A stretch of DNA of 44,188 nucleotides. Origin: Candidatus Nanoarchaeia archaeon (lineage in GTDB: Archaea; Thermoproteota; Bathyarchaeia; Bathyarchaeales; Bathycorpusculaceae). Of this stretch, positions 1 through 44,188 are shown one piece after another; the first letter of the stretch is position 1; every line of letters starts with the position of its first letter. A program made the position numbers and the translations under genes. The notes beneath the pieces are model-generated. The model was not told the origin of the DNA and searched no databases. It saw only the letters and a program-made list of their open reading frames with translations. Location of the stretch: contig DATJPJ010000080.1 in assembly GCA_035506455.1 (NCBI GenBank), positions 1 through 44,188 on the forward strand, read 5' to 3'.

Positions 1-109
1 TGCGAGAGAGAGGCGGCGATTACCATTCTTTGAGTGTAGCTTTTCGACGGAGGCGCACAAACTTCGCCCCGCAGCGTTTCAGTTTTTTTAATGGTTACTT
101 CAGTCAAGG

Positions 110-985
110 TTAAGTTACCACGCTGGCTTTCTCCAAGTTAAATTGGGCTTGCATGATTCTGCCTTCATAACTTTGTAGAGCGGTTTTCACTTGGTCAATT
201 TTTTCATCAGAAACCACGGCGGTTACCGCCGGTCCTTTACCGCACAATCCTGCCGCCAAAGCTCCAGCCCCAAGGGCGTCAAGTGCCACAGAAGGGTTAA
301 ACCCAAGGGCGGATGAGTAAAGCAACCCGTTGAGCGAAAGGGCTGTCCAGAAGTTTGCGTGAACTGCTTCTCGGAAAGCAAGTTTCACTAGAGGCGCTAC
401 AGTTCGGATTCTGTTCAGGTCCGAATTTGCTGAGTACTCTTTTTTTGAGGGAATATGAAACAGAACTGAAAGTCCCTCAGGTAATGAAATACGCATCATT
501 AATTTTCTCTTTGTGTTGTCTGTTACGACGAGCCCCCCAAAGTAAGATGCACATGCGTCGTCAAAGGCGCCCGTTACAGTTACTTTCGCGTCAAACGCGG
601 CGTCCACTCCTATGTTAACCAATTCGTAATCGTCAAGTTCTTCGCCGAGGGCGGCCAAGGTTGCTAGTGAGACAGCGTTTGCGGCTACGCTGCTGCTTTT
701 TAGGCCTCGGGCGATGGGTATGCTTGATTGTGTTTTCACTTTTGCGCCAAATTTTTTTTCGGCTTTGAAACGTTTGAGAACGTGAGTTACTGTTTTCTCG
801 ATTAACAAGGTGTTTTCGGAGGGGTCGGAGGTTATTTCGCCGCTGATGATGCCTGGTTCGTCGGTGAGTTTGACTTCTGCTTTTGTCCAAAGATCTACTC
901 CAAAAGCGGCGCCTTCTCCAGTTGCCATGGCGTTTATGATTGTTGCTGCGCCGTGCGCGATAGCTTCGGCTCTTTTAGTCGTCAT
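110..985 (-). CDS. shikimate kinase, archaeal GHMP-kinase type
   Basis: 291-aa ORF. It has a GHMP-like motif ARGLKSSSVAANAV and an N-terminus AHGAATIINAMATGEGAAFGVDL typical of archaeal MJ1440-type shikimate kinases. Its start overlaps the aroE stop by 11 nt, so it is the last recognisable gene of the aro operon. Confidence 0.8.
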   Translation of the reverse strand: MTTKRAEAIAHGAATIINAMATGEGAAFGVDLWTKAEVKLTDEPGIISGEITSDPSENTLLIEKTVTHVLKRFKAEKKFGAKVKTQSSIPIARGLKSSSVAANAVSLATLAALGEELDDYELVNIGVDAAFDAKVTVTGAFDDACASYFGGLVVTDNTKRKLMMRISLPEGLSVLFHIPSKKEYSANSDLNRIRTVAPLVKLAFREAVHANFWTALSLNGLLYSSALGFNPSVALDALGAGALAAGLCGKGPAVTAVVSDEKIDQVKTALQSYEGRIMQAQFNLEKASVVT

Positions 986-1850
986 GTTTTTTCGCCTGTG
1001 TTTTTAGTTGGTTTAACGCTGCCTTTCTCATAACTTCTATGGGTGCAGCTTTGCCTGTCCAGATTTCAAATGATGCGGCGCCTTGGTGAATAAGCATCTC
1101 CACGCCGCTGATGACTCTTGCGCCTGCTGCTTTCGCATCTTTGGTGAGCCTTGTTTCTAACGGGTTGTAGATGATGTCCATGACTGTGAGGTTTGGCTTG
1201 AACCAGGCGGGTTCGACTAAGGTTTGTTTCTCGTTGGGATGCATGCCTGCGCTGGTTGCGTTGATAAGTACATCCGCGTCGTTAAGGTTTTGTGTGATGT
1301 TGGTTTGAGAGAGCGTGGCGGTTGTGACTTTTGTCTGGAACTTTTTGGTCAGTATCTCTGCTAATTCGTTATTTTTTTCGGGTGTTCGGCTTAGAATAAC
1401 AAGTTCTTTTGCTTCTCGCGCAAGTGCTAACGCGATGGCTCGGGCTGCGCCTCCTGCTCCGAGCAATACGAGTTTCTTTTCTGATAGGTTGACTTTGTTC
1501 TCTTCGAGGGCTCGGTGAATGCCTGCGCCGTCGGTGCTGAAGCCTCGGAGTTTGCCGTTTTCGTTTTGTATGGTGTTGACTGAGTCTAGTAGTTTGGCTG
1601 TTTCGTCTATTTCGTCTAGGTATGGGATAACGGTGTTTTTGTTTGGCATGGTTACGTTTAGGCCTCTGATGCCTAGGCTGCGCATGCCTTGTATTGCGTG
1701 TTCTACTTGGGTTGTGGCTACTTTGAATGCTACAAAGAGTGCGTCGATGTTTAGTGCTTGAAAAGCTGCGTTTTGTATGGCGGGGCTTAAGGTGTGCTCT
1801 ATGGGGTCGCCTATGACTGCGTAAAGTTGTGTTTTTCCGGAGATTGTCAT
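975..1850 (-). CDS. aroE: shikimate 5-dehydrogenase
   Basis: The N-terminus LYAVIGDPIEHTLSPAIQNAAF and the Rossmann segment VLLGAGGAARAIALAL are classic AroE signatures. The gene is tightly packed between aroD and the shikimate kinase. Confidence 0.9.
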   Translation of the reverse strand: MTISGKTQLYAVIGDPIEHTLSPAIQNAAFQALNIDALFVAFKVATTQVEHAIQGMRSLGIRGLNVTMPNKNTVIPYLDEIDETAKLLDSVNTIQNENGKLRGFSTDGAGIHRALEENKVNLSEKKLVLLGAGGAARAIALALAREAKELVILSRTPEKNNELAEILTKKFQTKVTTATLSQTNITQNLNDADVLINATSAGMHPNEKQTLVEPAWFKPNLTVMDIIYNPLETRLTKDAKAAGARVISGVEMLIHQGAASFEIWTGKAAPIEVMRKAALNQLKTQAKKHDD

Positions 1851-1852
1851 CG

Positions 1853-2515
1853 TTATTTGATTTCTAGTAGTTCGTAGGCGGTGCGCATTTCCTGCACTGT
1901 CATCTGTCCCGGGGCGGTTTCACTGCCGTGTTCGAGGGCGGCAAACGTGAAGAAGCTTCCGAACATTGGTGATAGGAGTCTGCTGACTCTGCCTAATGCG
2001 CCCATGGCGAAGCATACGGGTTTTTTTCTGATGGGGGCGTCTTTGATGAATTGGAGTAGGGTGAGGTTGTCTTCGACTGTTTGGGCGGTTGTTACGATTT
2101 TGCATACGTCTGCGCCGCTTGAGACTTCTCTTTCGAGGATTCGGTTAAGTTCTTGGAGTGTGGGTGTTTTGTAGATGTCGTGTGAGGAGACTATGCATTT
2201 TGCGCCTGAGGTTTTGGCTTGGTTGACGAAGTTTTGAAGTTTTGGGCTTTGCAGTTCTGTATCTACGTATTTGAATCCTGATTTTGCGGCGGATAGTAGC
2301 ATGTTTTGTCGGTCTGCTTCTGGTCGTTTTGATCTGTCGGCAGCGATTAAGGGGGTTTTGATGTGTGCTGTTAGGTCTTCTAATCTCACGTTTCTCTGGA
2401 GGAGGTCGAGTCTGACTTCAACAAAGTCGACGTGGAGTTCTTCCGCTTTTTTGATTAGCGCTTGGGCTTCAGTGGTGGTCTTTGGCTGAAGCGAGGCGCA
2501 AATTCGGATGGTCAT
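1853..2515 (-). CDS. aroD: 3-dehydroquinate dehydratase, type I
   Basis: 220 aa. VDFVEVRLDLL is followed by a K-containing TIM-barrel pattern typical of type I DHQase. The start overlaps the upstream gene's stop by 4 nt. Confidence 0.85.
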   Translation of the reverse strand: MTIRICASLQPKTTTEAQALIKKAEELHVDFVEVRLDLLQRNVRLEDLTAHIKTPLIAADRSKRPEADRQNMLLSAAKSGFKYVDTELQSPKLQNFVNQAKTSGAKCIVSSHDIYKTPTLQELNRILEREVSSGADVCKIVTTAQTVEDNLTLLQFIKDAPIRKKPVCFAMGALGRVSRLLSPMFGSFFTFAALEHGSETAPGQMTVQEMRTAYELLEIK

Positions 2516-3546
2516 CGTTCAATCACCTTTTCTTCTGGCACTGATATGCCGAAGTGTCTGCCGCCTTTCGCGGTTATGTGTACTAAGACTTCATCATCTT
2601 TTTTTAGGGCTGTTACTGGGATGGATTCTTTTGGCGTGACTAGGCGGATGGTTTCTGCGTTTTGTAGGATAGTTTTGATTTTTCTGCCTTCCACTTCTGC
2701 TTCGATTAGTAGTAGTGGTCGCATTTCGGTTTTTGTTCGTCCTACATTTGTTTTGTGGACTTTGCCTTCGCGGTTGACTATGAGAACTTCGTCGCCTGCT
2801 TTTAGTTCGGAGAGGTATTGGGTGTTTTGTTGAGCGCCTAGTGTGTACATTGATAGTGGGCCGGCGTTTATTCGGAATGGTCGTGAAGCCACGTAGGGAT
2901 TCTCGTGGACTTCGGCTTCGACTAGGAATAAGCCTGCGCTTTGTGAGCCTACGAGCATGCCTTCGCCGACTTCCATGAGGTCGCATGTGTCGACGCAAAC
3001 TCGTGCGCCTGTGCCGATTTGGCTTATTGTTAAGATCTTGGCTGGGATGAGTGGGATTTTTGGGATTTGTCGTTTTACGACTGCTGCCGTTTTGGCGAGT
3101 TCGTCTGCGTTGCCGGTCTTGAGTAGGACGCCGTCTGTGCCTAATTCTAGTGTTTCTAGGACGAGTTGGGCGTCTTGGGCGTTTGTGACTTCGGCTATGA
3201 GTTTGCTTTTGCCGCTGATTCGGGCGATGAGGTTTTCTAGTGGTATGACTCGCCAGTCTAGGCAGTTTATGACTATGTAGTCGATGCCGAGTTCGGCGGC
3301 TTGAACTGCTGCGTTTTCGTCTTCTTTGCCTTGTATGGTGATTTTTAGGGCGGCCGGTTTTGTTTGGCGTTTCAGTTCTTTGATTGTTTCTTCGTCGAGT
3401 TTGTCGAGTAATGTGATTTCTTGTTTGCTCGACGTTATCGTTATTCTTTTTCTTTCTATGGTTGCGTTGCTGAGTTCTGTGGCAAGTCTGCTAAGTTTGT
3501 CTTTTTCTGCAGAGTTCTTGTCGATTTGAACCCAGAGTTCCTTCAA
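2512..3546 (-). CDS. 3-dehydroquinate synthase II (archaeal AroB', MJ1249 family)
   Basis: 344 aa, with length and sequence character matching the archaeal DHQ synthase II family. It sits between the ADH synthase and aroD, and both junctions overlap by 4 nt. Confidence 0.8.
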   Translation of the reverse strand: MKELWVQIDKNSAEKDKLSRLATELSNATIERKRITITSSKQEITLLDKLDEETIKELKRQTKPAALKITIQGKEDENAAVQAAELGIDYIVINCLDWRVIPLENLIARISGKSKLIAEVTNAQDAQLVLETLELGTDGVLLKTGNADELAKTAAVVKRQIPKIPLIPAKILTISQIGTGARVCVDTCDLMEVGEGMLVGSQSAGLFLVEAEVHENPYVASRPFRINAGPLSMYTLGAQQNTQYLSELKAGDEVLIVNREGKVHKTNVGRTKTEMRPLLLIEAEVEGRKIKTILQNAETIRLVTPKESIPVTALKKDDEVLVHITAKGGRHFGISVPEEKVIER

Positions 3547-4334
3547 GGGGCGCCACCTAGAATTTTCAGCGCTGCTTCCACGGATGCGCCGTCGTGAACG
3601 ATGGCGGATAGCGCTTTGATCATCACGGTTTGGTTTTCGTGTTGAAACACGTTTCGTCCAATTGATAGACCTGCGCTACCTGCCTTGAGTGCTTCTGTGG
3701 TCATTTCTAGTGTGTCTTTGGCGGTTTTGGCTTTTGGTCCGCCGGCGATGACGATGGGAACGGGGCAGCATTCAACGACGTTTTTGAAGGTGTTGATGTC
3801 GCCTGTGTAGTTGGTTTTGACGATGTCTGCTCCGAGTTCTGCGCCTAGTCGGGCTGCGTGTGCGACCACGTCGGGTGCGTGTTCGTTTGTTATTTTTGGT
3901 CCTCGGGGGTACATCATGGCTAGTAGGGGCATGCCGTATACTTCGCATTCGTCGGCTACTTTTCCTAGCATCGTTAACATTTTGTCTTCGTCTTGGGCGC
4001 CTACGTTGATGTGTACTGAGACTCCGTCTGCTCCTAGTCTGACGGCTTCTTGGATGCTGCAGACTTGGACTTTGTTGTTGGGGTTTGGGCTTAGGTTTGA
4101 GGCGCCTGAAAGCATGACTATTAGCCCTGTGTTTGAGCAGTTAACGTGTTTTGCGATGCCTTTGTGTACGAGGATAGCGTCGGCTTTTCCTTTGATGAGG
4201 TTGTTGATGGTTTGCTGCATGTTTTCGATGCCCATGCATGGTCCGATGGTGACTCCGTGGTCCATGGGTACGATGACTGTTCGGTTGTCTGATTGGAATA
4301 TTCTTGTTAGTCGTCGTTTTTTGCCTTGGTTCAT
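3543..4334 (-). CDS. 2-amino-3,7-dideoxy-D-threo-hept-6-ulosonate (ADH) synthase, AroA' (DhnA-type class I aldolase fold)
   Basis: 263 aa. RTVIVPMDHGVTIGP and VKTNYTG/IAGGPK motifs match the DhnA/MJ0400 aldolase family. It lies directly upstream of AroB'. Confidence 0.8.
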   Translation of the reverse strand: MNQGKKRRLTRIFQSDNRTVIVPMDHGVTIGPCMGIENMQQTINNLIKGKADAILVHKGIAKHVNCSNTGLIVMLSGASNLSPNPNNKVQVCSIQEAVRLGADGVSVHINVGAQDEDKMLTMLGKVADECEVYGMPLLAMMYPRGPKITNEHAPDVVAHAARLGAELGADIVKTNYTGDINTFKNVVECCPVPIVIAGGPKAKTAKDTLEMTTEALKAGSAGLSIGRNVFQHENQTVMIKALSAIVHDGASVEAALKILGGAP

Positions 4335-4336
4335 GT

Positions 4337-5581
4337 TTATTTGCTCCTTAATGATTTGTCGACGAGGTCGAGCGCTTTTTCGCGTTGGTTCCAGTCCACA
4401 AAAAGCAGGATGCTTGAGGTGATGGTTAGGATACCGCTGATGTTTATGCCGTTGAGCCTCAAGACTTCACTTATTTTTCCGATGATACCTTGCGTTTCCT
4501 CTAACCCGACTCCACGGATTTTGAGGAATGCCAGGTCTTTCTTGACGGCCATGGCTTGGGTTTCGGGGTTTTGCAAAAGGGTTTCGTGGATTTCGCCGAA
4601 GAGGGTGTCGTTTGGTTTTTCGGCTGACACGTAGAGGATTGCTGAGTCTGTGTTCATGGATAATCCTAGAAGTTCGGTGTGTGCTTTGGTTTTGGTTACT
4701 AGGTCCGTTATGATTTTTGGGTTGTCCGAGACGCGGTGTCCCACTATTGTGATTTCGTTCACGGGGTTTGGGTGGGCTATTTCTGCGCCTAGTTCTGTGG
4801 CTAGTGCGCCTGTGATTACTGTGCCTTCTTTGGTTAGGTCTCCGTGTGCGCTGTTTATGACTCGTACGTTCACGGATTTGGGTTTGTATTTTAGGGCTTT
4901 GCTGTGGATGAATTTTGCTCCTGAATCTGCTAAGCCGACGAGGGTGCTGACGTCGATTTCTTTGAGTCTTTTTGGGTTAGGGATTAGTTTGGGGTCGGCG
5001 GACATGATGCCGTCGGCGTCGGTTACCAGTACGACTTCGTCTGCGTTTAGTGCTTCGGCGAGGATGAATGCGGTTGTGTCGCTTCCGCCTCGTCCTAATG
5101 TGGTGACTTTGCCTTCTGTGGTTCTGCCTATGAATCCGGCGATTACTGGTACAATGCCTTTCTCGACGACGGGAAGCACGGACTGTTGGATGCGGTTTTT
5201 GCATTCTTGTCGCATTGGGTTTGCGTTGGAGAAGCATGCGTCTGTGATGATGGGCCAGTCCTCGTCGATTGGGTCGAAGTATCGTGACTCTACGCCGCTG
5301 GTTCTCAAGGCGGCGGAGAATATGCGAACGCTGGTGCGTTCCCCCATTGATAGGATGTCGTCTAGCTCGTGTTTTTCGAGTTTTCCGTTTGAGCTGTTTT
5401 TGGCGGTGCTCATGAGGACATCTGTGGTTTTGCCCATGGCTGAAACGACGACTGCTATGTGCGTGCCTTTCCTTGCTTCGTTAGCTACTGCAGCTACCGC
5501 TCTTGAAAGCCTTTCGTGATCGGCAAGGCTAGAACCGCCGAATTTAACCACGATTTTTTTGGAAGATTTTTCATTTTTCAT
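4337..5581 (-). CDS. aspartate kinase
   Basis: 414 aa. It has KIVVKFGGSSLAD at the N-terminus, the GRGGSDTTA motif and a C-terminal ACT-like region. Its stop lies 2 nt from the AroA' start. Confidence 0.9.
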   Translation of the reverse strand: MKNEKSSKKIVVKFGGSSLADHERLSRAVAAVANEARKGTHIAVVVSAMGKTTDVLMSTAKNSSNGKLEKHELDDILSMGERTSVRIFSAALRTSGVESRYFDPIDEDWPIITDACFSNANPMRQECKNRIQQSVLPVVEKGIVPVIAGFIGRTTEGKVTTLGRGGSDTTAFILAEALNADEVVLVTDADGIMSADPKLIPNPKRLKEIDVSTLVGLADSGAKFIHSKALKYKPKSVNVRVINSAHGDLTKEGTVITGALATELGAEIAHPNPVNEITIVGHRVSDNPKIITDLVTKTKAHTELLGLSMNTDSAILYVSAEKPNDTLFGEIHETLLQNPETQAMAVKKDLAFLKIRGVGLEETQGIIGKISEVLRLNGINISGILTITSSILLFVDWNQREKALDLVDKSLRSK

Positions 5582-5593
5582 AAGCCATCGCCC

Positions 5594-5629
5594 GCCCAGA
5601 ACTTTTCTCAGAATCCTCGTGTTCTGGGC
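5594..5629 (-). promoter_or_regulatory. leader hairpin, 9-bp stem GCCCAGAAC/GTTCTGGGC with an 18-nt loop, 12 nt upstream of the aspartate kinase ATG
   Basis: Perfect inverted repeat read directly at 5594-5602 and 5621-5629. Its function is unknown. Confidence 0.3.
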
Positions 5630-5871
5630 TTAGTTAAACGAATAATAAAAGCTGTATTCGAAGCTATAGAATCGTGAAAATGAGCCGTTGTCCTGAAGCC
5701 ACGAGTCCATCATTATTAGCCTCGAACCTGTCAATTCATGACATCGTTTTGAAATAAAAGCATTTCGGAGTGTGTGTCTTTAAACTTCTTTGAGGGATGT
5801 GGAATGGTTGGGCGGTTTTTCTCTTTTTTGTATGGATAAGGCGTCGTCGTTTAAACTAAATCGAGAGCGTT

Positions 5872-6555
5872 TTATTGGTTGTTTTGCTTGTTTCTGCCTC
5901 TGATAACTAAGGTTACTGCGATGGCGGCTATGATGACGCCGGACACTGCGGTTATCAGTAATGCGGTTTGAACCCAGTTGTTGCTTTGGCTGTTTGGTGT
6001 TGTTCCGGTTGATGTTGTGGGTGTGTAAACTGCGTAGATGCTGAGGTCTTCGCTGGAGTTTGTGGTTGCTTGGGTAAATGTGGTTGGTGGTTCTGAAGCT
6101 GATGAGGTGTAAATTGCTTTGCCAGTTACGTTTGATGCATAATAGTATGTGCCTGCGCTTGAAAGTGAAATTCCTAGCCAGTATGTTGTGTTCGGCTTTC
6201 CTACGTATGAGACGTCGAAGCTTACCCATCTGCCCGAAGTTCCATCTAAGTTGACTTCGCTGCTCTGCGTTAGCAGTGCATCTGGGGCTCCGTTGAGGTC
6301 GGAGTAGATTACTGCTTTGGCTGTGGTTCCCCCTGTTGTTAAGTAGACGTTGATTTGTGTTATGTTTCCCAGATCGGCTGGGCCTGTGAAATTGGAGACA
6401 AAAACGCCGCCGAAGGTTGATTGGTTTGAGTCTCCGATGCTAACGAGTCCGAAACTTGACGAAGTTGCGTATGTAGTTGGAAGTGCTGTAGTCAGCATTA
6501 GGAATGTCACTGCGAAATAGAGTATCATTGTGGTTTTTGTTTTGTTTAGTTTCAT
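5872..6555 (-). CDS. exported protein with signal peptide, T/S/P stalk and C-terminal TM anchor
   Basis: The track ORF starts at GTG 6564. The ATG at 6555 has GGTGA 5 nt upstream. The N-terminal hydrophobic signal ends in TTYA. The C-terminus is TPNSQSNNW, a hydrophobic helix, then RGRNKQNNQ. Confidence 0.75.
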   Translation of the reverse strand: MKLNKTKTTMILYFAVTFLMLTTALPTTYATSSSFGLVSIGDSNQSTFGGVFVSNFTGPADLGNITQINVYLTTGGTTAKAVIYSDLNGAPDALLTQSSEVNLDGTSGRWVSFDVSYVGKPNTTYWLGISLSSAGTYYYASNVTGKAIYTSSASEPPTTFTQATTNSSEDLSIYAVYTPTTSTGTTPNSQSNNWVQTALLITAVSGVIIAAIAVTLVIRGRNKQNNQ

Positions 6556-6723
6556 GGGGTTCACCGATTTAGCTTTCTTACGCGTTTTTGTGCTTTAAGT
6601 CTTTACGAAGCTTATGTGAGTTTTGTTGCTTTGAATGGTTGGATGAAAATCTTGCGATTGAGTGCTGTGTTGGGCGCTGGTTTTTTGGTGTCTCGCTCTG
6701 AAACTGATCCGTTGTTGATGTGT

Positions 6724-7434
6724 TCATTGTTTTTCGGGGTCAACTTTGATTATTTGCTGAATCTTGCCCCAAGTTCCGACGCATCCTTTGTAGAGTATAA
6801 GCGCGCCTTCCACGCCAACAATCGTTTTCGCTGTTGCTATGCCTTTTTCTATGGTTGCGTTCACGTCTTCGCCCTTGACTGTGTTTCCGACCGCTGTTGC
6901 TGCTGCGTCTGCGAGTCCTGCTTCTTTGCAGAAGACTGTTGCCGCTTCTGCGTCGCCAAAACTTAGTGCGTGGCTGAAGCGGCCTGAACTTGTGGCTAAG
7001 CCGATTGGGAATTCGGTGAGTCGAAAGCCAAATCGTTTCGATAATGGTTCATCGCCTGCTGCCACAGCTACATCGACGGGTACGTTTGAGATGGCTGAGA
7101 TTTCGCCTCCATCTTCGACGATTGCCACTTCACAACTTGCTAAAATCATGTCTTTTACGGCTAGGTCTGCTAAAACTCCGGCTACTGCTGCCATTGGTCC
7201 GACGTTGGCTTTTTCTGCTGCCTTCGCCATAAGTTTGCATACAAGTGGCTTTTGTGGGGTGGGTGTTGGTTTGAGGCTCCAGCCGAATTTTGGGTTTTTG
7301 TTAAGGTAGTTTTCGAGTAATGTGTTGTTGTGTTGTATTGATTCTTTGGCGGCTTTGAGGCCTTCTTGTTTGTCGCAGATTATGGTGCATTGGGATTGTT
7401 TGTAGGTGAAGGCTTCTTTGAATAATGGTTTCAT
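6724..7434 (-). CDS. UPF0280 / COG2122 ApbE-like protein (MA1715 family, linked to sulfide-dependent Cys/Hcy synthesis)
   Basis: The true start is the ATG at 7434 (MKPLFKEAF...). The 70-aa R/H/K-rich track extension overlaps the upstream gene and is rejected. AAVAGVLADLAV and ATSSG motifs fit UPF0280. Confidence 0.75.
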   Translation of the reverse strand: MKPLFKEAFTYKQSQCTIICDKQEGLKAAKESIQHNNTLLENYLNKNPKFGWSLKPTPTPQKPLVCKLMAKAAEKANVGPMAAVAGVLADLAVKDMILASCEVAIVEDGGEISAISNVPVDVAVAAGDEPLSKRFGFRLTEFPIGLATSSGRFSHALSFGDAEAATVFCKEAGLADAAATAVGNTVKGEDVNATIEKGIATAKTIVGVEGALILYKGCVGTWGKIQQIIKVDPEKQ

Positions 7435-7436
7435 TG

Positions 7437-7877
7437 TTAACTGCTCAGGGGACTTGGTTGGTGTGTGTGGCTGTGTGTTTCGTTTTGTTTTACTGATTTT
7501 ATTGCTCGGGCGGGGCATGCGTCTACGCATGCGCTGCATGTGCTTCCGACGCATTTTTCTTTGTTGAAATTGATGGAGAGGTCTTGGGTGGTTGTGATTG
7601 CTTCTACTGGGCAGAGTGTTATGCATGAGCCGCAGTTTATGCATTTTTCTGTGTCGACTTCGATTAGTTTTGGTAGGCTTACGGTGACGCCTTTTTTGCG
7701 GAATGCTTTTACGACTTCGTCTAGTTTTTCTGCTGGGACTTCGGCTAGGACTTCTCCGCCTTTGTTGTTGACTTGGGCGGTTATGATGTTGATGGGTACT
7801 TTTAGGTCGAGGATTATTTGTGAGACGAGGGGTTGCTCGACGGTTTTTTCTGTGAACCGTAGGAGTATTCTTACCAT
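7437..7877 (-). CDS. NIL-domain / 2x[4Fe-4S] ferredoxin fusion (MA1822 family)
   Basis: The internal ATG at 7877 gives MVRILLRFTEK..., a NIL domain. This is followed by CINCGSCITLCP and CVGSTCSACVDACP cluster motifs. It overlaps the upstream COG1900 gene's stop by 7 nt. Confidence 0.85.
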   Translation of the reverse strand: MVRILLRFTEKTVEQPLVSQIILDLKVPINIITAQVNNKGGEVLAEVPAEKLDEVVKAFRKKGVTVSLPKLIEVDTEKCINCGSCITLCPVEAITTTQDLSINFNKEKCVGSTCSACVDACPARAIKSVKQNETHSHTHQPSPLSS

Positions 7878-9529
7878 GCTTTTTTCCTTCCGAGCAGTTT
7901 GGAAACGTCTTCTGAGGTGACTATGCCTAGTACTTTCTTTTTTGCGTCTATTACTGGGAGTGCGGATATGTTGTGGGTTGCCATGCGTTTTGCTGCTGTT
8001 TCTAGGGGTTCGTCGGGTTTGGTTGTTATGACGTGTTTTGTCATGATGTCGGTTAGGGATTGTTTGCCCTGTGCCATTGCGCGTGTTACGTCCCATGAGG
8101 TTACGATGCCTGTGAGTGTGCCTGTGTCGTCGATTACGATTATGTGGTTTACTGATTTGGTGACTATGCGTTCGGCTATGGCTCGGACTTCTTCGTTTTC
8201 TTTGCATGTGACTGCTTTGTGCATGACGTTTGCGACGAATGGTGTGTCTTCTGTTTGTTTCATGGGTTTGAAAACGGTGTCTAGGGGTAGTCGTTCTACT
8301 GGGGCTGTTAGGAAGAATTCGCCTTGGTCAATCCACTGTTTTAAGGTGGCGGCGACGTTGCGGGCGTTCTTGAGGCTTGAAAGTGAGCTTACCTTGATTT
8401 TTTTGTCGCCTACTGTTATCGTGCCCGATTTGAGTTGTTTGTAGTTGACTTTGGCGAGTTTTGGGCGGTCTCTTCGTGGAACGCCGTAGTCGACTACGTT
8501 TGTGAATATTTCTTCGTCTCGGATGGCGGTTTTTTTTGCTATGCCTTCGTTTAGGATTGGGATTGGGATGCCTAGTCCGATGTATAGTGTTGTGCCGTAT
8601 CTGGTGAAGGTTGCGCCGCGGAGGAATTTTGTGTCCATTTTTTTGGCGTTGCCTCTGACCATTATTGTTCCGTTTTGGGTTTTTGCTTCGTGTTGGGTGC
8701 CTTCGCCTATGATGTAGCCTTGGGTTCCGCCTAGGAAGATTTTGGTTCCCATTCCGATGGTTTCGTAGTCGGGGTCGTTCATGAGGGGGTTTAGTTCGCC
8801 TGCGCCTGAGTATGTGGCGTTGCGCATTCCTGGGAGGAGTTTGCCCATGTATGTGTAGATTGTTTCGTCGCGGGTGTTGACCGCGCAATTGTATCGTTGG
8901 TAGCAGTTTCGGAAGTTTAACAGGTAAAATTGGTTTAAGTCTTCTTTTGTTAGGGTTGTTCTTAGTTGTGTTCGGGGGTAGCAGTCGGTGCCGTAAGCTG
9001 AAGCTTTTAGTTCAACTTCTTTGCCTGCTACAAGGTCCTCTATGAGGTGTCCTCCGCCGTACTCATAAGGTTGGGTTTCTGACATGGCGGTTGCGCCTAT
9101 GTAAAGGTCGACGGCGGCGCCTGGGTGGCAGATTGGTACGTTGTTCATGAATGCTTGGTCAATTTTCATGGGTGGGTCAGAGTGGCCTACGTTTATGATG
9201 GCGCCTGAGCTGCACATCGCTCCAAAAGTGCCTGTTGTGACCACGTCGACTTCTTTAAAAGCTACTTCGACGCCGCTGCTTTCTACTAGCCGTTTCATTT
9301 CTTCGGCTGTTAAGACTTGGGCGTCGCCTTTGCGGATTTTCTCGTTAATTTCTTCGATGGTTCGGGTTTTTTTCTGAGGGGTTAACGCTTTTTGTCCGAC
9401 CAGTTGCAACTGAAGGACGTTTTCGCGTATTAATAGGTTTTGAACTTTGGTAATGGGATTGGGTGAGTTGAGTGGGGTTTGGACCCCGGTCATTTGTCGC
9501 GACATTAATTTTTTCAATCGTCGCGACAA
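7871..9529 (-). CDS. homocysteine biosynthesis protein, COG1900 domain + tandem CBS (MA1821 family)
   Basis: The conserved N-terminus KTRTIEEINEKIRKGDAQVLTAEEMKRL begins about 45 codons into the ORF. A tandem CBS pair sits at the C-terminus. The 9529 start is a TTG. TTG 9409 and ATG 9493 are alternatives, and repeat copy A (9475-9540) overlaps the extension. The true start is therefore probably near 9409. Confidence 0.85.
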   Translation of the reverse strand: MSRRLKKLMSRQMTGVQTPLNSPNPITKVQNLLIRENVLQLQLVGQKALTPQKKTRTIEEINEKIRKGDAQVLTAEEMKRLVESSGVEVAFKEVDVVTTGTFGAMCSSGAIINVGHSDPPMKIDQAFMNNVPICHPGAAVDLYIGATAMSETQPYEYGGGHLIEDLVAGKEVELKASAYGTDCYPRTQLRTTLTKEDLNQFYLLNFRNCYQRYNCAVNTRDETIYTYMGKLLPGMRNATYSGAGELNPLMNDPDYETIGMGTKIFLGGTQGYIIGEGTQHEAKTQNGTIMVRGNAKKMDTKFLRGATFTRYGTTLYIGLGIPIPILNEGIAKKTAIRDEEIFTNVVDYGVPRRDRPKLAKVNYKQLKSGTITVGDKKIKVSSLSSLKNARNVAATLKQWIDQGEFFLTAPVERLPLDTVFKPMKQTEDTPFVANVMHKAVTCKENEEVRAIAERIVTKSVNHIIVIDDTGTLTGIVTSWDVTRAMAQGKQSLTDIMTKHVITTKPDEPLETAAKRMATHNISALPVIDAKKKVLGIVTSEDVSKLLGRKKAW

Positions 9530-9540
9530 TCGAGAAAAAC
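9475..9540. repeat. direct repeat copy A (about 66 nt) with internal 10-bp dyad TTGTCGCGAC/GTCGCGACAA
   Basis: Aligned by eye to 9968-10030. Shared blocks are GGTYTGGACCC(C)GGTCATTTGTC, ATTTTT, GACAATSG and GAAAAC. Confidence 0.7.
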
Positions 9541-9864
9541 CTTGTTTCTGGGATTAGTGCGGGTTGCTTTTCTTGGAAGCAGTTTATTAGCAATTGTCCT
9601 GCGATTGTCGCATTGTGCTAGATGTCGGCCTGAATTCTGTTGCAAAAGAGTGAAGAGGTTGTGGAAGACTTGTGCGTTTTTGCTCTTAACCAGGAAGCCG
9701 CTGAGCGGGGGTGGCTTTGGGGGAGGGTTGAGGGCGCCGCAGTTACCAGGAGGAGAGGGAGGGGGTAGTATGTTCGCAGCTTGGGTTTTTTTTAATGTTG
9801 AACATTGCGAAATCTTGTTTTTTGGGGTTGAAGCTGTTTGCTTTTTGGTAATGCAGCTTTTTGG

Positions 9865-9934
9865 CAAGTGTTCAAGCAATGTTCAATCCAATGTTCGCGA
9901 TGCAGAAAACCAATGTTCAGCCAATGTTCAACAT
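9865..9934. repeat. five direct (C)CAATGTTC(A) iterons at 11-12 bp phasing
   Basis: Copies start at 9865 (CAAGTGTTCA), 9876, 9888, 9910 and 9921. The last one merges into the palindrome ATGTTCAACAT. A related palindrome AATGTTGAACATT lies at 9794-9806. Confidence 0.7.
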
Positions 9935-9967
9935 GGGTGAGCCAGTCCTGGGTTAACGGGCCGGGAC

Positions 9968-10030
9968 GGGTCTGGACCCGGTCATTTGTCCCGTCAATGG
10001 ATTTTTGCATTGTGGGACAATGGTGAAAAC
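9968..10030. repeat. direct repeat copy B (about 63 nt) with internal dyad TTGTCCC/GGGACAA
   Basis: See copy A. The arms are at 9986-9992 and 10014-10020. Confidence 0.7.
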
Positions 10031-10203
10031 AGGTGTTTGGGGTCTGTAGTGGGTTGGTTTTTGTTAAAGCAGTCTGCCCATGATTGTCCACCATTGACCC
10101 AACTGGTCAATCCGTTCAGGGAGGTTTGACTATTTTTTTTGGGGGATGTGCAGAGTCTTGCTGAAAGAATTAGCTGATAGAAAGAAAGGGAGTTTTGGCT
10201 TGG

Positions 10204-10707
10204 TTAAGCCGTCTTCATGAACTTTGATTTGGGTGAGCCGCAGACGGGGCAGACGTCCGGAGCGGAGCCTTCCACAGTGTTTCCACATGTCTGGCAGACG
10301 TAGTAGTCGACCTTTACAATGTCTTTCTTGTTTTTCATTGCGTCTATAGCTTTCTGGTATAGTCCAGCGTGCACTTTCTCGACTTTGTTTGCGACGTCAA
10401 AGCTCCATGCAGCTTGTTTGTTGCCTTCTTTCTTAGCTACGTCGAGGAATTCAGGGTACATTTTCATAAACTCGAACGATTCGCCGCCAAACGCGGTGTT
10501 CAGGTTTTCCATTGTAGATTTGATTTCGCCTAAGGTTCTTAGATGGTTTAAGGCGTGGACGGTTTCGGCTTCTGCTGCTGCTCGAAAGAGCTTGGCAGCT
10601 TGTGTGAAGCCTTCTTCGTCGGCTTTCATTGCGAAAGCTAAGTATCGTCTGTTTGCTTGAGATTCTCCTGCGAATGCAGCTTTTAGGTTTTCATCGGTCT
10701 TGGTCAT
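10204..10707 (-). CDS. rbr: rubrerythrin
   Basis: 167 aa. It has a ferritin-like diiron domain (ENLKAAFAGESQANRRY, EAETVHA) and a C-terminal rubredoxin-like CQTC...CPVC. AGGAGA lies 9 nt upstream of the ATG. Confidence 0.9.
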   Translation of the reverse strand: MTKTDENLKAAFAGESQANRRYLAFAMKADEEGFTQAAKLFRAAAEAETVHALNHLRTLGEIKSTMENLNTAFGGESFEFMKMYPEFLDVAKKEGNKQAAWSFDVANKVEKVHAGLYQKAIDAMKNKKDIVKVDYYVCQTCGNTVEGSAPDVCPVCGSPKSKFMKTA

Positions 10708-10845
10708 ATAAAATTCTCCTGAAAAAGATTAACTTCGAAGTAAGTTATAAGTTATGCTTAAAATTTTGGGGGCTCACATTGAGGATACAGCAAAGGTATA
10801 TTAGGTTTAGTTTGCTTGTGAAAACATTGGTTTTTGGTGAGTAAA

Positions 10846-11487
10846 ATGGAGCATCTTACGATTAGTAAAAGCAAAACTGAAACTATAACTTCTTTTAGTC
10901 TTCCCAAGTTGCCTTATGACTACAAGGCTCTTGCGCCCTTCTTGTCTGAGGAACAGCTCAAGCTACATCACGATAAGCATCATTTGGGATACGTAAACGG
11001 TGCGAATGCTATCTTTGAAAAGTTGGACAAAGCCCGGAAAGAAAACATGGAAATCGACGCCAAAGCGACCTTCAAAGAGCTTTCGTTCCACATTGGCGGC
11101 CATATGTTGCATTCTGCGTTTTGGGATTGCATGGCACCTCCAGGAAAAGGTGGGGGTAAACCGAGTGGAGCCATTGCTGATGCAATTAACAAGGAGTTCG
11201 GAAGCTTTGATCGTTTCAAGATGGAGTTCTCTAAAACTGCTAACAGCGTTGAAGGCTCAGGTTGGGCAGTATTAGCAATGCAGGAATGTATTTCTAGGCC
11301 GCTGATTATGCAGGTTGAGAAACATAATGTAAACGTCTTTCCGGGTTTTCGCATTCTAATGGATTTGGACGTCTGGGAACACGCATATTATGTTGATTAC
11401 AAGAATGACCGCGCCAAGTTCGTTGAAGGGTTCTGGACTGTGGTCAACTGGGATTACGTCAATAAAGTTGCAACTATGATAAAGTAA
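10846..11487 (+). CDS. sod: Fe/Mn superoxide dismutase
   Basis: LPKLPYDYKALAPFLSEEQLKLHHDKHH and DVWEHAYY motifs are present. The track start at 10834 is a TTG. The ATG at 10846 has GGTGA 6 nt upstream. Confidence 0.9.
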   Translation: MEHLTISKSKTETITSFSLPKLPYDYKALAPFLSEEQLKLHHDKHHLGYVNGANAIFEKLDKARKENMEIDAKATFKELSFHIGGHMLHSAFWDCMAPPGKGGGKPSGAIADAINKEFGSFDRFKMEFSKTANSVEGSGWAVLAMQECISRPLIMQVEKHNVNVFPGFRILMDLDVWEHAYYVDYKNDRAKFVEGFWTVVNWDYVNKVATMIK

Positions 11488-11500
11488 GCCACGACAACAA

Positions 11501-11518
11501 TCTTTCTTTCTTTTTTTT
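11501..11518 (+). terminator. oligo-T tract (TCTTTCTTTCTTTTTTTT) downstream of sod
   Basis: A T8 run at 11511-11518 begins 24 nt after the sod stop. Archaeal termination typically uses oligo-T. Confidence 0.45.
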
Positions 11519-11916
11519 AAGCTAAATTCTTTGTTTCTGCGAAAAATATTTTTGCATGGATTTCTCCGACTTTGTAATTTTCATTTTAGCCGACAATGAA
11601 AAACGCCAAATTTTGCACGTGTGATAATTCAAACCTTCTTTTGTCGAGAGGCTCCTTACGTCAGTCTAAATTATTTTTAGAGAGCTGGGCAAGATTCCTG
11701 TCACATTTAAGTTTAGCTGGATGATCATCTGCGGAATTAGTCACTAATCAAATCTGCCTTACAAATATCTTCCACCAGTTTGGTGGTTCACTGATTCTTG
11801 CGACATTGAGGCTGGAGGCTGGGGCATTGGCAACTGGAGCGACGGGCAACTGGGTTAGATTGGGTTCATAGACGGATTCGTAACGATTTTGCAAGGGCAG
11901 GCTCCATCCATTTGGT

Positions 11917-13311
11917 TCACAAAGTAACGCGTTTGCGACTTTTTCTAATCAGATACAGTGAAACTGCAATTACAGTGGTTATTGCTGCTACGGTAATGGA
12001 AACATCTATTATTCCAAAGCCAGAGGCCGGTTTTTGACTTTGTGTTGGAGTCACTCCCGTCGCGAGTTGCAGGCTAAGCGATGAAACACCCGTGGTTGCC
12101 AGCTGCAGATTTTGCGCATCTATTTCGGTTACTCTATAAATCCCCCAACCCGCTGGAAAAGTCCATGTCCGAACTGCACTGCCTGTAGCGTTAACTTCAA
12201 CGATAACAGCACCTGTCTGATTAGTCTGGTCTTGTTGACCAAATTCGTGGTCTTGGTCTCCAAAAACTGCAAGTTTATCTCCATTGGGCAAAATATCTGC
12301 ACTTCCCCAATACTGAGTCCAATCTGATGTGGGTGATTCCCAACTCCAGATTTCACGAGCGGTCATGTTCTGCATGTCCAAAGAAATCTCCAGTATCCTG
12401 CTGTGTGCATCTAAGGGGTTGGTTTCATTGTGAAAATCATTGTCAAACATTATGAAGATCCCCGGGGCAACTTGGGCAGTGTCGTGGCTGTGGTACCATA
12501 AGCTGGAAACAACGTCGCCCTGTGAATTTACAAGTGTGAAGTTGCCAAACTGTCCGCATGCCCAAATTATGTTTCCTGATGTTTGGTTGATGGCGTAAAA
12601 TGTGTTTGTGTGGCGTACGTTCAGGTAGATGAGACTGTCGTTGTAGTCCCATTGAAGGGCGTTTGAGTGGGTGAAATCTACCACGGTTTGCCCATTTACT
12701 AATGAAGTGTCATTAAAGGGGTCTGCCTCCGTGAGAGGTATGTTGCCGTAGGTGTCCCAGCTCCAAAGTATACTTCCTGTCGCGTTCAGCTCGTCGACTG
12801 TGTCAAAGAGGTAGTTGGTTCCGTTGACGTTTCTCACGTAGTTCCGGAGTGCGAGGAAAGTGTTGTTAATAGGATTATAACAGAGGTCATGATGACCGTA
12901 AACGTTTGGGAAATCGGTTGTTTCGTTCGAAGTGAAGTTCCAGAAAAATGACTCGCTTGCCGCGCTATTGCCTTGGACCATAAGAGTGTCGGGTGCGATG
13001 TATTTGACGGAATTTGAGTAGCTCGCGGAGGAGCCGTTGGCTTCTATGAAATTAAGAGCTTGTGTGTTATCGGTTTGCATGACTACTAGGTAGCTTGCAA
13101 TCACCTGTTGCAAGTTGCTGGAGTTGTATTGGGACAAGCCAAAGGCTAGTTCTCCGTTCCAAGCGTTTCCAGTGGTATCAATTGTGCAGGGTACCACGAA
13201 CCCTGTGGAAGTCGCGGAATAGCTGATGGGAACAGTGGCTAGAATTATGAGACAGGCTATTAGCAACCCCGCTTTTAGAAAAATTGGCTTTCTGTTTCGT
13301 GATTCAAACAT
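11917..13311 (-). CDS. exported, C-terminally anchored beta-propeller-like protein, possibly arylsulfotransferase (ASST)-like
   Basis: 464 aa with an N-terminal signal/TM. His-containing motifs GHHDLCYNP, DFTHSNALQWD and WYHSHD recall ASST-family proteins, from memory and not searched. It has more than 12 N-x-S/T sequons. The C-terminus is a TM helix followed by RKSRKRVTL. Confidence 0.5.
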   Translation of the reverse strand: MFESRNRKPIFLKAGLLIACLIILATVPISYSATSTGFVVPCTIDTTGNAWNGELAFGLSQYNSSNLQQVIASYLVVMQTDNTQALNFIEANGSSASYSNSVKYIAPDTLMVQGNSAASESFFWNFTSNETTDFPNVYGHHDLCYNPINNTFLALRNYVRNVNGTNYLFDTVDELNATGSILWSWDTYGNIPLTEADPFNDTSLVNGQTVVDFTHSNALQWDYNDSLIYLNVRHTNTFYAINQTSGNIIWACGQFGNFTLVNSQGDVVSSLWYHSHDTAQVAPGIFIMFDNDFHNETNPLDAHSRILEISLDMQNMTAREIWSWESPTSDWTQYWGSADILPNGDKLAVFGDQDHEFGQQDQTNQTGAVIVEVNATGSAVRTWTFPAGWGIYRVTEIDAQNLQLATTGVSSLSLQLATGVTPTQSQKPASGFGIIDVSITVAAITTVIAVSLYLIRKSRKRVTL

Positions 13312-13878
13312 GTTCTGTAGCCTTTAGTAAACGATGATTTTCCTCGCGTTTCAGCACGCGCAGAATATTTAGTTGTTTACCAGAATTGTACCAGAATTTC
13401 GTTCGTATTAGTTGAATGGTCGCTTGAAGTATCCATTTTTTACGATTTTGTAATAGAACTCAGGAAAATTTTTGAGAACGACGTCAATTCTAAAGACAAA
13501 ACTAACGTGCAAGGAATGAGTAGCCTTGGTTTTTCCGTAATTACTTGTTTCCCCCTTCACGTTTCCAGGTAACTACATCGGAGTTTCCTGAAGGATACAT
13601 GGGGGCGTTTTGAGAACCGTTTGAGAATAAGTAAATCGATCCATTGAAAGACCTCTAACTGGTGTTTCCAAAACGTTAGAGAAGTGAATCAAGAAGAAAA
13701 TTCCCCAATGGGTAAGACCAAAGAAGATTGGCTAACTCCCCAAGTATATAAAATTTAAGTTTGAGGCTTGATACTCTTAAGAACCACTTATTTATCAAAA
13801 TTCGAACAGGTTTTTTGTGTCAAAAAAGTTTTACAAGCAATCTTTTAGGTGAGTTGAACCAGTAGTTACTTGATTGCT

Positions 13879-15450
13879 ATGAGCAAGAAAACATTCATAG
13901 CAGCAATAGTCATACTGTTCCTATTTTCAGTGGTAAGCCTTCCGCATTTTAGCGGGGCACAAGAACCAGTTATTAACATCAATGGTGATGGCACTGTCAC
14001 TCCTTCGACTGCTCCAATAAAGCAAACAGCAATCGGGTATGCTTTAACGGGAGATGTAAACGAGGACATAATTGTGGGCATCAGCAACATAGTTTTTGAC
14101 GGAAATGGCTACCACAGTATCAGGGGGGTTTTCTTGATCGGCGTGTCAAACGTCACGATCCAGAACTGTTCAATTTCAACGGACGGCGCAATTAGCTTGG
14201 ATGGGGCTTCGAACATTACCATTGTTAATAACACATTAACTGGTGCTGACTTTCCATGGTACGAGACGGGCACAATCTCAATTCACAACAGTTATCTAGT
14301 AAAAATTGAAGGAAACGTAATGGCGAGCGGTTGCAGCGGCATAATAATGATGGAAAGTCATGACAACTTGATTACTGAAAACAACATAACAGGCATGTCA
14401 ACTATTTGGCCACATGAAAGCGCAGCGATTATACTCTACAACTCTACAAACAACACCTTCTACCACAACAATTTCTTCAACAATGCTCAAGGAGTAACGG
14501 TTAACGGAATCAGTTCAGGCAACACCTACGACAACGGCTATCCCAACGGGGGAAACTACTGGAGCGACAACAGCGGAAAACAGTGGGGCGACCGCTATCC
14601 CCTTTCAAAGCCATTCACCACTACTTCATTATCTCCAACATTAACGCCCACACCATCTCCAAGTCCTTCTCCCAGTGCATCATCTTCTCCAAACATATCA
14701 CCCACACTTTCACCACCCGCGAACGCTGCAACCTCTTCCCCGATCGCCTTTCCGTCAAACACTCAATTCACGATACCAGCCCAAAACGCCACCATCATTT
14801 TTGCGCAAAATGGCACCTACGAAACCGCAAACCTTGACAATGGCACATGGATTTTCACTAACCTCTATCTAAACTCACCAAACGGCGATCTACTCGTAGA
14901 CAGCCCAACCATTGGCAATCTAAGAATAAACGCACAAGACAGCAACGTAACGATAGATTGCTTCGACCGACTCATATCCCCCTACCCAAACCACTACCAA
15001 GGCAACGCAACCTGGCAAACGCAAGGCTGGCTAAACTATACCGTCAACGGAACAGGAACGCAGACGATAAAAATCCAATTCAACTTAGTCGGTTCCACGA
15101 TTCCCTACCTAAACGGCGTCGGAACAGTAGATTGGCCCATATTCGTTTCGTTTTATGCAGGTGGCAACACGACAGAAACTGGCCTAAGCGGCGACAATTG
15201 GCCTCGACCGTATGGAATAGGGCTTACTGTGAACGGGGAAAGCTCGTACGTTGGTATCGGCTACCAGTGGGTAAACGCTCCCATTAATCCAGACCAACAA
15301 TCTCAGACGCTACCCCCTCTCCTAGATTATACCCCTACTCCCTCACCTTCCCCTCAGCAGAACGTTATACCTGCTTTAGTCATAGCAGCCGTTGTGGTTG
15401 CAGCGGTTGTGGTGGTATTGCTGATTTACTTCAGGAAGAGAAGAGGATAG
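13879..15450 (+). CDS. exported right-handed beta-helix (NosD/CASH-like) protein with P/T/S linkers and C-terminal TM anchor
   Basis: The ATG at 13879 is preferred because the track start 13870 is a TTG. Repeated motifs NVTIQNCSI, NITIVNNTL, IEGNVM, ITENNITG and FYHNNFFNN are typical of parallel beta-helix repeats. The linker is TPTPSPSPSPS and the tail is QQN-TM-RKRRG. Confidence 0.7.
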   Translation: MSKKTFIAAIVILFLFSVVSLPHFSGAQEPVININGDGTVTPSTAPIKQTAIGYALTGDVNEDIIVGISNIVFDGNGYHSIRGVFLIGVSNVTIQNCSISTDGAISLDGASNITIVNNTLTGADFPWYETGTISIHNSYLVKIEGNVMASGCSGIIMMESHDNLITENNITGMSTIWPHESAAIILYNSTNNTFYHNNFFNNAQGVTVNGISSGNTYDNGYPNGGNYWSDNSGKQWGDRYPLSKPFTTTSLSPTLTPTPSPSPSPSASSSPNISPTLSPPANAATSSPIAFPSNTQFTIPAQNATIIFAQNGTYETANLDNGTWIFTNLYLNSPNGDLLVDSPTIGNLRINAQDSNVTIDCFDRLISPYPNHYQGNATWQTQGWLNYTVNGTGTQTIKIQFNLVGSTIPYLNGVGTVDWPIFVSFYAGGNTTETGLSGDNWPRPYGIGLTVNGESSYVGIGYQWVNAPINPDQQSQTLPPLLDYTPTPSPSPQQNVIPALVIAAVVVAAVVVVLLIYFRKRRG

Positions 15451-15458
15451 GTTTGAGT

Positions 15459-16334
15459 ATGAAAACGTCCATGGCAGTCATCGTAATCTTCATTTCATTG
15501 TTTTTTGCGATTGGTATGCATTTTCAGGTGGCAAAAGGAAATCCAACGGGTTTTGGTCCACCAAATCCCACTCAACCTGTTGAAGACCCCCCAACAATTG
15601 ATATTCAGTTTCCAGAAAACATAACCTATTATGGGAGTATTGTGCCGCTAAACGTTACTGTTACTCAGCCTATTTCGTGGTACGTGGAACAGTACCCCAG
15701 ACAACTAGCACCGCTTAACACTATCAAATCGGTAAACTGTGTCATTGACGGGCAACAATTTGTCTTATGGAATGGGACACTCGTTAATCAAGGCCTTAAT
15801 CAAGCCATTAGCTTTGACCTTCCCAGTGCGTGTCAGTTTGCGGCTTTAATAGAAGCTGGCTCAGGAGAGCATACATTGGAGGTAGATGTAGGCACGCAAG
15901 TCTTGTACTATCCGAGGGCAGGTTTCTTTCCAAGTTCCTTAACCATGAATGCTTCTCAAAATGTCACTTTCACAGTGGAAACAAGTCTAGCTGTTTCTGA
16001 AACAACGGTATCTTCCATAGAGCCACCAACTCCAACTTCGAATTACTTACCTTTAGTAATGGTGACACCCACGCCAAATCCAGGACTTACTCTATCTCCA
16101 TCAGCTACTCATTCTCCAAACCCATCTCCAACTTCAACTGTAAACCTAATCATAACTCCTTCACCTTCTCCAACACAGCAACCAATACCAGAACCCAGTG
16201 CAACACCAAATAATGCCCAAGAAAACTTTACGTCAACGCTATTCATAACTGCCTTATTGGTTGCTTTAGTCATTGCATTGCTGGTCTACTTGAGGAAAAA
16301 GGGGAAGATAATGTGGATTAGAATGCATTCGTAG
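15459..16334 (+). CDS. exported protein with P/T/S stalk and C-terminal TM anchor
   Basis: The ATG at 15459 is preferred because the track start 15453 is a TTG. It has a signal peptide, the stalk PTPNPGLTLSPSATHSPNPSPTS...TPSPSPTQQP, then QEN-TM-RKKGK. It begins 9 nt after the preceding gene. Confidence 0.7.
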   Translation: MKTSMAVIVIFISLFFAIGMHFQVAKGNPTGFGPPNPTQPVEDPPTIDIQFPENITYYGSIVPLNVTVTQPISWYVEQYPRQLAPLNTIKSVNCVIDGQQFVLWNGTLVNQGLNQAISFDLPSACQFAALIEAGSGEHTLEVDVGTQVLYYPRAGFFPSSLTMNASQNVTFTVETSLAVSETTVSSIEPPTPTSNYLPLVMVTPTPNPGLTLSPSATHSPNPSPTSTVNLIITPSPSPTQQPIPEPSATPNNAQENFTSTLFITALLVALVIALLVYLRKKGKIMWIRMHS

Positions 16335-16376
16335 TTGCAAAAATAGCATTATTAGTTTTGAGGAAAGAGAAGCCGC

Positions 16377-16694
16377 CTAAGGCGGCGGAGTAATTTTTAT
16401 GGCCCCCGTTGGGCATTGTGTTTCGCATGCAAGACATTGGATGCAGTCGGGTTCACGTGCCGGGTCAGAACGTTTGTCTCCGCTGGGTGTTTGACCCCAG
16501 TCATAGAGAGAAACTGGGCAGACGCTGATGCATACGCCGTCTCCGACGCAGATGTCCCAGTCGACGGCTGAGTAGGTTCCGTGGATGCCCAGTTTGCCGG
16601 GTTCGTTTGCGCCCCAGACTTTGTGGCCGTTGTGTTCGCTTGTAACTTTTCGTTTGGTTTGAAAATCAGGGTCAATTGGCAAAAAATTCACCAT
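16377..16694 (-). CDS. zinc-containing dicluster ferredoxin (Sulfolobus Zfx-like)
   Basis: The N-terminal His-rich extension SEHNGHKVWG...LGIHGT is followed by DICVGDGVCISVCP and CIQCLACETQCP. This resembles the Sulfolobus zinc ferredoxin as I recall it. Confidence 0.85.
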   Translation of the reverse strand: MVNFLPIDPDFQTKRKVTSEHNGHKVWGANEPGKLGIHGTYSAVDWDICVGDGVCISVCPVSLYDWGQTPSGDKRSDPAREPDCIQCLACETQCPTGAIKITPPP

Positions 16695-16784
16695 TTTCTA
16701 GTCGGCGACCCGGGAATATTAGCTTTTTGCTGTTTGCTTGCCAAAAAAGTTTTGAGCACATATGTGGTGTATAGTTTGGTTTGT

Positions 16785-17567
16785 ATGTCGCATTATTACA
16801 TGCCTAAGGGCATGCGCCCTTCCACTTTGGAGGAACGCAAAGAGTTCTATACCAACGATTTTGCCGTCGGAAAAGTCTCAGATTGGCTTGCTGGGCGGCA
16901 AGGTAAGACAAAGTTCGCAGTCATTATAGGCAGGCACACAAAAATTTATCCTAAAGAGTACGCGGAAGACGCGGAAACCACCATTATAATTGATGATTAT
17001 GTTGACTTGGCAGATGTTCGAAATCAAGTACTGGAGTTTGTGCCCGAGTCTGTCTACTATGACCGAACATGCTATGACAAAGATGGTGCTGCTATAGGCC
17101 AAGAACTTGCGTTCGACCTAGATCCCGAAAACATAGCTTGCCCCGTTCATGGGACGTTGGCGGATAAGATGGCGAGGGGTCAAGGTCTAGGTTTTTGTGA
17201 AATTGAACTTGGTCTTGTGAAAGAGCAAGCAGTTAGCTTGTATGAGCATTTGGCGAAGCAGTTTTCGCGGTTGAGGATAGTCTATTCGGGTAGGGGTTTT
17301 CACATTCATGTCTTCGACACAGATGCCTACTCGTTAAGAACCAAGGCAAGGCTTGAACTGGCGGAAAAAGTGAAATCTTTGGGTTTTGAAATCGATGCTT
17401 GGGTAACGGCGGGTGAAATGCGGCTTATACGCTTGCCTTTCAGTTTGCATGGCATGGTCTCACGCGTGGCCATTCCGTTAGAGAAAAATGAAATTGAGAA
17501 GTTTAACCCTATCCAAGACGCGCGGTGCATCCCGGCGTTCCTGAAACAAGAGTTTACTTCTTCTTAA
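16785..17567 (+). CDS. priS: DNA primase catalytic (small) subunit PriS, compact form
   Basis: The internal ATG at 16785 is used because the track extension overlaps the ferredoxin gene. Motifs ERKEFYTNDF, ELAFDLD, IVYSGRGFHIHV and RLIRLPFSLH match archaeal PriS motifs recalled from Pyrococcus p41. Confidence 0.75.
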   Translation: MSHYYMPKGMRPSTLEERKEFYTNDFAVGKVSDWLAGRQGKTKFAVIIGRHTKIYPKEYAEDAETTIIIDDYVDLADVRNQVLEFVPESVYYDRTCYDKDGAAIGQELAFDLDPENIACPVHGTLADKMARGQGLGFCEIELGLVKEQAVSLYEHLAKQFSRLRIVYSGRGFHIHVFDTDAYSLRTKARLELAEKVKSLGFEIDAWVTAGEMRLIRLPFSLHGMVSRVAIPLEKNEIEKFNPIQDARCIPAFLKQEFTSS

Positions 17568-17649
17568 CTTCTGATGCTTTCTTTTCTTTCTTCACGTAAT
17601 ACTCTTTCTTTTTCTTTTCTTCTTCTGCCTTCTTTTTAGCTGCAGCCAT
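17554..17649 (-). CDS. candidate 31-aa lysine-rich micro-protein (MAAAKKKAEEEKKKKEYYVKKEKKASEVKKK)
   Basis: Hand-translated. GGTGAT lies 4 nt upstream of the ATG at 17649. It overlaps the priS 3' end by 14 nt. It is below the ORF-track size cut-off and is low-complexity, so it could be chance. Confidence 0.25.
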   Translation of the reverse strand: MAAAKKKAEEEKKKKEYYVKKEKKASEVKKK

Positions 17650-17740
17650 AAAATCACCACTAGCACTATGAAAGGTGGAAAATAAAAGAGTTTTGTGGCT
17701 CTCCTTTTTGCACAGGCCCGCTTTTTTTTGAAAAGTTTAT

Positions 17741-19153
17741 TTGGTTCCAAAACCAAACCTAATTGTTGAGGCTAATTTTGTGGAACGTTTTGACGTACTT
17801 GTAATAGGCTCGGGCAGTGGCATGTTAATTGCCAGTGTTGCAGTGGAAAGCGGTCTTCGAACCGCCGTCGTTGATTTTGGACCTATGGGCGGGACTTGTT
17901 CTAATCGTGGATGTATCCCTTCTAAAATGCTCATTTATCCCTCTGATGTTGCAACGCTTGTTCACGGAGCAGGAAAGCTGGGGGTTAACGCGCAAGTTAA
18001 CTCGGTTGACTTTGGTAACATTATGATGCGAATGCACCATTTGGTTAATGAAGACAGTGGCAACCAAGCCGCAGCGGTAGAAGCGACGCCGGGAATGAAG
18101 TGGTTTAAAACCGTTGGCGAATTCGTCGATGATTATACTCTAAAATTAGGCAACGAAACAATCACGGCGGAACGCATTTTCATAGTTTCAGGTTCGAGGG
18201 TGAAGATCCCCAATCTCAAAGGCTTAAGTTCAGTGCCTTATCTTACGAGCGACACGGTTTTAGAATTACAGGCACCGCCTAAAAGCCTCATTATATTGGG
18301 CGGAGGCTACGTTGGCGTAGAGTATGCGCATTTCTTTTCAGGCATTGGCACAAAAACTACTCTGATACAGCGACCGGTAACCCTTCTTAAAAATGAAGAG
18401 CCTGAAGTCAGTGACCTTCTCAAAATCGAACTGCAAAAGCGCCTTGATCTGTTCACGGGTTATGAAGCAGAAGAAGTAAAACAAGAAGGAAGCGAGATAA
18501 TTGTCATCGCTAAAAACTTGGCAGATGGCAGTCAAAAGGAATTTCGTGCGGAGGCACTGATGATTGCTGTGGGAAGACAGTCTAATTCTGATCTTCTCAA
18601 GCCCGAGCGAACAGGAGTCAAACTGGACGAGAACGGCTACATAATGGTCAATAATTTTCTTGAAACGGGTAAGAAGAATATTTGGGCCTTCGGCGACGCC
18701 ATTGGCAGGTACATGTTTAAGCATGTTGCTAACTACGAAGCTGGTATCGCTTGGCATAATTCAGTTCATGATCACAAAGCAGAAGTGGATTATTCTTCAG
18801 TGCCGCATGCTGTATTTACTGATCCCCAGGTTGCATCCGTCGGGCTAAAGGAAGCAGAGGCGAAGCAGCAAGGACACAAAATCTTGGTTGGTAAAGCATT
18901 TTACAAGGATACTGCAATGGGCGCCGCCATGGGTTTTCCAGAAGGCTTTGTTAAAGTCATTGTGGAAAATAGCACAGGCAAAATTTTGGGAGCCCACATC
19001 ATCGGTCCGGAGGCTTCAATTTTGATTCAGGAAATAATAAACGCCATGAACACCGAGGACAAAAGCTACGAACCCATCATCAGAAGCATGCATATCCATC
19101 CCGCTTTATCAGAAGTAGTCCAGAATGCCTTTGAATATCTTAGGCCTGGCTGA
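17741..19153 (+). CDS. class I pyridine nucleotide-disulfide oxidoreductase (dihydrolipoamide dehydrogenase/glutathione reductase-like)
   Basis: It has a GSGSG FAD fold, the redox-active GGTCSNRGCIPSK, a second Rossmann fold GGGYVGVE and a C-terminal HIHPALSE dyad. The 17741 start is a TTG. GTG 17780 would give the more typical MERFDVLVIGSG start. Confidence 0.85.
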   Translation: MVPKPNLIVEANFVERFDVLVIGSGSGMLIASVAVESGLRTAVVDFGPMGGTCSNRGCIPSKMLIYPSDVATLVHGAGKLGVNAQVNSVDFGNIMMRMHHLVNEDSGNQAAAVEATPGMKWFKTVGEFVDDYTLKLGNETITAERIFIVSGSRVKIPNLKGLSSVPYLTSDTVLELQAPPKSLIILGGGYVGVEYAHFFSGIGTKTTLIQRPVTLLKNEEPEVSDLLKIELQKRLDLFTGYEAEEVKQEGSEIIVIAKNLADGSQKEFRAEALMIAVGRQSNSDLLKPERTGVKLDENGYIMVNNFLETGKKNIWAFGDAIGRYMFKHVANYEAGIAWHNSVHDHKAEVDYSSVPHAVFTDPQVASVGLKEAEAKQQGHKILVGKAFYKDTAMGAAMGFPEGFVKVIVENSTGKILGAHIIGPEASILIQEIINAMNTEDKSYEPIIRSMHIHPALSEVVQNAFEYLRPG

Positions 19154-19224
19154 AATGGTAGCTAATTCAGCTAAAAAGTTATATGCTCCAATAGTCAACA
19201 GTTTCTAGCAGAGCTGATTTTGTT

Positions 19225-19509
19225 ATGAACATTTCTAAAGTCTCAGGCAAAAACTCTAAGCACCAGGTTCTCGTTTACGCGCTTAGCACATGCGTTTGGT
19301 GCAAAATGACTAAGCAGTACTTGAAAGATAACGAAGTCGAATTTGAATTCGTCGATGTTGACCTTAGCACAGAGGCAGACAGAGACAAGATCCGTAAACA
19401 TATTCAAGATTTGGGCGGTGCCCTTAGCTATCCCACTATTATCGTGGACAGCAAAAAGGTCATCACGGGTTTCCGCAAAGACCTTCTCAAGAAGGAGTTG
19501 GAATTGTGA
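19225..19509 (+). CDS. glutaredoxin/NrdH-like small redoxin (CVWC)
   Basis: 94 aa with VLVYALSTCVWCKMTKQYL and YPTIIVD, a thioredoxin-fold pattern. The stop overlaps the next gene's start (GTGA). Confidence 0.8.
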   Translation: MNISKVSGKNSKHQVLVYALSTCVWCKMTKQYLKDNEVEFEFVDVDLSTEADRDKIRKHIQDLGGALSYPTIIVDSKKVITGFRKDLLKKELEL

Positions 19510-20063
19510 CCGGCACGATAGAAGATTTCCGCAAGCGCGCCGAAGCGGATGCTAAAACTAACGGTTGCTACTTGATTCCCGATGCTGACCTTCTTCAGTC
19601 TTTTCTTGATGGGCTCAAAACCAACGAGGAACGCTATGGCTATCCCTCTTGTCCATGCCGCCTTGCCTCTGGCGTCTTCGAATTGGACAGAGACATTATC
19701 TGTCCTTGTGACTACCGTGACCCAGATGTGGCCCAATATGGGGCTTGTTACTGTCGTCTGTATGTTAACAAAGAAGTTTCTGAAGGCAAAAAGGAACTCC
19801 CTATAGTTCCCGAACGCAGACCAATGGACAAGCAAGCAAGAGCTTTCAGTGCCGCGAGTGCACCAAAAGAAGCCAGAACCTCTGCAAAAGCCCCCTTGGA
19901 GGAAGAAAAAGAAGAAATGGTCAAAATAGGACCCAAAATGTGGTACTGCAAACAATGCGGCTACGTCGTCTTCAGGGAAGACCCACCTTACGTGTGTCCA
20001 ATCTGCAAAGCAAAACGAGAATTCTTTGCTGAAATAAAAACAAAAGTGCAGTTTTCCGGTTAG
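19506..20063 (+). CDS. ferredoxin:thioredoxin reductase catalytic-subunit homolog fused to C-terminal rubredoxin (FDR-like)
   Basis: The CPC...CPC...CYC cysteine pattern of FTR-B (SCPCRL, ICPCDY, ACYCRL) is followed by an E/K linker and the rubredoxin knuckles CKQC...CPIC. The GTG start overlaps the upstream stop. Confidence 0.8.
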   Translation: MTGTIEDFRKRAEADAKTNGCYLIPDADLLQSFLDGLKTNEERYGYPSCPCRLASGVFELDRDIICPCDYRDPDVAQYGACYCRLYVNKEVSEGKKELPIVPERRPMDKQARAFSAASAPKEARTSAKAPLEEEKEEMVKIGPKMWYCKQCGYVVFREDPPYVCPICKAKREFFAEIKTKVQFSG

Positions 20064-20076
20064 TCCGGATTTCTGC

Positions 20077-20226
20077 TTATTGTGTAATTTCTACCTCTAT
20101 TTTCTTCCAATCTTCTTTTATTCCTTTGAGGGTAGATATTCCACCGACAATAGTTCCCTGCACAAATTTTTCGACAAACTCGTTAAGAGGGATATCTTTT
20201 CCATCAACCTTCAGTTTCATTCCCAT
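20077..20226 (-). CDS. candidate 49-aa protein (MGMKLKVDGKDIPLNEFVEKFVQGTIVGGISTLKGIKEDWKKIEVEITQ)
   Basis: Hand-translated. AGGTGA lies 6 nt upstream of the ATG at 20226. The composition is globular rather than low-complexity. It converges on the FDR gene with a 13-nt gap and is below the track cut-off. Confidence 0.5.
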   Translation of the reverse strand: MGMKLKVDGKDIPLNEFVEKFVQGTIVGGISTLKGIKEDWKKIEVEITQ

Positions 20227-20733
20227 TCTGTTCACCTAAAAGAAAGTCAAGCGTTTCTGACTAAAAGTTTTGCGGCGAAAAACTATTCAAGCGAACGCAG
20301 TTGGAGGGCGATAGAATGCGAAGCGACCCCTGAACCAGCAAGAGGAGATGATTGCTTTTCTTTGGGCGTCTGCTTCAGATTGAGACTAATGTTCATCATG
20401 TTAGTCTTCTTTTCTCATTCTACGCCAAACTCCAATTCGGGTGCTCATGTTAAGGCACTTCTCGTGTCTCAAGTTTTTTGTGTGCGTTTGTTTTTTAATC
20501 ACCACCGTTTGTCTCTTATACTGGATGTATGTCGGGTAAAATTTAAATTATTTTGAGATTTGTTCATAAATATTATTAAAAATTATGCAATTATCCAAGC
20601 ATTAAAAGGCACAACGATATTGGTCAGGCTGTCAAGCGTCCGTCTTGAGCATTAGTGCAACTTAAAATATTGGTGGATCTCATAAATCAAATGTTGCAGT
20701 CTGAGTGATCTTATCAAATAGGGAGGAAAGTAA

Positions 20734-21393
20734 TTGAAAGTACCTAAAATCTACCTTGAACCGAAAGAACGCGCAGCCGAAATAATCAATATCTTAGAAA
20801 AACAGTTTCCTGACGCAAAAATTGCTTTAGATTACTCTACTCCCCTTGAACTGCTTGTGGCTACTATCTTGTCTGCGCAAAGCACGGATGTTACGATTAA
20901 TCAAATTACTAAAAAATTATTTAAGAAATACACAAAACCTGAAGATTACGCAAATGCCGAAATAACAGAGCTTGAACAGGACATTAAATCGTCAGGATTC
21001 TATCATAACAAAGCTAAGAACATCCAAAAGGCTGCGCAGCTACTCGTCGAAAAATTCGGTGGCAAAGTCCCCGAGACAATGGAGGATCTCATGGAGCTGC
21101 CTGGCGTAGCTAGAAAAACTGCAAATATTGTCATTTATGGGGCGTATGGAAAAGTCGAAGGTGTTGCGGTCGATACTCATGTACGCCGCCTCTCGCAGAG
21201 GCTGGGACTTACAAAGAATGAAGACCCTGAAAAGATCGAGCAAGACCTTATGCGATTGGTTCCTAAAGAAAAGTGGATGCACTTGGCGAATTTGCTGATT
21301 TTCCACGGAAGACAAGTCTGCTTCGCCAAGAAGCCGAATTGTGCTGGTTGCGAGCTGAATAAGATTTGCCCTCGCGCATTTGCCTTTGAGTAG
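20734..21393 (+). CDS. nth: endonuclease III (DNA glycosylase/AP lyase)
   Basis: It has the HhH-GPD motifs LVATILSAQSTD and LPGVARKTANIV and the C-terminal cluster CFAKKPNCAGCELNKIC. The TTG start is preceded by GGGAGG. Confidence 0.9.
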   Translation: MKVPKIYLEPKERAAEIINILEKQFPDAKIALDYSTPLELLVATILSAQSTDVTINQITKKLFKKYTKPEDYANAEITELEQDIKSSGFYHNKAKNIQKAAQLLVEKFGGKVPETMEDLMELPGVARKTANIVIYGAYGKVEGVAVDTHVRRLSQRLGLTKNEDPEKIEQDLMRLVPKEKWMHLANLLIFHGRQVCFAKKPNCAGCELNKICPRAFAFE

Positions 21394-21427
21394 AAACGCT
21401 ATTGATTTATAGGCGATTCAGCCTAAG

Positions 21428-21943
21428 ATGGTTAAGGTTTTTGACATGTCCTCCGTAAAGCCTTTGCCTCACACTCCAAGAGTTGGAGAAGCAGCGCCCG
21501 ACTTCATACTTCCAGATACGAACTTGAAAATGTGCGAACTTCGATCTTTTCAAGGGGAGAAGGTGGTTCTTGCATTTTTTGTCGGTGCCTTCACCAATGT
21601 TTGTACAAAGGAAATGTGCTCTTTTCGCGACAGTATGTATAGGCTCATTGACCTAAAGTCTCAAGTAATAGGAATAAGCGTTAACGATCCTTACTCAAAC
21701 AAAGCATTCGCTGAGAAAAACGAACTCACTTTCCCGATCCTTAGTGATGTCAACCGCGAAGTCGTGAAAGCTTACAATCTTGAATCTCCAGACTTTGCAG
21801 GTATCAAAGGTTACACAGTTTCCAAACGAAGCATATTTGTTCTTGACCGAAAAGGTATCGTCCGCTACACTTGGATAACTGAGGATCCGGCGGTCGAGCC
21901 TCCCTACGATAAGATAATTCAGGTTCTTTCTGAAATTAATTAG
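21428..21943 (+). CDS. bcp: peroxiredoxin, Bcp/AhpC-TSA family
   Basis: GEAAPDFILPD and FFVGAFTNVCTKEMCSF, with the peroxidatic Cys in VCT. Confidence 0.85.
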   Translation: MVKVFDMSSVKPLPHTPRVGEAAPDFILPDTNLKMCELRSFQGEKVVLAFFVGAFTNVCTKEMCSFRDSMYRLIDLKSQVIGISVNDPYSNKAFAEKNELTFPILSDVNREVVKAYNLESPDFAGIKGYTVSKRSIFVLDRKGIVRYTWITEDPAVEPPYDKIIQVLSEIN

Positions 21944-21988
21944 TCCTCTTGCTTTTTCTTAAAGTAAAGCGACAGAGTAATGTAGCGC

Positions 21989-22405
21989 CTATGTTGATTC
22001 GAACTCTACAAGTTCGAATTTAATCATCTTCGGATATAGCCAATATGCTTTGATGAATTCATCCATAGGTCGGTCTACATCAACAACTTTGAAAAACTCT
22101 GCAGCGCCGGGTGGTGCCGCCTCGGTGTTCTGTGCAGTGTACACTTTTATCGAAGCGAAGTATTCTTTGGAAACTTCCAGGCTTTCCAAAGAAACCTCCA
22201 TTGGGACGTCAATAGCGAACGATAGGTTGGTTGCCAAATCGACTGCGGCAATTTTCCGCACTTTGTCATTTTTCGCTTTTATGGATATGGTTCTTCGATC
22301 GAAAATACGGTACACCCACTCACTCGCCTTAGAAAGCGAATCGGACAAAACATCACATCCATAAGAGTATTCTTCTTTGTCCGTTAATTCTTTTCGGGTG
22401 TTCAA
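21989..22405 (-). CDS. hypothetical protein
   Basis: 138-aa ORF of normal composition with no motif I recognise. Confidence 0.5.
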   Translation of the reverse strand: MNTRKELTDKEEYSYGCDVLSDSLSKASEWVYRIFDRRTISIKAKNDKVRKIAAVDLATNLSFAIDVPMEVSLESLEVSKEYFASIKVYTAQNTEAAPPGAAEFFKVVDVDRPMDEFIKAYWLYPKMIKFELVEFEST

Positions 22406-22476
22406 TACTTACCAATGATTATGGTAATGATTTAAAAGGCGCTAGCAACATAACAGACGTCTGGAGAAAAGCAGAC

Positions 22477-22800
22477 ATGAACAAAAACATCAAAACAGTT
22501 GGGCAAATCGCTTCTATATTTGGTATAATTTTCATTGTTTTCGCGGTCATCGCTGCAATTGTAAACTATCAAGGCCTAACTTTGTCAAACCCTGGCAGTA
22601 GTCTGAGCTTGCAAATTCTTCAATACTACATCCTAAACGCTATGATTCCATATCTGCTGTATGCTGCGCTCTCTTTCACGGTTGCAGGTGTCATCATGCG
22701 GTCGACAAGGGAACCCGTTGAGCCTGAAGAAGTTGTTGTTGAAGAAATGAAACCGGCGGAAATGCCCCCAGAACAGGAGCGCGATGAGCCAACCCCGTAG
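22477..22800 (+). CDS. small membrane protein (2 predicted TM helices, acidic P/E tail)
   Basis: 107 aa with two long hydrophobic segments. GGAGA lies upstream of the ATG. Confidence 0.55.
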   Translation: MNKNIKTVGQIASIFGIIFIVFAVIAAIVNYQGLTLSNPGSSLSLQILQYYILNAMIPYLLYAALSFTVAGVIMRSTREPVEPEEVVVEEMKPAEMPPEQERDEPTP

Positions 22801-22816
22801 GCATTCGACGATTTTC

Positions 22817-23629
22817 TCACTTTGAAAAGAGTGCCGGCGAAAGATGCCGTTTTTTCTGTTCTTTCTTTTTAGAATCCCATTCATTCAAGATTAAGGCGGC
22901 TTCGTTCGCGATTTTGATAGCATTTTCTTCCCCTGCATGAGGCTTGAACTCCCCCGTGACGTGACTGTTGTAAACTGCCAACACCGCGCCGGCTCTCAAA
23001 CCAAAGATACTCGCTAACGTGAATAGCGTAGCCGTCTCCATTTCAACATTCAAAACCCCTGCTTTTTGCAGGGCTGGAACCAAGTTCTCTTCAGTGGTTA
23101 GTCCCTTTCGAGTTGGGTGGTTTTGTCCTGCGTAGAAGTCCGTCGTTGTTGCTGTCACGCCGACGTGATAATTGCATATTTCAAGTCGTTCGGCAGCCTC
23201 GATAAGGGCTAAGAGCACTTCATAATTCGCTGCTGCTGGGTATTCTGGTATGATGTAACAGTTGCTAGCTGCGTCTAGACGAACGGCAGCTGAGGTAATT
23301 ACCACGTCGCCAGGTTTCACATTTGGTTGCAGTGATCCAGTGCTGCCCACCCTGATAAAGTTCTTGACCCCTATTCGTGAAGCTTCGTTAACTACGATTG
23401 CCATGCACGCGGGGCCGATGCCGCTGGAGAGCGCCGACAGATGAATACTGCGATAGACTCCTCTTGCGCTGCGAAATTCACGGTTGCTAGCTACTTCTTC
23501 GGAATTATCCCAAGTGCGTGCGATTTTCGGGATCCGGTCTGGATCTCCTGGGACAATTAGTGTCTCATCCAGGTCGCCTGCTCCACAACCTATATGGTAT
23601 TGCTTGCCTTCGTCCGTCTTGGAATGCAT
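22817..23629 (-). CDS. nucleoside phosphorylase, PNP/UDP family 1 (likely uridine phosphorylase)
   Basis: Motifs VPGDPDR, IRVGSTGSLQ, GDVVITSAAVRLD and VEMETATLF. Confidence 0.8.
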   Translation of the reverse strand: MHSKTDEGKQYHIGCGAGDLDETLIVPGDPDRIPKIARTWDNSEEVASNREFRSARGVYRSIHLSALSSGIGPACMAIVVNEASRIGVKNFIRVGSTGSLQPNVKPGDVVITSAAVRLDAASNCYIIPEYPAAANYEVLLALIEAAERLEICNYHVGVTATTTDFYAGQNHPTRKGLTTEENLVPALQKAGVLNVEMETATLFTLASIFGLRAGAVLAVYNSHVTGEFKPHAGEENAIKIANEAALILNEWDSKKKEQKKRHLSPALFSK

Positions 23630-23898
23630 TATTTCACCATTTACTAGTTGGGAGTTTAGCTTTTAACAGTAACGTAATCGTCTATTTGGTCACGCGGCGA
23701 GTGCTAAACGAACCATAATAGAAAATTAGTGTGAACGAAAACTATTATGAAAGTTTTCGTAAAAAATTTTGGCTACATGAAGATTGGCGGTGCAGTTTTA
23801 AGTTCGAACAAATACACTTTGTTTATTGATTAGCGGCGTGTGAGGCTGGCTTTTTTGATGCTTCGAACCTTTCAAAAGCTTCGTTATCACGTTTGGTG

Positions 23899-25116
23899 AT
23901 GGGTGAAAAAAGTTTGGATATAGCCAAGTCTAAGCTTTTTCGTTTCGTTCTCATAATCGGAATAGTGAACCTTTTTGCTGATTTCACTTATGAAGGAGGA
24001 CGAAGCATTGTCGGTCCATTCTTAGGTGCATTGGGTGCTAGTGGAGCCATCGTCGGATTTGTCGGAGGATTTGGCGAGTTTGTGGGCTACGCCTTCCGTT
24101 CCGTTTCAGGATACATTGCCGACAGAACTGGGAAATACTGGGTCACGATCTTTATCGGGTATGCCATTAACATGTTTGCGGTTCCAGCTCTGGCGCTTGC
24201 TGGAAATTGGCCTGTCGCAGCGCTTCTTGTTGTTGCTGAGCGAACAGGTAGGGCAATTAGACGACCTTCGGTTGAAACCGTGCTTTCTTACACGACACCT
24301 GAACTGGGTAAAGGTTGGGTTTTTGGGTTAAACGAAGCTTTGGACCAAGCAGGTGCCACAATAGGTCCACTGGTTGTCGCCCTAGTTTTGTTACTTAAGG
24401 GAGGTTATCAAACAGGTTTTGCGATTCTATTAGTTCCCGCCTTGCTGTGCATTTGTACTTTGATTGTTGCACGCTATCTCTCCCCCCGATCAATTCATCA
24501 ATATGTGCAAGAAAAAAGAAGAAATGCGTCATTTGCAAAAGGGTTTTCTAGAGCTTACTGGACATATCTATTCGCGGGAGCCTTGATAGCTGCAGGGTTT
24601 ACTGGCTTTTCGCTAATATCTTTCCGTTTCCAACAAGTTGCCGTGGTTTCAAATTATCTCATTCCAATATTGTATGCTGTTGCAATGGCAACTGGCGCAA
24701 TTACAGCCTTAGTTTTTGGTAAACTATTTGATAAGATAGGTTCATTGGCAGTCATTTTGGCTTTTGCCATTTCAGCTTTCTTTGCCCCCTTTGTTTTCAT
24801 TGGCGGACTATATTTTGCTCTATTTGGCATGGTTTTGTGGGGTGTTGGAATGGGCGCTCAGGATTCATTATTGAAAGCTGTTCTAGTTGACGCCGTCCCG
24901 CTAGAAGGTCGAAGCACAGCTTTTGGTTTTTTTGACACGGCTTTTGGAATGTTTTACTTATTGGGAAATACGTTAATGGGTTTTCTATACGACTTTTCGA
25001 TTCCTGCGCTGATTACATTTTCTGTAGTCGCGCAACTTGCCGCTCTCCCAGTGTTTATTTATGCAAGAAAAAGGCAATCAAAAACGCTTAGCAAATTGGA
25101 TTATACGAAATATTAG
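23899..25116 (+). CDS. MFS transporter
   Basis: About 12 hydrophobic segments, with the loop motif GYIADRTGKYW between TM2 and TM3. The track start 23893 is a TTG, so the ATG at 23899 is used. Confidence 0.75.
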   Translation: MGEKSLDIAKSKLFRFVLIIGIVNLFADFTYEGGRSIVGPFLGALGASGAIVGFVGGFGEFVGYAFRSVSGYIADRTGKYWVTIFIGYAINMFAVPALALAGNWPVAALLVVAERTGRAIRRPSVETVLSYTTPELGKGWVFGLNEALDQAGATIGPLVVALVLLLKGGYQTGFAILLVPALLCICTLIVARYLSPRSIHQYVQEKRRNASFAKGFSRAYWTYLFAGALIAAGFTGFSLISFRFQQVAVVSNYLIPILYAVAMATGAITALVFGKLFDKIGSLAVILAFAISAFFAPFVFIGGLYFALFGMVLWGVGMGAQDSLLKAVLVDAVPLEGRSTAFGFFDTAFGMFYLLGNTLMGFLYDFSIPALITFSVVAQLAALPVFIYARKRQSKTLSKLDYTKY

Positions 25117-25185
25117 GTAAACAGAAGAAGTTGGAGGAACGATAATACTCATATTATCGGTTATCCAACAAGTTGCGGCGACAAC

Positions 25186-26082
25186 ATGGAGCTTAAACAA
25201 GTCGAGGACAACGTTTACTATATTCCTAATGTCACTAACATAGGCCTCATCAAAAATGGCGACTCAGCTGTCCTCATAGACAGCGGAGTTGATGATGACA
25301 CAGGCAGAAAAATACTGCGCATATTAGAAAGTCAGCATTTGCAGCTCAAAGCGATCATTAATACTCATTTTCATTCGGACCATTGCGGGGGAAACTCTTA
25401 TCTCAAGAGCAAAACCGGCGCCGCCATCTACGCATCCGACGTTGAAGCCGACTTTATTCAACATCCTTACCTTCAACCATTTTGCTTGTTTTCCGGGGCC
25501 AACCCACCAATGGAGCTCCAGAACAAGCTCGTCATGGCAGCGGCGTCGAAAGTTGACTTCATCATAAAGACCCAAGAAGATGTGGTGGAGATAGGTGGAG
25601 TTGTTATGAATGTACTGTCATTGCCCGGACATTCACCAAACCAAATCGGCATAAAATTTAACGACGTTGTTTTCTCCGCTGATGCTGTGTTCTCTCAGGA
25701 AATCCTCAGCAAACACAAACTTCCATATTTGGTGAACGTGGAGAAGCAAAAGGAAACATTAAACCGGCTAAGAAACCTAAACATGAAATTGCTGGTGCCT
25801 TCTCATGGAGAACCAACATCGAACGCTGCGCCTATGATTGATGAATACGCGAAAATCATTGACACTGCAGAGGAGCATCTGTTGACCGTGCTGGTTGAGG
25901 AGAAAACCACAGAGCAAGCGGTTAAGTCATTGTGTGATCGTTTCGGCATTGAAGCTGCAAAGGCTAATCAGTATTTCCTAATGCACACCATAACGCAAGC
26001 TTACTTGAGTTACCTGCGCGGAAAGGGGCTTGTCGCGCTTGAGTTTAGAAGCAACATGCTGTATTGGAAAAGGCTTTCATAA
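25186..26082 (+). CDS. MBL-fold metallo-hydrolase
   Basis: THFHSDHCGG metal-binding motif, with downstream LPGHS and PSHG. Confidence 0.85.
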   Translation: MELKQVEDNVYYIPNVTNIGLIKNGDSAVLIDSGVDDDTGRKILRILESQHLQLKAIINTHFHSDHCGGNSYLKSKTGAAIYASDVEADFIQHPYLQPFCLFSGANPPMELQNKLVMAAASKVDFIIKTQEDVVEIGGVVMNVLSLPGHSPNQIGIKFNDVVFSADAVFSQEILSKHKLPYLVNVEKQKETLNRLRNLNMKLLVPSHGEPTSNAAPMIDEYAKIIDTAEEHLLTVLVEEKTTEQAVKSLCDRFGIEAAKANQYFLMHTITQAYLSYLRGKGLVALEFRSNMLYWKRLS

Positions 26083-26146
26083 AATAAGAAATTACAAAAA
26101 ATTTAGAGTAGTGAACTAGGTGCCTTGGGTGGCATCTGTTCTTTTT

Positions 26147-26701
26147 CTACTTTATCCATTTAATTATGTTTGGCTTCTTTCTTTTGTCAGCCCCTGCTTT
26201 TCCTTTTGGGTGACCCAGAATGAACGGCACTAGCATATCGCAGTTTTCGGGGACGCCAACTTTCTTCAGAATATCTGGCTTGCTTGTTAATCGGCTAATC
26301 CAACCCATATAGCAAGTTCCAAGCCCCATGCCATGAGCTTTCAGGAACATGTTCTCTGCGGCTAAGACGCTGTCAAGCAAATTAAGACTGCCCCATTGTT
26401 GGTCTTTTTCTGCACAGATCAAGATGAGGACAGGTGCGTTATAGCAGATGATGTCTTCAGACGTAGCAAATCGCTTGGCAAGATCCGGAGACATCTGTTG
26501 CACTAAAACCTTGGTTTCGTCGGAGACAAAATTAATGAGTTTCTTGTCCTCGATTATTACAAATTTAAGAGGTTCACGATGCATGGCTGTGGGCGCCCAA
26601 ATTCCCGCCTCAAGAATAGCCTCTATTTGTTCCTTAGAAACTGATTCGGGGGTGTATGATCTTACGCTTCTTCTTTCTTTGATGCATGCGTCAAGTTCCA
26701 T
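26147..26701 (-). CDS. nitroreductase family protein
   Basis: CIKERRSVRSYT, then AGIWAPTAMHREP, a typical nitroreductase N-terminus. Confidence 0.85.
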   Translation of the reverse strand: MELDACIKERRSVRSYTPESVSKEQIEAILEAGIWAPTAMHREPLKFVIIEDKKLINFVSDETKVLVQQMSPDLAKRFATSEDIICYNAPVLILICAEKDQQWGSLNLLDSVLAAENMFLKAHGMGLGTCYMGWISRLTSKPDILKKVGVPENCDMLVPFILGHPKGKAGADKRKKPNIIKWIK

Positions 26702-26760
26702 AAATTATCCCTGAGTAGTGAAACTTTGCGTCGGCTTATAAAACTGGCGAATCTTGTGAG

Positions 26761-27345
26761 TTAGTTGCTTGTGAATGGGAACAGTTTTTTCTTGTATATC
26801 GCCGCGAGGACCATCGCATTTACGATGAGAAGGTAAAAAGGGAAAGCGTACGCTGAAAAAACCCAGGGCTTTGCTACTGCCAATCCAGCAGATGCGCCGA
26901 AGATGCCTGTTGCGAATGGCCAAATAGATTCGGTTCTAGGGTAGTTCCACGCCTTTGTCAACGTAGGAACCGTTGCCAACCCATCGCTTGCGATAGAAAG
27001 TAAAATTGCCACGTTCGGGTTCATCGTCAAATACCAGAAGACGAGCGCCAGCGCAGACAGGAAGCCGCAGAAATAGTCGAACTTGGATAGTTGCCAGTAG
27101 GCTTTCTTAGTTAGAAATGAGGCTACAAAAATTAGAAATGGGCCAAAACCTGCCATGAAAACTGGCACTACTGCTAAGCCTACGCCGCTTGAGGCTGATG
27201 CTGCGACTGCGATGAAAGGCGCTATCGCCCACATAAGCCAAGATACACGGTTTGGCTTGGCGCCGCCTTTGAACATTGAGCGTATGTAAGCAAGTGCGGC
27301 CAGCAGGGTGGCTGCAGCGGCGGCATAGACGAGATACTCGATCAT
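26761..27345 (-). CDS. integral membrane protein, unknown function
   Basis: 194 aa with about 6 hydrophobic helices and no recognised motif. Confidence 0.6.
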   Translation of the reverse strand: MIEYLVYAAAAATLLAALAYIRSMFKGGAKPNRVSWLMWAIAPFIAVAASASSGVGLAVVPVFMAGFGPFLIFVASFLTKKAYWQLSKFDYFCGFLSALALVFWYLTMNPNVAILLSIASDGLATVPTLTKAWNYPRTESIWPFATGIFGASAGLAVAKPWVFSAYAFPFYLLIVNAMVLAAIYKKKLFPFTSN

Positions 27346-27349
27346 GTCC

Positions 27350-27371
27350 TATCTGAAATATTTTTCAGATA
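27350..27371. promoter_or_regulatory. perfect 9-bp palindrome TATCTGAAA-TATT-TTTCAGATA between a T/A-rich TATA-like box and the start codon
   Basis: Read directly. It lies 5 nt upstream of the ATG at 27345. TTTTTTTATA (minus-strand sense) abuts it at 27370-27379. Confidence 0.4.
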
Positions 27372-27505
27372 TAAAAAAACGTCATCGTGTGTTTGTGCCT
27401 GGGAATTTTTATGGGTAAACGTTTAGTTTGAATGTAAAGGAAATAGTGTTTCCTAAGCCAGTTTATTTCTGGCTCAGGTGGTTTTATGGGTTGTTTGTAT
27501 ATTTT

Positions 27506-30500
27506 TTATTTTTCTGTTGCTTCTGTTTCTTTGGTCTTGGAGAGTTTGTATGGCCACCAGTTGAGTCTTTGAGCGAGGCCCATCAGTGATGGTACGAAGA
27601 GTAGAATTACAACTGTTACGTCTATGAGGATGGCCGCGGCGACTGCTAGGCTGATTTCTGCGAGGACCGCTATGTTGGTTACCATTAGTGACAAGAATAC
27701 GGTGGCAAGAACTAGTCCTAAGCCAAGGATGGTTACCCAGACTTTTTCGATGGCTGTTACGATTGCTTCGTTGTCGGTTTTGCCGTTGAGAACTTCTTCG
27801 CGTATGCGAGTTAGGAAGAATATGTCGTAGTCGATTCCGACTCCTAACATAGTTACGACGACAAAGAGGGGTCCGAAGTCGAGGATTGGAAGGTTGAGTG
27901 CATTGTAGAATATTGCTGAAGTTATTGCTAGTGAAAACACTACGCTGCAGAGTATAGTAATTATCAATCGGATAGGGGTGAAGGCTGAACGTAGCTGCAA
28001 GAATAAAATAACGTAGACGGCAGCGGCAAGAATAATCACGACTTCTGGAATGAGGTTTCCCATGAATGTTTGACTGTCGTATGTTGCTTGTGTTTCTCCT
28101 CCATAGTTAACGGTGACGCCGTTTAGTAGGGGCAGTTGGTTGATGTTTTTCTCCATTCCCTTTAACGAGTCGATGGCAGTTGAGCTGAAACCAGAGCTTG
28201 CTAGATTAACTGTGATTACTGCGGTTTTGTTGTCTTTTCCGATTGTTGAAAACATCTGACCTTCGTACTGCATTTGCGTTGGCAAAGCCAAGTCGTCTAT
28301 CGCTGAATAATTGAATACGTTCCCAAATGGTCTGGTAATGCCTGTGACTGCGGTTATTCCGTTTGAGGCGGCAGCAGACGCAGTTATTTTCTCGATCTGA
28401 TTGAGCAGAGTCTGGTTGAATTGGTTATTTCCATAAATTATCGGTGTTGATGTGGTTACGATTATGGAAGTCGGAGTCATAGTGCCGCTTCCAAAACTGT
28501 TAGACAATACGGTTAAGCCTTGATTGCTCTGGAAGTTTGGAATAAGTTTGAGGAATTCTTCGCTGGTTGGTGTGTTGTACATGACAGCAAATGCGCCTAA
28601 GGCAATGACACTTATGATAATAATGATCGGTACTTTTCGCTTCAGTGTTCCGTTTCCGAAGTTTCTCAGTTTGCTTTTGTCGAGTTTGTTTCCGGTCTCG
28701 GCTTTTTTGTTTATTCCTGGCCAGAAGATCTTGTCGCCTAGTGCAATTTCAAGGGCGGGCAAAAGCGTTAGTGATGCTGCAAGCAGAATTGCCACTCCTA
28801 GTGCTATGGCAGTTCCGACATCGCTGAAGATGGGCACGTTGGCAATTGCCATGACTATGTATGCGACGATTACGGTTATGCCTGCAGTTAGGACGGCTTG
28901 TCCTGCCCATTTGATTGAGATTCCGACGCTTTCTTTGATTGTTTTGCCTTTTTGTCGTTCTTCTTTTGTGCGTCTGAGTTGGAGCACTGAGTAGTCAACT
29001 GCGAGACCTAACATGAGCAATATAGTTAGTGTGGGTGTAAGGAAGGTCAGGTTTCCGTGACCAATTTTCACTATGGCTGCATAGATGGCGGCAAGTGCTA
29101 CTGAAACTGAGATGCCACCTAGCAATACTGGGATAAACGCTGCCAGTGGAGCTAGGAATAATAGTCCGACGATTAGTAGGGAAATGCCTATGCCTGGTCC
29201 GACAGTTATTTCAAGGGCAGGGATGAATGCTTGTGCAACATCTTTGGTTAAGACTGGTCCTCCCGTCACGTAAACTGTTCCAAGCGTCTGTAGATTAGAA
29301 TTCTTTACATCTGACTGCACTTGGGCGATCGTGTTGTCGCTTGGGCTTGACGAGAAAGTTAAAACAACTAGCATGGTGTTGTTTTGCGAGTTGACAAAGT
29401 TCCCGGTTAACGAGGTTGAAGGCGCGTACGGGTAGTTTTCGTAAGGTTGTTTTGTGACGATATTGTCGATTGCTTGGTTAACTTCAGATGCTGTTGCATT
29501 GGGTGAAAGTTCAAAGAGTAAGTTGCTTAGGGCTTGGCTGTTTATTGAGAAGAGTGGGGAATTGGCGAAAGTTTGTTGGGTTGCGTTTGCTATAAGGTCG
29601 CAAGCCAGTTGCCAGGTCTGTGCTTCGCTGTGTGTCGGACCTAGCTGGTATGCTGATTGCATTAAGTCTGAAACTGAAAATCCTGCATTTCCAGCTGTCA
29701 TGTTAGAATAGCTAGCTTCTAAAACTGAAATTGAGTATGTGCCAAGGGTTGCGTTTGAAGGTGATGGCCCCAGATTGTAAAGTTCGTTAACGAGGATAGC
29801 TGGAGAAGCTCCCAGAGAAGCTGAAACGTCTGCTGGAATGCTTTGCGCCATTGCTGAAATCGTCAAGTTCGCGATTGCATCGGATTGGCTCCATGTTGTA
29901 ACGTTTAGACCAAATGCAACAAGGCTTAGTGTTTGGCTTGTCTGTGTATCAAGCTGGGGGTTGTTTAGGAACGCCGTGACGGCCTGGTTTATTGCGAATG
30001 TTTCCCTGTCGGGCACTGATGTGCTGTTAGGAAGTGATTGGAAGCTGGATTCCCACGCACTAAAGAATGCAGAGTAGTACGCAATGGATTGGGCGTCGCC
30101 GCCAAAATTAGATGTGATGCTAAATGTGGTTGCGTTCGTTTCCGCGTTAGCCATGTTCGTGTCGGTTACGCCTTGAGCCTCGATTCCCTGCCATACACCT
30201 ACGAATGCAGTCGGAATACCGTAAACTAATTGGGCTGTTTGGTTTAAGCCTGATTGAAGCTGGAAAAGGTTTGTGCTAAGTGATGATAAGTTGTCTTCTA
30301 AAATGTACAGTCCCGAATTAATCGAGGCTATGTTAGATTGGAGACTTCCAGTTTGGCTGATTATGTCCGGCAAGGACTCGTTAAGCAAGCTCGCTTCTAG
30401 CGAATAGAGGCTTTCTTGGCCAGAGTAGTTGGCGATGTTTGAGTCCTTAGATAATGTTTGGTTGAGCGCAAGCACACTTTGCTTTAATGCGTCTGAATAG

Positions 30501-30817
30501 ACAATGGCATTTTGAATGACTATGAGTATGCTTTGCGAACTTGCGTTTGTGGTTGGAAATTGGGCACTCACAATGTTTGCGGCTTTGTCCGCTTCACTGT
30601 TTGGGGGGGATCCAAAACCTCCTGTTAAGTCGTAGGACACTGATGAGAAGAAACTTGGAATAAGTACAAGCGAGATTAATACTGCAACAATCCACGCTAT
30701 AATAATCCATCGATATCTTTTTTGAATGAAGTGATTCAATGAATCGAAATACGACTTTGGCATCTGAATCAAGCTCCTAAATGCATCTTCTTCGCCGTTA
30801 CATTTAACAGCGAACAT
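27506..30817 (-). CDS. MMPL/RND-superfamily transporter with very large first extracytoplasmic loop
   Basis: 1103 aa with two 6-TM-type hydrophobic bundles separated by soluble domains. MMPL-like motifs include LGLAVDYSVLQL and LGVGIDYDIFFL. An alternative start is ATG 30763 (MPKSYFDSLN...). Confidence 0.75.
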   Translation of the reverse strand: MFAVKCNGEEDAFRSLIQMPKSYFDSLNHFIQKRYRWIIIAWIVAVLISLVLIPSFFSSVSYDLTGGFGSPPNSEADKAANIVSAQFPTTNASSQSILIVIQNAIVYSDALKQSVLALNQTLSKDSNIANYSGQESLYSLEASLLNESLPDIISQTGSLQSNIASINSGLYILEDNLSSLSTNLFQLQSGLNQTAQLVYGIPTAFVGVWQGIEAQGVTDTNMANAETNATTFSITSNFGGDAQSIAYYSAFFSAWESSFQSLPNSTSVPDRETFAINQAVTAFLNNPQLDTQTSQTLSLVAFGLNVTTWSQSDAIANLTISAMAQSIPADVSASLGASPAILVNELYNLGPSPSNATLGTYSISVLEASYSNMTAGNAGFSVSDLMQSAYQLGPTHSEAQTWQLACDLIANATQQTFANSPLFSINSQALSNLLFELSPNATASEVNQAIDNIVTKQPYENYPYAPSTSLTGNFVNSQNNTMLVVLTFSSSPSDNTIAQVQSDVKNSNLQTLGTVYVTGGPVLTKDVAQAFIPALEITVGPGIGISLLIVGLLFLAPLAAFIPVLLGGISVSVALAAIYAAIVKIGHGNLTFLTPTLTILLMLGLAVDYSVLQLRRTKEERQKGKTIKESVGISIKWAGQAVLTAGITVIVAYIVMAIANVPIFSDVGTAIALGVAILLAASLTLLPALEIALGDKIFWPGINKKAETGNKLDKSKLRNFGNGTLKRKVPIIIIISVIALGAFAVMYNTPTSEEFLKLIPNFQSNQGLTVLSNSFGSGTMTPTSIIVTTSTPIIYGNNQFNQTLLNQIEKITASAAASNGITAVTGITRPFGNVFNYSAIDDLALPTQMQYEGQMFSTIGKDNKTAVITVNLASSGFSSTAIDSLKGMEKNINQLPLLNGVTVNYGGETQATYDSQTFMGNLIPEVVIILAAAVYVILFLQLRSAFTPIRLIITILCSVVFSLAITSAIFYNALNLPILDFGPLFVVVTMLGVGIDYDIFFLTRIREEVLNGKTDNEAIVTAIEKVWVTILGLGLVLATVFLSLMVTNIAVLAEISLAVAAAILIDVTVVILLFVPSLMGLAQRLNWWPYKLSKTKETEATEK

Positions 30818-31219
30818 AGCAATTGGCTTTGAGTTGTCTTTCTTAAGTATTTCCCATAATCTTTCGGCAACCCGACAAAGGGTAGGTCCAAATTAGGTTC
30901 ACGCTAGAGAATGGATTCAGGAAGTGATTACCTAAGAGCAAACCCTAAGGTCTTTGGTTGTTAAGTACACTGAAATGAGATTTGAACAGGACATACTTCG
31001 TCAAGAAAAGAAACAAATCAAAAATCTTGGAAATGCAAAAACCTCTTTGTTGAGATAAAGCTTCGTGCACAAAGGTCAGGGCTTAAAATTTGAAGAAAGA
31101 AAGCCTTGTGCACATTTGAGCTTGTGTCAATCACCTGAAGCAGAAAGTTAGAAGATGCCGAAGAATGAATTCAAATTTGTTGCTAAAAAAGAAAAAAAGG
31201 TGATTTCCAAGAATGCTGC

Positions 31220-31450
31220 TTAGATTTTTTTCTTAGCTTTCTCTACTGTTTCCTTTGCTTCTTTGCCAACTTTCTTTGCTTCTTCGGCTCCTTTTGCACC
31301 AACTTTCTTGGCGTCGACTGCTACTTTAGATCCAACTTTCTTTGCGTCAACGGCTACTTTAGATCCGACTTTCTTTGCATCAACTGCTGCTTTCTTGGCA
31401 TCTTCTTCGACTTTTTTCTTCAAGTTATTCAGAGGTGTCATTTCATTCAC
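31220..31450 (-). CDS. small Lys/Ala-rich protein built from 11-residue repeats (DAKKVGSKVAV), LEA-3/apolipoprotein-like periodicity
   Basis: 76 aa with 5-6 consecutive 11-mers. Two 33-bp DNA units differ at 3 positions, all synonymous. Confidence 0.7.
   Translation of the reverse strand: MNEMTPLNNLKKKVEEDAKKAAVDAKKVGSKVAVDAKKVGSKVAVDAKKVGAKGAEEAKKVGKEAKETVEKAKKKI
31311..31399. repeat. 33-bp tandem repeat (2.7 units) inside the repeat-protein CDS
   Basis: Units lie at 31311-31343 and 31344-31376, with a partial third to 31399. Confidence 0.8.
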
Positions 31451-31717
31451 TTATCCTATAATTTGACTTTTCATCTGAAAACTAATTTGGGTGAATTCAT
31501 ATTTGAAACTTGTGATAGTGGTCAATAAGTGAAACCTAGTTGGACACTCTATACTGATCAACTCGTCAAATTCTATTTTGCGGATCAAAAAAACAGTGTG
31601 CTTTAAGACCGATTTTGCTATAGAACTGGTTGGAATTTGAAAACAAAAAATCTAATTGAGGGGCAAAAGATAAAAGATGTTTGAATCTGCATCTGGCAGA
31701 CGCAGATTAATGTACAC

Positions 31718-31816
31718 TTAGACGCTGGTTCTAAGTTCGCTGCGCAACTTAATCGCTATGGTTAGCATTGATCCCACGATTACAAGCGTCCAGACAACGT
31801 TGAGTATATCAAACAT
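31718..31816 (-). CDS. candidate 32-aa single-TM micro-protein (MFDILNVVWTLVIVGSMLTIAIKLRSELRTSV)
   Basis: Hand-translated. GAGGAA lies 8 nt upstream of the ATG. An imperfect palindrome (31686-31707) follows the stop. Confidence 0.35.
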   Translation of the reverse strand: MFDILNVVWTLVIVGSMLTIAIKLRSELRTSV

Positions 31817-32369
31817 TTTTCTTATTCCTCATTGTTTTACTTTACAATTATCACTGTTATCTTCATCCCATATAAACGTAGTTATGATTTGTGCAGCATT
31901 TTTATGAAACACGTGATGAAATTCCATTTTTAGTGAATATTGTTGGACATTAGATAAGCGTTTCGATGCTGCACTGGATGATTGTCTTCATAACATTTTT
32001 TTTACTCGCATTTAAAAAGCTGCCAAGTGTTAATGCGAATTCCCTAAAAACCGTGTTGACAGTTTGCAATTGCTGCCTCCAACTGACCACAGCCACAATA
32101 AACAGTCGAGGCCCAATCACACGAATGTCATCGATTTACGGTATTTCGTAAACATATGAATGGCATTTTCCTAAATTATTGGACATGTTACTCCTTATTC
32201 ATAATTTTTATGCACAAATCTCAAATGCCTATTTATGTGTCTGTGGTCATTAGTTGATTAAAAAGCAAGATGGTTAAACATGAGAACTCCTGAAACATCA
32301 GAAATAGAGTCGAAAAAGGAAGAAATCCTGTACATTACCCACATTTGAATAGAAATAAGGTGACCCGCA

Positions 32370-32501
32370 ATGATTGACCTTTCAAGTTTAATTGGAACAG
32401 GTTTCGGAACTGCATTGTTTGCTATAGCTTATGCTGTATACGCTAAAGATTATAAAAGAAACTTGAAAATCCAAAAGATCGGCATGCAGGTTGGAGATTA
32501 A
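32370..32501 (+). CDS. candidate 43-aa single-TM micro-protein (MIDLSSLIGTGFGTALFAIAYAVYAKDYKRNLKIQKIGMQVGD)
   Basis: Hand-translated. GGTGA lies 6 nt upstream of the ATG. The stop overlaps the next ATG (TAATG). Confidence 0.4.
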   Translation: MIDLSSLIGTGFGTALFAIAYAVYAKDYKRNLKIQKIGMQVGD

Positions 32502-32611
32502 TGTACAGCGCAATATTAGTAGAATGCCAAACGAAGAATGCTAACCTAAATTGCGAAGACTGTATAGCCTACAAAACCTGCGCCATTAACAAGAAAGCAA
32601 AATCGAAGTAG
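32501..32611 (+). CDS. candidate 36-aa four-cysteine micro-protein (MYSAILVECQTKNANLNCEDCIAYKTCAINKKAKSK)
   Basis: Hand-translated and coupled to the preceding micro-ORF by a TAATG overlap. Cysteine spacing is C-x9-C-x2-C-x5-C. Confidence 0.35.
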   Translation: MYSAILVECQTKNANLNCEDCIAYKTCAINKKAKSK

Positions 32612-32912
32612 CGCTTGCGGGTTGAGACATCTCTCTGCTCTCCTTCTCCTATTTAGGTGCAAGCACTACTTCCTCTTCTCACTAAGACAATAGGGAAAAA
32701 GGTCGCAATTTCTTAGATTTTTCTACTAAAGAAAATAAATCGATTACTGGCTCGGGTAAACATATACTTGGTTAACATTAGAAAATGAGAATTTCAATAT
32801 TAACACCACAACATTTTTCCTGCGAAATCCTTTTTTCCTTTTTTCGATTTTTTCAAAATCAGCGCAAAACCTTCGTAAAGATGGACCAAATCATGAAGCA
32901 ATATTCAATAAC

Positions 32913-33284
32913 GTGGAAATAACAGAAATGTTGGGTGGTTGTTCCGTGGATGCTGGTAAAAAAGAAGGTCCCGAGATAGATAGAAAAATCGTGGAAATAA
33001 GAAACCTAACTCAAGACATACTCAACTTAGGTGTTGACGTTTCAAAGAATAGCATAGAAATAAAGGAAAAAATGCGGTTGGTTATTTCGCTCGTAGGGTT
33101 TGTAATTTCATACCCAAACCCAAAGATAGAAACAATCAAGAACCCTCTAACTGAACTCTCACAAAACATTTTTGAACTCATAGATAACCACCCTAAACAG
33201 AACGACTCAATCATGACATATCTGAAGCTCTACTGCGGCTTCGCGAATAATTTGGTAGACGCAATGGTTCAAAAGAAGAGATGA
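32913..33284 (+). CDS. hypothetical protein
   Basis: 123-aa ORF with a GTG start (ATG alternative at 32928). It looks helical and has no recognised motif. Confidence 0.45.
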   Translation: MEITEMLGGCSVDAGKKEGPEIDRKIVEIRNLTQDILNLGVDVSKNSIEIKEKMRLVISLVGFVISYPNPKIETIKNPLTELSQNIFELIDNHPKQNDSIMTYLKLYCGFANNLVDAMVQKKR

Positions 33285-33453
33285 AAATAACCTCCACTTC
33301 AAAATCTTTCGCGCACTCATCACGTGTTTTCTTTTAAGCAGACATATCGAGACCCCGGAGAGGCAGCTAACCTTTTGACAACTATTTGTAAATAGTAAGA
33401 AGGAGTTTATCCATGAGATTGAGAACTTTTCTGCTTGGATTGCAGTGGGCGTT

Positions 33454-33894
33454 TTACACTTCTCGCAAGAGATTCTTGCCCTTCTCAGTGACTTCAATTG
33501 CACCTACTTGTTTGAAGATGTTAATGTTGTCAGTTACGTTCCAGTATTCAGCGAGTTTTCCATCAATTATGCGGTAGATGTCAACCGCTTTTGATGTTAT
33601 CTTTTTTCCAGTAGGACTTAATCCCATAAAGTCGCCATTGTGAGTTCCAGTATATTTGAGTAGAACCCATACTTTGTCGCCTTCAGCGATTATGTCTTCG
33701 ACGGTTTCATGCCAATCAGGAAAAGCATTAAGACCCATAGCGATTATTTGCTTAAGACCTTCACGACCTAAACTGTTAGAATGGTCAACATATTCTGGTG
33801 ACACAAAATCATCGATTAAATTCAACTTCCTTTCATTGTAGGCTTCAATAAACTTGCAAACAACTGCCTTATTCCCTTCTAATGACATGTGCAT
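33454..33894 (-). CDS. SnoaL-like ester cyclase family protein
   Basis: NKAVVCKFIEAYN...VDHSN...GTHNGDFMG...TGKKI...IDGKLAEYW pattern of the COG5485/SnoaL fold. Confidence 0.75.
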   Translation of the reverse strand: MHMSLEGNKAVVCKFIEAYNERKLNLIDDFVSPEYVDHSNSLGREGLKQIIAMGLNAFPDWHETVEDIIAEGDKVWVLLKYTGTHNGDFMGLSPTGKKITSKAVDIYRIIDGKLAEYWNVTDNINIFKQVGAIEVTEKGKNLLREV

Positions 33895-33965
33895 CCTTTT
33901 CCAGCTGGTTTAGTTAGTTGTGGTGAATTTTTACGTTTTAGTTGTTTTGACGGTTATTTATGGAT

Positions 33966-34769
33966 TTAGCAGGTAGGGTCTAGGTTGGTCAGTTGGTCTG
34001 GTATCTGCTTTGATGCTTTGTTCCAATAATAATTGAATATTTCTTTTGACCATTCTAGGATTTCGTTTCTTTCCGACTTAAACCCCGTATAGTCCAGCTT
34101 TCCGTTTATGTCATGAAAAGCCAAAGCTGAAACTTCCTTTTCTGAGATACAAACGAATATGGGTATTTTGTTAAGAAATCGGAAATCCATTTTTTTAGTT
34201 CGAACTGCTTTTGCAAAAGCTGGGTTGCTGACCAAGTCCCGTATACTTTTGGTTGGATTGTAGTCCTTCTGCATCATGAGCCGAAATTCCGCACCACGAT
34301 CAAGAGCTGAAACTAAATATGGAATAGTGCTTGCTAAAATTTGGTTTGTTAGAATCCAAACGTGTTCTTCTGCTCTAGCTATCATTTCTTCAACGTTGCG
34401 GAAAGCTATCATTACATCCTTGACGGGTTCACAGTTTTCAAGCAGTCCCAAGCTAGATTCAAACAGTCGAGGTAATTCGTTCGTTTTGTGGGTTGTGAAG
34501 TATTCTCTGTTCGTGAACAGAAACCTAATCCCTGAAAGCTGTGATAGAACCTCTTCTCCATAGGGAGTTAGATGAAACAACGCATCTACGTCTTTCACTA
34601 TCAATTTTGCATCGGCAAGTCTTTCAACATTCCTTGAAGTCTCCTGAACGGTCAAGTCTAGCTTGCTAGAAATGTGAGACAGCTTTAGAGGGGTTTTTTT
34701 AATAAGGAGCATAATATCCAAGCGGTCTACACTTGAAAGTTCAAAGAGTAAAGTGTTGAAATCCTCCAA
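33966..34769 (-). CDS. ArsR-type wHTH regulator with DUF1724-like C-terminal domain
   Basis: The N-terminal wHTH is RLDIMLLIKKTPLKLSHISSKLDLTVQETSRNVERLADAKLI. The roughly 180-aa C-terminal domain is as in FilR1-like archaeal regulators. TTG start. Confidence 0.7.
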   Translation of the reverse strand: MEDFNTLLFELSSVDRLDIMLLIKKTPLKLSHISSKLDLTVQETSRNVERLADAKLIVKDVDALFHLTPYGEEVLSQLSGIRFLFTNREYFTTHKTNELPRLFESSLGLLENCEPVKDVMIAFRNVEEMIARAEEHVWILTNQILASTIPYLVSALDRGAEFRLMMQKDYNPTKSIRDLVSNPAFAKAVRTKKMDFRFLNKIPIFVCISEKEVSALAFHDINGKLDYTGFKSERNEILEWSKEIFNYYWNKASKQIPDQLTNLDPTC

Positions 34770-34883
34770 TATTCGTCAACCCTGGTTTTGCTTATGACTT
34801 CATAGCCGTTTATGATATTTCATGTTTGCTGTTGAGATTGCTTTATCATTAATTTTTCTTTACAGTAATGTTCAAGGTGAAGA

Positions 34884-35165
34884 TTGACGAGCAAAATAAT
34901 TGATGAACATTCATTCTCTGTTGAGTTGAAAACTGAGGGTGCCATAAAAAGAATGTCTTTTCTTGAAAAAGAAAATGGACAAGTATTCTTCGAAGGTTGC
35001 CTTGGCAAATTAACAAGCATCAACATGGTAGAAGGTGTACTGCTTCAAATTGAAGGCGACAACGGCAGTTTCAGACTCGACATTACCCAAAAAGAAATTG
35101 AACAAGGCATCATCCGGAAAAAAAGCGAATCAATGGTGAACAACAATGAAACGGCAACAAACTAG
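34884..35165 (+). CDS. hypothetical small protein, first gene of the Fe-S/flavoprotein operon
   Basis: 93-aa ORF with a TTG start. It overlaps the next gene by 20 nt. Confidence 0.45.
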   Translation: MTSKIIDEHSFSVELKTEGAIKRMSFLEKENGQVFFEGCLGKLTSINMVEGVLLQIEGDNGSFRLDITQKEIEQGIIRKKSESMVNNNETATN

Positions 35166-35913
35166 AGAAATCATAGCAATACTAATGTTCATACTGTTTC
35201 CAGTCATTTACTACTACTTCTCGCCCTATCTTATCATAATGGGTGCTTCTGAAGGAATTGTGACGGGTAGTCTGCTGGTCTTTGCGGGACTGTTCTTTTC
35301 CTCTTTATTTGCGGGAAGAGTTTTTTGCGGCTGGATTTGTCCAGCTGGAGCTACACAAGAACTCTGTGCAATGGTCAGAAAGAAGGGTTTTAAGAACGGA
35401 AAGAAAAACCTGATAAAATATGCTATTTGGGCTCCATGGATTTCCATTATCGCACTAATGTTCTTCGAAGCTGGAGGAATAAAAGCTGTAGACCCTCTTT
35501 ATCAAACGTACTATGGAATATCAATCTCAGACATCTATTCAGTGGTAATATTCGTAGCAATTGCAGGTCTTGTCGCTGGTTTTGCCCTTGCAGCTGGTAA
35601 ACGTGCATTCTGCCATACTTTATGCTGGATGGCTCCGTTCATGATAATTGGAAGAAAGATAAGAAATACAGCTAACTTGTCCTCACTTCAACTAAGTGTT
35701 GATAAAGAAAAATGCGTCAACTGCAAAGTCTGCAATCAGAAATGCCCAATGAGCCTTAACGTAAACAGCATGGTACAACAAAACACAATGGAGAACACGG
35801 AATGCATACTCTGTGGCTCATGCGTAGACAACTGTCCAAAACAAGTACTCAAATACTCCTTTGGCAAAAACAAACCAGGGGCAAGCGTAAAAGAACAAAG
35901 AATATCCAATTGA
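35146..35913 (+). CDS. NapH/MauN-like polytopic membrane 4Fe-4S protein
   Basis: TM helices, the CGWICPAG motif and C-terminal CVNCKVCNQKCP plus CILCGSCVDNCP. Confidence 0.8.
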   Translation: MKRQQTREIIAILMFILFPVIYYYFSPYLIIMGASEGIVTGSLLVFAGLFFSSLFAGRVFCGWICPAGATQELCAMVRKKGFKNGKKNLIKYAIWAPWISIIALMFFEAGGIKAVDPLYQTYYGISISDIYSVVIFVAIAGLVAGFALAAGKRAFCHTLCWMAPFMIIGRKIRNTANLSSLQLSVDKEKCVNCKVCNQKCPMSLNVNSMVQQNTMENTECILCGSCVDNCPKQVLKYSFGKNKPGASVKEQRISN

Positions 35914-35930
35914 CTGGAGAAGAAACAAAG

Positions 35931-36503
35931 ATGAAAGCATTGGTTCTGAACGGGTCAAGGACAGAAAAAGAAGCTGTAAATTCGGTTTCTGATTTTCTGT
36001 TAGATTCTCTTAGGAAAAATGGCGATGAAGTCGAGGTCATGGTTCTTCGCAATATGTCGATAGCAAGTTGCTTGGGTTGCTTTGGTTGTTGGCTTAAAAC
36101 TCCAGGAGAATGCGTAATCCACGATGCTGGAAACGAACTACCTGGAAAAGTCATTCAAAGTGACTTTGTCTTTCTGTTGACGCCAATTTCCTTTGGGATG
36201 TATTCTTCGGAACTAAAGAAAGCACTAGACAGATTCCCTTGTCCAGTTCTGCTTCCTTTCTTTGAGAAGATAAACGGCGAAATTCACCATGCACCCAGAT
36301 ATAACAAATACCCAACCTTGGTAGCTATAGGTGCACTGCCAAACTCAGATGAAGAAAGCGAAAACACATTCACAACCTTAGTATCAAGAAACGGCATAAA
36401 CTTGCACACTAAAGCATTCTCCACCATCATCTATTCAGCCGATACCGCTGAAACAATCAAACAAAAAGTAATTGCCACCTTATCAAAGGCAGGTGTCCAA
36501 TAA
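35931..36503 (+). CDS. iron-sulfur flavoprotein (Isf)-like NADPH-dependent FMN reductase fold
   Basis: The internal ATG at 35931 gives MKALVLNGSR, with GGAGA upstream. The compact Cys motif CLGCFGCWLKTPGEC resembles the Isf CxxCxxCx5-7C. Confidence 0.7.
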   Translation: MKALVLNGSRTEKEAVNSVSDFLLDSLRKNGDEVEVMVLRNMSIASCLGCFGCWLKTPGECVIHDAGNELPGKVIQSDFVFLLTPISFGMYSSELKKALDRFPCPVLLPFFEKINGEIHHAPRYNKYPTLVAIGALPNSDEESENTFTTLVSRNGINLHTKAFSTIIYSADTAETIKQKVIATLSKAGVQ

Positions 36504-37195
36504 TGCAGAGCCAGAAACCTACTCATGCAGCACTTTTGGTTGGAAGCCCCAAAGGTCAAAACAGTACATCAAACTCTCTTGGAACTTATCTTCTTGAGAA
36601 ATTAGAACAAAAGGGTGTGCACTCCGGAAAAGTCTTCCTTAACCAGTGCCTTGGCTCAGAGGAGAAACAAGCCGTTATGCTTCGGCTTGTCGATTCATCA
36701 GACTTAATTATTCTCGCGTTCCCCTTGTATGTAGATAGTTTGCACTCGCAAGTCATTAAAACGTTAGAGCTTATTGCTGAATACGAAAAGGGCAAACTCC
36801 ATCTGGGCAAGAAAAAGTTTGTTGCAATTGCAAACAGCGGCTTCCCGGAGGCAAACCACAACAAAATTGCAGTAAATGTCTGTCGTATCTTTGCCAAACA
36901 AGTTGGTTATTCTTGGGCTGGTGGATTGGCTATGGGAGGAGGCGCAATGATATCGGGTCGTCCTTTGGGTGAACTCGGAGGGATGGTTCGTAATCAGAAG
37001 AAGGCATTGGAAGTCGCTGCGGAAGCCTTATCGCAAGGAGAAGCTATACCTGAAAAAGCAATTGCCTTAATCTCCAAGATTGGAATACCTAAATGGCTGT
37101 ATCTGTGGATGGGTAATCGTGGCTGGAAACAAGAAGCCAAGCAACAAATTGACACAAAGGAGATGTACAATAAACCTTTCAAATCAGAGAGATAA
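36503..37195 (+). CDS. flavodoxin-like fold NAD(P)H-dependent oxidoreductase
   Basis: ALLVGSPKGQNSTSN and LIILAFPLYVDSL. A 1-nt stop/start overlap joins it to the Isf-like gene. Confidence 0.65.
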   Translation: MQSQKPTHAALLVGSPKGQNSTSNSLGTYLLEKLEQKGVHSGKVFLNQCLGSEEKQAVMLRLVDSSDLIILAFPLYVDSLHSQVIKTLELIAEYEKGKLHLGKKKFVAIANSGFPEANHNKIAVNVCRIFAKQVGYSWAGGLAMGGGAMISGRPLGELGGMVRNQKKALEVAAEALSQGEAIPEKAIALISKIGIPKWLYLWMGNRGWKQEAKQQIDTKEMYNKPFKSER

Positions 37196-37242
37196 CTAGA
37201 CTGAGTGGATGAGAAAAAAAGACTTTATCAATATCTATTAGT

Positions 37243-37695
37243 TTATTTCTTCAGGTTTGAAGCGAAATCTTCTGCCCTTTTGAGGTCGTCTGTATTTGGT
37301 CTACCCTTCTGTGTTCCACCTATGATTTTGAATGGCCCCCACGAGTTGAATCCAGCACAATTAAACTCCCCCACAATCATGTATCCTTTAGACTGAAGTG
37401 CCTCTCGAAGAGACAAATGATATTGGGTTCCTTTTCTTGTGTTTGCACACGTAGAGAAGATGAACGCTTTTTTGCTAGTGACTTGTGGAACGTTGTCTAC
37501 AAGTTTTCGCATGTCTTTGTGAACTTTTCCACCATAGATTCCCGACCCGAAGCCAACAACATCATACCCTTGCAATTCTTCGGGCGTAGTTTGTTGGGGA
37601 GTTTTAATCTGTGCATCAAGCACTTTTGCCATTTCTTCGGCTATTTTTTGGGTGTTGTTGTGATGGTTAGAATAACATATGATCAAGGATTTCAT
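37243..37695 (-). CDS. flavodoxin family protein
   Basis: 150 aa with MKSLIICYSNHHNNTQKIAEEMA and GFGSGIYGG. Confidence 0.75.
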   Translation of the reverse strand: MKSLIICYSNHHNNTQKIAEEMAKVLDAQIKTPQQTTPEELQGYDVVGFGSGIYGGKVHKDMRKLVDNVPQVTSKKAFIFSTCANTRKGTQYHLSLREALQSKGYMIVGEFNCAGFNSWGPFKIIGGTQKGRPNTDDLKRAEDFASNLKK

Positions 37696-37729
37696 TTTGT
37701 CATTTATCTCCGTTTTATTCCATATACTA

Positions 37730-38290
37730 TTACTTGCCTATATTAGCCAGTTCTTTAGCCCAATTGCGAATTTCATCAAGGTTTCTCAAGTCATAGCCGT
37801 TGCTTGATTCTTTATACCCTGCACTTTCAAGTTGTGGCTTGATTGATGATAGAGTTTTTTTGAAGAACCATGACATTTTGCCAAAATTGTAGCATCCACC
37901 AAAGTAACCGAGAGCTATTGGTTTAAGACCAAATTCGGTGGCTTTGTCTTGGAGATACTTTTGTTTGCCATTGTTGTATTCTTTGGTTCTTTTCTCTCCT
38001 TCTGATAAAGGATTTGCTCCACCACAAGACACAAAGAGTGCAACTCTCTTGGTAGCTAATTCTTTCTGATGTTTTTTGATGAAGTTTTCTGGTTCGCTTG
38101 TCCATTTGCCCATCTGAATTCCACTGCCGACAATGATGAGGTCGAATTCGCTTAGGCTTTGCACTCTTTCCTTTTTAGCATCGACAATTTTGACTTCGCA
38201 ACCTACTTGCCGGAGAGTCTCTGCGATAACCTCAGAAGTATTCGCAGTTGTTCCAGTGCGAGTTCCGTAAACAATCAAAGCCTTCGCCAT
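37730..38290 (-). CDS. flavodoxin-domain protein
   Basis: 186 aa with KALIVYGTRTGTTANTSEVIA and IIVGSGIQMGKW. Confidence 0.75.
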   Translation of the reverse strand: MAKALIVYGTRTGTTANTSEVIAETLRQVGCEVKIVDAKKERVQSLSEFDLIIVGSGIQMGKWTSEPENFIKKHQKELATKRVALFVSCGGANPLSEGEKRTKEYNNGKQKYLQDKATEFGLKPIALGYFGGCYNFGKMSWFFKKTLSSIKPQLESAGYKESSNGYDLRNLDEIRNWAKELANIGK

Positions 38291-38406
38291 TTTGTCCCCA
38301 TCCTTTTTAATGCTAATAATCGGGTGTATGGAGTTTTAGCTTTTGCTATTGAAGTGAAGAATCAAAGCGACATTGCTAGAGGCTATGATTGTGGTTTTGG
38401 ATCAAT

Positions 38407-41400
38407 CTACTGGTCTGTTCGAGTTTGTTTTGTTGACCTGCGTTCATAGACGAATGCTATTGATATTATCGTTATGACGATGACTATTGCTGCTGCGATG
38501 ATGACAATGAGAGTTGTTGGGTTTTGTTGAAGTGGTGGGGGGGTTGCTGAGGGAGACGGGGTCGCTGGGTGTTCAGTTGGGGATGCTGTTGGTGAGATTG
38601 TTTGTGTGATTTTTATTGTTACTTGGTTTGCGGGGAATGGGACTGAAAAGAACACGTAGAAGTTGCTGGAGTCTTGAGTGGTTCCCTGATTCGAAGCTTT
38701 CTGGCCGTCAATGTAGACTACTGGTTGGTCTCCGTATGGTGATTCGCTTTTGGGAATGGTTATGTAGCTAAACCCAGTTGTTCCAGAGGGGCCTGTAACG
38801 TTGAACGATAGCGTTGTTGTTTCTGCGGCTTGATCCGGTGTGAGCGTGATGCTGGAGATTTGCTGGGTTGTAACGTTTCCGTAGGTCTGGATTGTGGCTG
38901 TGCTTGAGTCAGGTTTCAAAGCCATTATGGTTGCGTTCGAGAATGGAATGTAGATCAGCGTGAAGTTAGCGGTTATGGTTCCTGCACCATTAATTGCGGC
39001 CGTTGTCGAACCTGAACCCGGCGAACCAAAGGTGATCTGTCCAGCTGCCAACCATGTTGAGAAAGCATATCCAGCTTTTGGTGAAGCAGATATTAGCAGT
39101 TTTCCCGCGTTTAGCCATAGATCGCTGCCTGTTGGGGAAGTTGTTCCGCCAGTAGCGGGGCTCACCGTAAAAGATACCTGGTACTGAGTGACATACGTAG
39201 CCGTCGTTGTGGTTGGCCCTGTCACTGTCAATGGCGAAGTTGAAGTCACACCTGAAAGAAGATACTGCTTTCCTTGAATCGAGCTTGACACGATGTTGGC
39301 ATAGCTAAACTGCAGAGAAGTGCCGCTGTCAACCCATTGTGGACCAGCTGCCGTTGAGTTTGCACCAGTAGCATCGCTTTCTAGCCCAGTTGTTGAAAAC
39401 GTAACCTGATACTGAGTCTTGTAAGTCCCTGTAATCGATATCGGACTCGATACAACCAAGGGTGAAGCAGCGCTCACGCCTGTCAAAACGTACTGCTTGC
39501 CCAGAGAAGCGCTTGAAATCGTAGGACCGTAGCTGAATGACACGGAGTCTGAAGAGTTAACCCAGAGGCTGAAAGGCAACTCTGTGTAACCCTTAGCGAC
39601 TCCGCTAACTGTAACTACGGCGCCTGTCGAGTCACTTTCGAGGTTTGCTTGCATGAGTGTAACTAGGCACTGAAGACTAGTGGTTATGACCTGGCTTCCG
39701 GGTGAGGTGGCTGGAACGACGGAAGGACTTGGAAGCCAACGTTCGGCGCCTGTGGAGGGGGTGCTCAGAGTTATCGAGCCGGAAGCGTCAAACCAGTAAT
39801 CCACGGGTTTCATCGTTAGAGTAGGCGAATAAGGTGAACCGAAGCTCGCCCCATTTGCAACTGGGGCAGATGGTAATGCACCGCCAGTTGCGGCATAGCT
39901 GAGGGTCTGTTTGTATTGGTGGTAGTATTGTTCTGAATATGTGGTTCCGGCAGAGGTTATTGCTCCAGTGCTGTAGTCTTTGCCAATGGACCATCTTTCG
40001 TTAGATCCGCTGTTTGCTGAGGTTGCTGGGAATGTAACCAGGGTGCCGTAGTCGGTCCAGGCGGAAGCGTTCCAGTTGTTGCCTGAATTGAGGGTTGCAA
40101 TTGTTGATGAGTTAGTTGCGAGGTACGTTCCGGTCAGGATTACCGTGTCGTTGGGCTGGGGGCCTGTAACGCTGTAGATGTTGTTGAGCTGCTCGAAAGC
40201 CGTTGCTGAAACAGGAGTTGTGGAGGCATCGTACGAATTCGATGTAAGCGAGAAGTCGCCTGAGGCGTTGAATCCAATTCGGACATAGTTACTGTTATTG
40301 AACGAGAGGGTGAAGGGGACACCTTGATCCATGATTATGCTGTGCAGAGTCCCGTCTGCCAAGAAAGTCGACGGCGATGGGTTTCCACCCATTATTACTA
40401 CGGTGGCTGGTGGGGTCGAGCCGAACATAGTCACTGTTATGGGCTGGAAAACGGAGGTGACGTTGTAGGAGCCGGATGCTGAATGAAGATTTTGATCCAG
40501 AACGACGACTTGTTTGATCCCTGCCGTTGAATTTGGGACAGCAAAAATAGCGGAAAACGACCCAAACGCATCTGTCTTGATCGACCCGTTTAAAAGTACT
40601 TGCTGGCCTGCAAATGTTGCGTTGATTCTTGAGGAAGGCGAAAATCCAGCACCTGATAGCGTAACCGCTGAGTTTACGCGTCCGCTGGTTGGGCTCAAAC
40701 TAATGCTGGGGAGCACTGAGAATGAGGCGTTAAGCAAGTTGGTTCCATCGTTTATTTGGAGAACTTGACTGCCCACGGGTGAAGCGGGGATCGAAAAGGT
40801 GGCGTTCAGATTCCCTGACGAGTCGGTGGTTGAATTTGATAGTGTCACGTTTGTTCCAGCAAAAGTTGCTGAAACATTCTGGCTACCTACGAGTCCTGTG
40901 CCCGTAACTTTTACCGTGGAGCCAACGTTGCCAATCGAAGAATTCAGGCTAATTGTGGGGGTTGTCCAGAACGTTGTCGACGGGTTGTTGTATCCATCGG
41001 TAACCGTAAATATGTGGCTGCCAAACGAGGTTGGCGGGACGATGAACGTGGCAGATAGGGCGCCGCTGATATCAGTCGTGGAGGCGCTTAAGGTTGCTGG
41101 GGCGTTGTCCAATGTTGCATTGACCGACGTTAAGCCCAGCAGTCCTACTGCTCTAAAGTTAATTGATGAACCTACAGATCCACTTGTCGGGCTGACGCTT
41201 GCAGCGCCTAAAGCATACAAGTATCCGTCGTAGGAGCCAACGTAAACGACTCCGTTGTCGATCGTCGGTGATGAAAACACGTATGCTCCGGTTCGGAACG
41301 ACCAGTAGATGTTACCGAGGGTTGCGTTCAAGGCGTAAACGTTGCTATCAGGTGCTCCGTAATAGAGAATGTCATTTGCAACAGCGGCGGAAGAATACTG

Positions 41401-42333
41401 GTAGGATCCCGCAGTAAACGGTCCAGTGGGCGGTAGGAATTCCCAATCTATTGCTCCACTGGCGGCATTTAGGGCATAGAGGTAGCCGCCGCGCGTGCTA
41501 AAGTAGACCATATTGTTGGCAACTGCGGGCGAAGTGTCAATAATTCCGCTCGTCGTGAAGTACCAGATTAGGGCGCCGTTGTTTGCATTTAGCGCGAAAA
41601 GGGATCCGGACTCGGAACCTACGTAGACTATTCCGTTGTTAACGGCTGGGGATGAATAGATTGGACCTTTTGTGTCGTATGACCATTGCTCTGATCCGGT
41701 GGAAGCGTTTAGGGCATATAAGTAACCGTTTTTTGAACCAGTGTAGACTATGCCGTTGACAACTGCCGGTGCGGAAGATACGGCGCCTCCGGTTTGGACA
41801 TCCCAAATCAGAGATCCATTTGAGGCGTTCAGAGCATACACAAAACCATAAAATGACCCTATGTAAACTACCCCATTTACGACAGTTGGAGAACACTCCA
41901 CGCTAGACGTGGGGAACTGCCAGATCTCCAGACCAGTTACTGCATTAATGGCGTAAACATCAGTTTCACTCGCTACGTATACAACGCCGTTTGCAACAGC
42001 AGGGGAAGACTCACCCTGAGGACTTAAAGTAGTGAATCGCCAGATCTTGGAGCCGTCAAACGCGTTTAGGGCGTAAATGTAGCCGTCCCAAGAACCAACG
42101 TACACAACTCCGTTAACTATGGCCGCATTCGAATGGGTGGTGCCGCCTAAATAATATTGCCAGAGCAGTTGGCCGCTGGAAATTTCAGAGGTGGAGCTTC
42201 CAGAGTTCTGAGGGTCATGGCGGAACATGGGCCAATCATCAACATAGGCACGAACTGGCGCCGCCACCAAAAAGGCGGAGATGAAAACCAAAAATAGAAT
42301 GAATAGGATTGCTCCAATCTGCATCTTTTTCAT
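38407..42333 (-). CDS. giant surface protein: signal peptide, PQQ-like beta-propeller repeats, Ig/IPT-like and B-repeat-like modules, P/T stalk, C-terminal TM anchor
   Basis: The ATG at 42333 gives MKKMQIGAILFILFLVF, with GGTGAC 4 nt upstream. At least 8 repeats of the G(V/I)VY(V/I)GS...G.(L/V)YALNA..G...W type are present. Later modules repeat YQVTF/YQVSF. The tail is LQQN-TM-ERRSTK. Confidence 0.85.
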   Translation of the reverse strand: MKKMQIGAILFILFLVFISAFLVAAPVRAYVDDWPMFRHDPQNSGSSTSEISSGQLLWQYYLGGTTHSNAAIVNGVVYVGSWDGYIYALNAFDGSKIWRFTTLSPQGESSPAVANGVVYVASETDVYAINAVTGLEIWQFPTSSVECSPTVVNGVVYIGSFYGFVYALNASNGSLIWDVQTGGAVSSAPAVVNGIVYTGSKNGYLYALNASTGSEQWSYDTKGPIYSSPAVNNGIVYVGSESGSLFALNANNGALIWYFTTSGIIDTSPAVANNMVYFSTRGGYLYALNAASGAIDWEFLPPTGPFTAGSYQYSSAAVANDILYYGAPDSNVYALNATLGNIYWSFRTGAYVFSSPTIDNGVVYVGSYDGYLYALGAASVSPTSGSVGSSINFRAVGLLGLTSVNATLDNAPATLSASTTDISGALSATFIVPPTSFGSHIFTVTDGYNNPSTTFWTTPTISLNSSIGNVGSTVKVTGTGLVGSQNVSATFAGTNVTLSNSTTDSSGNLNATFSIPASPVGSQVLQINDGTNLLNASFSVLPSISLSPTSGRVNSAVTLSGAGFSPSSRINATFAGQQVLLNGSIKTDAFGSFSAIFAVPNSTAGIKQVVVLDQNLHSASGSYNVTSVFQPITVTMFGSTPPATVVIMGGNPSPSTFLADGTLHSIIMDQGVPFTLSFNNSNYVRIGFNASGDFSLTSNSYDASTTPVSATAFEQLNNIYSVTGPQPNDTVILTGTYLATNSSTIATLNSGNNWNASAWTDYGTLVTFPATSANSGSNERWSIGKDYSTGAITSAGTTYSEQYYHQYKQTLSYAATGGALPSAPVANGASFGSPYSPTLTMKPVDYWFDASGSITLSTPSTGAERWLPSPSVVPATSPGSQVITTSLQCLVTLMQANLESDSTGAVVTVSGVAKGYTELPFSLWVNSSDSVSFSYGPTISSASLGKQYVLTGVSAASPLVVSSPISITGTYKTQYQVTFSTTGLESDATGANSTAAGPQWVDSGTSLQFSYANIVSSSIQGKQYLLSGVTSTSPLTVTGPTTTTATYVTQYQVSFTVSPATGGTTSPTGSDLWLNAGKLLISASPKAGYAFSTWLAAGQITFGSPGSGSTTAAINGAGTITANFTLIYIPFSNATIMALKPDSSTATIQTYGNVTTQQISSITLTPDQAAETTTLSFNVTGPSGTTGFSYITIPKSESPYGDQPVVYIDGQKASNQGTTQDSSNFYVFFSVPFPANQVTIKITQTISPTASPTEHPATPSPSATPPPLQQNPTTLIVIIAAAIVIVITIISIAFVYERRSTKQTRTDQ

Positions 42334-42577
42334 ATCGTCACCAGGTTCTCTCAAGCAAGAGACTCTGCCCAATGCGTGGGTCGTGGCACTCGTTTCCCAA
42401 GACCTCGAGTGTGACGGTTTGTCCAACTTGCGTAGTTCCCGTTGTGCGCAGCTCGCATATATAACTTTAGGATTTTCTTCGACAAAGCCGCACAAGGTAT
42501 TGTCATGTCAGCTGCAACGCGATAATGGTTCCAACCAAGCTCGATCTCCCGCACGCTCTTTTTTGAAAATTGAGTTT

Positions 42578-42606
42578 GTGTTGCCTAGGGCAGGGTTTGA
42601 ACATGC
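42578..42606. repeat. 29-nt imperfect copy (27/29) of the 3' end of tRNA-Phe (T-arm + acceptor 3' strand + CCA region)
   Basis: GTGTTGCCTAGGGCAGGGTTTGAACATGC here compares with GTGGTGCCGAGGGCAGGGTTTGAACATGC at 43372-43400. Confidence 0.75.
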
Positions 42607-42685
42607 AAAATCTCAAGTTTTTCGTCGGATTAAGATTTATTTGTATTAAACTAAGGATTAGGCGACGTGTATTTTTTAGTAGAAA

Positions 42686-43018
42686 TTAGGTTAATTTCAG
42701 TTTGAAATCGCTTCTTACCGATTTTATGTTTGTGAAGTGTTGATCAAGAGTGCATAGTGTCAGGTCTCTTCTGATGCACATTGCGGCAATTAGTAAGTCA
42801 ATTGCTGGCAAGGGCTTGCCCTTTTTGAGCAGAGCAACAGAAATTCTTAAGCTTTCGTCGTAGTCATCAATTGTTGGATAGATCACGTCTAACTCTTTGA
42901 GCTCAAGAGCTTTTGGGAATTCAATTATGTTAAATATGGTTGTTAGGCCTTTGAATTCGGTCTTGTTAGCTTTGAGGTGATTTATTAGCTGGTTTGTGTC
43001 GTAGACAATCTCTTCCAT
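42686..43018 (-). CDS. vapC: PIN-domain toxin VapC
   Basis: 110 aa with acidic PIN residues in IVYDTNQ, DLLIAA and TLDQHF. Confidence 0.8.
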   Translation of the reverse strand: MEEIVYDTNQLINHLKANKTEFKGLTTIFNIIEFPKALELKELDVIYPTIDDYDESLRISVALLKKGKPLPAIDLLIAAMCIRRDLTLCTLDQHFTNIKSVRSDFKLKLT

Positions 43019-43263
43019 TCCAGCTTCCTACCTTTTTCGTATTGTTCAGTTGCGTTATCGAGGGTTATGTCGGCAAAGTCTAGGTTGGACTCTTTTAGCA
43101 TAATTGCTAGTTTGCTTGAAGGCAAGACTCCCCTTTCCACTATTTCCATTTTGTTGATGTAGTCTGCAATGGACTTTCTAACGACTTCGCTCCATTTCAC
43201 TTCTGAATGCCTCTTCATCTTTTCGCAGAGCTCTGAAGGAATTGAAATTGTCATATTTGTCAT
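42985..43263 (-). CDS. vapB: ribbon-helix-helix-type antitoxin (VapB-like)
   Basis: MTISIPSELCEKMKR...WSEVVRKSIADYI fits a strand-helix-helix fold. It lies upstream of vapC and overlaps it. The ATG at 43263 is chosen because the track start 43269 is a TTG. Confidence 0.65.
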   Translation of the reverse strand: MTNMTISIPSELCEKMKRHSEVKWSEVVRKSIADYINKMEIVERGVLPSSKLAIMLKESNLDFADITLDNATEQYEKGRKLEWKRLSTTQTS

Positions 43264-43269
43264 GATCAA

Positions 43270-43310
43270 ATTTAAGTAAAAATAAATATTTAAGGATTTT
43301 TTACTTAAAT
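43270..43310. promoter_or_regulatory. 13-bp perfect inverted repeat ATTTAAGTAAAAA/TTTTTACTTAAAT with A/T-rich spacer, immediately upstream of vapB
   Basis: The arms lie at 43270-43282 and 43298-43310. This is the classic position for an antitoxin autoregulatory operator. Confidence 0.5.
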
Positions 43311-43372
43311 GCCTTTTGAAAGAAGAAAAAATTCTTGAGCGAAAAAGTGGACATGTTGCCGGTTAAAAATTG

Positions 43373-43449
43373 TGGTGCCGAGGGCAGGGTTTGAACATGC
43401 GACGACTCGGTCTTCAGCCGAGCGCTCTCCCAGGCTGAGCTACCTCGGC
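43373..43449 (-). tRNA. tRNA-Phe (anticodon GAA), CCA encoded
   Basis: Hand-folded. The arms are acceptor GCCGAGG/CCTCGGC, D-arm GCTC-AGCCTGGGA-GAGC, anticodon arm CTCGG-CTGAAGA-CCGAG and T-arm GCATG-TTCAAAC-CCTGC. The T-arm has one U-C mismatch. The fold ends with discriminator A plus CCA. Confidence 0.9.
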
Positions 43450-43709
43450 ACCTATTGGGGTGTTTTGGATACTTTTTGAGAGCGCCATACAGTGAATGTT
43501 AGTCAAGTTTATTTACGTTTTCATAAGAAAATCTGTTTGGTATCTCTGGAGATGTTTTCGTTTAATTTGCTTAATTTCTTTAGTTTGTGAATTTGTTACA
43601 GGCCTTAACGGAGAATTCATTTTCGGTATTTTCATAGTTCTTAAGTTGTATACCAATTACAGAAAAAGGTTCTTTCTAATTTTCCAAAAAATGAGGAAAG
43701 GTTGGGTTG

Positions 43710-44188
43710 TTAAGAGACACTAAAGCTTGTTGTTGCGGTGCCTGTTTGGTATCCGGTTTTTGACGCGGTTGAAGTTACCGTGTAAGATCCTCTGGTTGAG
43801 AAGCTGGAGCTTGTTCTGTAGCTAAGGGTTAGAACTCCATTAGCATTGGTTGTTCCTGAGCCTGTCCAAACAACAGTGCCGCGTGGACCTTTAATCGAGA
43901 CTGTGACTGTTGCTCCTTGAACGGGGTTTGTTCCGTCTGTAACAGTAGTGGTGATGGTTGCTGTCGAACCGCGGGAATAAGTGCTTTTGTCGGTTCCAAC
44001 TTTTGCTACCAGATTGTTCGGGGTGGATGGCTTGGCGGATGTTTCTGTGGATTTGGGTGATTCGCCTGCGGCGTTTACTGCGGTTACTTGATAGTAGTAA
44101 GTTTGCCCGTTTGTCAATGATGAGTCCGTGTAAGTTAGCTGACTTGTCGATTTAAAAACCGTTCCTCCTTCACCGCCTGACGTGGTGC
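43710..44188 (-). CDS. FN3-domain / Ig-like surface protein, C-terminal part (5' end outside window)
   Basis: The frame stays open to the window edge (…TTSGGEGGTVFKSTSQLTYTDSSLTNGQTYYYQVTAVNAAGES), an FN3 hallmark. The track start 44117 is an internal TTG. Confidence 0.8.
   Translation of the reverse strand, partial: TTSGGEGGTVFKSTSQLTYTDSSLTNGQTYYYQVTAVNAAGESPKSTETSAKPSTPNNLVAKVGTDKSTYSRGSTATITTTVTDGTNPVQGATVTVSIKGPRGTVVWTGSGTTNANGVLTLSYRTSSSFSTRGSYTVTSTASKTGYQTGTATTSFSVS

Follow-up and report, generated by a model that had tools for sequence, protein, structure and literature searches.

What occupies the gap at positions 9410 to 10203 of the Bathyarchaeia window analyzed here (the whole stretch of DNA, 44,188 nucleotides), between an HcyBio (COG1900) gene and a rubrerythrin gene? 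The original prediction had described this gap as gene free and dense in motifs and had proposed a replication origin or partition-type array, one or two structured noncoding RNAs, or a decayed non-autonomous mobile element. We confirmed that the gap carries no coding gene and is rich in repeats, and every listed motif was found, in place or displaced by a few nucleotides, including three ATTGTC-type words (at 9593, 9604, and 9612) and similar ones at 9985 and 10083, the ATTGACC/GGTCAAT dyad (10093 to 10111), and two T8 runs. The gap is best read as one copy of a noncoding, three-module repeat that is dispersed in Bathyarchaeia genomes. Bathyarchaeia are abundant and almost uncultured; to our knowledge, almost nothing is known of their noncoding DNA and small mobile elements, and our literature searches turned up no account of an element of this kind in the group.

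Boundaries and modular anatomy of the element

The gene 3′ of the promoter was assigned by Pfam to HcyBio plus CBS. Its TTG start codon at 9409, which had been predicted as the COG1900 gene start, is confirmed by an ATG at the equivalent position in L008, and the gene is essentially leaderless. The sequence CAAAAsCTATTAATA is invariant in seven genomes, and BLASTN matches to the nearest relatives among Bathyarchaeia stop at 9442. On the other side, the 3′ flank of the rubrerythrin gene (identified by Pfam) is unique sequence, common only to contigs of the same species (L001 to L003 and L188), and is probably a termination region. The element lies at a synteny breakpoint, with the HcyBio promoter left intact on one side and the 3′ end of the rubrerythrin gene on the other.

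The element spans ~0.68 kb (9465 to 10145) and is made up of 3.1 paralogous modules in tandem, all in direct orientation: modules A, C, and B, of ~150 to 200 nt each, and the truncated start of a fourth (Table 1). The two ~65-nt direct repeats described earlier are real as repetition, but their number is three and their length ~140 to 190 nt; the phased iterons exist but are not a separate feature, their block being the third, more diverged repeat copy. The long-repeat core was found at 9482 and 9974 only, with shuffles yielding 0.06 matches. Spacings between the five AATGTTCA iterons are 11, 12, 22, and 11 nt, and, counting both strands, the 44-kb window contains five occurrences of the exact 9-mer CAATGTTCA, of which four lie within 9799 to 9930. 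The predicted G-quadruplex motif is present but not conserved in other copies and is probably incidental.

Modules A, B, and C have a common layout. A short dyad leads, and behind it come two palindromes, the first imperfect and the second perfect, with a T-tract between them; next is a ~65-nt conserved core, and then two to five direct half-sites ~11 nt apart. Half-sites are spaced 10 to 12 nt, and the same word is repeated within a module; the word itself is module specific (ATTGTC, AATGTTC, or ATTGAC). The core (GAAA...TTGTTT.GGGG...TTGCTTTT...AAGCAG) is conserved across the three module types, whereas the boxes differ, and the modules are better conserved (82 to 94% identity) than the linker (65 to 87%). 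At the right junctions of the window, L174, and L173, leader-like GGGGTTTG or GAGTTGGAGCTTTGG is followed by unrelated flanks.

Table 1. Features of the gap and its borders, with positions in the window
Feature	Position	Strand	Remarks
HcyBio/COG1900+CBS gene promoter	9410–9442	−	BRE/TATA CAAAACCTATTAATA, TATA ~9427–9435; outside repeat element
Left junction and weakly conserved leader (CTTTGG...GGGAT-like)	9443–9464	+	Weak likeness among A-module left flanks; homology to HcyBio-locus relatives already over
Module A	9465–9625	+	nhmmer E = 2e-35; 7 other A-type copies aligned, 82–94% identity
Module A dyad GGACCCCGGTC	9481–9491	+	
Module A box1 TTTGTCGCGACATT	9493–9506	+	
Module A T6	9509–9514	+	
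Module A box2 ATCGTCGCGACAAT	9517–9530	+	Perfect palindrome ATTGTCGCGACAAT in 4/8 A-type copies
Module A core, small hairpin GTTGCTT/AAGCAGT	9563–9583	+	
Module A box3, direct half-sites	ATTGTCC 9593, ATTGTCG 9604, ATTGTGC 9612	+	
Tail and linker	9626–9739	+	Least conserved part of the element, 65–87% identity between copies
Linker T5	9677–9681	+	
Linker hairpin AAGCCGC/GTGGCTT, then T3	9695–9701/9711–9717	+	
Linker G-runs (nonconserved "G4" motif)	9709–9736	+	
Module C	9740–9945	+	nhmmer E = 4e-22; 81–94% identity, 7 copies
Module C leader hairpin TTACC/GGTAG	9743–9747/9764–9768	+	Purine-rich hypervariable loop; kept in all copies, stem and loop variable
Module C box1 TATGTTCGCAG	9769–9779	+	
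Module C T8	9786–9793	+	
Module C box2 palindrome AATGTTGAACATT	9794–9806	+	
Module C box3, five AATGTTCA-type half-sites	9867, 9878, 9890, 9912, 9923	+	Last one forms palindrome ATGTTCAACAT
Module B	9946–10111	+	nhmmer E = 2e-34; 86–92% identity to B modules of L174, L187, L173; alignable to module A
Module B dyad GGACCCGGTC	9974–9983	+	
Module B box1 TTTGTCCCGTCAAT	9985–9998	+	
Module B T5	10002–10006	+	
Module B box2 CATTGTGGGACAATG	10008–10022	+	
Module B box3	ATTGTCC 10083, ATTGACC 10093, inverted GGTCAAT 10105–10111	+	
Element right end, cut-off start of fourth module	10112–10145	+	Leader GGGAGGTTTGAC 10119–10130, then T8 10133–10140
Rubrerythrin gene 3′ flank	10146–10203	−	T-rich on minus strand; outside repeat

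Dispersed copies and empty orthologous sites

The whole array was found again on metagenome contigs, where at least eight chromosomal contexts, unrelated to one another, carry it at 81 to 88% identity (L170, L172 to L176, L178/L187, and L179); the flanks are unrelated and made up of housekeeping genes. Two further candidates from the metagenome scan, L171 and L177, were rejected as chance matches. Protein searches with the spurious ORFs of the repeat added few copies but tied two to one NCBI metagenome-assembled genome (MAG), HTY74681.1 (VMD05_03860) and HTY75756.1 (VMD05_09355), whose same-genome status rests on MAG binning. Exact look-ups of P0001 and P0005 returned no contig on record. The copies vary in completeness and order: in L175, module A is accompanied only by a degenerate module, the L179 and L176 copies are truncated, and L170 has the order B...A.

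Whether the region is syntenic or mobile had been proposed as a BLASTN question, and comparison with relatives showed the array to be absent from orthologous HcyBio and uL22 sites. None of 80 Bathyarchaeia HcyBio loci matches the gap past the promoter, and the corresponding upstream gaps are mostly short (~45 to 250 nt, with a few up to ~1.4 kb). The uL22 loci L189 to L191 lack the modules carried by L170, with a sharp junction, and single modules appear to have been inserted separately in L170. Between the window and the 11-kb contig L001, all 17 mismatches fall within 9689 to 9763, the sequences being otherwise identical. Segment similarities at odds with locus orthology point to exchange between copies.

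Several contigs end within or at the edge of the element. Repeat-induced assembly breaks are a weak explanation for the ends inside the array, given copies that are ~85% identical and a k of 141; variation among strains in the hypervariable linker would account for them just as well.

Multiple copies in unrelated contexts and the lack of coding capacity mark a dispersed repeat, and the mobile-element proposal came closest of the three. Its multicopy nature, unrelated contexts, truncated, permuted, or decayed copies, and empty orthologous sites are all observed. The element has no terminal inverted repeats (TIRs), its left end (GGTTTGGACCCCGG...) and right ends (...ATTGACCCAACTGGGTCAAT and GGTTTGAC) not being inverted copies, and no consistent target-site duplication (TSD) was seen at seven left and five right junctions, where the left boundary is fuzzy. 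No transposase, integrase, Rep, or binding-protein gene was found beside any copy. The border of an integrated element was considered and rejected: no integrase or transposase was found in the window, its sole tRNA gene lies at 43.4 kb, and the window has no second copy of the array. Four pattern scans of IMG/VR gave only matches that an nhmmer check showed to be due to chance, and BLASTN against PLSDB and INPHARED gave nothing, arguing against a viral, plasmid, or phage origin.

Candidate readings: protein-binding cassettes, RNA genes, origins, and mobile DNA

The gap contains no homolog-supported gene with codon-periodic conservation, the finding that the original prediction had named as speaking against a gene-free interval. 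Its long ORFs match no Pfam family; substitutions between copies fall on codon positions 1, 2, and 3 at 45/54/54, 60/44/53, and 38/40/46, without codon periodicity; and indels disrupt the frame. Minus-strand ORFs are open only because that strand is poor in T, database "homologues" of the gap ORFs are only ORFs called inside other repeat copies, and a small Shine-Dalgarno (SD)-plus-ATG ORF at 9770 to 9940 is truncated in three of eight copies. A coding gene is ruled out on these grounds.

The combination of perfect palindromes with phased half-sites of the same word fits the grammar typical of protein-DNA recognition. We lean toward a lineage-specific, non-autonomous, dispersed mosaic repeat whose modules serve as DNA-level protein-binding cassettes. 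A sequence-specific dimeric DNA-binding protein would recognize the palindromic boxes around the T-tract, and further subunits would bind cooperatively to the two to five same-word half-sites, about one helical turn apart and ~70 bp downstream, with three related but distinct words carried by the three module types. The element, encoding nothing, would have spread to many chromosomal intergenic sites, including the one flanked by the HcyBio promoter, itself conserved, and by the 3′ end of the rubrerythrin gene, and segments would have been exchanged between copies, through recombination, gene conversion, or a trans-acting enzyme encoded elsewhere. Since neither a binder nor a transposase, integrase, or Rep gene was found next to any copy, we infer both binding and mobility; a host function might be, for instance, insulation or termination via the many plus-strand T-runs. 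Points against this reading are that the modules all face one way, which is unusual for cut-and-paste elements, that neither TIRs nor TSDs were found, and that the copies, 78 to 94% identical, give no sign of recent transposition.

Structured RNA, the second proposal, gained no support: the repeat carries no known RNA signature, no consensus fold was found, and its covariation is marginal. Rfam 15 at the gathering threshold found only tRNA-Phe at 43.4 kb in the whole window, and at an E value of ≤10 over 9300 to 10300 the best E values (2.9 and 9.5) belonged to chance-level mir-544 and sR46 matches; a tRNA/tmRNA scan of the gap found nothing, inspection revealed no CRISPR-like sequence, and Rfam gave no score for any ribozyme family. 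RNAalifold over 19 module copies returned 0 consensus pairs. The covariation term for A units was +0.26, with 1 of 69 pairs compensatory (7 to 19 related sequences, hence low power), and an explicit helix test gave 80% pairing and two pairs with double changes, values that sequence relatedness alone can produce. A long-range stem between box2 and box3 was suggested by apparent covariation among paralogues but rejected, as pairing is lost across the 19 copies and shared half-site words explain the signal; an uncompensated C·C mismatch in most A copies indicates that these words act as half-sites rather than RNA partners. Moreover, ATTGTCGCGACAAT and AATGTTSAACATT are perfect palindromes without a spacer, which makes formation of an RNA hairpin impossible.

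A specific form of the RNA reading, which we judge unlikely, is a cluster of three paralogous plus-strand sRNA genes, the dispersed copies forming a multigene sRNA family. In every module, the T-tract would then serve as a TATA box with operator palindromes on either side, and transcription would cover the hairpin-bearing 65-nt core and perhaps also the repeated words. This reading draws on conservation of the core across the three module types despite their different boxes, on the small hairpin, which is kept with T-A/T·G/C-G variation in which G·U pairs are valid on the plus strand only, and on the linker hairpin AAGCCRC/GTGGCTT, which accepts only plus-strand wobble changes. In addition, T8+AAT resembles the TTTAAA-type TATA boxes of promoters in the same genome, and folding is better than that of shuffled sequences (z = −4.8). 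However, besides the missing Rfam, RNAalifold, and covariation support, the module B hairpin has an uncompensated G·G mismatch, and the plus strand carries at least nine runs of T5 or longer within 700 nt, expected to halt archaeal RNA polymerase almost at once, one of them directly following the putative module C start; nor does an RNA need multiple phased half-sites. The conserved core with its small hairpin, whose T-A/T·G/C-G series is consistent with a stem in plus-strand RNA or single-stranded DNA (ssDNA), is unexplained by a pure binding-site model, and the better-than-shuffle folding of both strands (z = −4.8 and −3.7) counts against the binding-cassette explanation.

Archaeal oriC regions have inverted ORB or mini-ORB boxes around an AT-rich unwinding element, with orc1/cdc6 or whiP adjacent; there are one to few per chromosome, at positions conserved in relatives and marked by a skew inflection. 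It is highly improbable that the array is such an origin, with its iterons and palindromes bound by an initiator, or else a partition site resembling a centromere, with a ParR/SegB-like protein as the binder; the origin reading is largely refuted. A palindromic operator with direct same-word half-sites at helical phase is indeed the classical grammar of iteron origins and parC, and the array does lie in a long intergenic region at a synteny break. Yet it is dispersed in eight or more copies, some of them truncated and two within a single MAG, and its presence differs among close relatives. Reading of the gap and copies showed no ORB or mini-ORB box; there is no AT-rich unwinding element, A/T tracts being confined to T5 to T8 runs; Pfam found no orc1/cdc6, whiP, rep, parA/segA, or parB/segB gene in the window or beside eight other copies; and no ParR/ParM or SegB/SegA pair adjoins the repeats in the contexts examined. 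Cumulative GC skew, the check that had been suggested for an origin, climbs steadily through the gap with no inflection at 9.4 to 10.2 kb and changes sign only near 14 kb, tracking gene orientation.

A quite unlikely alternative is a non-autonomous element moved as ssDNA by an HUH/Y1 enzyme that acts in trans and is of the IS200/IS605-PATE, REP/RAYT, or rolling-circle Rep type. Hairpins at the module starts, together with the box palindromes, would provide the recognition hairpins, all on one strand, and the phased half-sites would be the binding locus, as in rolling-circle double-strand origins. Origins of the pMV158 type have a nic-plus-bind organization, and a hairpin or palindrome, a ~70-bp spacer, and three 11-nt direct repeats recall it by analogy. 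Modules and hairpins in a single orientation, with no TIR or TSD seen, are the expected signature of HUH-type elements; the module C leader hairpin (TTACC(C)n...(G)nGGTAG) retains a stem in spite of differences in its length and in the loop; and the seemingly separate insertion of single modules in L170 would agree with such movement. Against an HUH enzyme, no HUH transposase or Rep gene lies near the copies or in the window, no conserved flanking tetranucleotide target was identified, and viral, plasmid, and phage collections gave no matches. Furthermore, the A and B module-start dyads have a spacer of 1 to 2 nt, which makes a hairpin impossible, and their 5′ arm is not conserved. REP elements, for their part, are palindromes of 20 to 40 bp that alternate in orientation within bacterial interspersed mosaic elements (BIMEs), unlike this element (PMC2817692).

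Relation to known repeats and implications

Operator palindromes with phased direct repeats also characterize the pMV158 dso and R1 parC. By analogy, the half-site inverted repeat with phased direct copies near a T/A-rich tract is common to iteron origins, type II parC, and the element described here, which differs in having no adjacent Rep or ParR gene, many chromosomal copies, three word sets, and no unwinding element. IS200/IS605 PATEs have subterminal same-strand hairpins at both ends, no TIR or TSD, a cognate Y1 TnpA, and a conserved target tetranucleotide. The same-strand dyads and hairpins of the element, with no TIR and no consistent TSD seen, would be compatible with this type, and with MITEs and non-autonomous IS derivatives it shares a length below 1 kb, noncoding intergenic location, polymorphism among relatives, and decayed copies. 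Unlike these, it is a tandem array of paralogous modules with copies that are 78 to 94% identical rather than near-identical; the TIRs of MITEs are lacking, and neither a consistent target duplication, a conserved target, nor a partner transposase (TnpA) was found in the sequences available.

BOX elements of Streptococcus pneumoniae are modular, with the structure boxA-boxB(n)-boxC. Like these and BIMEs (PMC2817692), the element is noncoding, extragenic, multicopy, and mosaic; combines palindromic units with other conserved motifs; varies in module number and order; and is a lineage-specific candidate protein-binding site located between housekeeping genes. REP/BIME repeats are defined by GTAG- or CGTC-tagged palindromes and a RAYT gene in the genome (PMC2817692, PMC3733652). 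In contrast, the modules here are archaeal, ~150 to 200 nt long rather than 20 to 60 nt, and direct rather than alternating, with palindromes that lack the tagged REP layout and no RAYT gene seen; the half-site word, repeated at ~11-nt phase, is particular to the module type, and the copies apparently number about 10, not hundreds.

The family offers a concrete, alignable archaeal case of a modular repeat in dispersed copies, with an unusual grammar in which a module-specific word is common to an operator-like palindrome and a phased half-site array. If proteins bind the cassettes, its members are ready probes for the cognate DNA-binding proteins. Each of the three module types could even be the cognate platform of its own DNA-binding protein, the three proteins being co-evolving paralogues, or a single protein might bind them all in module-specific modes. 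The element would then be a new archaeal class of dispersed cis element that is either a host-domesticated chromosomal organizer or insulator at operon boundaries or a satellite of origin-like cassettes needing an unlinked HUH/Rep-type enzyme. We consider this rather improbable; if it is true, the palindrome and phased-array words of each module would evolve in concert. Because they lie at synteny breaks and show apparent segment exchange, the copies mark sites of genome rearrangement. Gaps of this kind should not be taken for replication origins, and gene callers place spurious "hypothetical proteins" in the repeat, such as the two ORFs of the MAG mentioned above (HTY74681.1 and HTY75756.1).

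Structure and coding potential of the gap

The window derives from a Bathyarchaeia genome, in which the 794-nt gap separates a tightly packed amino acid biosynthesis cluster to the left of HcyBio (shikimate pathway genes, aspartate kinase, and NIL-ferredoxin) from a redox and oxidative-stress gene cluster starting on the right with rubrerythrin and superoxide dismutase. All features listed for the gap in the original prediction were found. The HcyBio start expected at about 9409 was upheld, as the TTG at 9409 lies exactly where a related locus, L008, has ATG. The gap is noncoding as proposed, but its leftmost 33 nt are the HcyBio promoter.

We consider the region noncoding because no ORF in the gap matched a Pfam family, no codon periodicity was detected (substitutions among related copies are spread evenly over the three codon positions), indels of 1, 2, 4, and 7 nt are common, and the one small ORF, in module C, is truncated in three of eight copies. 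This ORF is annotated by NCBI as a hypothetical protein in a metagenome-assembled genome (MAG) (HTY75756.1). It is intact in the other five copies and stops after 4 to 8 codons in metagenome loci L176, L178, and L173, which makes a genuine gene improbable. No homologue-supported, codon-periodic gene was found in the gap.

The core of the long repeat occurs in the window only at 9482 and 9974 (chance expectation, 0.06), and four of the five occurrences of the 9-mer CAATGTTCA in the 44-kb window lie within 9799-9930. An HMM trained on the two evident repeats detected a third copy spanning the "iteron" block, and after one iteration, the three modules scored E values of 1e-22 to 1e-35. The two direct repeats of about 65 nt are thus real, but they number three and measure ~140 to 190 nt; the phased iterons are the third copy. 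The G-quadruplex motif is present in the window but is not conserved in other copies. Alignment of 19 to 22 module copies from several loci revealed a common layout of leader, dyad, box1, T-tract, box2, core, and box3, with one half-site word per module type shared by boxes 1 to 3. Since module B is followed by the first part of a fourth leader (GGGAGGTTTGAC) and then by unrelated sequence, the element spans ~9465-10145, or 3.1 tandem units. Terminal inverted repeats are absent, and no consistent target duplication was found flanking the element.

Features of the gap, its neighbors, and the repeated module
Feature	Position	Strand	Description
HcyBio (COG1900+CBS)	7871-9409	minus	75-86% identity to proteins of 80 Bathyarchaeia MAGs
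HcyBio promoter	9410-9442		33 nt, leftmost part of gap; CAAAAsCTATTAATA invariant in seven genomes
Module A	9465-9625
Linker	9626-9739
Module C	9740-9945
Small ORF in module C	9770-9940	plus	SD-like GGAGG, ATG, 56 codons (MFAAWVFFNVEHCEILFF...)
Module B	9946-10111
Rubrerythrin	10204-10707	minus	First gene right of gap, then superoxide dismutase
Leader			G-rich; first part of module
Short dyad			GACC-CC-GGTC in A and B; TTACC(C)n-loop-(G)nGGTAG in C
box1			Imperfect palindrome
T-tract			T5-T8, between box1 and box2
box2			Palindrome: ATTGTCGCGACAAT in A, AATGTTSAACATT in C, CATTGTGGGACAATG in B
Core			~65 nt, conserved, GNGAAA...TTGTTT.GGGG...; small hairpin TTGCTT/AAGCAG
box3			2-5 direct copies of one half-site word, 10-12 nt apart; inverted copy at end in C and B

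Dispersed copies and empty sites

A single scan of metagenome contigs from JGI for an exact 22-base pattern returned ten loci, eight of which contain the element. The whole array A-linker-C-B is kept as a unit, at 81 to 88% identity, in L174, L176, L179, L173, L178, L172, and additionally L187; the L176 and L179 copies are truncated. L175 has module A alone plus one decayed module, and L170 has module B, ~250 nt, and then module A. The flanks are mutually unrelated and code for ordinary chromosomal genes: a RadB-like ATPase, a uL22-uS3 ribosomal operon with HypE, a thiolase, an ABC ATPase, DUF3795, a CdvC/Vps4-like AAA ATPase, a PAS histidine kinase, and a PNPOx-family protein adjoining an unannotated 355-amino-acid ORF. 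The uS3 of L170 is 80 to 90% identical to Bathyarchaeota proteins.

Spurious ORFs inside the repeat, used as protein queries, matched two entries of one NCBI MAG, HTY74681.1 (VMD05_03860) and HTY75756.1 (VMD05_09355), whose sequences are identical to ORFs in copies of the L174 and L179 types. As the entries lie on different contigs, this genome bin holds at least two copies. The MAG is labeled Candidatus Nanoarchaeia, yet its repeat ORFs are identical to those of L174 and L179, and the family is otherwise seen only on Bathyarchaeia-like contigs; its label or binning may be wrong.

The genome collection scan was confined to the surroundings of HcyBio. BLAST homology with relatives ends at 9442, and nothing like the element lies upstream of HcyBio in any of 80 species-level relatives, where the upstream gaps are mostly ~45 to 250 nt, with a few up to ~1.4 kb. 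Synteny is kept on the left side only, none of the 80 related genomes has the redox cluster adjoining HcyBio, and the gap marks a synteny break. The uL22 locus has one filled site (L170) and three empty ones without modules: L190 and L191, whose ribosomal genes share 84% identity with those of L170, and the more distant L189. There, ~800 nt with modules B and A in L170 compares with 314 nt of other sequence in L190; homology resumes sharply at L170 position 3751, with a portion of the ancestral spacer surviving between modules B and A. The "empty" region itself (L190 5019-5331, identical in L191 2152-2464) has CAATAGTYATGAC-like direct words of its own, in three copies, and 21 nt that match box1 plus the T-tract of module A (TTGACCGGACATTAGTTTTTT); it could represent a further, highly diverged type of module or a remnant. 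A tyrosine integrase gene is also present in L190, at 1642-2811.

Between copies, modules are 82 to 94% identical and linkers 65 to 87%. L178 and L187 are one locus in two strains; their flanks are 94.8% identical and their arrays 85.7%, and module A and the linker of L187 resemble those of L174 more than those of L178. Over 11 kb, the window matches contig L001 exactly except at 17 mismatches, all in 9689-9763 (L001 10946-11029), a 75-nt linker/purine-loop segment with 2 gaps that lies where this contig ends. Gene conversion, hypervariability of the loop, or chimerism of the contig end could account for this cluster. The mosaic pattern fits a model in which copies exchange segments, or chimerism of a contig end, combined with linkers being less constrained than modules.

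Nature of the element

The best-supported reading is a lineage-specific, nonautonomous, mosaic dispersed repeat whose modules are DNA-level cassettes for a putative binding protein. The element would have inserted between an intact HcyBio promoter and the 3′ end of rubrerythrin; we infer the binding protein, the mode of dispersal, and any host role. Insulation or termination is a possible role, fitted by the orientation of flanking genes, 11 of 16 of which lie on the strand whose transcript lacks the T-runs. A replication origin or partition array, proposed originally, is rejected in view of the number of copies and their presence/absence variation; no ORB box or unwinding element was seen, no initiator or partition gene lies near any copy, and GC skew shows no inflection at the gap.

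The proposal of a structured noncoding RNA fared little better, and we regard a small RNA as unlikely. Rfam gave no match, and RNAalifold found no consensus pair over 19 modules. On seven A units, the fold it proposed was rich in G.U pairs, with a single compensatory pair, and its covariation term was positive; counted directly, the two best helices were 80% paired and showed double changes at two pairs, which is weak given the sequence relatedness. For both strands, folding is more stable than in shuffled sequences (z = -4.8 and -3.7), as expected from palindromes alone. Complementarity of box2 and box3, which involves different arms per module type, is not kept in detail, with an uncompensated C.C mismatch in most A copies. 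As a spacer-less palindrome, box2 cannot form a hairpin, and box3 contains several helically phased copies of its word. In addition, runs of five or more T residues, which would be expected to stop transcription in archaea, number at least nine on the plus strand. The small RNA keeps some probability because the core hairpin has a T-A/T.G/C-G series and the linker hairpin AAGCCRC/GTGGCTT varies solely through plus-strand wobble changes, both favoring some plus-strand single-strand structure.

For the dispersed DNA repeat, the closest known kinds are the bacterial BIME/REP and BOX mosaic elements and MITE/PATE-type nonautonomous elements. REPs are GTAG tagged and alternate in orientation, features that the element lacks (PMC2817692, PMC3733652). 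The suggestion of a decayed nonautonomous mobile element comes closest, fitting the dispersed copies, the lack of coding capacity, and the existence of decayed or truncated copies, but the element differs from MITE types in having no TIR and no consistent TSD. Its internal grammar resembles that of iteron origins and parC centromeres, but no cognate gene lies nearby. With no TIR, consistent TSD, tagged alternating REPs, or nearby cognate gene found, the element does not pass as a member of any of these named families.

Other features of the window

The redox cluster (10204-27345) comprises rubrerythrin, Fe/Mn SOD, a Pyr_redox_2 oxidoreductase, glutaredoxin, a FeThRed_B/rubredoxin-like protein, peroxiredoxin, nitroreductase, and an HhH-GPD glycosylase. 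Within it, 16581-17567 (plus strand) encodes a protein of 328 amino acids, ~40 residues of which weakly match the DNA_primase_S (PrimPol-like) domain (E = 7e-8), a kind of domain often found in mobile elements of archaea. The stretch 30818-33450, especially 31220-31450 (minus strand), has low GC (0.36 to 0.39) and few genes. It encodes a 76-amino-acid lysine-rich protein with 11-residue repeats, VAVDAKKVGSK (33-nt tandem repeats, 4 to 5 copies), that resembles LEA-like repeat proteins. A 40-nt inverted repeat lies at 31869-31908/32198-32237. In 1-10000, where genes lie on the minus strand, plus-strand GC skew is ~+0.2 and AT skew ~-0.4, so the coding strands are C- and A-rich; the element shares this bias, its plus strand being G/T-rich in every context.

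Follow-up and report, generated by a model that had tools for sequence, protein, structure and literature searches.

The BOX elements of Streptococcus pneumoniae have the composition boxA-boxB(n)-boxC, and REP/BIME elements form clusters in enterobacteria. Both are thought to act in transcripts, through stability or termination, or as protein-binding sites, and all copies in a family, which number tens to hundreds in a genome, share one consensus. Bathyarchaeia are abundant and uncultivated, and to our knowledge their non-coding elements are almost wholly undescribed; a literature search found no described Bathyarchaeia repeats or non-coding RNAs. The repeat units considered here are of the BOX/BIME-like kind, without being a homologous family, in that they are modular and self-complementary, carry a variable tail of two to five words and occur at several loci.

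The window (the whole stretch of DNA analysed, 44,188 nucleotides) belongs to a Bathyarchaeia metagenome-assembled genome. Within it the 790-nt spacer between a rubrerythrin gene and COG1900, a homocysteine-synthesis gene, is filled by a tandem array of three diverged units of approximately 145 nt, in the order B-C-A as the flanking genes are read. The two genes are co-directional and the array starts approximately 90 nt past the rubrerythrin stop codon. The layout is as follows, with matches to nhmmer and covariance models (CM) in brackets.

7871-9412, minus strand: COG1900/HcyBio plus CBS gene (PF01837, PF00571)
9423-9440, minus strand: archaeal COG1900 promoter, BRE CAAAACC plus palindromic TATA box TATTAATA, conserved across species
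9475-9620, no strand assigned: unit A, closest to the COG1900 promoter (nhmmer 9480-9625, E 8e-30; CM 9491-9616, 104 bits)
9475-9493: unit A 5' block
9494-9503: unit A left arm, TTGTCGCGAC
9509-9514: unit A T6 run
9520-9532: unit A central arm, GTCGCGACAATCG
9532-9540: unit A GAGAAAAAC
about 9541-9590: unit A core
9592-9599, 9602-9611 and 9611-9618: unit A tail words AATTGTCC, CGATTGTCGC and CATTGTGC, respectively
9621-9764, no strand assigned: spacer between units C and A, G/T-rich on the plus strand, without homology to the units
9765-9934, no strand assigned: unit C, the middle unit (nhmmer 9759-9914, E 1e-26; CM 9771-9890, 90 bits)
9770-9775: unit C left arm, ATGTTC
9786-9793: unit C T8 run
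9794-9808: unit C central palindrome, AATGTTGAACATTGC
about 9809-9862: unit C core
9864-9934: unit C tail, five (C)AATGTTCA words with an 11-12-nt period (TRF)
9968-10112, no strand assigned: unit B, nearest the rubrerythrin stop codon (nhmmer 9974-10112, E 1e-33; CM 9983-10106, 116 bits)
9968-9985: unit B 5' block
9986-9992 and 9993-9999: unit B left arm, TTGTCCC plus GTCAATG
10002-10006 and 10008-10013: unit B T5 run and CATTGT
10014-10025: unit B central arm, GGGACAATGGTG
10025-10030: unit B GAAAAC
about 10031-10080: unit B core
10082-10089 and 10089-10101: unit B tail words GATTGTCC and CACCATTGACCCA, with an inverted copy, GGTCAAT, at 10104-10110
10204-10707, minus strand: rubrerythrin gene (PF02915, PF21349)

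Copies A and B were described in an earlier note as a repeat of 65 nt present only twice. The sequences and coordinates that it quoted are all correct, and TTGTCCC (9986-9992) and GGGACAA (10014-10020) are present as given, but the two copies are the 5' halves of longer units. Alignment extends the homology over approximately 145 nt. A and B are 71.8% similar across a 110-nt stretch, far more than chance allows (E=5e-8 when the whole window is searched, 9e-11 when the region alone is), and the window holds three copies, not two. The third, unit C (about 9765-9934), lies between the others and is the most diverged; its similarity to B covers 9999-10072 (E=1.6e-6) and that to A covers 9537-9597 (E=1e-4). 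The same-strain contig L081 ends within the C-A spacer, with 16 mismatches over its final 84 nt.

Each unit consists of a left arm, a run of five to eight T, a central segment (..ACAATGG), GAAAAC, a conserved core of approximately 55 nt and, 3' of the core, a tail of two to five direct copies of a 7-11-nt word. The word has the centre (A/T)TTG(T/A) with variable flanks, and it or its complement recurs in the left arm and central segment. The central segment is complementary to the left arm and also to the tail words and, because the word recurs in all three places, it has two pairing options. A helix H1 would join it to the left arm, with the conserved T/A run as loop; a helix H2 would join it to a tail word and close the conserved core. 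The two would be mutually exclusive. In unit A, TTGTCGCGAC (9494-9503) and GTCGCGACAA (9520-9529) form a perfect 10-nt inverted repeat and, since each arm holds the self-palindrome GTCGCGAC, the arms are direct as well as inverted repeats. In all three window units the central arm has a further partner, a third element that lies 63-69 nt downstream: 9523-9532 with 9602-9611 in A (10 of 10 positions), 10013-10025 with 10089-10101 in B (12 of 13) and 9798-9808 with 9876-9886 in C (11 of 11), where 9795-9807 pairs in addition with 9922-9934 (13 of 13). Spacing within dyads varies from 1 to 8 nt; the upper-H1 dyad, NNNCAATG-N8-CATTGNNN, keeps its 8-nt spacer in B and the related units L085, L086_2 and L091. 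Adjacent units carry different words (ATTGTCGC, ATTGTCC/ATTGACC, AATGTTCA, CATTGTGC, CATTGATG), with approximately 4 nt common to all. TRF detects only 11-12-nt micro-arrays among the units. There are more word copies per unit than a simple hairpin needs.

The earlier note took a compensatory double change between the arms of A and B, G to C on one side and C to G on the other, as a sign that the dyads are no by-product of random duplication. The double change is real, if weak when taken alone. The conclusion is upheld by permuting unit assignment among eight units from four genome contexts: none of the other arrangements among the 5040 permutations scores as high as the cognate one, whether for centre-tail pairing (score 63, permutation mean 43.4) or for centre-left pairing (score 43, mean 29.9). 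Covariation is also borne out by a plain MAFFT alignment, in which pairing cells amount to 75.7% (H1 upper plus H2) and 85.7% (H1), compared with 22-61% in slid controls, and which only 4-5 of 500 shuffles equal. One H2 position is G-C, A-U and C-G across units in this alignment, although covariation events are few because 8-9 units are known and several are related by descent. A putative hairpin inside the core has uncompensated changes, reading the alignment by eye.

The complementarity is unit-specific and persists while the word itself changes between units. The core of unit A is closest to that of the proximal unit in a 92%-identical relative (0.76), and the words of these two are completely different. 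This is a natural experiment, the core being conserved and the word swapped wholesale between orthologous units while the copies inside a unit still match. Unit B and the 88%-identical L085 unit differ at 1 of 54 word positions and at 18 of 94 positions elsewhere (Fisher P=0.0012); by this measure the complementary words are under purifying selection. Might the array nevertheless be a neutral tandem segmental duplication of intergenic DNA, with dyads and apparent covariation coincidental? The single G/C swap of the earlier note would on its own be compatible with this, and low-complexity G/T-rich sequence inflates weak matches. The permutation tests, slid controls and word conservation, together with homologous units in other genomes that share the architecture with different words, make such an origin highly improbable.

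Our tentative preference, to which we give somewhat less than an even chance, is for a fold-back element of a new mosaic type that probably functions in transcripts of the minus strand. Each would work as a fold-back nucleic acid, most likely in minus-strand RNA; that strand is favoured because it is co-directional with rubrerythrin and COG1900 and alone is nearly free of oligo-T terminators. Between 9413 and 10203 there are nine runs of five or more T on the plus strand and one on the minus strand, the latter having a C/A-rich composition like that of neighbouring coding strands. In a transcript the element may form a bistable or protective structure, serving perhaps to insulate neighbouring transcription units, to stabilise the RNA or to control read-through from one unit of transcription to the next. 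On this reading the family spreads and turns over through duplication, conversion and relocation of its units.

Minimum-free-energy folds vary: A, B and L085 form H1, C and L086_1 form H2, and L086_2 and L091 pair the left arm with the tail, so that no single fold is conserved across units. Fold z-scores run from -1 to -4, a modest signal that is alike on both strands and does not decide between them. No canonical BRE/TATA lies ahead of units B or C and for that reason an independent small RNA gene is unsupported. A search of the rest of the window for possible trans targets yields no more matches to the words than chance would. Where the earlier note proposed a selected hairpin RNA or a dimer-binding site, selection holds for the words, and neither one of the pair is singled out given the lack of a promoter, an Rfam family or a single conserved fold. 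The two to five redundant, perfectly conserved tail words at 9-13-nt spacing resemble binding-site arrays, an observation that runs against the fold-back reading.

Translation has also been considered. A plus-strand small ORF or leader peptide, starting at the ATG in ..ACAATGG (in B, MVKTGVWGL followed by a stop) and regulated by the alternative helices, would account for the conservation of ACA-ATG-G then (G/C)NG-AAA-AC in B, L085, L086_1, L086_2 and L091, and on hand reading some A/L091 differences are synonymous or in-frame. It is scarcely credible, however, when the ATG is missing in A and C, stop positions vary from 8 to 29 codons, single-nucleotide indels separate B from both A and L085, a plus-strand T5-8 terminator run lies just upstream with another within the core, and there is no SD-like motif. 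Coding on either strand is rejected because single-base indels break the frame both from A to B and from B to L085, and because the minus strand of unit A contains stop codons. A duplicated COG1900 5' end, i.e. a pseudogene, is likewise rejected, the matches being weak and 17-28 nt long.

The mechanical extension of the COG1900 ORF over 9413-9529 is non-coding, because a BRE/TATA that is conserved across species (9423-9440) separates unit A from the gene. The earlier note had reached this conclusion from the repeat, whose presence in the extension is not itself evidence of non-coding status; the conclusion is sound and that argument is not. The true start is between 9412 (TTG) and 9386 (TTA), homologs aligning from about residue 10, and gene prediction should not carry the ORF on through unit A. 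The promoter motif occurs also in L002-L010, the window is 86-87% identical to L086-L090 over this region (9446-9386), and orthologous COG1900 genes of other species keep the promoter and lack the units. Since the conserved promoter sits between unit A and the gene, the units are not the COG1900 5' leader, and a 5'-UTR riboswitch or attenuator of COG1900 is rejected because the promoter intervenes.

The units were sought by blastn, nhmmer and the covariance model in 80 GTDB Bathyarchaeia loci, around COG1900 and elsewhere. This search, of the sort that the earlier note had suggested, finds further units in relatives with COG1900 at least 92% identical and none outside that clade; the sole borderline CM match, in L033, falls within a coding region and is discounted. 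Judged by sequence, the units form a family of mosaic repeats restricted to a narrow clade of uncultivated Bathyarchaeia. They differ in number, orientation and locus: there are three in the window, one in L091-93, three (inverted) in L086/87 and none in L089/90 and L095, and they are placed at COG1900/TfoX, at a zinc-ribbon gene and upstream of a 23S rRNA gene. L085 has its unit upstream of the zinc-ribbon gene, and the corresponding locus of L109-111 has none. Copies are 53-88% identical (53-81% in the core), with a near-identical 5' block of approximately 25-40 nt, GGACCC(C)GGTCATTTGTCSCG, common to the otherwise diverged A, B, L085 and L084. There is one cluster in the 44 kb of the window, and another 20 kb has none. 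Assemblies break inside the array, which is a likely breakpoint in metagenome assemblies. Read in the sense direction favoured above, every array faces the 5' end of its neighbour gene (COG1900, TfoX_N, zinc-ribbon or 23S rRNA), a further argument for that strand; the rule draws on about three independent contexts.

Presence and absence among close relatives (three, one, three inverted, none), the zinc-ribbon unit of L085 with no equivalent in L109-111, the shared 5' block in diverged units, the mosaic relationships and the assembly breaks would all suit a selfish element of MITE, REP or BOX type, that is, a non-autonomous hairpin repeat which inserts between genes and decays without host function, its perfect palindromes arising by template switching. 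We consider this rather unlikely. A comparison of A, B, L085 and L084 sets the unit ends, at which neither terminal inverted repeats nor flanking direct duplications were found, and no transposase, integrase, reverse transcriptase (RT) or HUH protein is detected by Pfam in the 44-kb window. Copy density is low, identities are far from near-identical, and purifying selection on the words with cross-species conservation of the core argues for function. We thus concur with the earlier note that IS and MITE models fit poorly, as does a CRISPR array of near-identical, regularly spaced 23-50-nt repeats, the units being approximately 145 nt long with cores 53-81% identical, no regular short repeat and TRF micro-arrays only.

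Could the words instead be read in duplex DNA, as cis-regulatory sites for a multimeric protein of ribbon-helix-helix-, Lrp- or Fur-like logic? Direct and inverted sites would then surround an A/T tract upstream of promoters, and word flanks within a unit would be kept alike by local slippage or conversion, not by selection for pairing. Several features agree with this: the recurrence of the word in tandem about once per helical turn (9-13 bp); central and left elements that are themselves palindromes; the constant spacer of the upper-H1 dyad in B, L085, L086_2 and L091; the perfectly conserved B/L085 words; the invariable position of units upstream of a bona fide promoter, that of rRNA included; and the lack of an RNA family, promoter or single conserved fold. 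Set against them, the spacing of the other dyads is variable and that of the tail irregular, the distance to the promoter ranges from 45 to 300 nt, orientation relative to COG1900 is flipped in L086, and no regulator gene accompanies the units (Pfam). The outer dyad positions covary, which a protein reading the centre alone does not require. One sequence-specific dimeric protein is hard to reconcile with the array because dyad spacing varies and adjacent units' words differ, sharing approximately 4 nt. We regard the duplex DNA explanation as somewhat unlikely, though a serious contender.

At the Rfam gathering threshold only tRNA-Phe (43373-43449) passes and the units are without a match; scanning 9380-10260 permissively adds three matches at chance level (E 2.6-8.4). 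Rfam finds nothing in the units of L084-L091, and ARAGORN nothing in the units. C/D-box and H/ACA RNAs were discounted by eye, the boxes being missing save for a chance UGAUGA in a single unit with the word CATTGATG. An iteron origin, Rep operator or partition site is rejected on the differing words of adjacent units and the lack of a Rep or Par gene, and a replication origin on the lack of a GC-skew inflection and of an adjacent orc1/cdc6. Viral contigs searched with the core and 5'-block patterns, and plasmid and phage BLAST, gave chance matches or nothing. A diversity-generating retroelement is dismissed since A/B mismatches hit all bases, not adenines alone, and the window has no RT, and integron attC or att-site remnants because there is no integrase and there are no R'/R'' cores.

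Beyond the fold-back reading lies a proposal that we hold to be unlikely: that the units represent a new class of structured RNA (or ssDNA) module in archaea, in which hypervariable, co-evolving 'address' helices present the ~55-nt core as a programmable bistable scaffold. The private word of 7-11 nt, in up to seven copies per unit, might let such a module recognise itself or matching sequences, in a guide-like or decoy-like manner, and the module might be copied to new promoters, that of the rRNA gene among them. A role in RNA would make the units a riboregulator or insulator particular to this lineage, with a switch unusual for its multiple partners, and a role in DNA would make them a form of upstream regulatory architecture new to archaea.

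How then does the array compare with known systems? It resembles MITEs such as the Sulfolobus SM and Neisseria Correia elements in being small, non-coding, able to fold back, gained and lost, and positioned upstream of unrelated genes, but MITEs have terminal inverted repeats and a target-site duplication, which the unit ends lack, and a cognate IS, of which the 44-kb window shows none; the copies here are only 53-88% identical. With iteron and operator arrays (Rep iterons with an inverted repeat at the rep promoter, geminivirus iterons, parC) it shares direct words about one helical turn apart, an inverted copy beside an A/T tract, and lineage-specific words next to conserved sequence; it differs in having no Rep or Par gene, an ordinary chromosomal context, no viral or plasmid similarity, words that change between adjacent units and an irregular 9-13-nt spacing. 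Attenuators and riboswitches have expression platforms in which one strand has two mutually exclusive partners, and here too the central segment can pair with an arm on its upstream side (H1) or with a word on its downstream side (H2), the partners covarying. Here, however, the units lie upstream of the promoter, not in a 5' UTR, with several redundant downstream partners, no hairpin-plus-U-tract logic and no aptamer or Rfam match. The likeness to BOX and REP/BIME elements lies in modular, non-coding, strongly self-complementary units of 100-300 nt, with one module in variable short tandem copies, which occupy intergenic sites close to promoters or 3' ends and vary in number or presence in close relatives. 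The Bathyarchaeia units are set apart from these by an archaeal host, a low known copy number, no sequence similarity and no RAYT-type or other mobilising gene seen, and above all each unit has its own word, only the complementarity and the core being kept.

The direct repeats of the earlier note, two copies of some 65 nt, are exact in sequence and position when re-checked against the window, and a repeat search recovers both the A/B direct repeat and the inverted repeat of unit A (9494-9503 with 9520-9529, perfect over 10 nt). A search against the whole 44-kb window aligns A with B over 110 nt at 71.8% identity (E=5e-8), a similarity beyond chance. Pairwise alignment extends their homology to about 145 nt rather than 65, and self-comparison of the region adds a third, more diverged copy between them, unit C, matching B (9784-9856 with 9999-10072, E=1.6e-6) and A (9810-9871 with 9537-9597, E=1e-4). 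The feature is real, larger than first reported and statistically supported as selected. The array fills a 790-nt spacer between two minus-strand genes.

7871 to about 9412, minus strand: COG1900 gene (HcyBio and CBS)
9440-9423, minus strand: BRE/TATA motif of COG1900
9475-9620, described on the plus strand: unit A
9765-9934, described on the plus strand: unit C
9968-10112, described on the plus strand: unit B
10204-10707, minus strand: rubrerythrin gene

Every unit, read in the plus orientation of the window, has the same order of modules: a 5' block, a left arm, a run of five to eight T, a central segment with the 3' end ..ACAATGG or a variant, GAAAAC, a core of about 55 nt with conserved GTTTCTGGGGTT..GGTTGCTTTT..AAAGCAG, and a tail. 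The tail repeats a short word two to five times in direct orientation at intervals of 9-13 nt, in some units with one inverted copy after them. The words differ: ATTGTCGC in A, ATTGTCC/ATTGACC in B and AATGTTCA in C. The central segment has complements in the left arm (helix H1, the dyad noted earlier) and in a tail word 63-69 nt downstream of it (helix H2), with H2 formed by GCGACAATCG / CGATTGTCGC in A, TGGGACAATGGTG / CACCATTGaCCCA in B and TTGAACATTGC / GCAATGTTCAA in C. Since both helices occupy the same central bases they are mutually exclusive.

One metagenome scan with the 5' block yielded two more copies, both in other contexts. That on contig L085 is 88% identical to B across 148 nt and lies about 150 nt upstream of a zinc-ribbon gene promoter. 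That on contig L084 resembles B in no more than its 5' block and left arm, carries its own words and lies about 160 nt upstream of the TATA box belonging to a 23S rRNA gene; a 92-aa ORF without a match in Pfam (L084 1046-1324) begins directly after its tail in the plus orientation of the unit, followed by a tRNA (1416-1489). Further copies were sought on contigs encoding the closest COG1900 proteins, which are from Bathyarchaeia without exception. Three units, inverted relative to COG1900 and facing a TfoX_N gene, occur in L086/L087 (94% amino acid identity) and one, oriented as in the window, in L091-93 (92%). There are none in L089/L090 (91%) or L095 (88%), and nhmmer and a covariance model found no unit at 80 GTDB species loci or at the zinc-ribbon locus of the L086 organism. 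Because units are present in some close relatives and absent from others and from the 80 GTDB loci, the family is restricted to a clade, subject to gain and loss, and either young or evolving fast. It is mosaic too. By its core, unit A is closest to the proximal L091 unit (0.76), suggestive of orthology, yet it has the 5' block of B and words unlike those of either.

Compared with L089/L090, the L086 organism has the segment of TfoX_N and unit array in inverse orientation (L086 1600-2870, L089 2200-3000), and TfoX_N is absent from L091 and from the window; the region upstream of COG1900 is a rearrangement hot spot. A contig of the window's own strain, L081, is identical to it from 14707 down to 9764; the last 84 nt (4945-5029; window 9680-9763) then hold 16 mismatches and two indels before the contig ends; the cause is either polymorphism between strains or a break in assembly within the array. 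Both other contigs that carry the identical rubrerythrin end close by as well. A second module of the same design, with one inverted and one or two direct copies of the 12-14-nt word (A)TAGTT(A/G)TAACTAT around about 45 nt, adjoins units or lies upstream of TfoX_N (L086 2200-2300; L091 1030-1150; L089 2225-2250). It is probably an operator; the L089 word is a perfect palindrome.

Is the complementarity selected? In an alignment-free test the central segment of each unit was compared with its own and other units' tails and left arms. Cognate pairing outscores every other one of the 5040 permutations, for tails and for left arms alike. In a plain MAFFT alignment 75.7% of cells are paired for upper H1 plus H2 (shuffle mean 69.1%; 4/500 shuffles at or above the observed value) and 85.7% for H1 (79.4%; 5/500), with slid controls of both helix sets at 22-61%. 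One H2 position is G-C, A-U and C-G across units. Between B and the L085 unit one of 54 word positions differs, as opposed to 18 of 94 others (P=0.0012). Since the permutation, alignment and B/L085 tests agree, the words are constrained and complementarity persists through word replacement. The single swap from which the earlier note argued for a selected dyad was thin evidence alone, and these enlarged data support its conclusion. Chance duplication is a very improbable account of the units.

The earlier note also took the extension of the COG1900 ORF to 9529 as non-coding. A BRE/TATA motif, CAAAACC-TATTAATA, common to COG1900 orthologs of other species, lies between unit A and the gene, and alignments with homologs begin only near residue 10 of the TTG-9412 reading; the extension is therefore non-coding, and the units lie upstream of the COG1900 promoter and are not a 5' leader of the gene. 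The TATA box TATTAATA (9423-9430) is a perfect palindrome, and in L086 its opposite side is turned towards the unit array, making divergent transcription conceivable. The start region (window 9386-9412, minus strand) was compared with L002, L008, L010, L012, L013 and L086 around 4000/2900. In some species a TTG stands 8-9 nt after a conserved GGAGG, in others CTC or TTA; the window has TTA there, at 9388-9386. In six orthologs the stretch from an in-frame stop to the conserved TIEEIN is devoid of ATG, GTG and TTG, which suggests a non-canonical initiation codon.

The neighbours of the array are ordinary chromosomal genes: shikimate pathway, aspartate kinase, HcyBio and CBS, rubrerythrin, Fe-SOD, peroxiredoxin and flavodoxins. 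Redox and oxidative-stress genes, including a disulfide oxidoreductase and a nitroreductase as well as rubrerythrin, Fe-SOD, peroxiredoxin and flavodoxins, abound in the window (10204-11487, 17741-19153, 21428-21943, 26147-26701, 35146-38290), which also encodes a FilR1-like wHTH regulator (33966-34769). A 33-nt repeat, five times in tandem (31233-31414), lies within a small minus-strand ORF (31220-31450, 76 aa) whose product would be an 11-residue repeat protein, in a low-GC stretch (36-40%; 30818-32912) without any ORF of at least 100 aa. Coding strands in 1-20000 are strikingly C- and A-rich (COG1900: A 37%, C 29%, G 19%, T 14.5%), the skew reversing with gene orientation, and sense strands are nearly free of oligo-T runs.

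We tentatively favour, as one possibility, a fold-back nucleic-acid element that would act in minus-strand transcripts. Adjacent units' words differ, the spacing of dyad halves varies and outer dyad positions covary, all of which argue for a nucleic-acid fold; that the units are a small ORF is very unlikely. Runs of at least five T are archaeal terminators, and 9413-10203 has nine on the plus strand and one on the minus. The minus strand of the array is C/A-rich like local coding strands, and arrays in all contexts point, in the minus-strand sense, towards the next gene. Terminator runs, composition and array direction thus make a long transcript plausible on the minus strand only. Against a simple RNA gene, an Rfam search of the units gave no match, neither unit B nor unit C is preceded by a canonical TATA, and predicted folds vary among the units, with modest z-scores for either strand. 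A further objection lies in the tail words, which are redundant, perfectly conserved and set at roughly helical intervals; they resemble binding sites, as expected were the units a protein-binding array in duplex DNA, a reading we consider rather unlikely. That they are a selfish MITE/REP-like repeat is unlikely: presence varies between close relatives and otherwise diverged copies have the 5' block in common, but TIRs, TSDs and a transposase were not found and copy density is low. The fold-back element and a selfish repeat are compatible with each other. The earlier note saw no transposase nearby; none is encoded in the whole 44-kb window, nor are there integrase, reverse transcriptase or Rep genes.

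The defining features of CRISPR, IS/MITE, iteron origins, DGR and 5'-UTR riboswitches were checked and are lacking, in line with the poor fit to CRISPR, IS and MITE first remarked on. Most alike in working are the bacterial BOX and REP/BIME elements, which are mosaic, self-complementary and intergenic; iteron and operator arrays are alike in word logic and attenuator platforms in three-segment pairing. No sequence or model match links the units to any of these classes, of which they are not members. They represent a clade-specific variant of small, structured intergenic repeats, distinguished from the known systems by the private, multi-copy word that each unit carries around a shared core.

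What the first reader, a model, noticed from the sequence alone, without database searches (positions are those of the whole stretch)
9794..9935. Helically phased AATGTTC iteron array capped by ATGTT-N-AACAT palindromes
Five direct copies of (C)CAATGTTC(A) start at 9865, 9876, 9888, 9910 and 9921. The spacings are 11, 12, 22 and 11 bp, close to one or two helical turns. The same word forms palindromes at 9794-9806 (AATGTTGAACATT) and 9924-9934 (ATGTTCAACAT). A T-rich stretch lies between them at 9807-9863.

Same-face arrays of one word next to an easily melted tract are typical of iteron-type origins and of cooperative repressor or nucleoid-protein sites. I know of no described archaeal motif with this sequence.
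Basis: seen in the sequence. Interest (0 to 1): 0.65.

Follow-up and report, generated by a model that had tools for sequence, protein, structure and literature searches.

The report
Binding-site array inside archaeal mobile repeat
The phased AATGTTC repeats are real, but they are not a replication origin: they are the best-conserved part of a 663-bp non-coding mobile element, scattered in many copies through a wetland Bathyarchaeia genome, and most likely serve as a docking platform for a DNA-binding protein.

Summary
CAATGTTC occurs 5 times in 181 bp against 2 elsewhere in 44 kb (Poisson about 3e-13). Word spacing is 11, 12, 22 and 11 bp, and both palindromes are where stated. Two corrections: the first copy is imperfect (CAAGTGTTC), and the T-rich tract is not unusually AT-rich (GC 0.39, 24th percentile).

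The array is not a locus-specific feature. It lies inside a 663-bp non-coding element (window 9479-10141) found at 81-86% identity in at least three other gene contexts. Metagenome depth over the element is roughly 12-46 times that of the single-copy flanks. Two of three complete copies carry perfect 9-bp target-site duplications, so the element transposes. No terminal inverted repeats, coding frame, partner transposase, Rfam match or base-pair covariation were found.

The element consists of three diverged direct modules (A, M, B). Each has a start word, a T-run, a palindrome of two inverted words, and a phased array of direct words. A and B use TTGTC; M, which holds the finding, uses TGTTC at every site class (7:0 against 0:7). 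Across about 100 metagenome contig pieces the words are invariant, the spacers vary, and the palindrome centre is G or C about equally.

Best reading: a multi-site protein-binding platform within a new, TIR-less, MITE-like transposable element. An iteron-type origin is not supported.

The parts
9479..10141 (+). Whole 663-bp non-coding dispersed element. It runs from the left terminus TTGGACCCCGGTCATTTGTC to the right terminus ...GACTATTTTTTTTG.
   Evidence: Full-length homologues exist in L274 (86%), L282 (81%) and L307 (86%), each in a different gene context. Lengths between junctions are 663, 668 and 664 bp. Perfect 9-bp duplications flank the L274 and L282 copies.
9470..9478 (.). Left flanking 9-mer GAGTGGGGT, at the position of the target-site duplication. 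Only TGGGG recurs at the right junction (10140-10145), so the duplication is degenerate in this copy.
   Evidence: Junction sequences. L274 has GTGGCAGGT on both sides and L282 has TGGATAGCT on both sides.
9479..9637 (+). Module A. It holds the start word GGTCATTTGTC (9488-9498), the hairpin or palindrome arms TTGTCGCGAC (9494-9503) and GTCGCGACAA (9520-9529) around a T-run, and the direct words ATTGTC at 9593 and 9604 and ATTGTG at 9612.
   Evidence: (I8, D1). There are 4 TTGTC/GACAA words and no TGTTC word. In the footprint the words are invariant and the spacers vary.
9638..9754 (+). G-rich variable spacer between modules A and M. It is poorly conserved, and copies lacking about 74-103 nt of it exist.
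   Evidence: Depth here is only 1-11 against 150-440 for the modules. Skip joints 9680>9755 and 9680>9762 are seen, and 2692>2796 in L274. There is no excess RNA structure: z = +0.65 and +1.3.
9755..9935 (+). Module M, the diverged middle module that contains the finding. It holds the start word GGTAGTATGTTC (ATGTTC at 9770-9775), a T8 run (9785-9792), the palindrome, a T-rich spacer and the word array.
   Evidence: The module-A HMM hits this segment at E = 9e-8 in the window and 8e-11 in L282. There are 7 TGTTC/GAACA words and no TTGTC word.
9794..9806 (.). Palindrome AATGTT-G-AACATT. It is homologous to the palindrome ATTGT-GGG-ACAAT of module B (10009-10021).
   Evidence: The arms are invariant in about 100 contig pieces, and the centre base 9800 is G or C at about 50:50. 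L282 has C there.
9807..9864 (+). T-rich spacer of module M, with oligo-T runs of T6, T5 and T5. It is the least constrained part of the module.
   Evidence: 12 of 58 positions are variable in the population footprint. GC is 0.39, the 24th percentile.
9865..9934 (+). The array: five direct words (CAAGTGTTC, then CAATGTTC four times) at 11, 12, 22 and 11 bp. The last word runs into the palindrome ATGTTCAACAT (9924-9934).
   Evidence: In 9865-9921 only 9885, 9887 and 9890 vary (at or just before the start of the third word); 9922 and 9927, in the last word, vary in a minority where depth is low. 9893-9934 is identical in all four copies. A variant with one extra word exists (loose end at 9896).
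9972..10113 (+). Module B. It holds the start word GGTCATTTGTC (9980-9990), the hairpin TTGTCCC (9986-9992) with GGGACAA (10014-10020), the palindrome ATTGTGGGACAAT (10009-10021), the words ATTGTC (10083) and ATTGAC (10093), and the palindrome TTGACC/GGTCAA (10094-10110).
   Evidence: (D1, D3, I4, I6). The footprint has variable sites clustered at 10025-10066, while words and palindrome are invariant.
10114..10141 (+). Right terminal segment. It resembles the first part of a fourth module (GGTTTGAC...T-run) and ends in TTTTTTTTG.
   Evidence: The right ends compare as GACTGTTTTTG in L274 and ...GCTTTTTTTTG in another copy. This part is variable among copies, with depth 0 at 80% or more beyond 10108.
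9428..9436 (-). TATA box (CTATTAATA on the - strand) of the downstream homocysteine-synthesis (HcyBio-CBS) gene. It lies about 40 bp outside the element and is not part of it.
   Evidence: The same promoter and leader block is conserved upstream of the gene in 11 related Bathyarchaeia genomes that lack the element.

Best explanation
The array is the enlarged 'word array' of the middle module of a 663-bp, non-coding, multi-copy transposable element of a wetland Bathyarchaeia lineage.

Shown:
- The element is dispersed in unrelated gene contexts and is flanked by 9-bp target duplications.
- It is built of three diverged direct modules. Each carries one short word at three site classes: a start word, an inverted pair forming a palindrome, and 2-5 direct copies about 11 bp apart.
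- Modules A and B use TTGTC. Module M uses TGTTC at all of its sites.
- Words are invariant across the family, while spacers and the palindrome centre vary.

Inferred:
- The words are recognition sites for a sequence-specific DNA-binding protein supplied in trans.
- A dimer would seat on the palindromes at 9794-9806 and 9924-9934. Further subunits would add cooperatively along the roughly helically phased direct words, forming a nucleoprotein filament or wrap.
- Only copies that keep these sites seem to have propagated. The protein is therefore most likely the transposase, or an accessory protein, of the unseen autonomous partner. The array would then act like the multi-site ends or the internal enhancer of complex transposons.
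- The two word types suggest two paralogous binding specificities, or two roles.
For: - Clustering is far beyond chance.
- Full-length copies at 81-86% identity lie in three other contexts: between a 115-aa ORF and a RadB-like gene, next to an ABC ATPase, and on a third contig.
- In run X1 the element modules reach depth 150-440 at 85% or more, and 90-117 at 97% or more. The single-copy flanks are at 7.6-9.7.
- Perfect duplications GTGGCAGGT (L274) and TGGATAGCT (L282) sit exactly at the junctions. The chance of this is about 1e-3 per copy. Element lengths are 663, 668 and 664 bp.
- The module-A HMM hits B at 1e-14 to 1e-17 and the array segment M at 9e-8 to 8e-11. The alignment shows homologous start word, palindrome and array in all three modules.
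- Word usage is 7:0 in A+B against 0:7 in M, Fisher p = 6e-4.
- Population footprints show invariant words and palindrome arms, variable spacers, and a palindrome centre that is G or C at about 50:50.
- No frame is conserved between copies. There is no Pfam hit for the ORFs over the element.
Against: - No protein has been tied to the words, and no transposase gene is present in the 44-kb window or on the 14 kb read (L308) of the 19-kb contig that carries the L274 copy.
- Terminal inverted repeats are not detectable, so the transposition chemistry is unknown.
- The window's own copy has only a 5-bp remnant of the duplication.
- Depth from Logan contigs cannot separate copies within one genome from copies in co-occurring relatives.
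- Only four full or near-full copies could be read.
- Uneven conservation could partly reflect uneven mutation rates, because homopolymer-rich spacers mutate faster.
Confidence: 0.55

Rival explanations
1. Dispersed cis-regulatory cassette. The element has been co-opted, or spreads, as a carrier of transcription-factor sites. The array and palindromes would be operator or activator sites that put neighbouring genes under a common regulator.
For: In all three copies whose left flank is known, a gene starts 35-190 bp beyond module A and reads away from it. In two of three copies a gene also reads away from the B side. The conservation pattern of invariant words and a free palindrome centre is that of factor binding sites. 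The window copy lies among oxidative-stress genes.
Against: The neighbouring genes share no common function: homocysteine synthesis, an ABC ATPase, RadB, and an unknown 115-aa protein. The array lies 430-500 bp from the conserved HcyBio promoter, which is intact without the element in relatives. Intergenic placement is expected for any tolerated insertion.
Confidence: 0.15
2. Promoter region of a small non-coding RNA carried by the element. On the - strand, the palindrome overlaps a TATA-like TTAAAAAAAA, a GAACAT word lies at the predicted start near 9772, and the array would be an upstream activating region.
For: The sequence layout is visible. The putative TATA and palindrome are invariant in the family. 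The - strand is A/C-rich, like the sense strands of the neighbouring genes.
Against: The region that would be transcribed (9640-9770) is the least conserved part and is deleted in some copies. It shows no excess folding, and only 1 of 46 (- strand) and 2 of 76 (+ strand) predicted pairs show a change on both sides. No Rfam family matches. No RNA run could be found. Modules A and B have the same layout without a TATA-like box.
Confidence: 0.1
3. No function: the repeats are slippage-type tandem duplications of an 11-12-bp unit inside a young selfish element, and look conserved only because the copies are recent.
For: Tandem Repeats Finder calls periods of 12 (2.8 copies) and 11 (1.9 copies). 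A family member with one extra unit exists.
Against: The same word also forms the palindrome 70 bp away and the module start word. The homologous sites of A and B carry a different word at every position. Variation is strongly non-uniform, with 12 variable sites in the 58-bp spacer against 3 in the first 57 bp of the array, 9865-9921.
Confidence: 0.12
4. Iteron-type replication origin, or a relic of a plasmid or virus origin. Initiator molecules would bind the phased words and melt the adjacent T-rich tract.
For: Phased direct repeats lie next to a T-rich tract and are bounded by palindromes.
Against: The element is multi-copy and transposed. No orc1/cdc6 or rep gene occurs in 44 kb. There is no GC-skew switch. 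The tract's GC of 0.39 is unremarkable and it is the least conserved part. No similarity was found to any plasmid, phage or IMG/VR contig.
Confidence: 0.03

Closest known systems
MITEs and other non-autonomous DNA transposons of prokaryotes, for example Sulfolobus SM1-SM4 and Neisseria Correia elements (from my own knowledge)
   Same: Short (under 1 kb), non-coding, many copies, placed in intergenic DNA of unrelated loci, flanked by a fixed-length target-site duplication, and dependent on a transposase supplied in trans.
   Different: No terminal inverted repeats could be detected. The element is built of three direct, diverged about 140-180-bp modules plus a partial fourth. No parent insertion sequence is known. 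The best-conserved part is an internal phased word array, not the termini.
Multi-site transposon ends and internal enhancers: Mu attL/attR with the IAS enhancer, Tn7 TnsB sites, and the multiple terminal repeats of IS21 (from my own knowledge)
   Same: Several copies of one short recognition word, in direct and inverted orientation and at roughly helical spacing, assemble a multimeric nucleoprotein complex. An internal site cluster can be needed in cis.
   Different: No transposase has been identified here. The sites are organised in direct modules rather than in two inverted ends. Two word types (TTGTC and TGTTC) are used in different modules.
Iteron-type plasmid origins and archaeal oriC with ORB elements (from my own knowledge)
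   Same: Phased direct repeats of one word next to a T-rich tract, with palindromic versions of the word nearby.
   Different: The element is multi-copy and mobile. It has no initiator gene nearby. Words are 8-9 bp rather than about 17-22-bp iterons. The tract is not AT-rich and is poorly conserved. There is no skew switch.
Partition centromeres made of phased iterons: R1 parC bound by ParR, and tubC bound by TubR (from my own knowledge)
   Same: Five or more direct repeats at 11-12 bp, a layout those proteins coat cooperatively (my own knowledge; binding to this array is untested).
   Different: No par, seg or tub genes are adjacent. There are tens of dispersed copies in a chromosome rather than one site per replicon.
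Modular dispersed intergenic repeats of bacteria, such as the pneumococcal BOX elements boxA-boxB(n)-boxC (from my own knowledge)
   Same: Modular build, a variable number of internal sub-repeats, and intergenic dispersal in many copies.
   Different: Archaeal host, unrelated sequence, clear 9-bp target duplications, and much longer modules with internal palindromes and word arrays.

Membership tests
Iteron-type replication origin (plasmid theta type) | Direct repeats of one word at about helical spacing | tested here: met
   Five words at 11, 12, 22 and 11 bp.
Iteron-type replication origin (plasmid theta type) | Cognate initiator (Rep) gene adjacent or nearby | tested here: not met
   The flanks are rubrerythrin and HcyBio-CBS. 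No Rep-like domain appears in any ORF of 110 aa or more that was scanned.
Iteron-type replication origin (plasmid theta type) | Markedly AT-rich unwinding element beside the iterons | tested here: not met
   9807-9863 has GC 0.39 against 0.448 for the window, the 24th percentile. It is the least conserved part of the module.
Iteron-type replication origin (plasmid theta type) | One (or very few) per replicon, at a fixed locus | tested here: not met
   At least four gene contexts, and depth 12-46 times that of the flanks.
Archaeal chromosomal origin (oriC) | Adjacent orc1/cdc6 gene | tested here: not met
   No Orc1/Cdc6 domain in the window.
Archaeal chromosomal origin (oriC) | Strand-composition (GC skew) switch at the site | tested here: not met
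   GC skew is positive on both sides of 9.8 kb.
Archaeal chromosomal origin (oriC) | ORB or mini-ORB boxes in inverted orientation around the unwinding element | not tested
   No ORB consensus was searched. The words present (TGTTC, TTGTC) are not ones I recognise as ORB (my own knowledge).
MITE / non-autonomous DNA transposon | Short and non-coding | tested here: met
   663 bp. ORFs differ in frame between copies and have no Pfam hit.
MITE / non-autonomous DNA transposon | Many copies in unrelated genomic contexts | tested here: met
MITE / non-autonomous DNA transposon | Target-site duplication of fixed length | tested here: met
   Perfect 9-bp duplications in L274 and L282. The window copy has only a 5-bp remnant.
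MITE / non-autonomous DNA transposon | Terminal inverted repeats | tested here: not met
   Local alignment of the first 70 nt against the reverse complement of the last 70 nt gives p = 0.04, 0.33 and 0.76 against shuffles. For this reason I call it MITE-like, not a MITE.
MITE / non-autonomous DNA transposon | Autonomous partner element with the same ends | not testable with these tools
No partner was found in the window, the 14 kb (L308) read of the contig that carries the L274 copy, or IMG/VR.
Structured non-coding RNA gene | Match to a described RNA family | tested here: not met
   Nothing reaches gathering score. The best sub-threshold hits are 13-16 bits with E above 2.
Structured non-coding RNA gene | Base-pair covariation between copies | tested here: inconclusive
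   0-2 compensatory pairs in four alignments of only four sequences. A change at the palindrome centre breaks the predicted long-range helix.
Structured non-coding RNA gene | Transcription of the region | not testable with these tools
   No RNA run holds the stretch.
Iteron-type partition centromere (parC / tubC-like) | Adjacent partition operon (ParA/ParM/TubZ with an adaptor) | tested here: not met
   No such domains in the window or in the flanks of the other copies.

The most novel reading that the evidence does not exclude
The element may be more than a selfish repeat. It could be a TIR-less transposon of a new mechanistic type, with direct modular ends and a 9-bp stagger, that distributes helically phased arrays for two related DNA-binding specificities (TTGTC and TGTTC) around an archaeal chromosome. 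In that reading the arrays serve the host as dispersed regulatory or chromosome-organising sites.
Probability: 0.15. Interest if true: 0.7.

Novelty: new variant of a known kind. Interest (0 to 1): 0.42.

Why it matters
Bathyarchaeia are abundant and uncultured, and I found no paper describing repeat elements in them.

This element family shows that their intergenic DNA contains mobile, modular, protein-binding cassettes. It also explains why assemblies break here: contig L001 ends inside the element.

The concerted switch of one recognition word at all site classes of one module is a clean natural experiment in the co-evolution of a DNA-binding protein and its sites. It gives a direct handle (bait DNA) for fishing the unknown protein.

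For genome annotation it is a caution. A textbook 'iteron plus T-rich tract plus palindrome' picture can be a transposon interior rather than an origin.

Tried and rejected
- Orthologous-spacer test. 80 Bathyarchaeia loci with the HcyBio gene show no array and no nucleotide similarity. None keeps the rubrerythrin neighbour, so the comparison says only that the element is lineage-specific.
- The two-word pattern scan of IMG/VR gave only chance hits. More specific patterns from the array, from module A and from the left end gave none.
- The metagenome scan returned 107 loci. Only L274 and L282 are related; the rest are unrelated, many of them with the word in tandem arrays.
- Fishing for copies through translations of spurious ORFs yielded L307 and one NCBI fragment. 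The third query gave nothing.
- Plasmid and phage collections gave no match.
- Rfam gave no family. The weak sR46 C/D-box and twister-P5 hits (13-15 bits, E above 2) were rejected.
- The RNA-structure reading found no covariation and no excess folding of the G-rich part. The whole-element z of -5.2 (+ strand) and -2.3 (- strand) is, in my reading, due to its inverted repeats.
- No RNA-seq run is available.
- I first read copies A and B as a duplicated promoter or leader of the HcyBio gene. I rejected this because the conserved HcyBio promoter lies outside the element.
- A coding reading of the 100-, 121- and 132-aa ORFs was rejected. Frames are not conserved between copies and there are no domain hits.
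- Terminal inverted repeats are not significant.
- The 115-aa neighbour gene in L274 is not associated with the other copies.
- L001 differs from the window only in 9680-9765, at its contig end. I read this as an assembly cross-over between element copies, not as hypervariation.

Full report
**Setting.**
The window is a chromosomal stretch of a Bathyarchaeia archaeon. The gene downstream of the finding is a homocysteine-biosynthesis enzyme with CBS domains. Its best relatives, at 75-86% amino-acid identity, are nearly all in Bathyarchaeia/Bathyarchaeota MAGs.

The finding lies in the 0.8-kb spacer between rubrerythrin (10204-10707, - strand) and that gene (7871 to about 9409, - strand). The rest of the window encodes shikimate-pathway, redox and transport proteins. 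It has no Orc1/Cdc6, Rep or transposase gene.

**The observation.**
Exact CAATGTTC occurs four times on the + strand (9877, 9889, 9911, 9922) and once on the - strand (9800-9807). Only two other copies occur in 44 kb.

Given the rate elsewhere in the window, five copies in 181 bp has a Poisson probability of 3e-13. Spacings are 11, 12, 22 and 11 bp.

The two palindromes exist and form a perfect 13-nt inverted pair. The copy at 9865 is imperfect (CAAGTGTTC), and a further ATGTTC lies at 9770.

The 'easily melted' tract is T-rich on one strand, but its GC of 0.39 is only the 24th percentile for the window.

**The array is part of a repeated element.**
Logan contigs of four wetland metagenomes were laid on 9300-10400. 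The coding flank had depth about 10-23. In contrast, 9485-9560 reached 300-440, the array segment 170-275 and 9966-10113 150-400.
- Many different sequences continued beyond about 9478 and about 10105.
- A metagenome scan with two adjacent words returned two true relatives, L274 and L282.
- A spurious ORF translation led to a third, L307.

All three relatives carry the whole stretch 9479 to about 10110 at 81-86% identity, but with different neighbours:
- L274 lies between a 115-aa ORF and a RadB-like gene.
- L282 lies next to an ABC ATPase.
- L307 lies on a short contig whose neighbours could not be identified.

The rest of the L274 contig encodes TFB, TBP, Pelota and PAC2 proteins, so it is an archaeal chromosome. 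In run X1 the flanks of L274 are at depth 7.6 and those of the window at 9.7. Even at 97% identity or more, the element reaches 90-117.

The family therefore has on the order of tens of copies per genome-equivalent. Contig depth cannot separate copies within one genome from copies in co-occurring relatives.

**It transposes.**
- In L274 the 9-mer GTGGCAGGT immediately precedes the left terminus (TTGGACCCC...) and immediately follows the right terminus (...GACTGTTTTTG).
- In L282 the 9-mer TGGATAGCT does the same.
- The chance of such a match is about 1e-3 per copy.
- Measured between these junctions the copies are 663, 668 and 664 bp.
- The window copy keeps only TGGGG on both sides.

I found no significant terminal inverted repeats. 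No frame is conserved between copies. Nothing similar turned up in plasmids, phages or IMG/VR.

**Internal anatomy.**
The two direct repeats first seen at 9475-9620 and 9968-10110 are modules A and B.

A profile of module A also hits the T-rich-plus-array segment: E = 9e-8 in the window and 8e-11 in L282. The alignment shows three homologous modules:
- A: 9479-9637
- M: 9755-9935
- B: 9972-10113
- a partial fourth start that ends the element in a T-run plus G

Each module has the same order of parts:
- a start word (GGTCATTTGTC in A and B, GGTAGTATGTTC in M)
- a T-run
- a palindrome made of two inverted words (ATTGT-GGG-ACAAT in B, AATGTT-G-AACATT in M)
- a spacer
- direct words about 11 bp apart (ATTGTC, ATTGTC, ATTGTG in A; ATTGTC, ATTGAC in B; five words in M)

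A and B together have seven TTGTC/GACAA words and no TGTTC. M has seven TGTTC/GAACA words and no TTGTC. Fisher p is 6e-4, and background is about 2-3 of either word per kb.

So the word changed in concert at the start site, the palindrome and the array of one module.

**Constraint.**
Differences among about 70-110 contig pieces per module give a population footprint.
- In M, 12 of 58 spacer positions vary. Within 9865-9921 only 9885, 9887 and 9890 vary; these lie at or just before the start of the third word. Positions 9922 and 9927, in the last word, vary in a minority where depth is low.
- The palindrome arms never vary, while the centre base 9800 is G or C at about 50:50.
- A copy with one extra word exists.
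- In A and B the variable sites again fall between the words and in the spacers.
- The G-rich stretch 9638-9754 is barely conserved and is partly deleted in some copies.

**Interpretation.**
The pattern has four parts:
- one short word reused in inverted and in phased direct arrangement
- invariant words with free spacers
- a free palindrome centre
- a concerted word switch in one module

This is what recognition sites of a sequence-specific, probably dimeric, DNA-binding protein look like.

The sites are the conserved core of a non-autonomous mobile element. The most economical reading is that they are needed in cis by the protein that mobilises it. That would make them comparable to the multiple binding sites in Mu, Tn7 or IS21 ends, or to the Mu internal enhancer (my own knowledge).

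Protein binding itself, the identity of the protein and the link to transposition are inferences.

**Rival readings.**
- *Co-opted regulatory cassette.* In all three copies with a known left flank, genes start 35-190 bp beyond module A. Against this, the neighbours share no function, and the conserved HcyBio promoter lies outside the element.
- *Promoter of a small RNA.* A TATA-like run overlaps the palindrome on the - strand. Against this, the would-be transcript is the least conserved part and has no structure signal. No RNA data exist.
- *Functionless slippage repeats.* Tandem Repeats Finder reports periods of 11-12. This does not explain the palindrome, the start word or the uneven conservation.
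- *Replication origin.* This now has almost nothing in its favour.

**Comparison and novelty.**
The element works like a MITE in being short, non-coding, multi-copy and flanked by a target duplication. It fails the terminal-inverted-repeat criterion, so I call it MITE-like.

Its three-module direct architecture, and its internal phased arrays with two word types, are unusual. I found no paper on repeat elements in Bathyarchaeia.

I rate it a new variant of a known kind, of moderate interest.

Noticed in passing
window 9405-9445 (- strand); L005-L017 at about 3900-4000: The promoter and leader of the HcyBio-CBS gene (AAAAGCTATTAATA..., then GGTTGG..GGAGGAAAAAGCGCTCAACCC) is conserved across 11 Bathyarchaeia genomes whose upstream genes all differ. 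The annotated long ORF start (TTG at 9529) is therefore probably wrong. The real start is near TTG 9409.
   Followed up: partly
L005, L007, L008 and L012, about 100-130 nt upstream of the HcyBio promoter: A shared motif TTTAAATA(A)GGGGG(C/G)TATAGA, which reads as a TATA box followed by a conserved start. It recurs in several relatives and may mark a small RNA gene or another promoter.
   Followed up: no
L001 6918-7029 against window 9680-9790: A contig from another assembly is identical to the window from the arylsulfotransferase-like gene, SOD and rubrerythrin through the array. It then differs at about 20 positions in its last 90 nt (the G-rich segment) and ends. This is probably an assembly cross-over between element copies, and it shows the repeat breaks assemblies.
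   Followed up: partly
window 31220-31450 (- strand); tandem repeat 31266-31414: A 76-aa lysine-rich ORF made of 11-residue repeats (AVDAKKVGSKV...), encoded by a 33-nt tandem repeat of 3.9 copies. It is LEA-like or stress-protein-like and sits in a low-GC (0.36) stretch with no other long ORF between 30.8 and 32.9 kb.
   Followed up: no
window 19506-20063 (+): A fusion of the ferredoxin-thioredoxin reductase catalytic chain with a rubredoxin-like domain. It lies in a neighbourhood rich in oxidative-stress genes: rubrerythrin, Fe/Mn SOD, peroxiredoxin and a pyridine-nucleotide disulphide oxidoreductase.
   Followed up: no
P0003 (NCBI HTY74681.1): A spurious ORF from an L274-type copy of the element is deposited as a hypothetical protein of a 'Candidatus Nanoarchaeia' MAG. 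Either that bin is mislabelled or contaminated, or the element occurs outside Bathyarchaeia.
   Followed up: no
L282 about 120-205 (right end of that copy): The last 86 nt of the L282 copy are unrelated in sequence to the other copies. They keep the overall length and a palindrome at the equivalent place (CCAAGTCT...AGACTTCTTGG in place of TTGACC...GGTCAA). This hints that a hairpin near the right end matters.
   Followed up: no

Follow-up and report, generated by a model that had tools for sequence, protein, structure and literature searches.

The window, by which we mean the whole stretch of 44,188 nucleotides analysed here, comes from a Bathyarchaeia MAG of wetland origin that is 71% complete. 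It carries on its forward strand a trio of genes coding for a class-I flavoprotein disulfide reductase (hereafter the flavoenzyme), a glutaredoxin-like redoxin (Grx) and a ferredoxin:disulfide reductase (FDR; Table 1). Family assignments bear out the identities proposed for all three genes in a first-pass annotation made from the sequence alone, and the details given there were recovered: GGTCSNRGCIPSK and HIHPALSE are both present in the flavoenzyme reading frame (17741-19153, forward strand), the CVWC-containing redoxin of 94 aa begins 71 nt past the flavoenzyme stop, and the FDR gene starts at the GTG of a GTGA that overlaps the redoxin stop, its product displaying CPC..CPC..CYC and CKQC..CPIC patterns. 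The longest flavoenzyme frame begins with the TTG at 17741; homologues begin at the GTG at 17780, 9 nt upstream of which lies a GAGG, and it is probably this GTG, giving a protein of 457 aa, rather than the TTG that serves as the start. The window also holds several genes of an oxidative-stress type, namely those for rubrerythrin, an Fe/Mn SOD, Nth, Bcp and a nitroreductase.

Table 1. The trio, its promoter-like motifs and flanking genes, by position in the window
Feature	Position	Strand	Remarks
Ferredoxin	16377..16694	-	Two Fe-S cluster motifs, zinc-ferredoxin-like N-terminal extension; Pfam Fer4 families
Promoter-like motif TTGAAAAGTTTATTTGG, BRE/TATA type	17728..17744	+	~40 nt upstream of flavoenzyme start
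Class-I flavoprotein disulfide reductase, NADPH type	17780..19153	+	Pfam Pyr_redox_2 + Pyr_redox_dim; NCBIfam
Promoter-like motif CTAAAAAGTTATAT	19171..19184	+	~40 nt upstream of Grx start
Glutaredoxin-like redoxin, 94 aa, methanoredoxin/NrdH type	19225..19509	+	Pfam Glutaredoxin PF00462, 48.2 bits, 1.3e-12
FDR, FTR catalytic-subunit domain + C-terminal rubredoxin	19506..20063	+	Pfam FeThRed_B + RUBY_RBDX
Small ORF, ~50 aa	20077..20235	-	Convergent on FDR gene
Endonuclease III (Nth)	20734..21393	+	Pfam HhH-GPD; conserved downstream in clade-A loci
Bcp/PrxQ-type peroxiredoxin	21428..21943	+	Pfam AhpC-TSA, 5.1e-34

Judged by their sequences, the redoxin and FTR-rubredoxin genes are the known module of a methanoredoxin/NrdH-type Grx plus FDR. 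The Grx active site, STCVWCK, is identical to that of its best solved relatives, 5cax and 3nzn, which are Grx-like proteins from Methanosarcina, and none of 39 sequences departs from the STC.WC signature (C23, C26), the cis-proline P70 or G82. Its NCBIfam matches remain under their cut-offs, both for NrdH (TIGR02194, 46.4 vs 85.75) and for the top-scoring family, YruB (TIGR02196, 53.2 vs 88.55). Residues 9-175 of the FDR match 4tpu, its M. acetivorans counterpart (E 3.6e-42), with which it shares the two-domain architecture, the Cys/Tyr pattern and a CVWC redoxin encoded beside it: C49-P-C51, C66-P-C68 and C80-Y-C82 of the FTR domain (PF02943, 71.8 bits) have their counterparts in 4tpu, and CKQC..CPIC of the rubredoxin domain (PF21349, 38.9 bits) aligns with CKVC..CPIC. 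Plant-type FTRs, in contrast, have a separate variable subunit and a His in the last CxC (CHC in the plant/cyanobacterial chains 7bzk and 2pvg), whereas the window FDR consists of one chain, which includes the rubredoxin domain, and has Tyr at this position. The first-pass annotation pointed out this Tyr; since the solved Methanosarcina enzyme has the same CPC..CPC..CYC, it is a family hallmark and not special to the present gene. Nor is the pairing of an FDR with a small redoxin of its own as noteworthy as first proposed, because the arrangement was already known: a natural fusion of a Grx-like domain with an FTRc domain has been solved (7pwe, for which a literature search found no paper). 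In all lineages read, the Grx and FDR genes either overlap or directly adjoin each other, and close FDR homologues bear the NCBI name 'ferredoxin:glutaredoxin reductase'. The CVWC-type Grx of Methanosarcina has been named methanoredoxin, and FDR is listed among archaeal disulfide relays (PMC7278568). By analogy with the tested Methanosarcina enzymes, to which both proteins are homologous, the window FDR would be expected to reduce the adjacent Grx. Prakash et al. reportedly found in 2018 that FDR reduces methanoredoxin and Trx5, with a role for the active-site Tyr.

The window module departs from its methanogen counterparts in its surroundings. The NrdH-like redoxin of M. barkeri lies in a class III RNR operon, whereas the window pair does not, NrdR-NrdD-NrdG being on a different contig; for class III RNR of the NrdD3 type, a glutaredoxin-like NrdH is listed as reductant, with reference to Wei et al. 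2015 (PMC9176816). Unlike in Methanosarcina, the pair adjoins a class-I flavoenzyme, and coenzyme M synthesis genes were not found: neither ComA (PF02679) nor ComE (TIGR03846, at scores over its cut-off) was detected in 11 genomes of the genus, in a search that covered these two families, cysteate providing an alternative route. Coenzyme M is thus unlikely as the small thiol of this system, and a CoM-dependent methanoredoxin activity is likewise unlikely.

Among solved structures the flavoenzyme is closest to mycothione reductases (Mtr; 294 bits), the best E3 scoring 217 bits. With the actinobacterial Mtrs it shares ~45% identity, the basic residues that bind NADPH, the CxxxxC pair (C53/C58) and the His-Glu dyad (H453/E458), and in an alignment of 39 sequences C53/C58, R211, H453 and E458 are invariant. 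R211/K217 align with Mtr R199/R205, the equivalents of GR R218/R224, which bind the 2'-phosphate (PMC10910545). The RxxxxxR NADPH 2'-phosphate motif accordingly reads RxxxxxK, with K, R or P at the second position across the family, and R211/K217 are found instead of the acidic residue of the NAD+ type at the end of the second nucleotide-fold strand. The Gly-rich pocket helix (alpha3) seen in Mtr, however, is not conserved, and the cut-offs of both Mtr equivalog models are failed (NF005884, 414 with a cut-off of 501; TIGR03452, 389.5 with a cut-off of 635.65). Dihydrolipoyl dehydrogenase (E3/L-protein) is similar in fold and in possessing the CxxxxC pair and His-Glu dyad, but both features are common to the whole class-I family and hence do not discriminate E3. 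The database names of the closest protein clusters, 'dihydrolipoamide dehydrogenase' in some cases and 'mycothione reductase' in others, are automatic and inconsistent and were given no weight. A 2024 structural study found Mtrs to cluster with archaeal proteins that are annotated as DLD and whose function is open, and drew attention to these as the unexplained sister group of Mtr in archaea (PMC10910545); the flavoenzyme belongs to this group.

C53 and C58 are the only cysteines of the flavoenzyme, and its sequence, which ends in ...AFEYLRPG, does not have the C-terminal second Cys/Sec redox pair typical of high-Mr thioredoxin reductases and MerA. With only a buried CxxxxC and no second redox centre, the enzyme most likely reduces a small disulfide, the candidates being a low-molecular-weight thiol or a swinging lipoyl arm. 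The first-pass annotation had offered a low-molecular-weight thiol as its weaker alternative; for an Mtr-like protein with two cysteines and an NADPH-type site, this is a better fit than direct reduction of the redoxin.

Comparison across relatives shows that the trio is syntenic well beyond this contig. The order flavoenzyme>Grx>FDR is found in ~45 species loci of Bathyarchaeia, all in clade A of the flavoenzyme tree, and is conserved across one family (f1), in which 30 genomes have both the flavoenzyme and FDR, 4 only FDR, none only the flavoenzyme and 14 neither. Linkage to FDR, with differing gene orders, occurs at three separate places in the tree: clade A, the clade of the loci L030/L031/L032 and a locus of the Thermoplasmatales (L104). 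It requires a minimum of 3 changes on the tree, as against 11.3 with shuffled labels. Contig C134 of the MAG carries a second trio, for which a paralogous duplication was rejected because its flavoenzyme groups with another genus on the tree. In a further family (f19) five species loci display the row flavoenzyme>AhpC/TSA peroxiredoxin>nitroreductase. In most other Bathyarchaeia, however, a long distance separates the flavoenzyme and FDR genes, and of the 43 genomes of family f30, 32 have the flavoenzyme and none has FDR. The flavoenzyme neighbours in f30 and in other phyla are unrelated housekeeping genes, and among 87 flanking proteins from 25 loci of other phyla no family occurred in more than two loci.

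Within family f1 a longer block is conserved in its entirety: Fd|PriS>flavoenzyme>Grx>FDR|orf52|Nth>Bcp. The ferredoxin gene, which precedes PriS in most clade-A loci and is a conserved member of the block, gives a partial match to the NCBIfam zinc-containing ferredoxin (84 bits, under the cut-off), and its product is a possible electron donor to FDR. The small convergent ORF recurs in the equivalent position in almost every clade-A locus (49-82% identity, tblastn); a Pfam search with it returned no family match. Nth functions in the repair of oxidised bases, and in many clade-A loci it is followed by Bcp. The latter's NCBIfam thiol peroxidase matches are all under the cut-offs, and it is a plausible client of the Grx. 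As the block also contains a functionally unrelated primase gene, much of this synteny may be simple inheritance.

The promoter-like motifs also have conserved counterparts. In most of 27 relatives' loci TTGAAA(A/G)GTTTATTTG lies upstream of the flavoenzyme gene, and CTAAA(A/C)AGTTATAT upstream of the Grx ATG, each at the same distance as in the window. Both presumably act as promoters, and the second would imply a separate Grx-FDR transcription unit. In some relatives opposite-strand unrelated genes, for a PQQ-type propeller and an RHH protein, lie between the flavoenzyme and Grx-FDR. The 'tight coupling' ascribed to the trio thus holds for Grx and FDR; the separate BRE/TATA-like motifs and these insertions leave the flavoenzyme outside it. 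A predicted complex of the flavoenzyme dimer (two copies of residues 15-468) with Grx scored 0.00 in a run without controls, which permits no verdict.

Taken together, these observations lead us to favor, with about even confidence, a reading of the locus as two neighbouring, separately promoted units, the known Grx-FDR pair and an NADPH-dependent small-disulfide reductase, set in an oxidative-stress neighbourhood. In the first unit, reduced ferredoxin would pass electrons to the rubredoxin domain of FDR and thence to its active-site [4Fe-4S]/disulfide centre (CPC..CPC..CYC), from which the CVWC disulfide of the Grx encoded just upstream would be reduced; plausible clients of the Grx include the Bcp peroxiredoxin encoded close by and, from elsewhere in the genome, a ribonucleotide reductase of class III. 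In the second, NADPH would reduce a small disulfide, either a low-molecular-weight thiol or a lipoyl arm, through the flavoenzyme, and the reduced small thiol may support the same Grx/peroxiredoxin defence, as the gene linkage suggests. The parallel with the mycothione reductase/mycothiol/mycoredoxin-1 system lies in the small Grx-type redoxin and thiol peroxidases encoded near the flavoenzyme; mycothiol itself is not known in archaea according to a review (PMC7278568). A more far-reaching version, which we regard as rather doubtful, is that the 'archaeal DLD-annotated' sisters of Mtr are reductases of a novel thiol, with the CVWC protein as its glutaredoxin and FDR as a ferredoxin-driven back-up. 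If true, not only Bathyarchaeia but also other anaerobic archaea and bacteria living in sediments (Asgard, Thermoplasmatota, Dehalococcoidia) would make use of this thiol.

E2 was not found in the window, in the whole MAG (71% complete) or in 10 further genomes of the genus, which bears out the earlier statement that the window shows no 2-oxoacid dehydrogenase genes; on our reading the flavoenzyme is not the E3 of a 2-oxoacid dehydrogenase complex. It could still be an NADPH-linked reductase or dehydrogenase of lipoyl-GcvH, serving as the glycine-cleavage L-protein or in a relay to Grx/peroxiredoxin resembling that of Lpd, lipoyl protein, AhpD and AhpC. As is established for E3 enzymes, a swinging lipoyl arm could reach the buried CxxxxC. 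The flavoenzyme passes the 'dihydrolipoyl dehydrogenase' model NF004947 (PRK06292.2-5; 611.9, cut-off 592), whose cut-off is exceeded in only 1 of 14 control genomes. GcvH was detected in the MAG (71% complete), in which GcvT and GcvP were searched for and not found, and in the family GcvH is present in 58/61 genomes compared with 37/61 for GcvT, the wider distribution of GcvH indicating that glycine cleavage is not the only role of a lipoyl protein. In the review of archaeal thiols, moreover, dihydrolipoate is reported to have reduced a Methanobacterium Grx-like protein on which GSH, Trx, sulfide and CoM had no such effect (PMC7278568). We nevertheless consider this explanation unlikely: GcvH has a Nox/CoADR-like flavoprotein of its own directly after it in 13/13 genomes, including ones without the trio flavoenzyme, and no Gcv, E1 or E2 gene was seen beside the flavoenzyme in ~100 loci read. 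Flavoenzyme presence does not track GcvT in 18 family genomes (both in 6, only the flavoenzyme in 4, only GcvT in 3, neither in 5), and three genomes that are 93-100% complete (G008, G280 and G298) have GcvT without the flavoenzyme. Further, the canonical TIGR01350 lipoamide_DH cut-off is failed (331, cut-off 408.8), and the pyridine-nucleotide site has Arg/Lys in place of the Glu of NAD+-linked E3.

That the genes are adjacent for purely historical reasons, as parts of a frozen block in which the flavoenzyme catalyzes an unrelated reaction (on persulfide/polysulfide, quinone, metal or another oxidant), would agree with the conservation of the entire block including PriS in family f1, with the separate promoter-like motifs and the intervening genes, and with the lack of linkage in most other lineages, including the occurrence of the flavoenzyme without FDR in f30. 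There is also precedent for misnamed relatives proving to be otherwise, the haloarchaeal 'MerA' being a bis-gamma-glutamylcystine reductase (PMC7278568). Yet simple inheritance does not readily account for the recurrence of Grx-FDR linkage, in differing gene orders, at three separate places in the flavoenzyme tree, for f19, in which the flavoenzyme precedes a peroxiredoxin, again a thiol-dependent antioxidant partner, or for the fact that f1 has no genome with the flavoenzyme and without FDR; we therefore hold a purely historical adjacency to be improbable. The convergence originally proposed, in which the flavoenzyme would directly reduce the CVWC redoxin as an NADPH:glutaredoxin reductase, so that NADPH and ferredoxin meet at the Grx and no small thiol is involved, draws on gene adjacency and co-occurrence. 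The idea of pyridine-nucleotide or flavin routes and ferredoxin routes that supply small CxxC redoxins has its counterparts in Clostridium pasteurianum, with the redoxin YruB of the rubredoxin operon and its flavin thioredoxin reductase, and in the dual NTR/FTR input to plant thioredoxins; these systems, however, use a low-Mr TrxR-type enzyme or a heterodimeric FTR, in contrast to the glutathione-reductase-class flavoenzyme and single-chain FDR found here. High-Mr thioredoxin reductases reach their protein disulfide by means of a C-terminal second redox centre, which the flavoenzyme, having two buried cysteines only, does not possess, and a low-Mr TrxR-like gene is present elsewhere in the genome. 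Direct reduction of the Grx thus appears very unlikely.

Our reading of the trio is hence one of neighbouring antioxidant thiol units, in which the flavoenzyme, called a lipoamide dehydrogenase by databases, has more the look of an enzyme that reduces a small thiol in defence against oxidative stress. The locus is a useful lead rather than a new kind of system. It calls for caution with annotation, as the label 'dihydrolipoyl dehydrogenase' should not be taken in these genomes to point to 2-oxoacid dehydrogenase or glycine-cleavage metabolism. The repeated linkage to Grx-FDR or peroxiredoxin provides a concrete, testable context for the archaeal sister group of Mtr. Bathyarchaeia are abundant, uncultivated archaea of sediments and wetlands, and the Grx-FDR pair indicates that the ferredoxin-driven route of Methanosarcina operates in them too, which bears on how these organisms maintain reduced thiols and withstand oxygen.

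The flavoenzyme (a class-I flavoprotein disulfide reductase), the 94-aa CVWC redoxin (Grx) and the FTR-rubredoxin protein (FDR, ferredoxin:disulfide reductase) described in the first-pass annotation are all present as ORFs in the window, and Pfam backs the identity of each. The flavoenzyme ORF contains both GGTCSNRGCIPSK and HIHPALSE, its stop lies 71 nt before the start of the redoxin gene, and the FDR gene begins with a GTG within a GTGA that overlaps the redoxin stop. The most likely start codon of the flavoenzyme is GTG 17780 and not TTG 17741, because homologues begin at a matching methionine and a GAGG lies upstream. The window is contig C80 of a metagenome-assembled genome (MAG) of 2.12 Mb in 271 contigs (71% complete, 3% contamination); its DNA is found in wetland metagenomes, and close homologues are named Candidatus Bathyarchaeota or Bathyarchaeia.

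Two members of the trio, Grx and FDR, constitute a known, characterised module. Among solved structures the FTR-rubredoxin protein best matches 4tpu (E 3.6e-42, covering residues 9-175), presumably the structure that Kumar et al. 2015 described for M. acetivorans FDR. Both share an identical pattern of CPC..CPC..CYC and rubredoxin cysteines, whereas the last motif is CHC in plant and cyanobacterial FTR chains. The tyrosine reported in place of the plant-type histidine is thus a family hallmark of FDRs and no peculiarity of this gene. The redoxin best matches 5cax and 3nzn, solved Grx-like proteins from Methanosarcina that have an identical active site (STCVWCK). Further, both Grx and FDR match the solved chain 7pwe, in which a Grx-like domain and an FTRc domain are naturally fused; this provides a Rosetta-stone argument for their working together. 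Some close FDR homologues are named 'ferredoxin:glutaredoxin reductase' by NCBI. The M. acetivorans Grx-like protein has been named methanoredoxin and FDR is counted among archaeal disulfide relays (PMC7278568), while a glutaredoxin-like NrdH is listed as the reductant of the NrdD3-type class III RNR (PMC9176816, citing Wei et al. 2015). By homology to tested enzymes, electrons would pass from ferredoxin to FDR and thence to the CVWC redoxin.

Among 301 sampled Bathyarchaeia genomes, 125 encode FDR and 172 the flavoenzyme (counted at E <= 1e-60). In the window's family (f1) both genes occur in 30 genomes, FDR alone in four, the flavoenzyme alone in none and neither in 14. The trio is syntenic throughout this family, as the annotation had proposed to check in relatives, and its linkage recurs elsewhere. 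Flavoenzymes of clade A, the group at >=60% identity that holds the window's protein (tree support 99), precede Grx-FDR in about 45 species loci. The typical block reads ferredoxin (-), then PriS (primase) > flavoenzyme > Grx > FDR, a small ORF (-), and Nth (endonuclease III) > Bcp peroxiredoxin. It includes a primase gene, so part of its conservation is plain inheritance. In a few clade-A loci (L053, L055, L077) Grx-FDR was not found within 7 kb of the flavoenzyme, and in L045 the pair is displaced 4 kb upstream. The tight coupling originally claimed for the whole trio holds for Grx and FDR, whose genes overlap or abut in all lineages read, even where the flavoenzyme sits elsewhere, but not for the flavoenzyme. 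In some relatives opposite-strand genes separate the flavoenzyme from Grx, be it a PQQ-type propeller gene, one for an RHH protein, or as much as 3.5 kb of sequence. Moreover, TTGAAA(A/G)GTTTATTTG about 40 nt 5' of the flavoenzyme start and CTAAA(A/C)AGTTATAT about 40 nt 5' of the Grx start are each kept in most of 27 loci. These two conserved promoter-like motifs suggest that the flavoenzyme and Grx-FDR are probably separate transcription units.

Almost every clade-A locus has the small ORF, of about 50 aa, at the same site (49-82% identity, tblastn); in other Bathyarchaeia families it does not occur next to FDR. The order PriS > flavoenzyme > Grx > FDR is found a second time in the MAG, on contig C134 (L005, 1-2770), at 62-68% identity to the stretch in the window. 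On the tree the flavoenzyme of C134 groups as sister with one from another genus (L024, support 100), so this contig is most likely mis-binned from a related Bathyarchaeon rather than the product of a paralogous duplication. Typical Bathyarchaeia blocks are also filed under Candidatus Acidoferrum (L057), Candidatus Sulfotelmatobacter (L062) and Methanocella sp. (L077), names that probably reflect mistakes of binning or labelling in public records.

Outside clade A the flavoenzyme and FDR are mostly unlinked, and on complete contigs the distance between them is tens to hundreds of kb. In family f30, 32 of 43 genomes encode the flavoenzyme, with unrelated neighbours, and none encodes FDR. Linkage is seen as FDR > flavoenzyme (L030), Grx > FDR > flavoenzyme (L031), divergent flavoenzyme and FDR genes (L032) and, in Thermoplasmatales (L104), flavoenzyme> <FDR<Grx<nitroreductase. 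On a maximum likelihood tree of 84 flavoenzymes linkage to FDR appears at three separate places, with a minimum of 3 changes (2 forced by starred branches) versus a mean of 11.3 for shuffled labels. In family f19 the flavoenzyme gene is lined up with those for an AhpC/TSA peroxiredoxin and a nitroreductase (5 species loci), and Grx-FDR lies away from it, beside a dipeptidase of the M19 family, which includes Cys-Gly and cystinyl-bis-glycine dipeptidases. In 25 loci of other phyla (Asgard, Thermoplasmatota, Dehalococcoidia, Aminicenantes and others), no flavoenzyme neighbour recurs, and E1, E2 and Gcv genes are absent.

Features of the window and of compared loci
Feature	Location	Strand	Remarks
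Rubrerythrin	window 10204-10707	-	Pfam
Fe/Mn superoxide dismutase	window 10834-11487	+	divergent; Pfam
~50-aa ORF	window 20077-20235	-	convergent on FDR gene; no Pfam match
Nitroreductase	window 26147-26701	-	Pfam
GcvH and 465-aa single-Cys Nox/CoADR-like flavoprotein	MAG (G000) contig C258 (L003), about 1011-1424 and 1387-2784	+ / +	often overlapping; also L118-L129
M19-family dipeptidase (f19)	L033 4914-6140; L035 7383-8609	-; +	divergently adjacent to Grx-FDR, two genomes

In searches with the flavoenzyme against solved structures, mycothione reductases (Mtrs; 294 bits, ~45% identity) rank above MerA (229 bits) and the best dihydrolipoyl dehydrogenase (E3; 217 bits). Its R211, invariant among 39 family members, and its K217 occupy the alignment positions of Mtr R199 and R205, which are equated with R218 and R224 of glutathione reductase, the residues that bind the NADPH 2'-phosphate (PMC10910545); the nucleotide site is of the NADPH type. 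The flavoenzyme fails both NCBIfam mycothione reductase models. Its only two cysteines are those of the CxxxxC motif, which leaves it without the second redox centre that high-Mr TrxR and MerA have. This profile fits the archaeal proteins annotated as dihydrolipoyl dehydrogenase (DLD), with which Mtrs group in a relationship termed unexplained (PMC10910545).

A classical E3 or L-protein role is not supported. The flavoenzyme does pass the PRK-derived NCBIfam model NF004947 'dihydrolipoyl dehydrogenase', just above the cut-off (611.9 vs 592), but fails the canonical TIGR01350 (331 vs 408.8). The missing 2-oxoacid dehydrogenase partner, earlier noticed for the window, extends to the genome level, in that E2 (PF00198) was found neither in the MAG nor in 10 other genomes of its genus (9/10 at least 90% complete). 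GcvT and GcvP were likewise not found in the 71% complete MAG, and among the 18 genomes shared by the two samples the presence of the flavoenzyme does not match that of GcvT (both 6, flavoenzyme only 4, GcvT only 3, neither 5). The MAG encodes GcvH, directly followed, as in 12/12 other family genomes, by a Nox/CoADR-like flavoprotein; this pair also occurs in family genomes without the trio's flavoenzyme and in genomes without GcvT. The lipoyl protein is thus already paired with a conserved partner. Family-wide, GcvH is more widespread than GcvT (58/61 vs 37/61 genomes), which together with the pairing suggests a dedicated lipoyl-GcvH:flavoprotein couple independent of glycine cleavage. The trio's flavoenzyme may, nevertheless, perform lipoamide-type chemistry. 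Of the variants considered, direct reduction of the adjacent redoxin is the least likely, given that the flavoenzyme's only redox cysteines form a buried pair. Going by linkage and enzyme class, it would instead use NADPH to reduce a small disulfide, feeding the same antioxidant thiol network as Grx-FDR. Coenzyme M is unlikely to be the thiol concerned, since neither ComA nor ComE was found in 11 genomes of the genus, and mycothiol is not known in archaea (PMC7278568).

The trio is surrounded by an oxidative-stress neighbourhood, with rubrerythrin, Fe/Mn superoxide dismutase, endonuclease III, Bcp peroxiredoxin and nitroreductase all lying in the window within a stretch of ~16 kb; NrdR-NrdD-NrdG, a class II RNR and a low-Mr TrxR-like gene are found elsewhere in the genome. 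Every gene of the trio is a member of a known family. Our literature search found no paper on linkage of the 'archaeal DLD' group to Grx-FDR or peroxiredoxin. What is new is the recurrent linkage, in Bathyarchaeia, of this unexplained sister group of the Mtrs with Grx-FDR or a peroxiredoxin.
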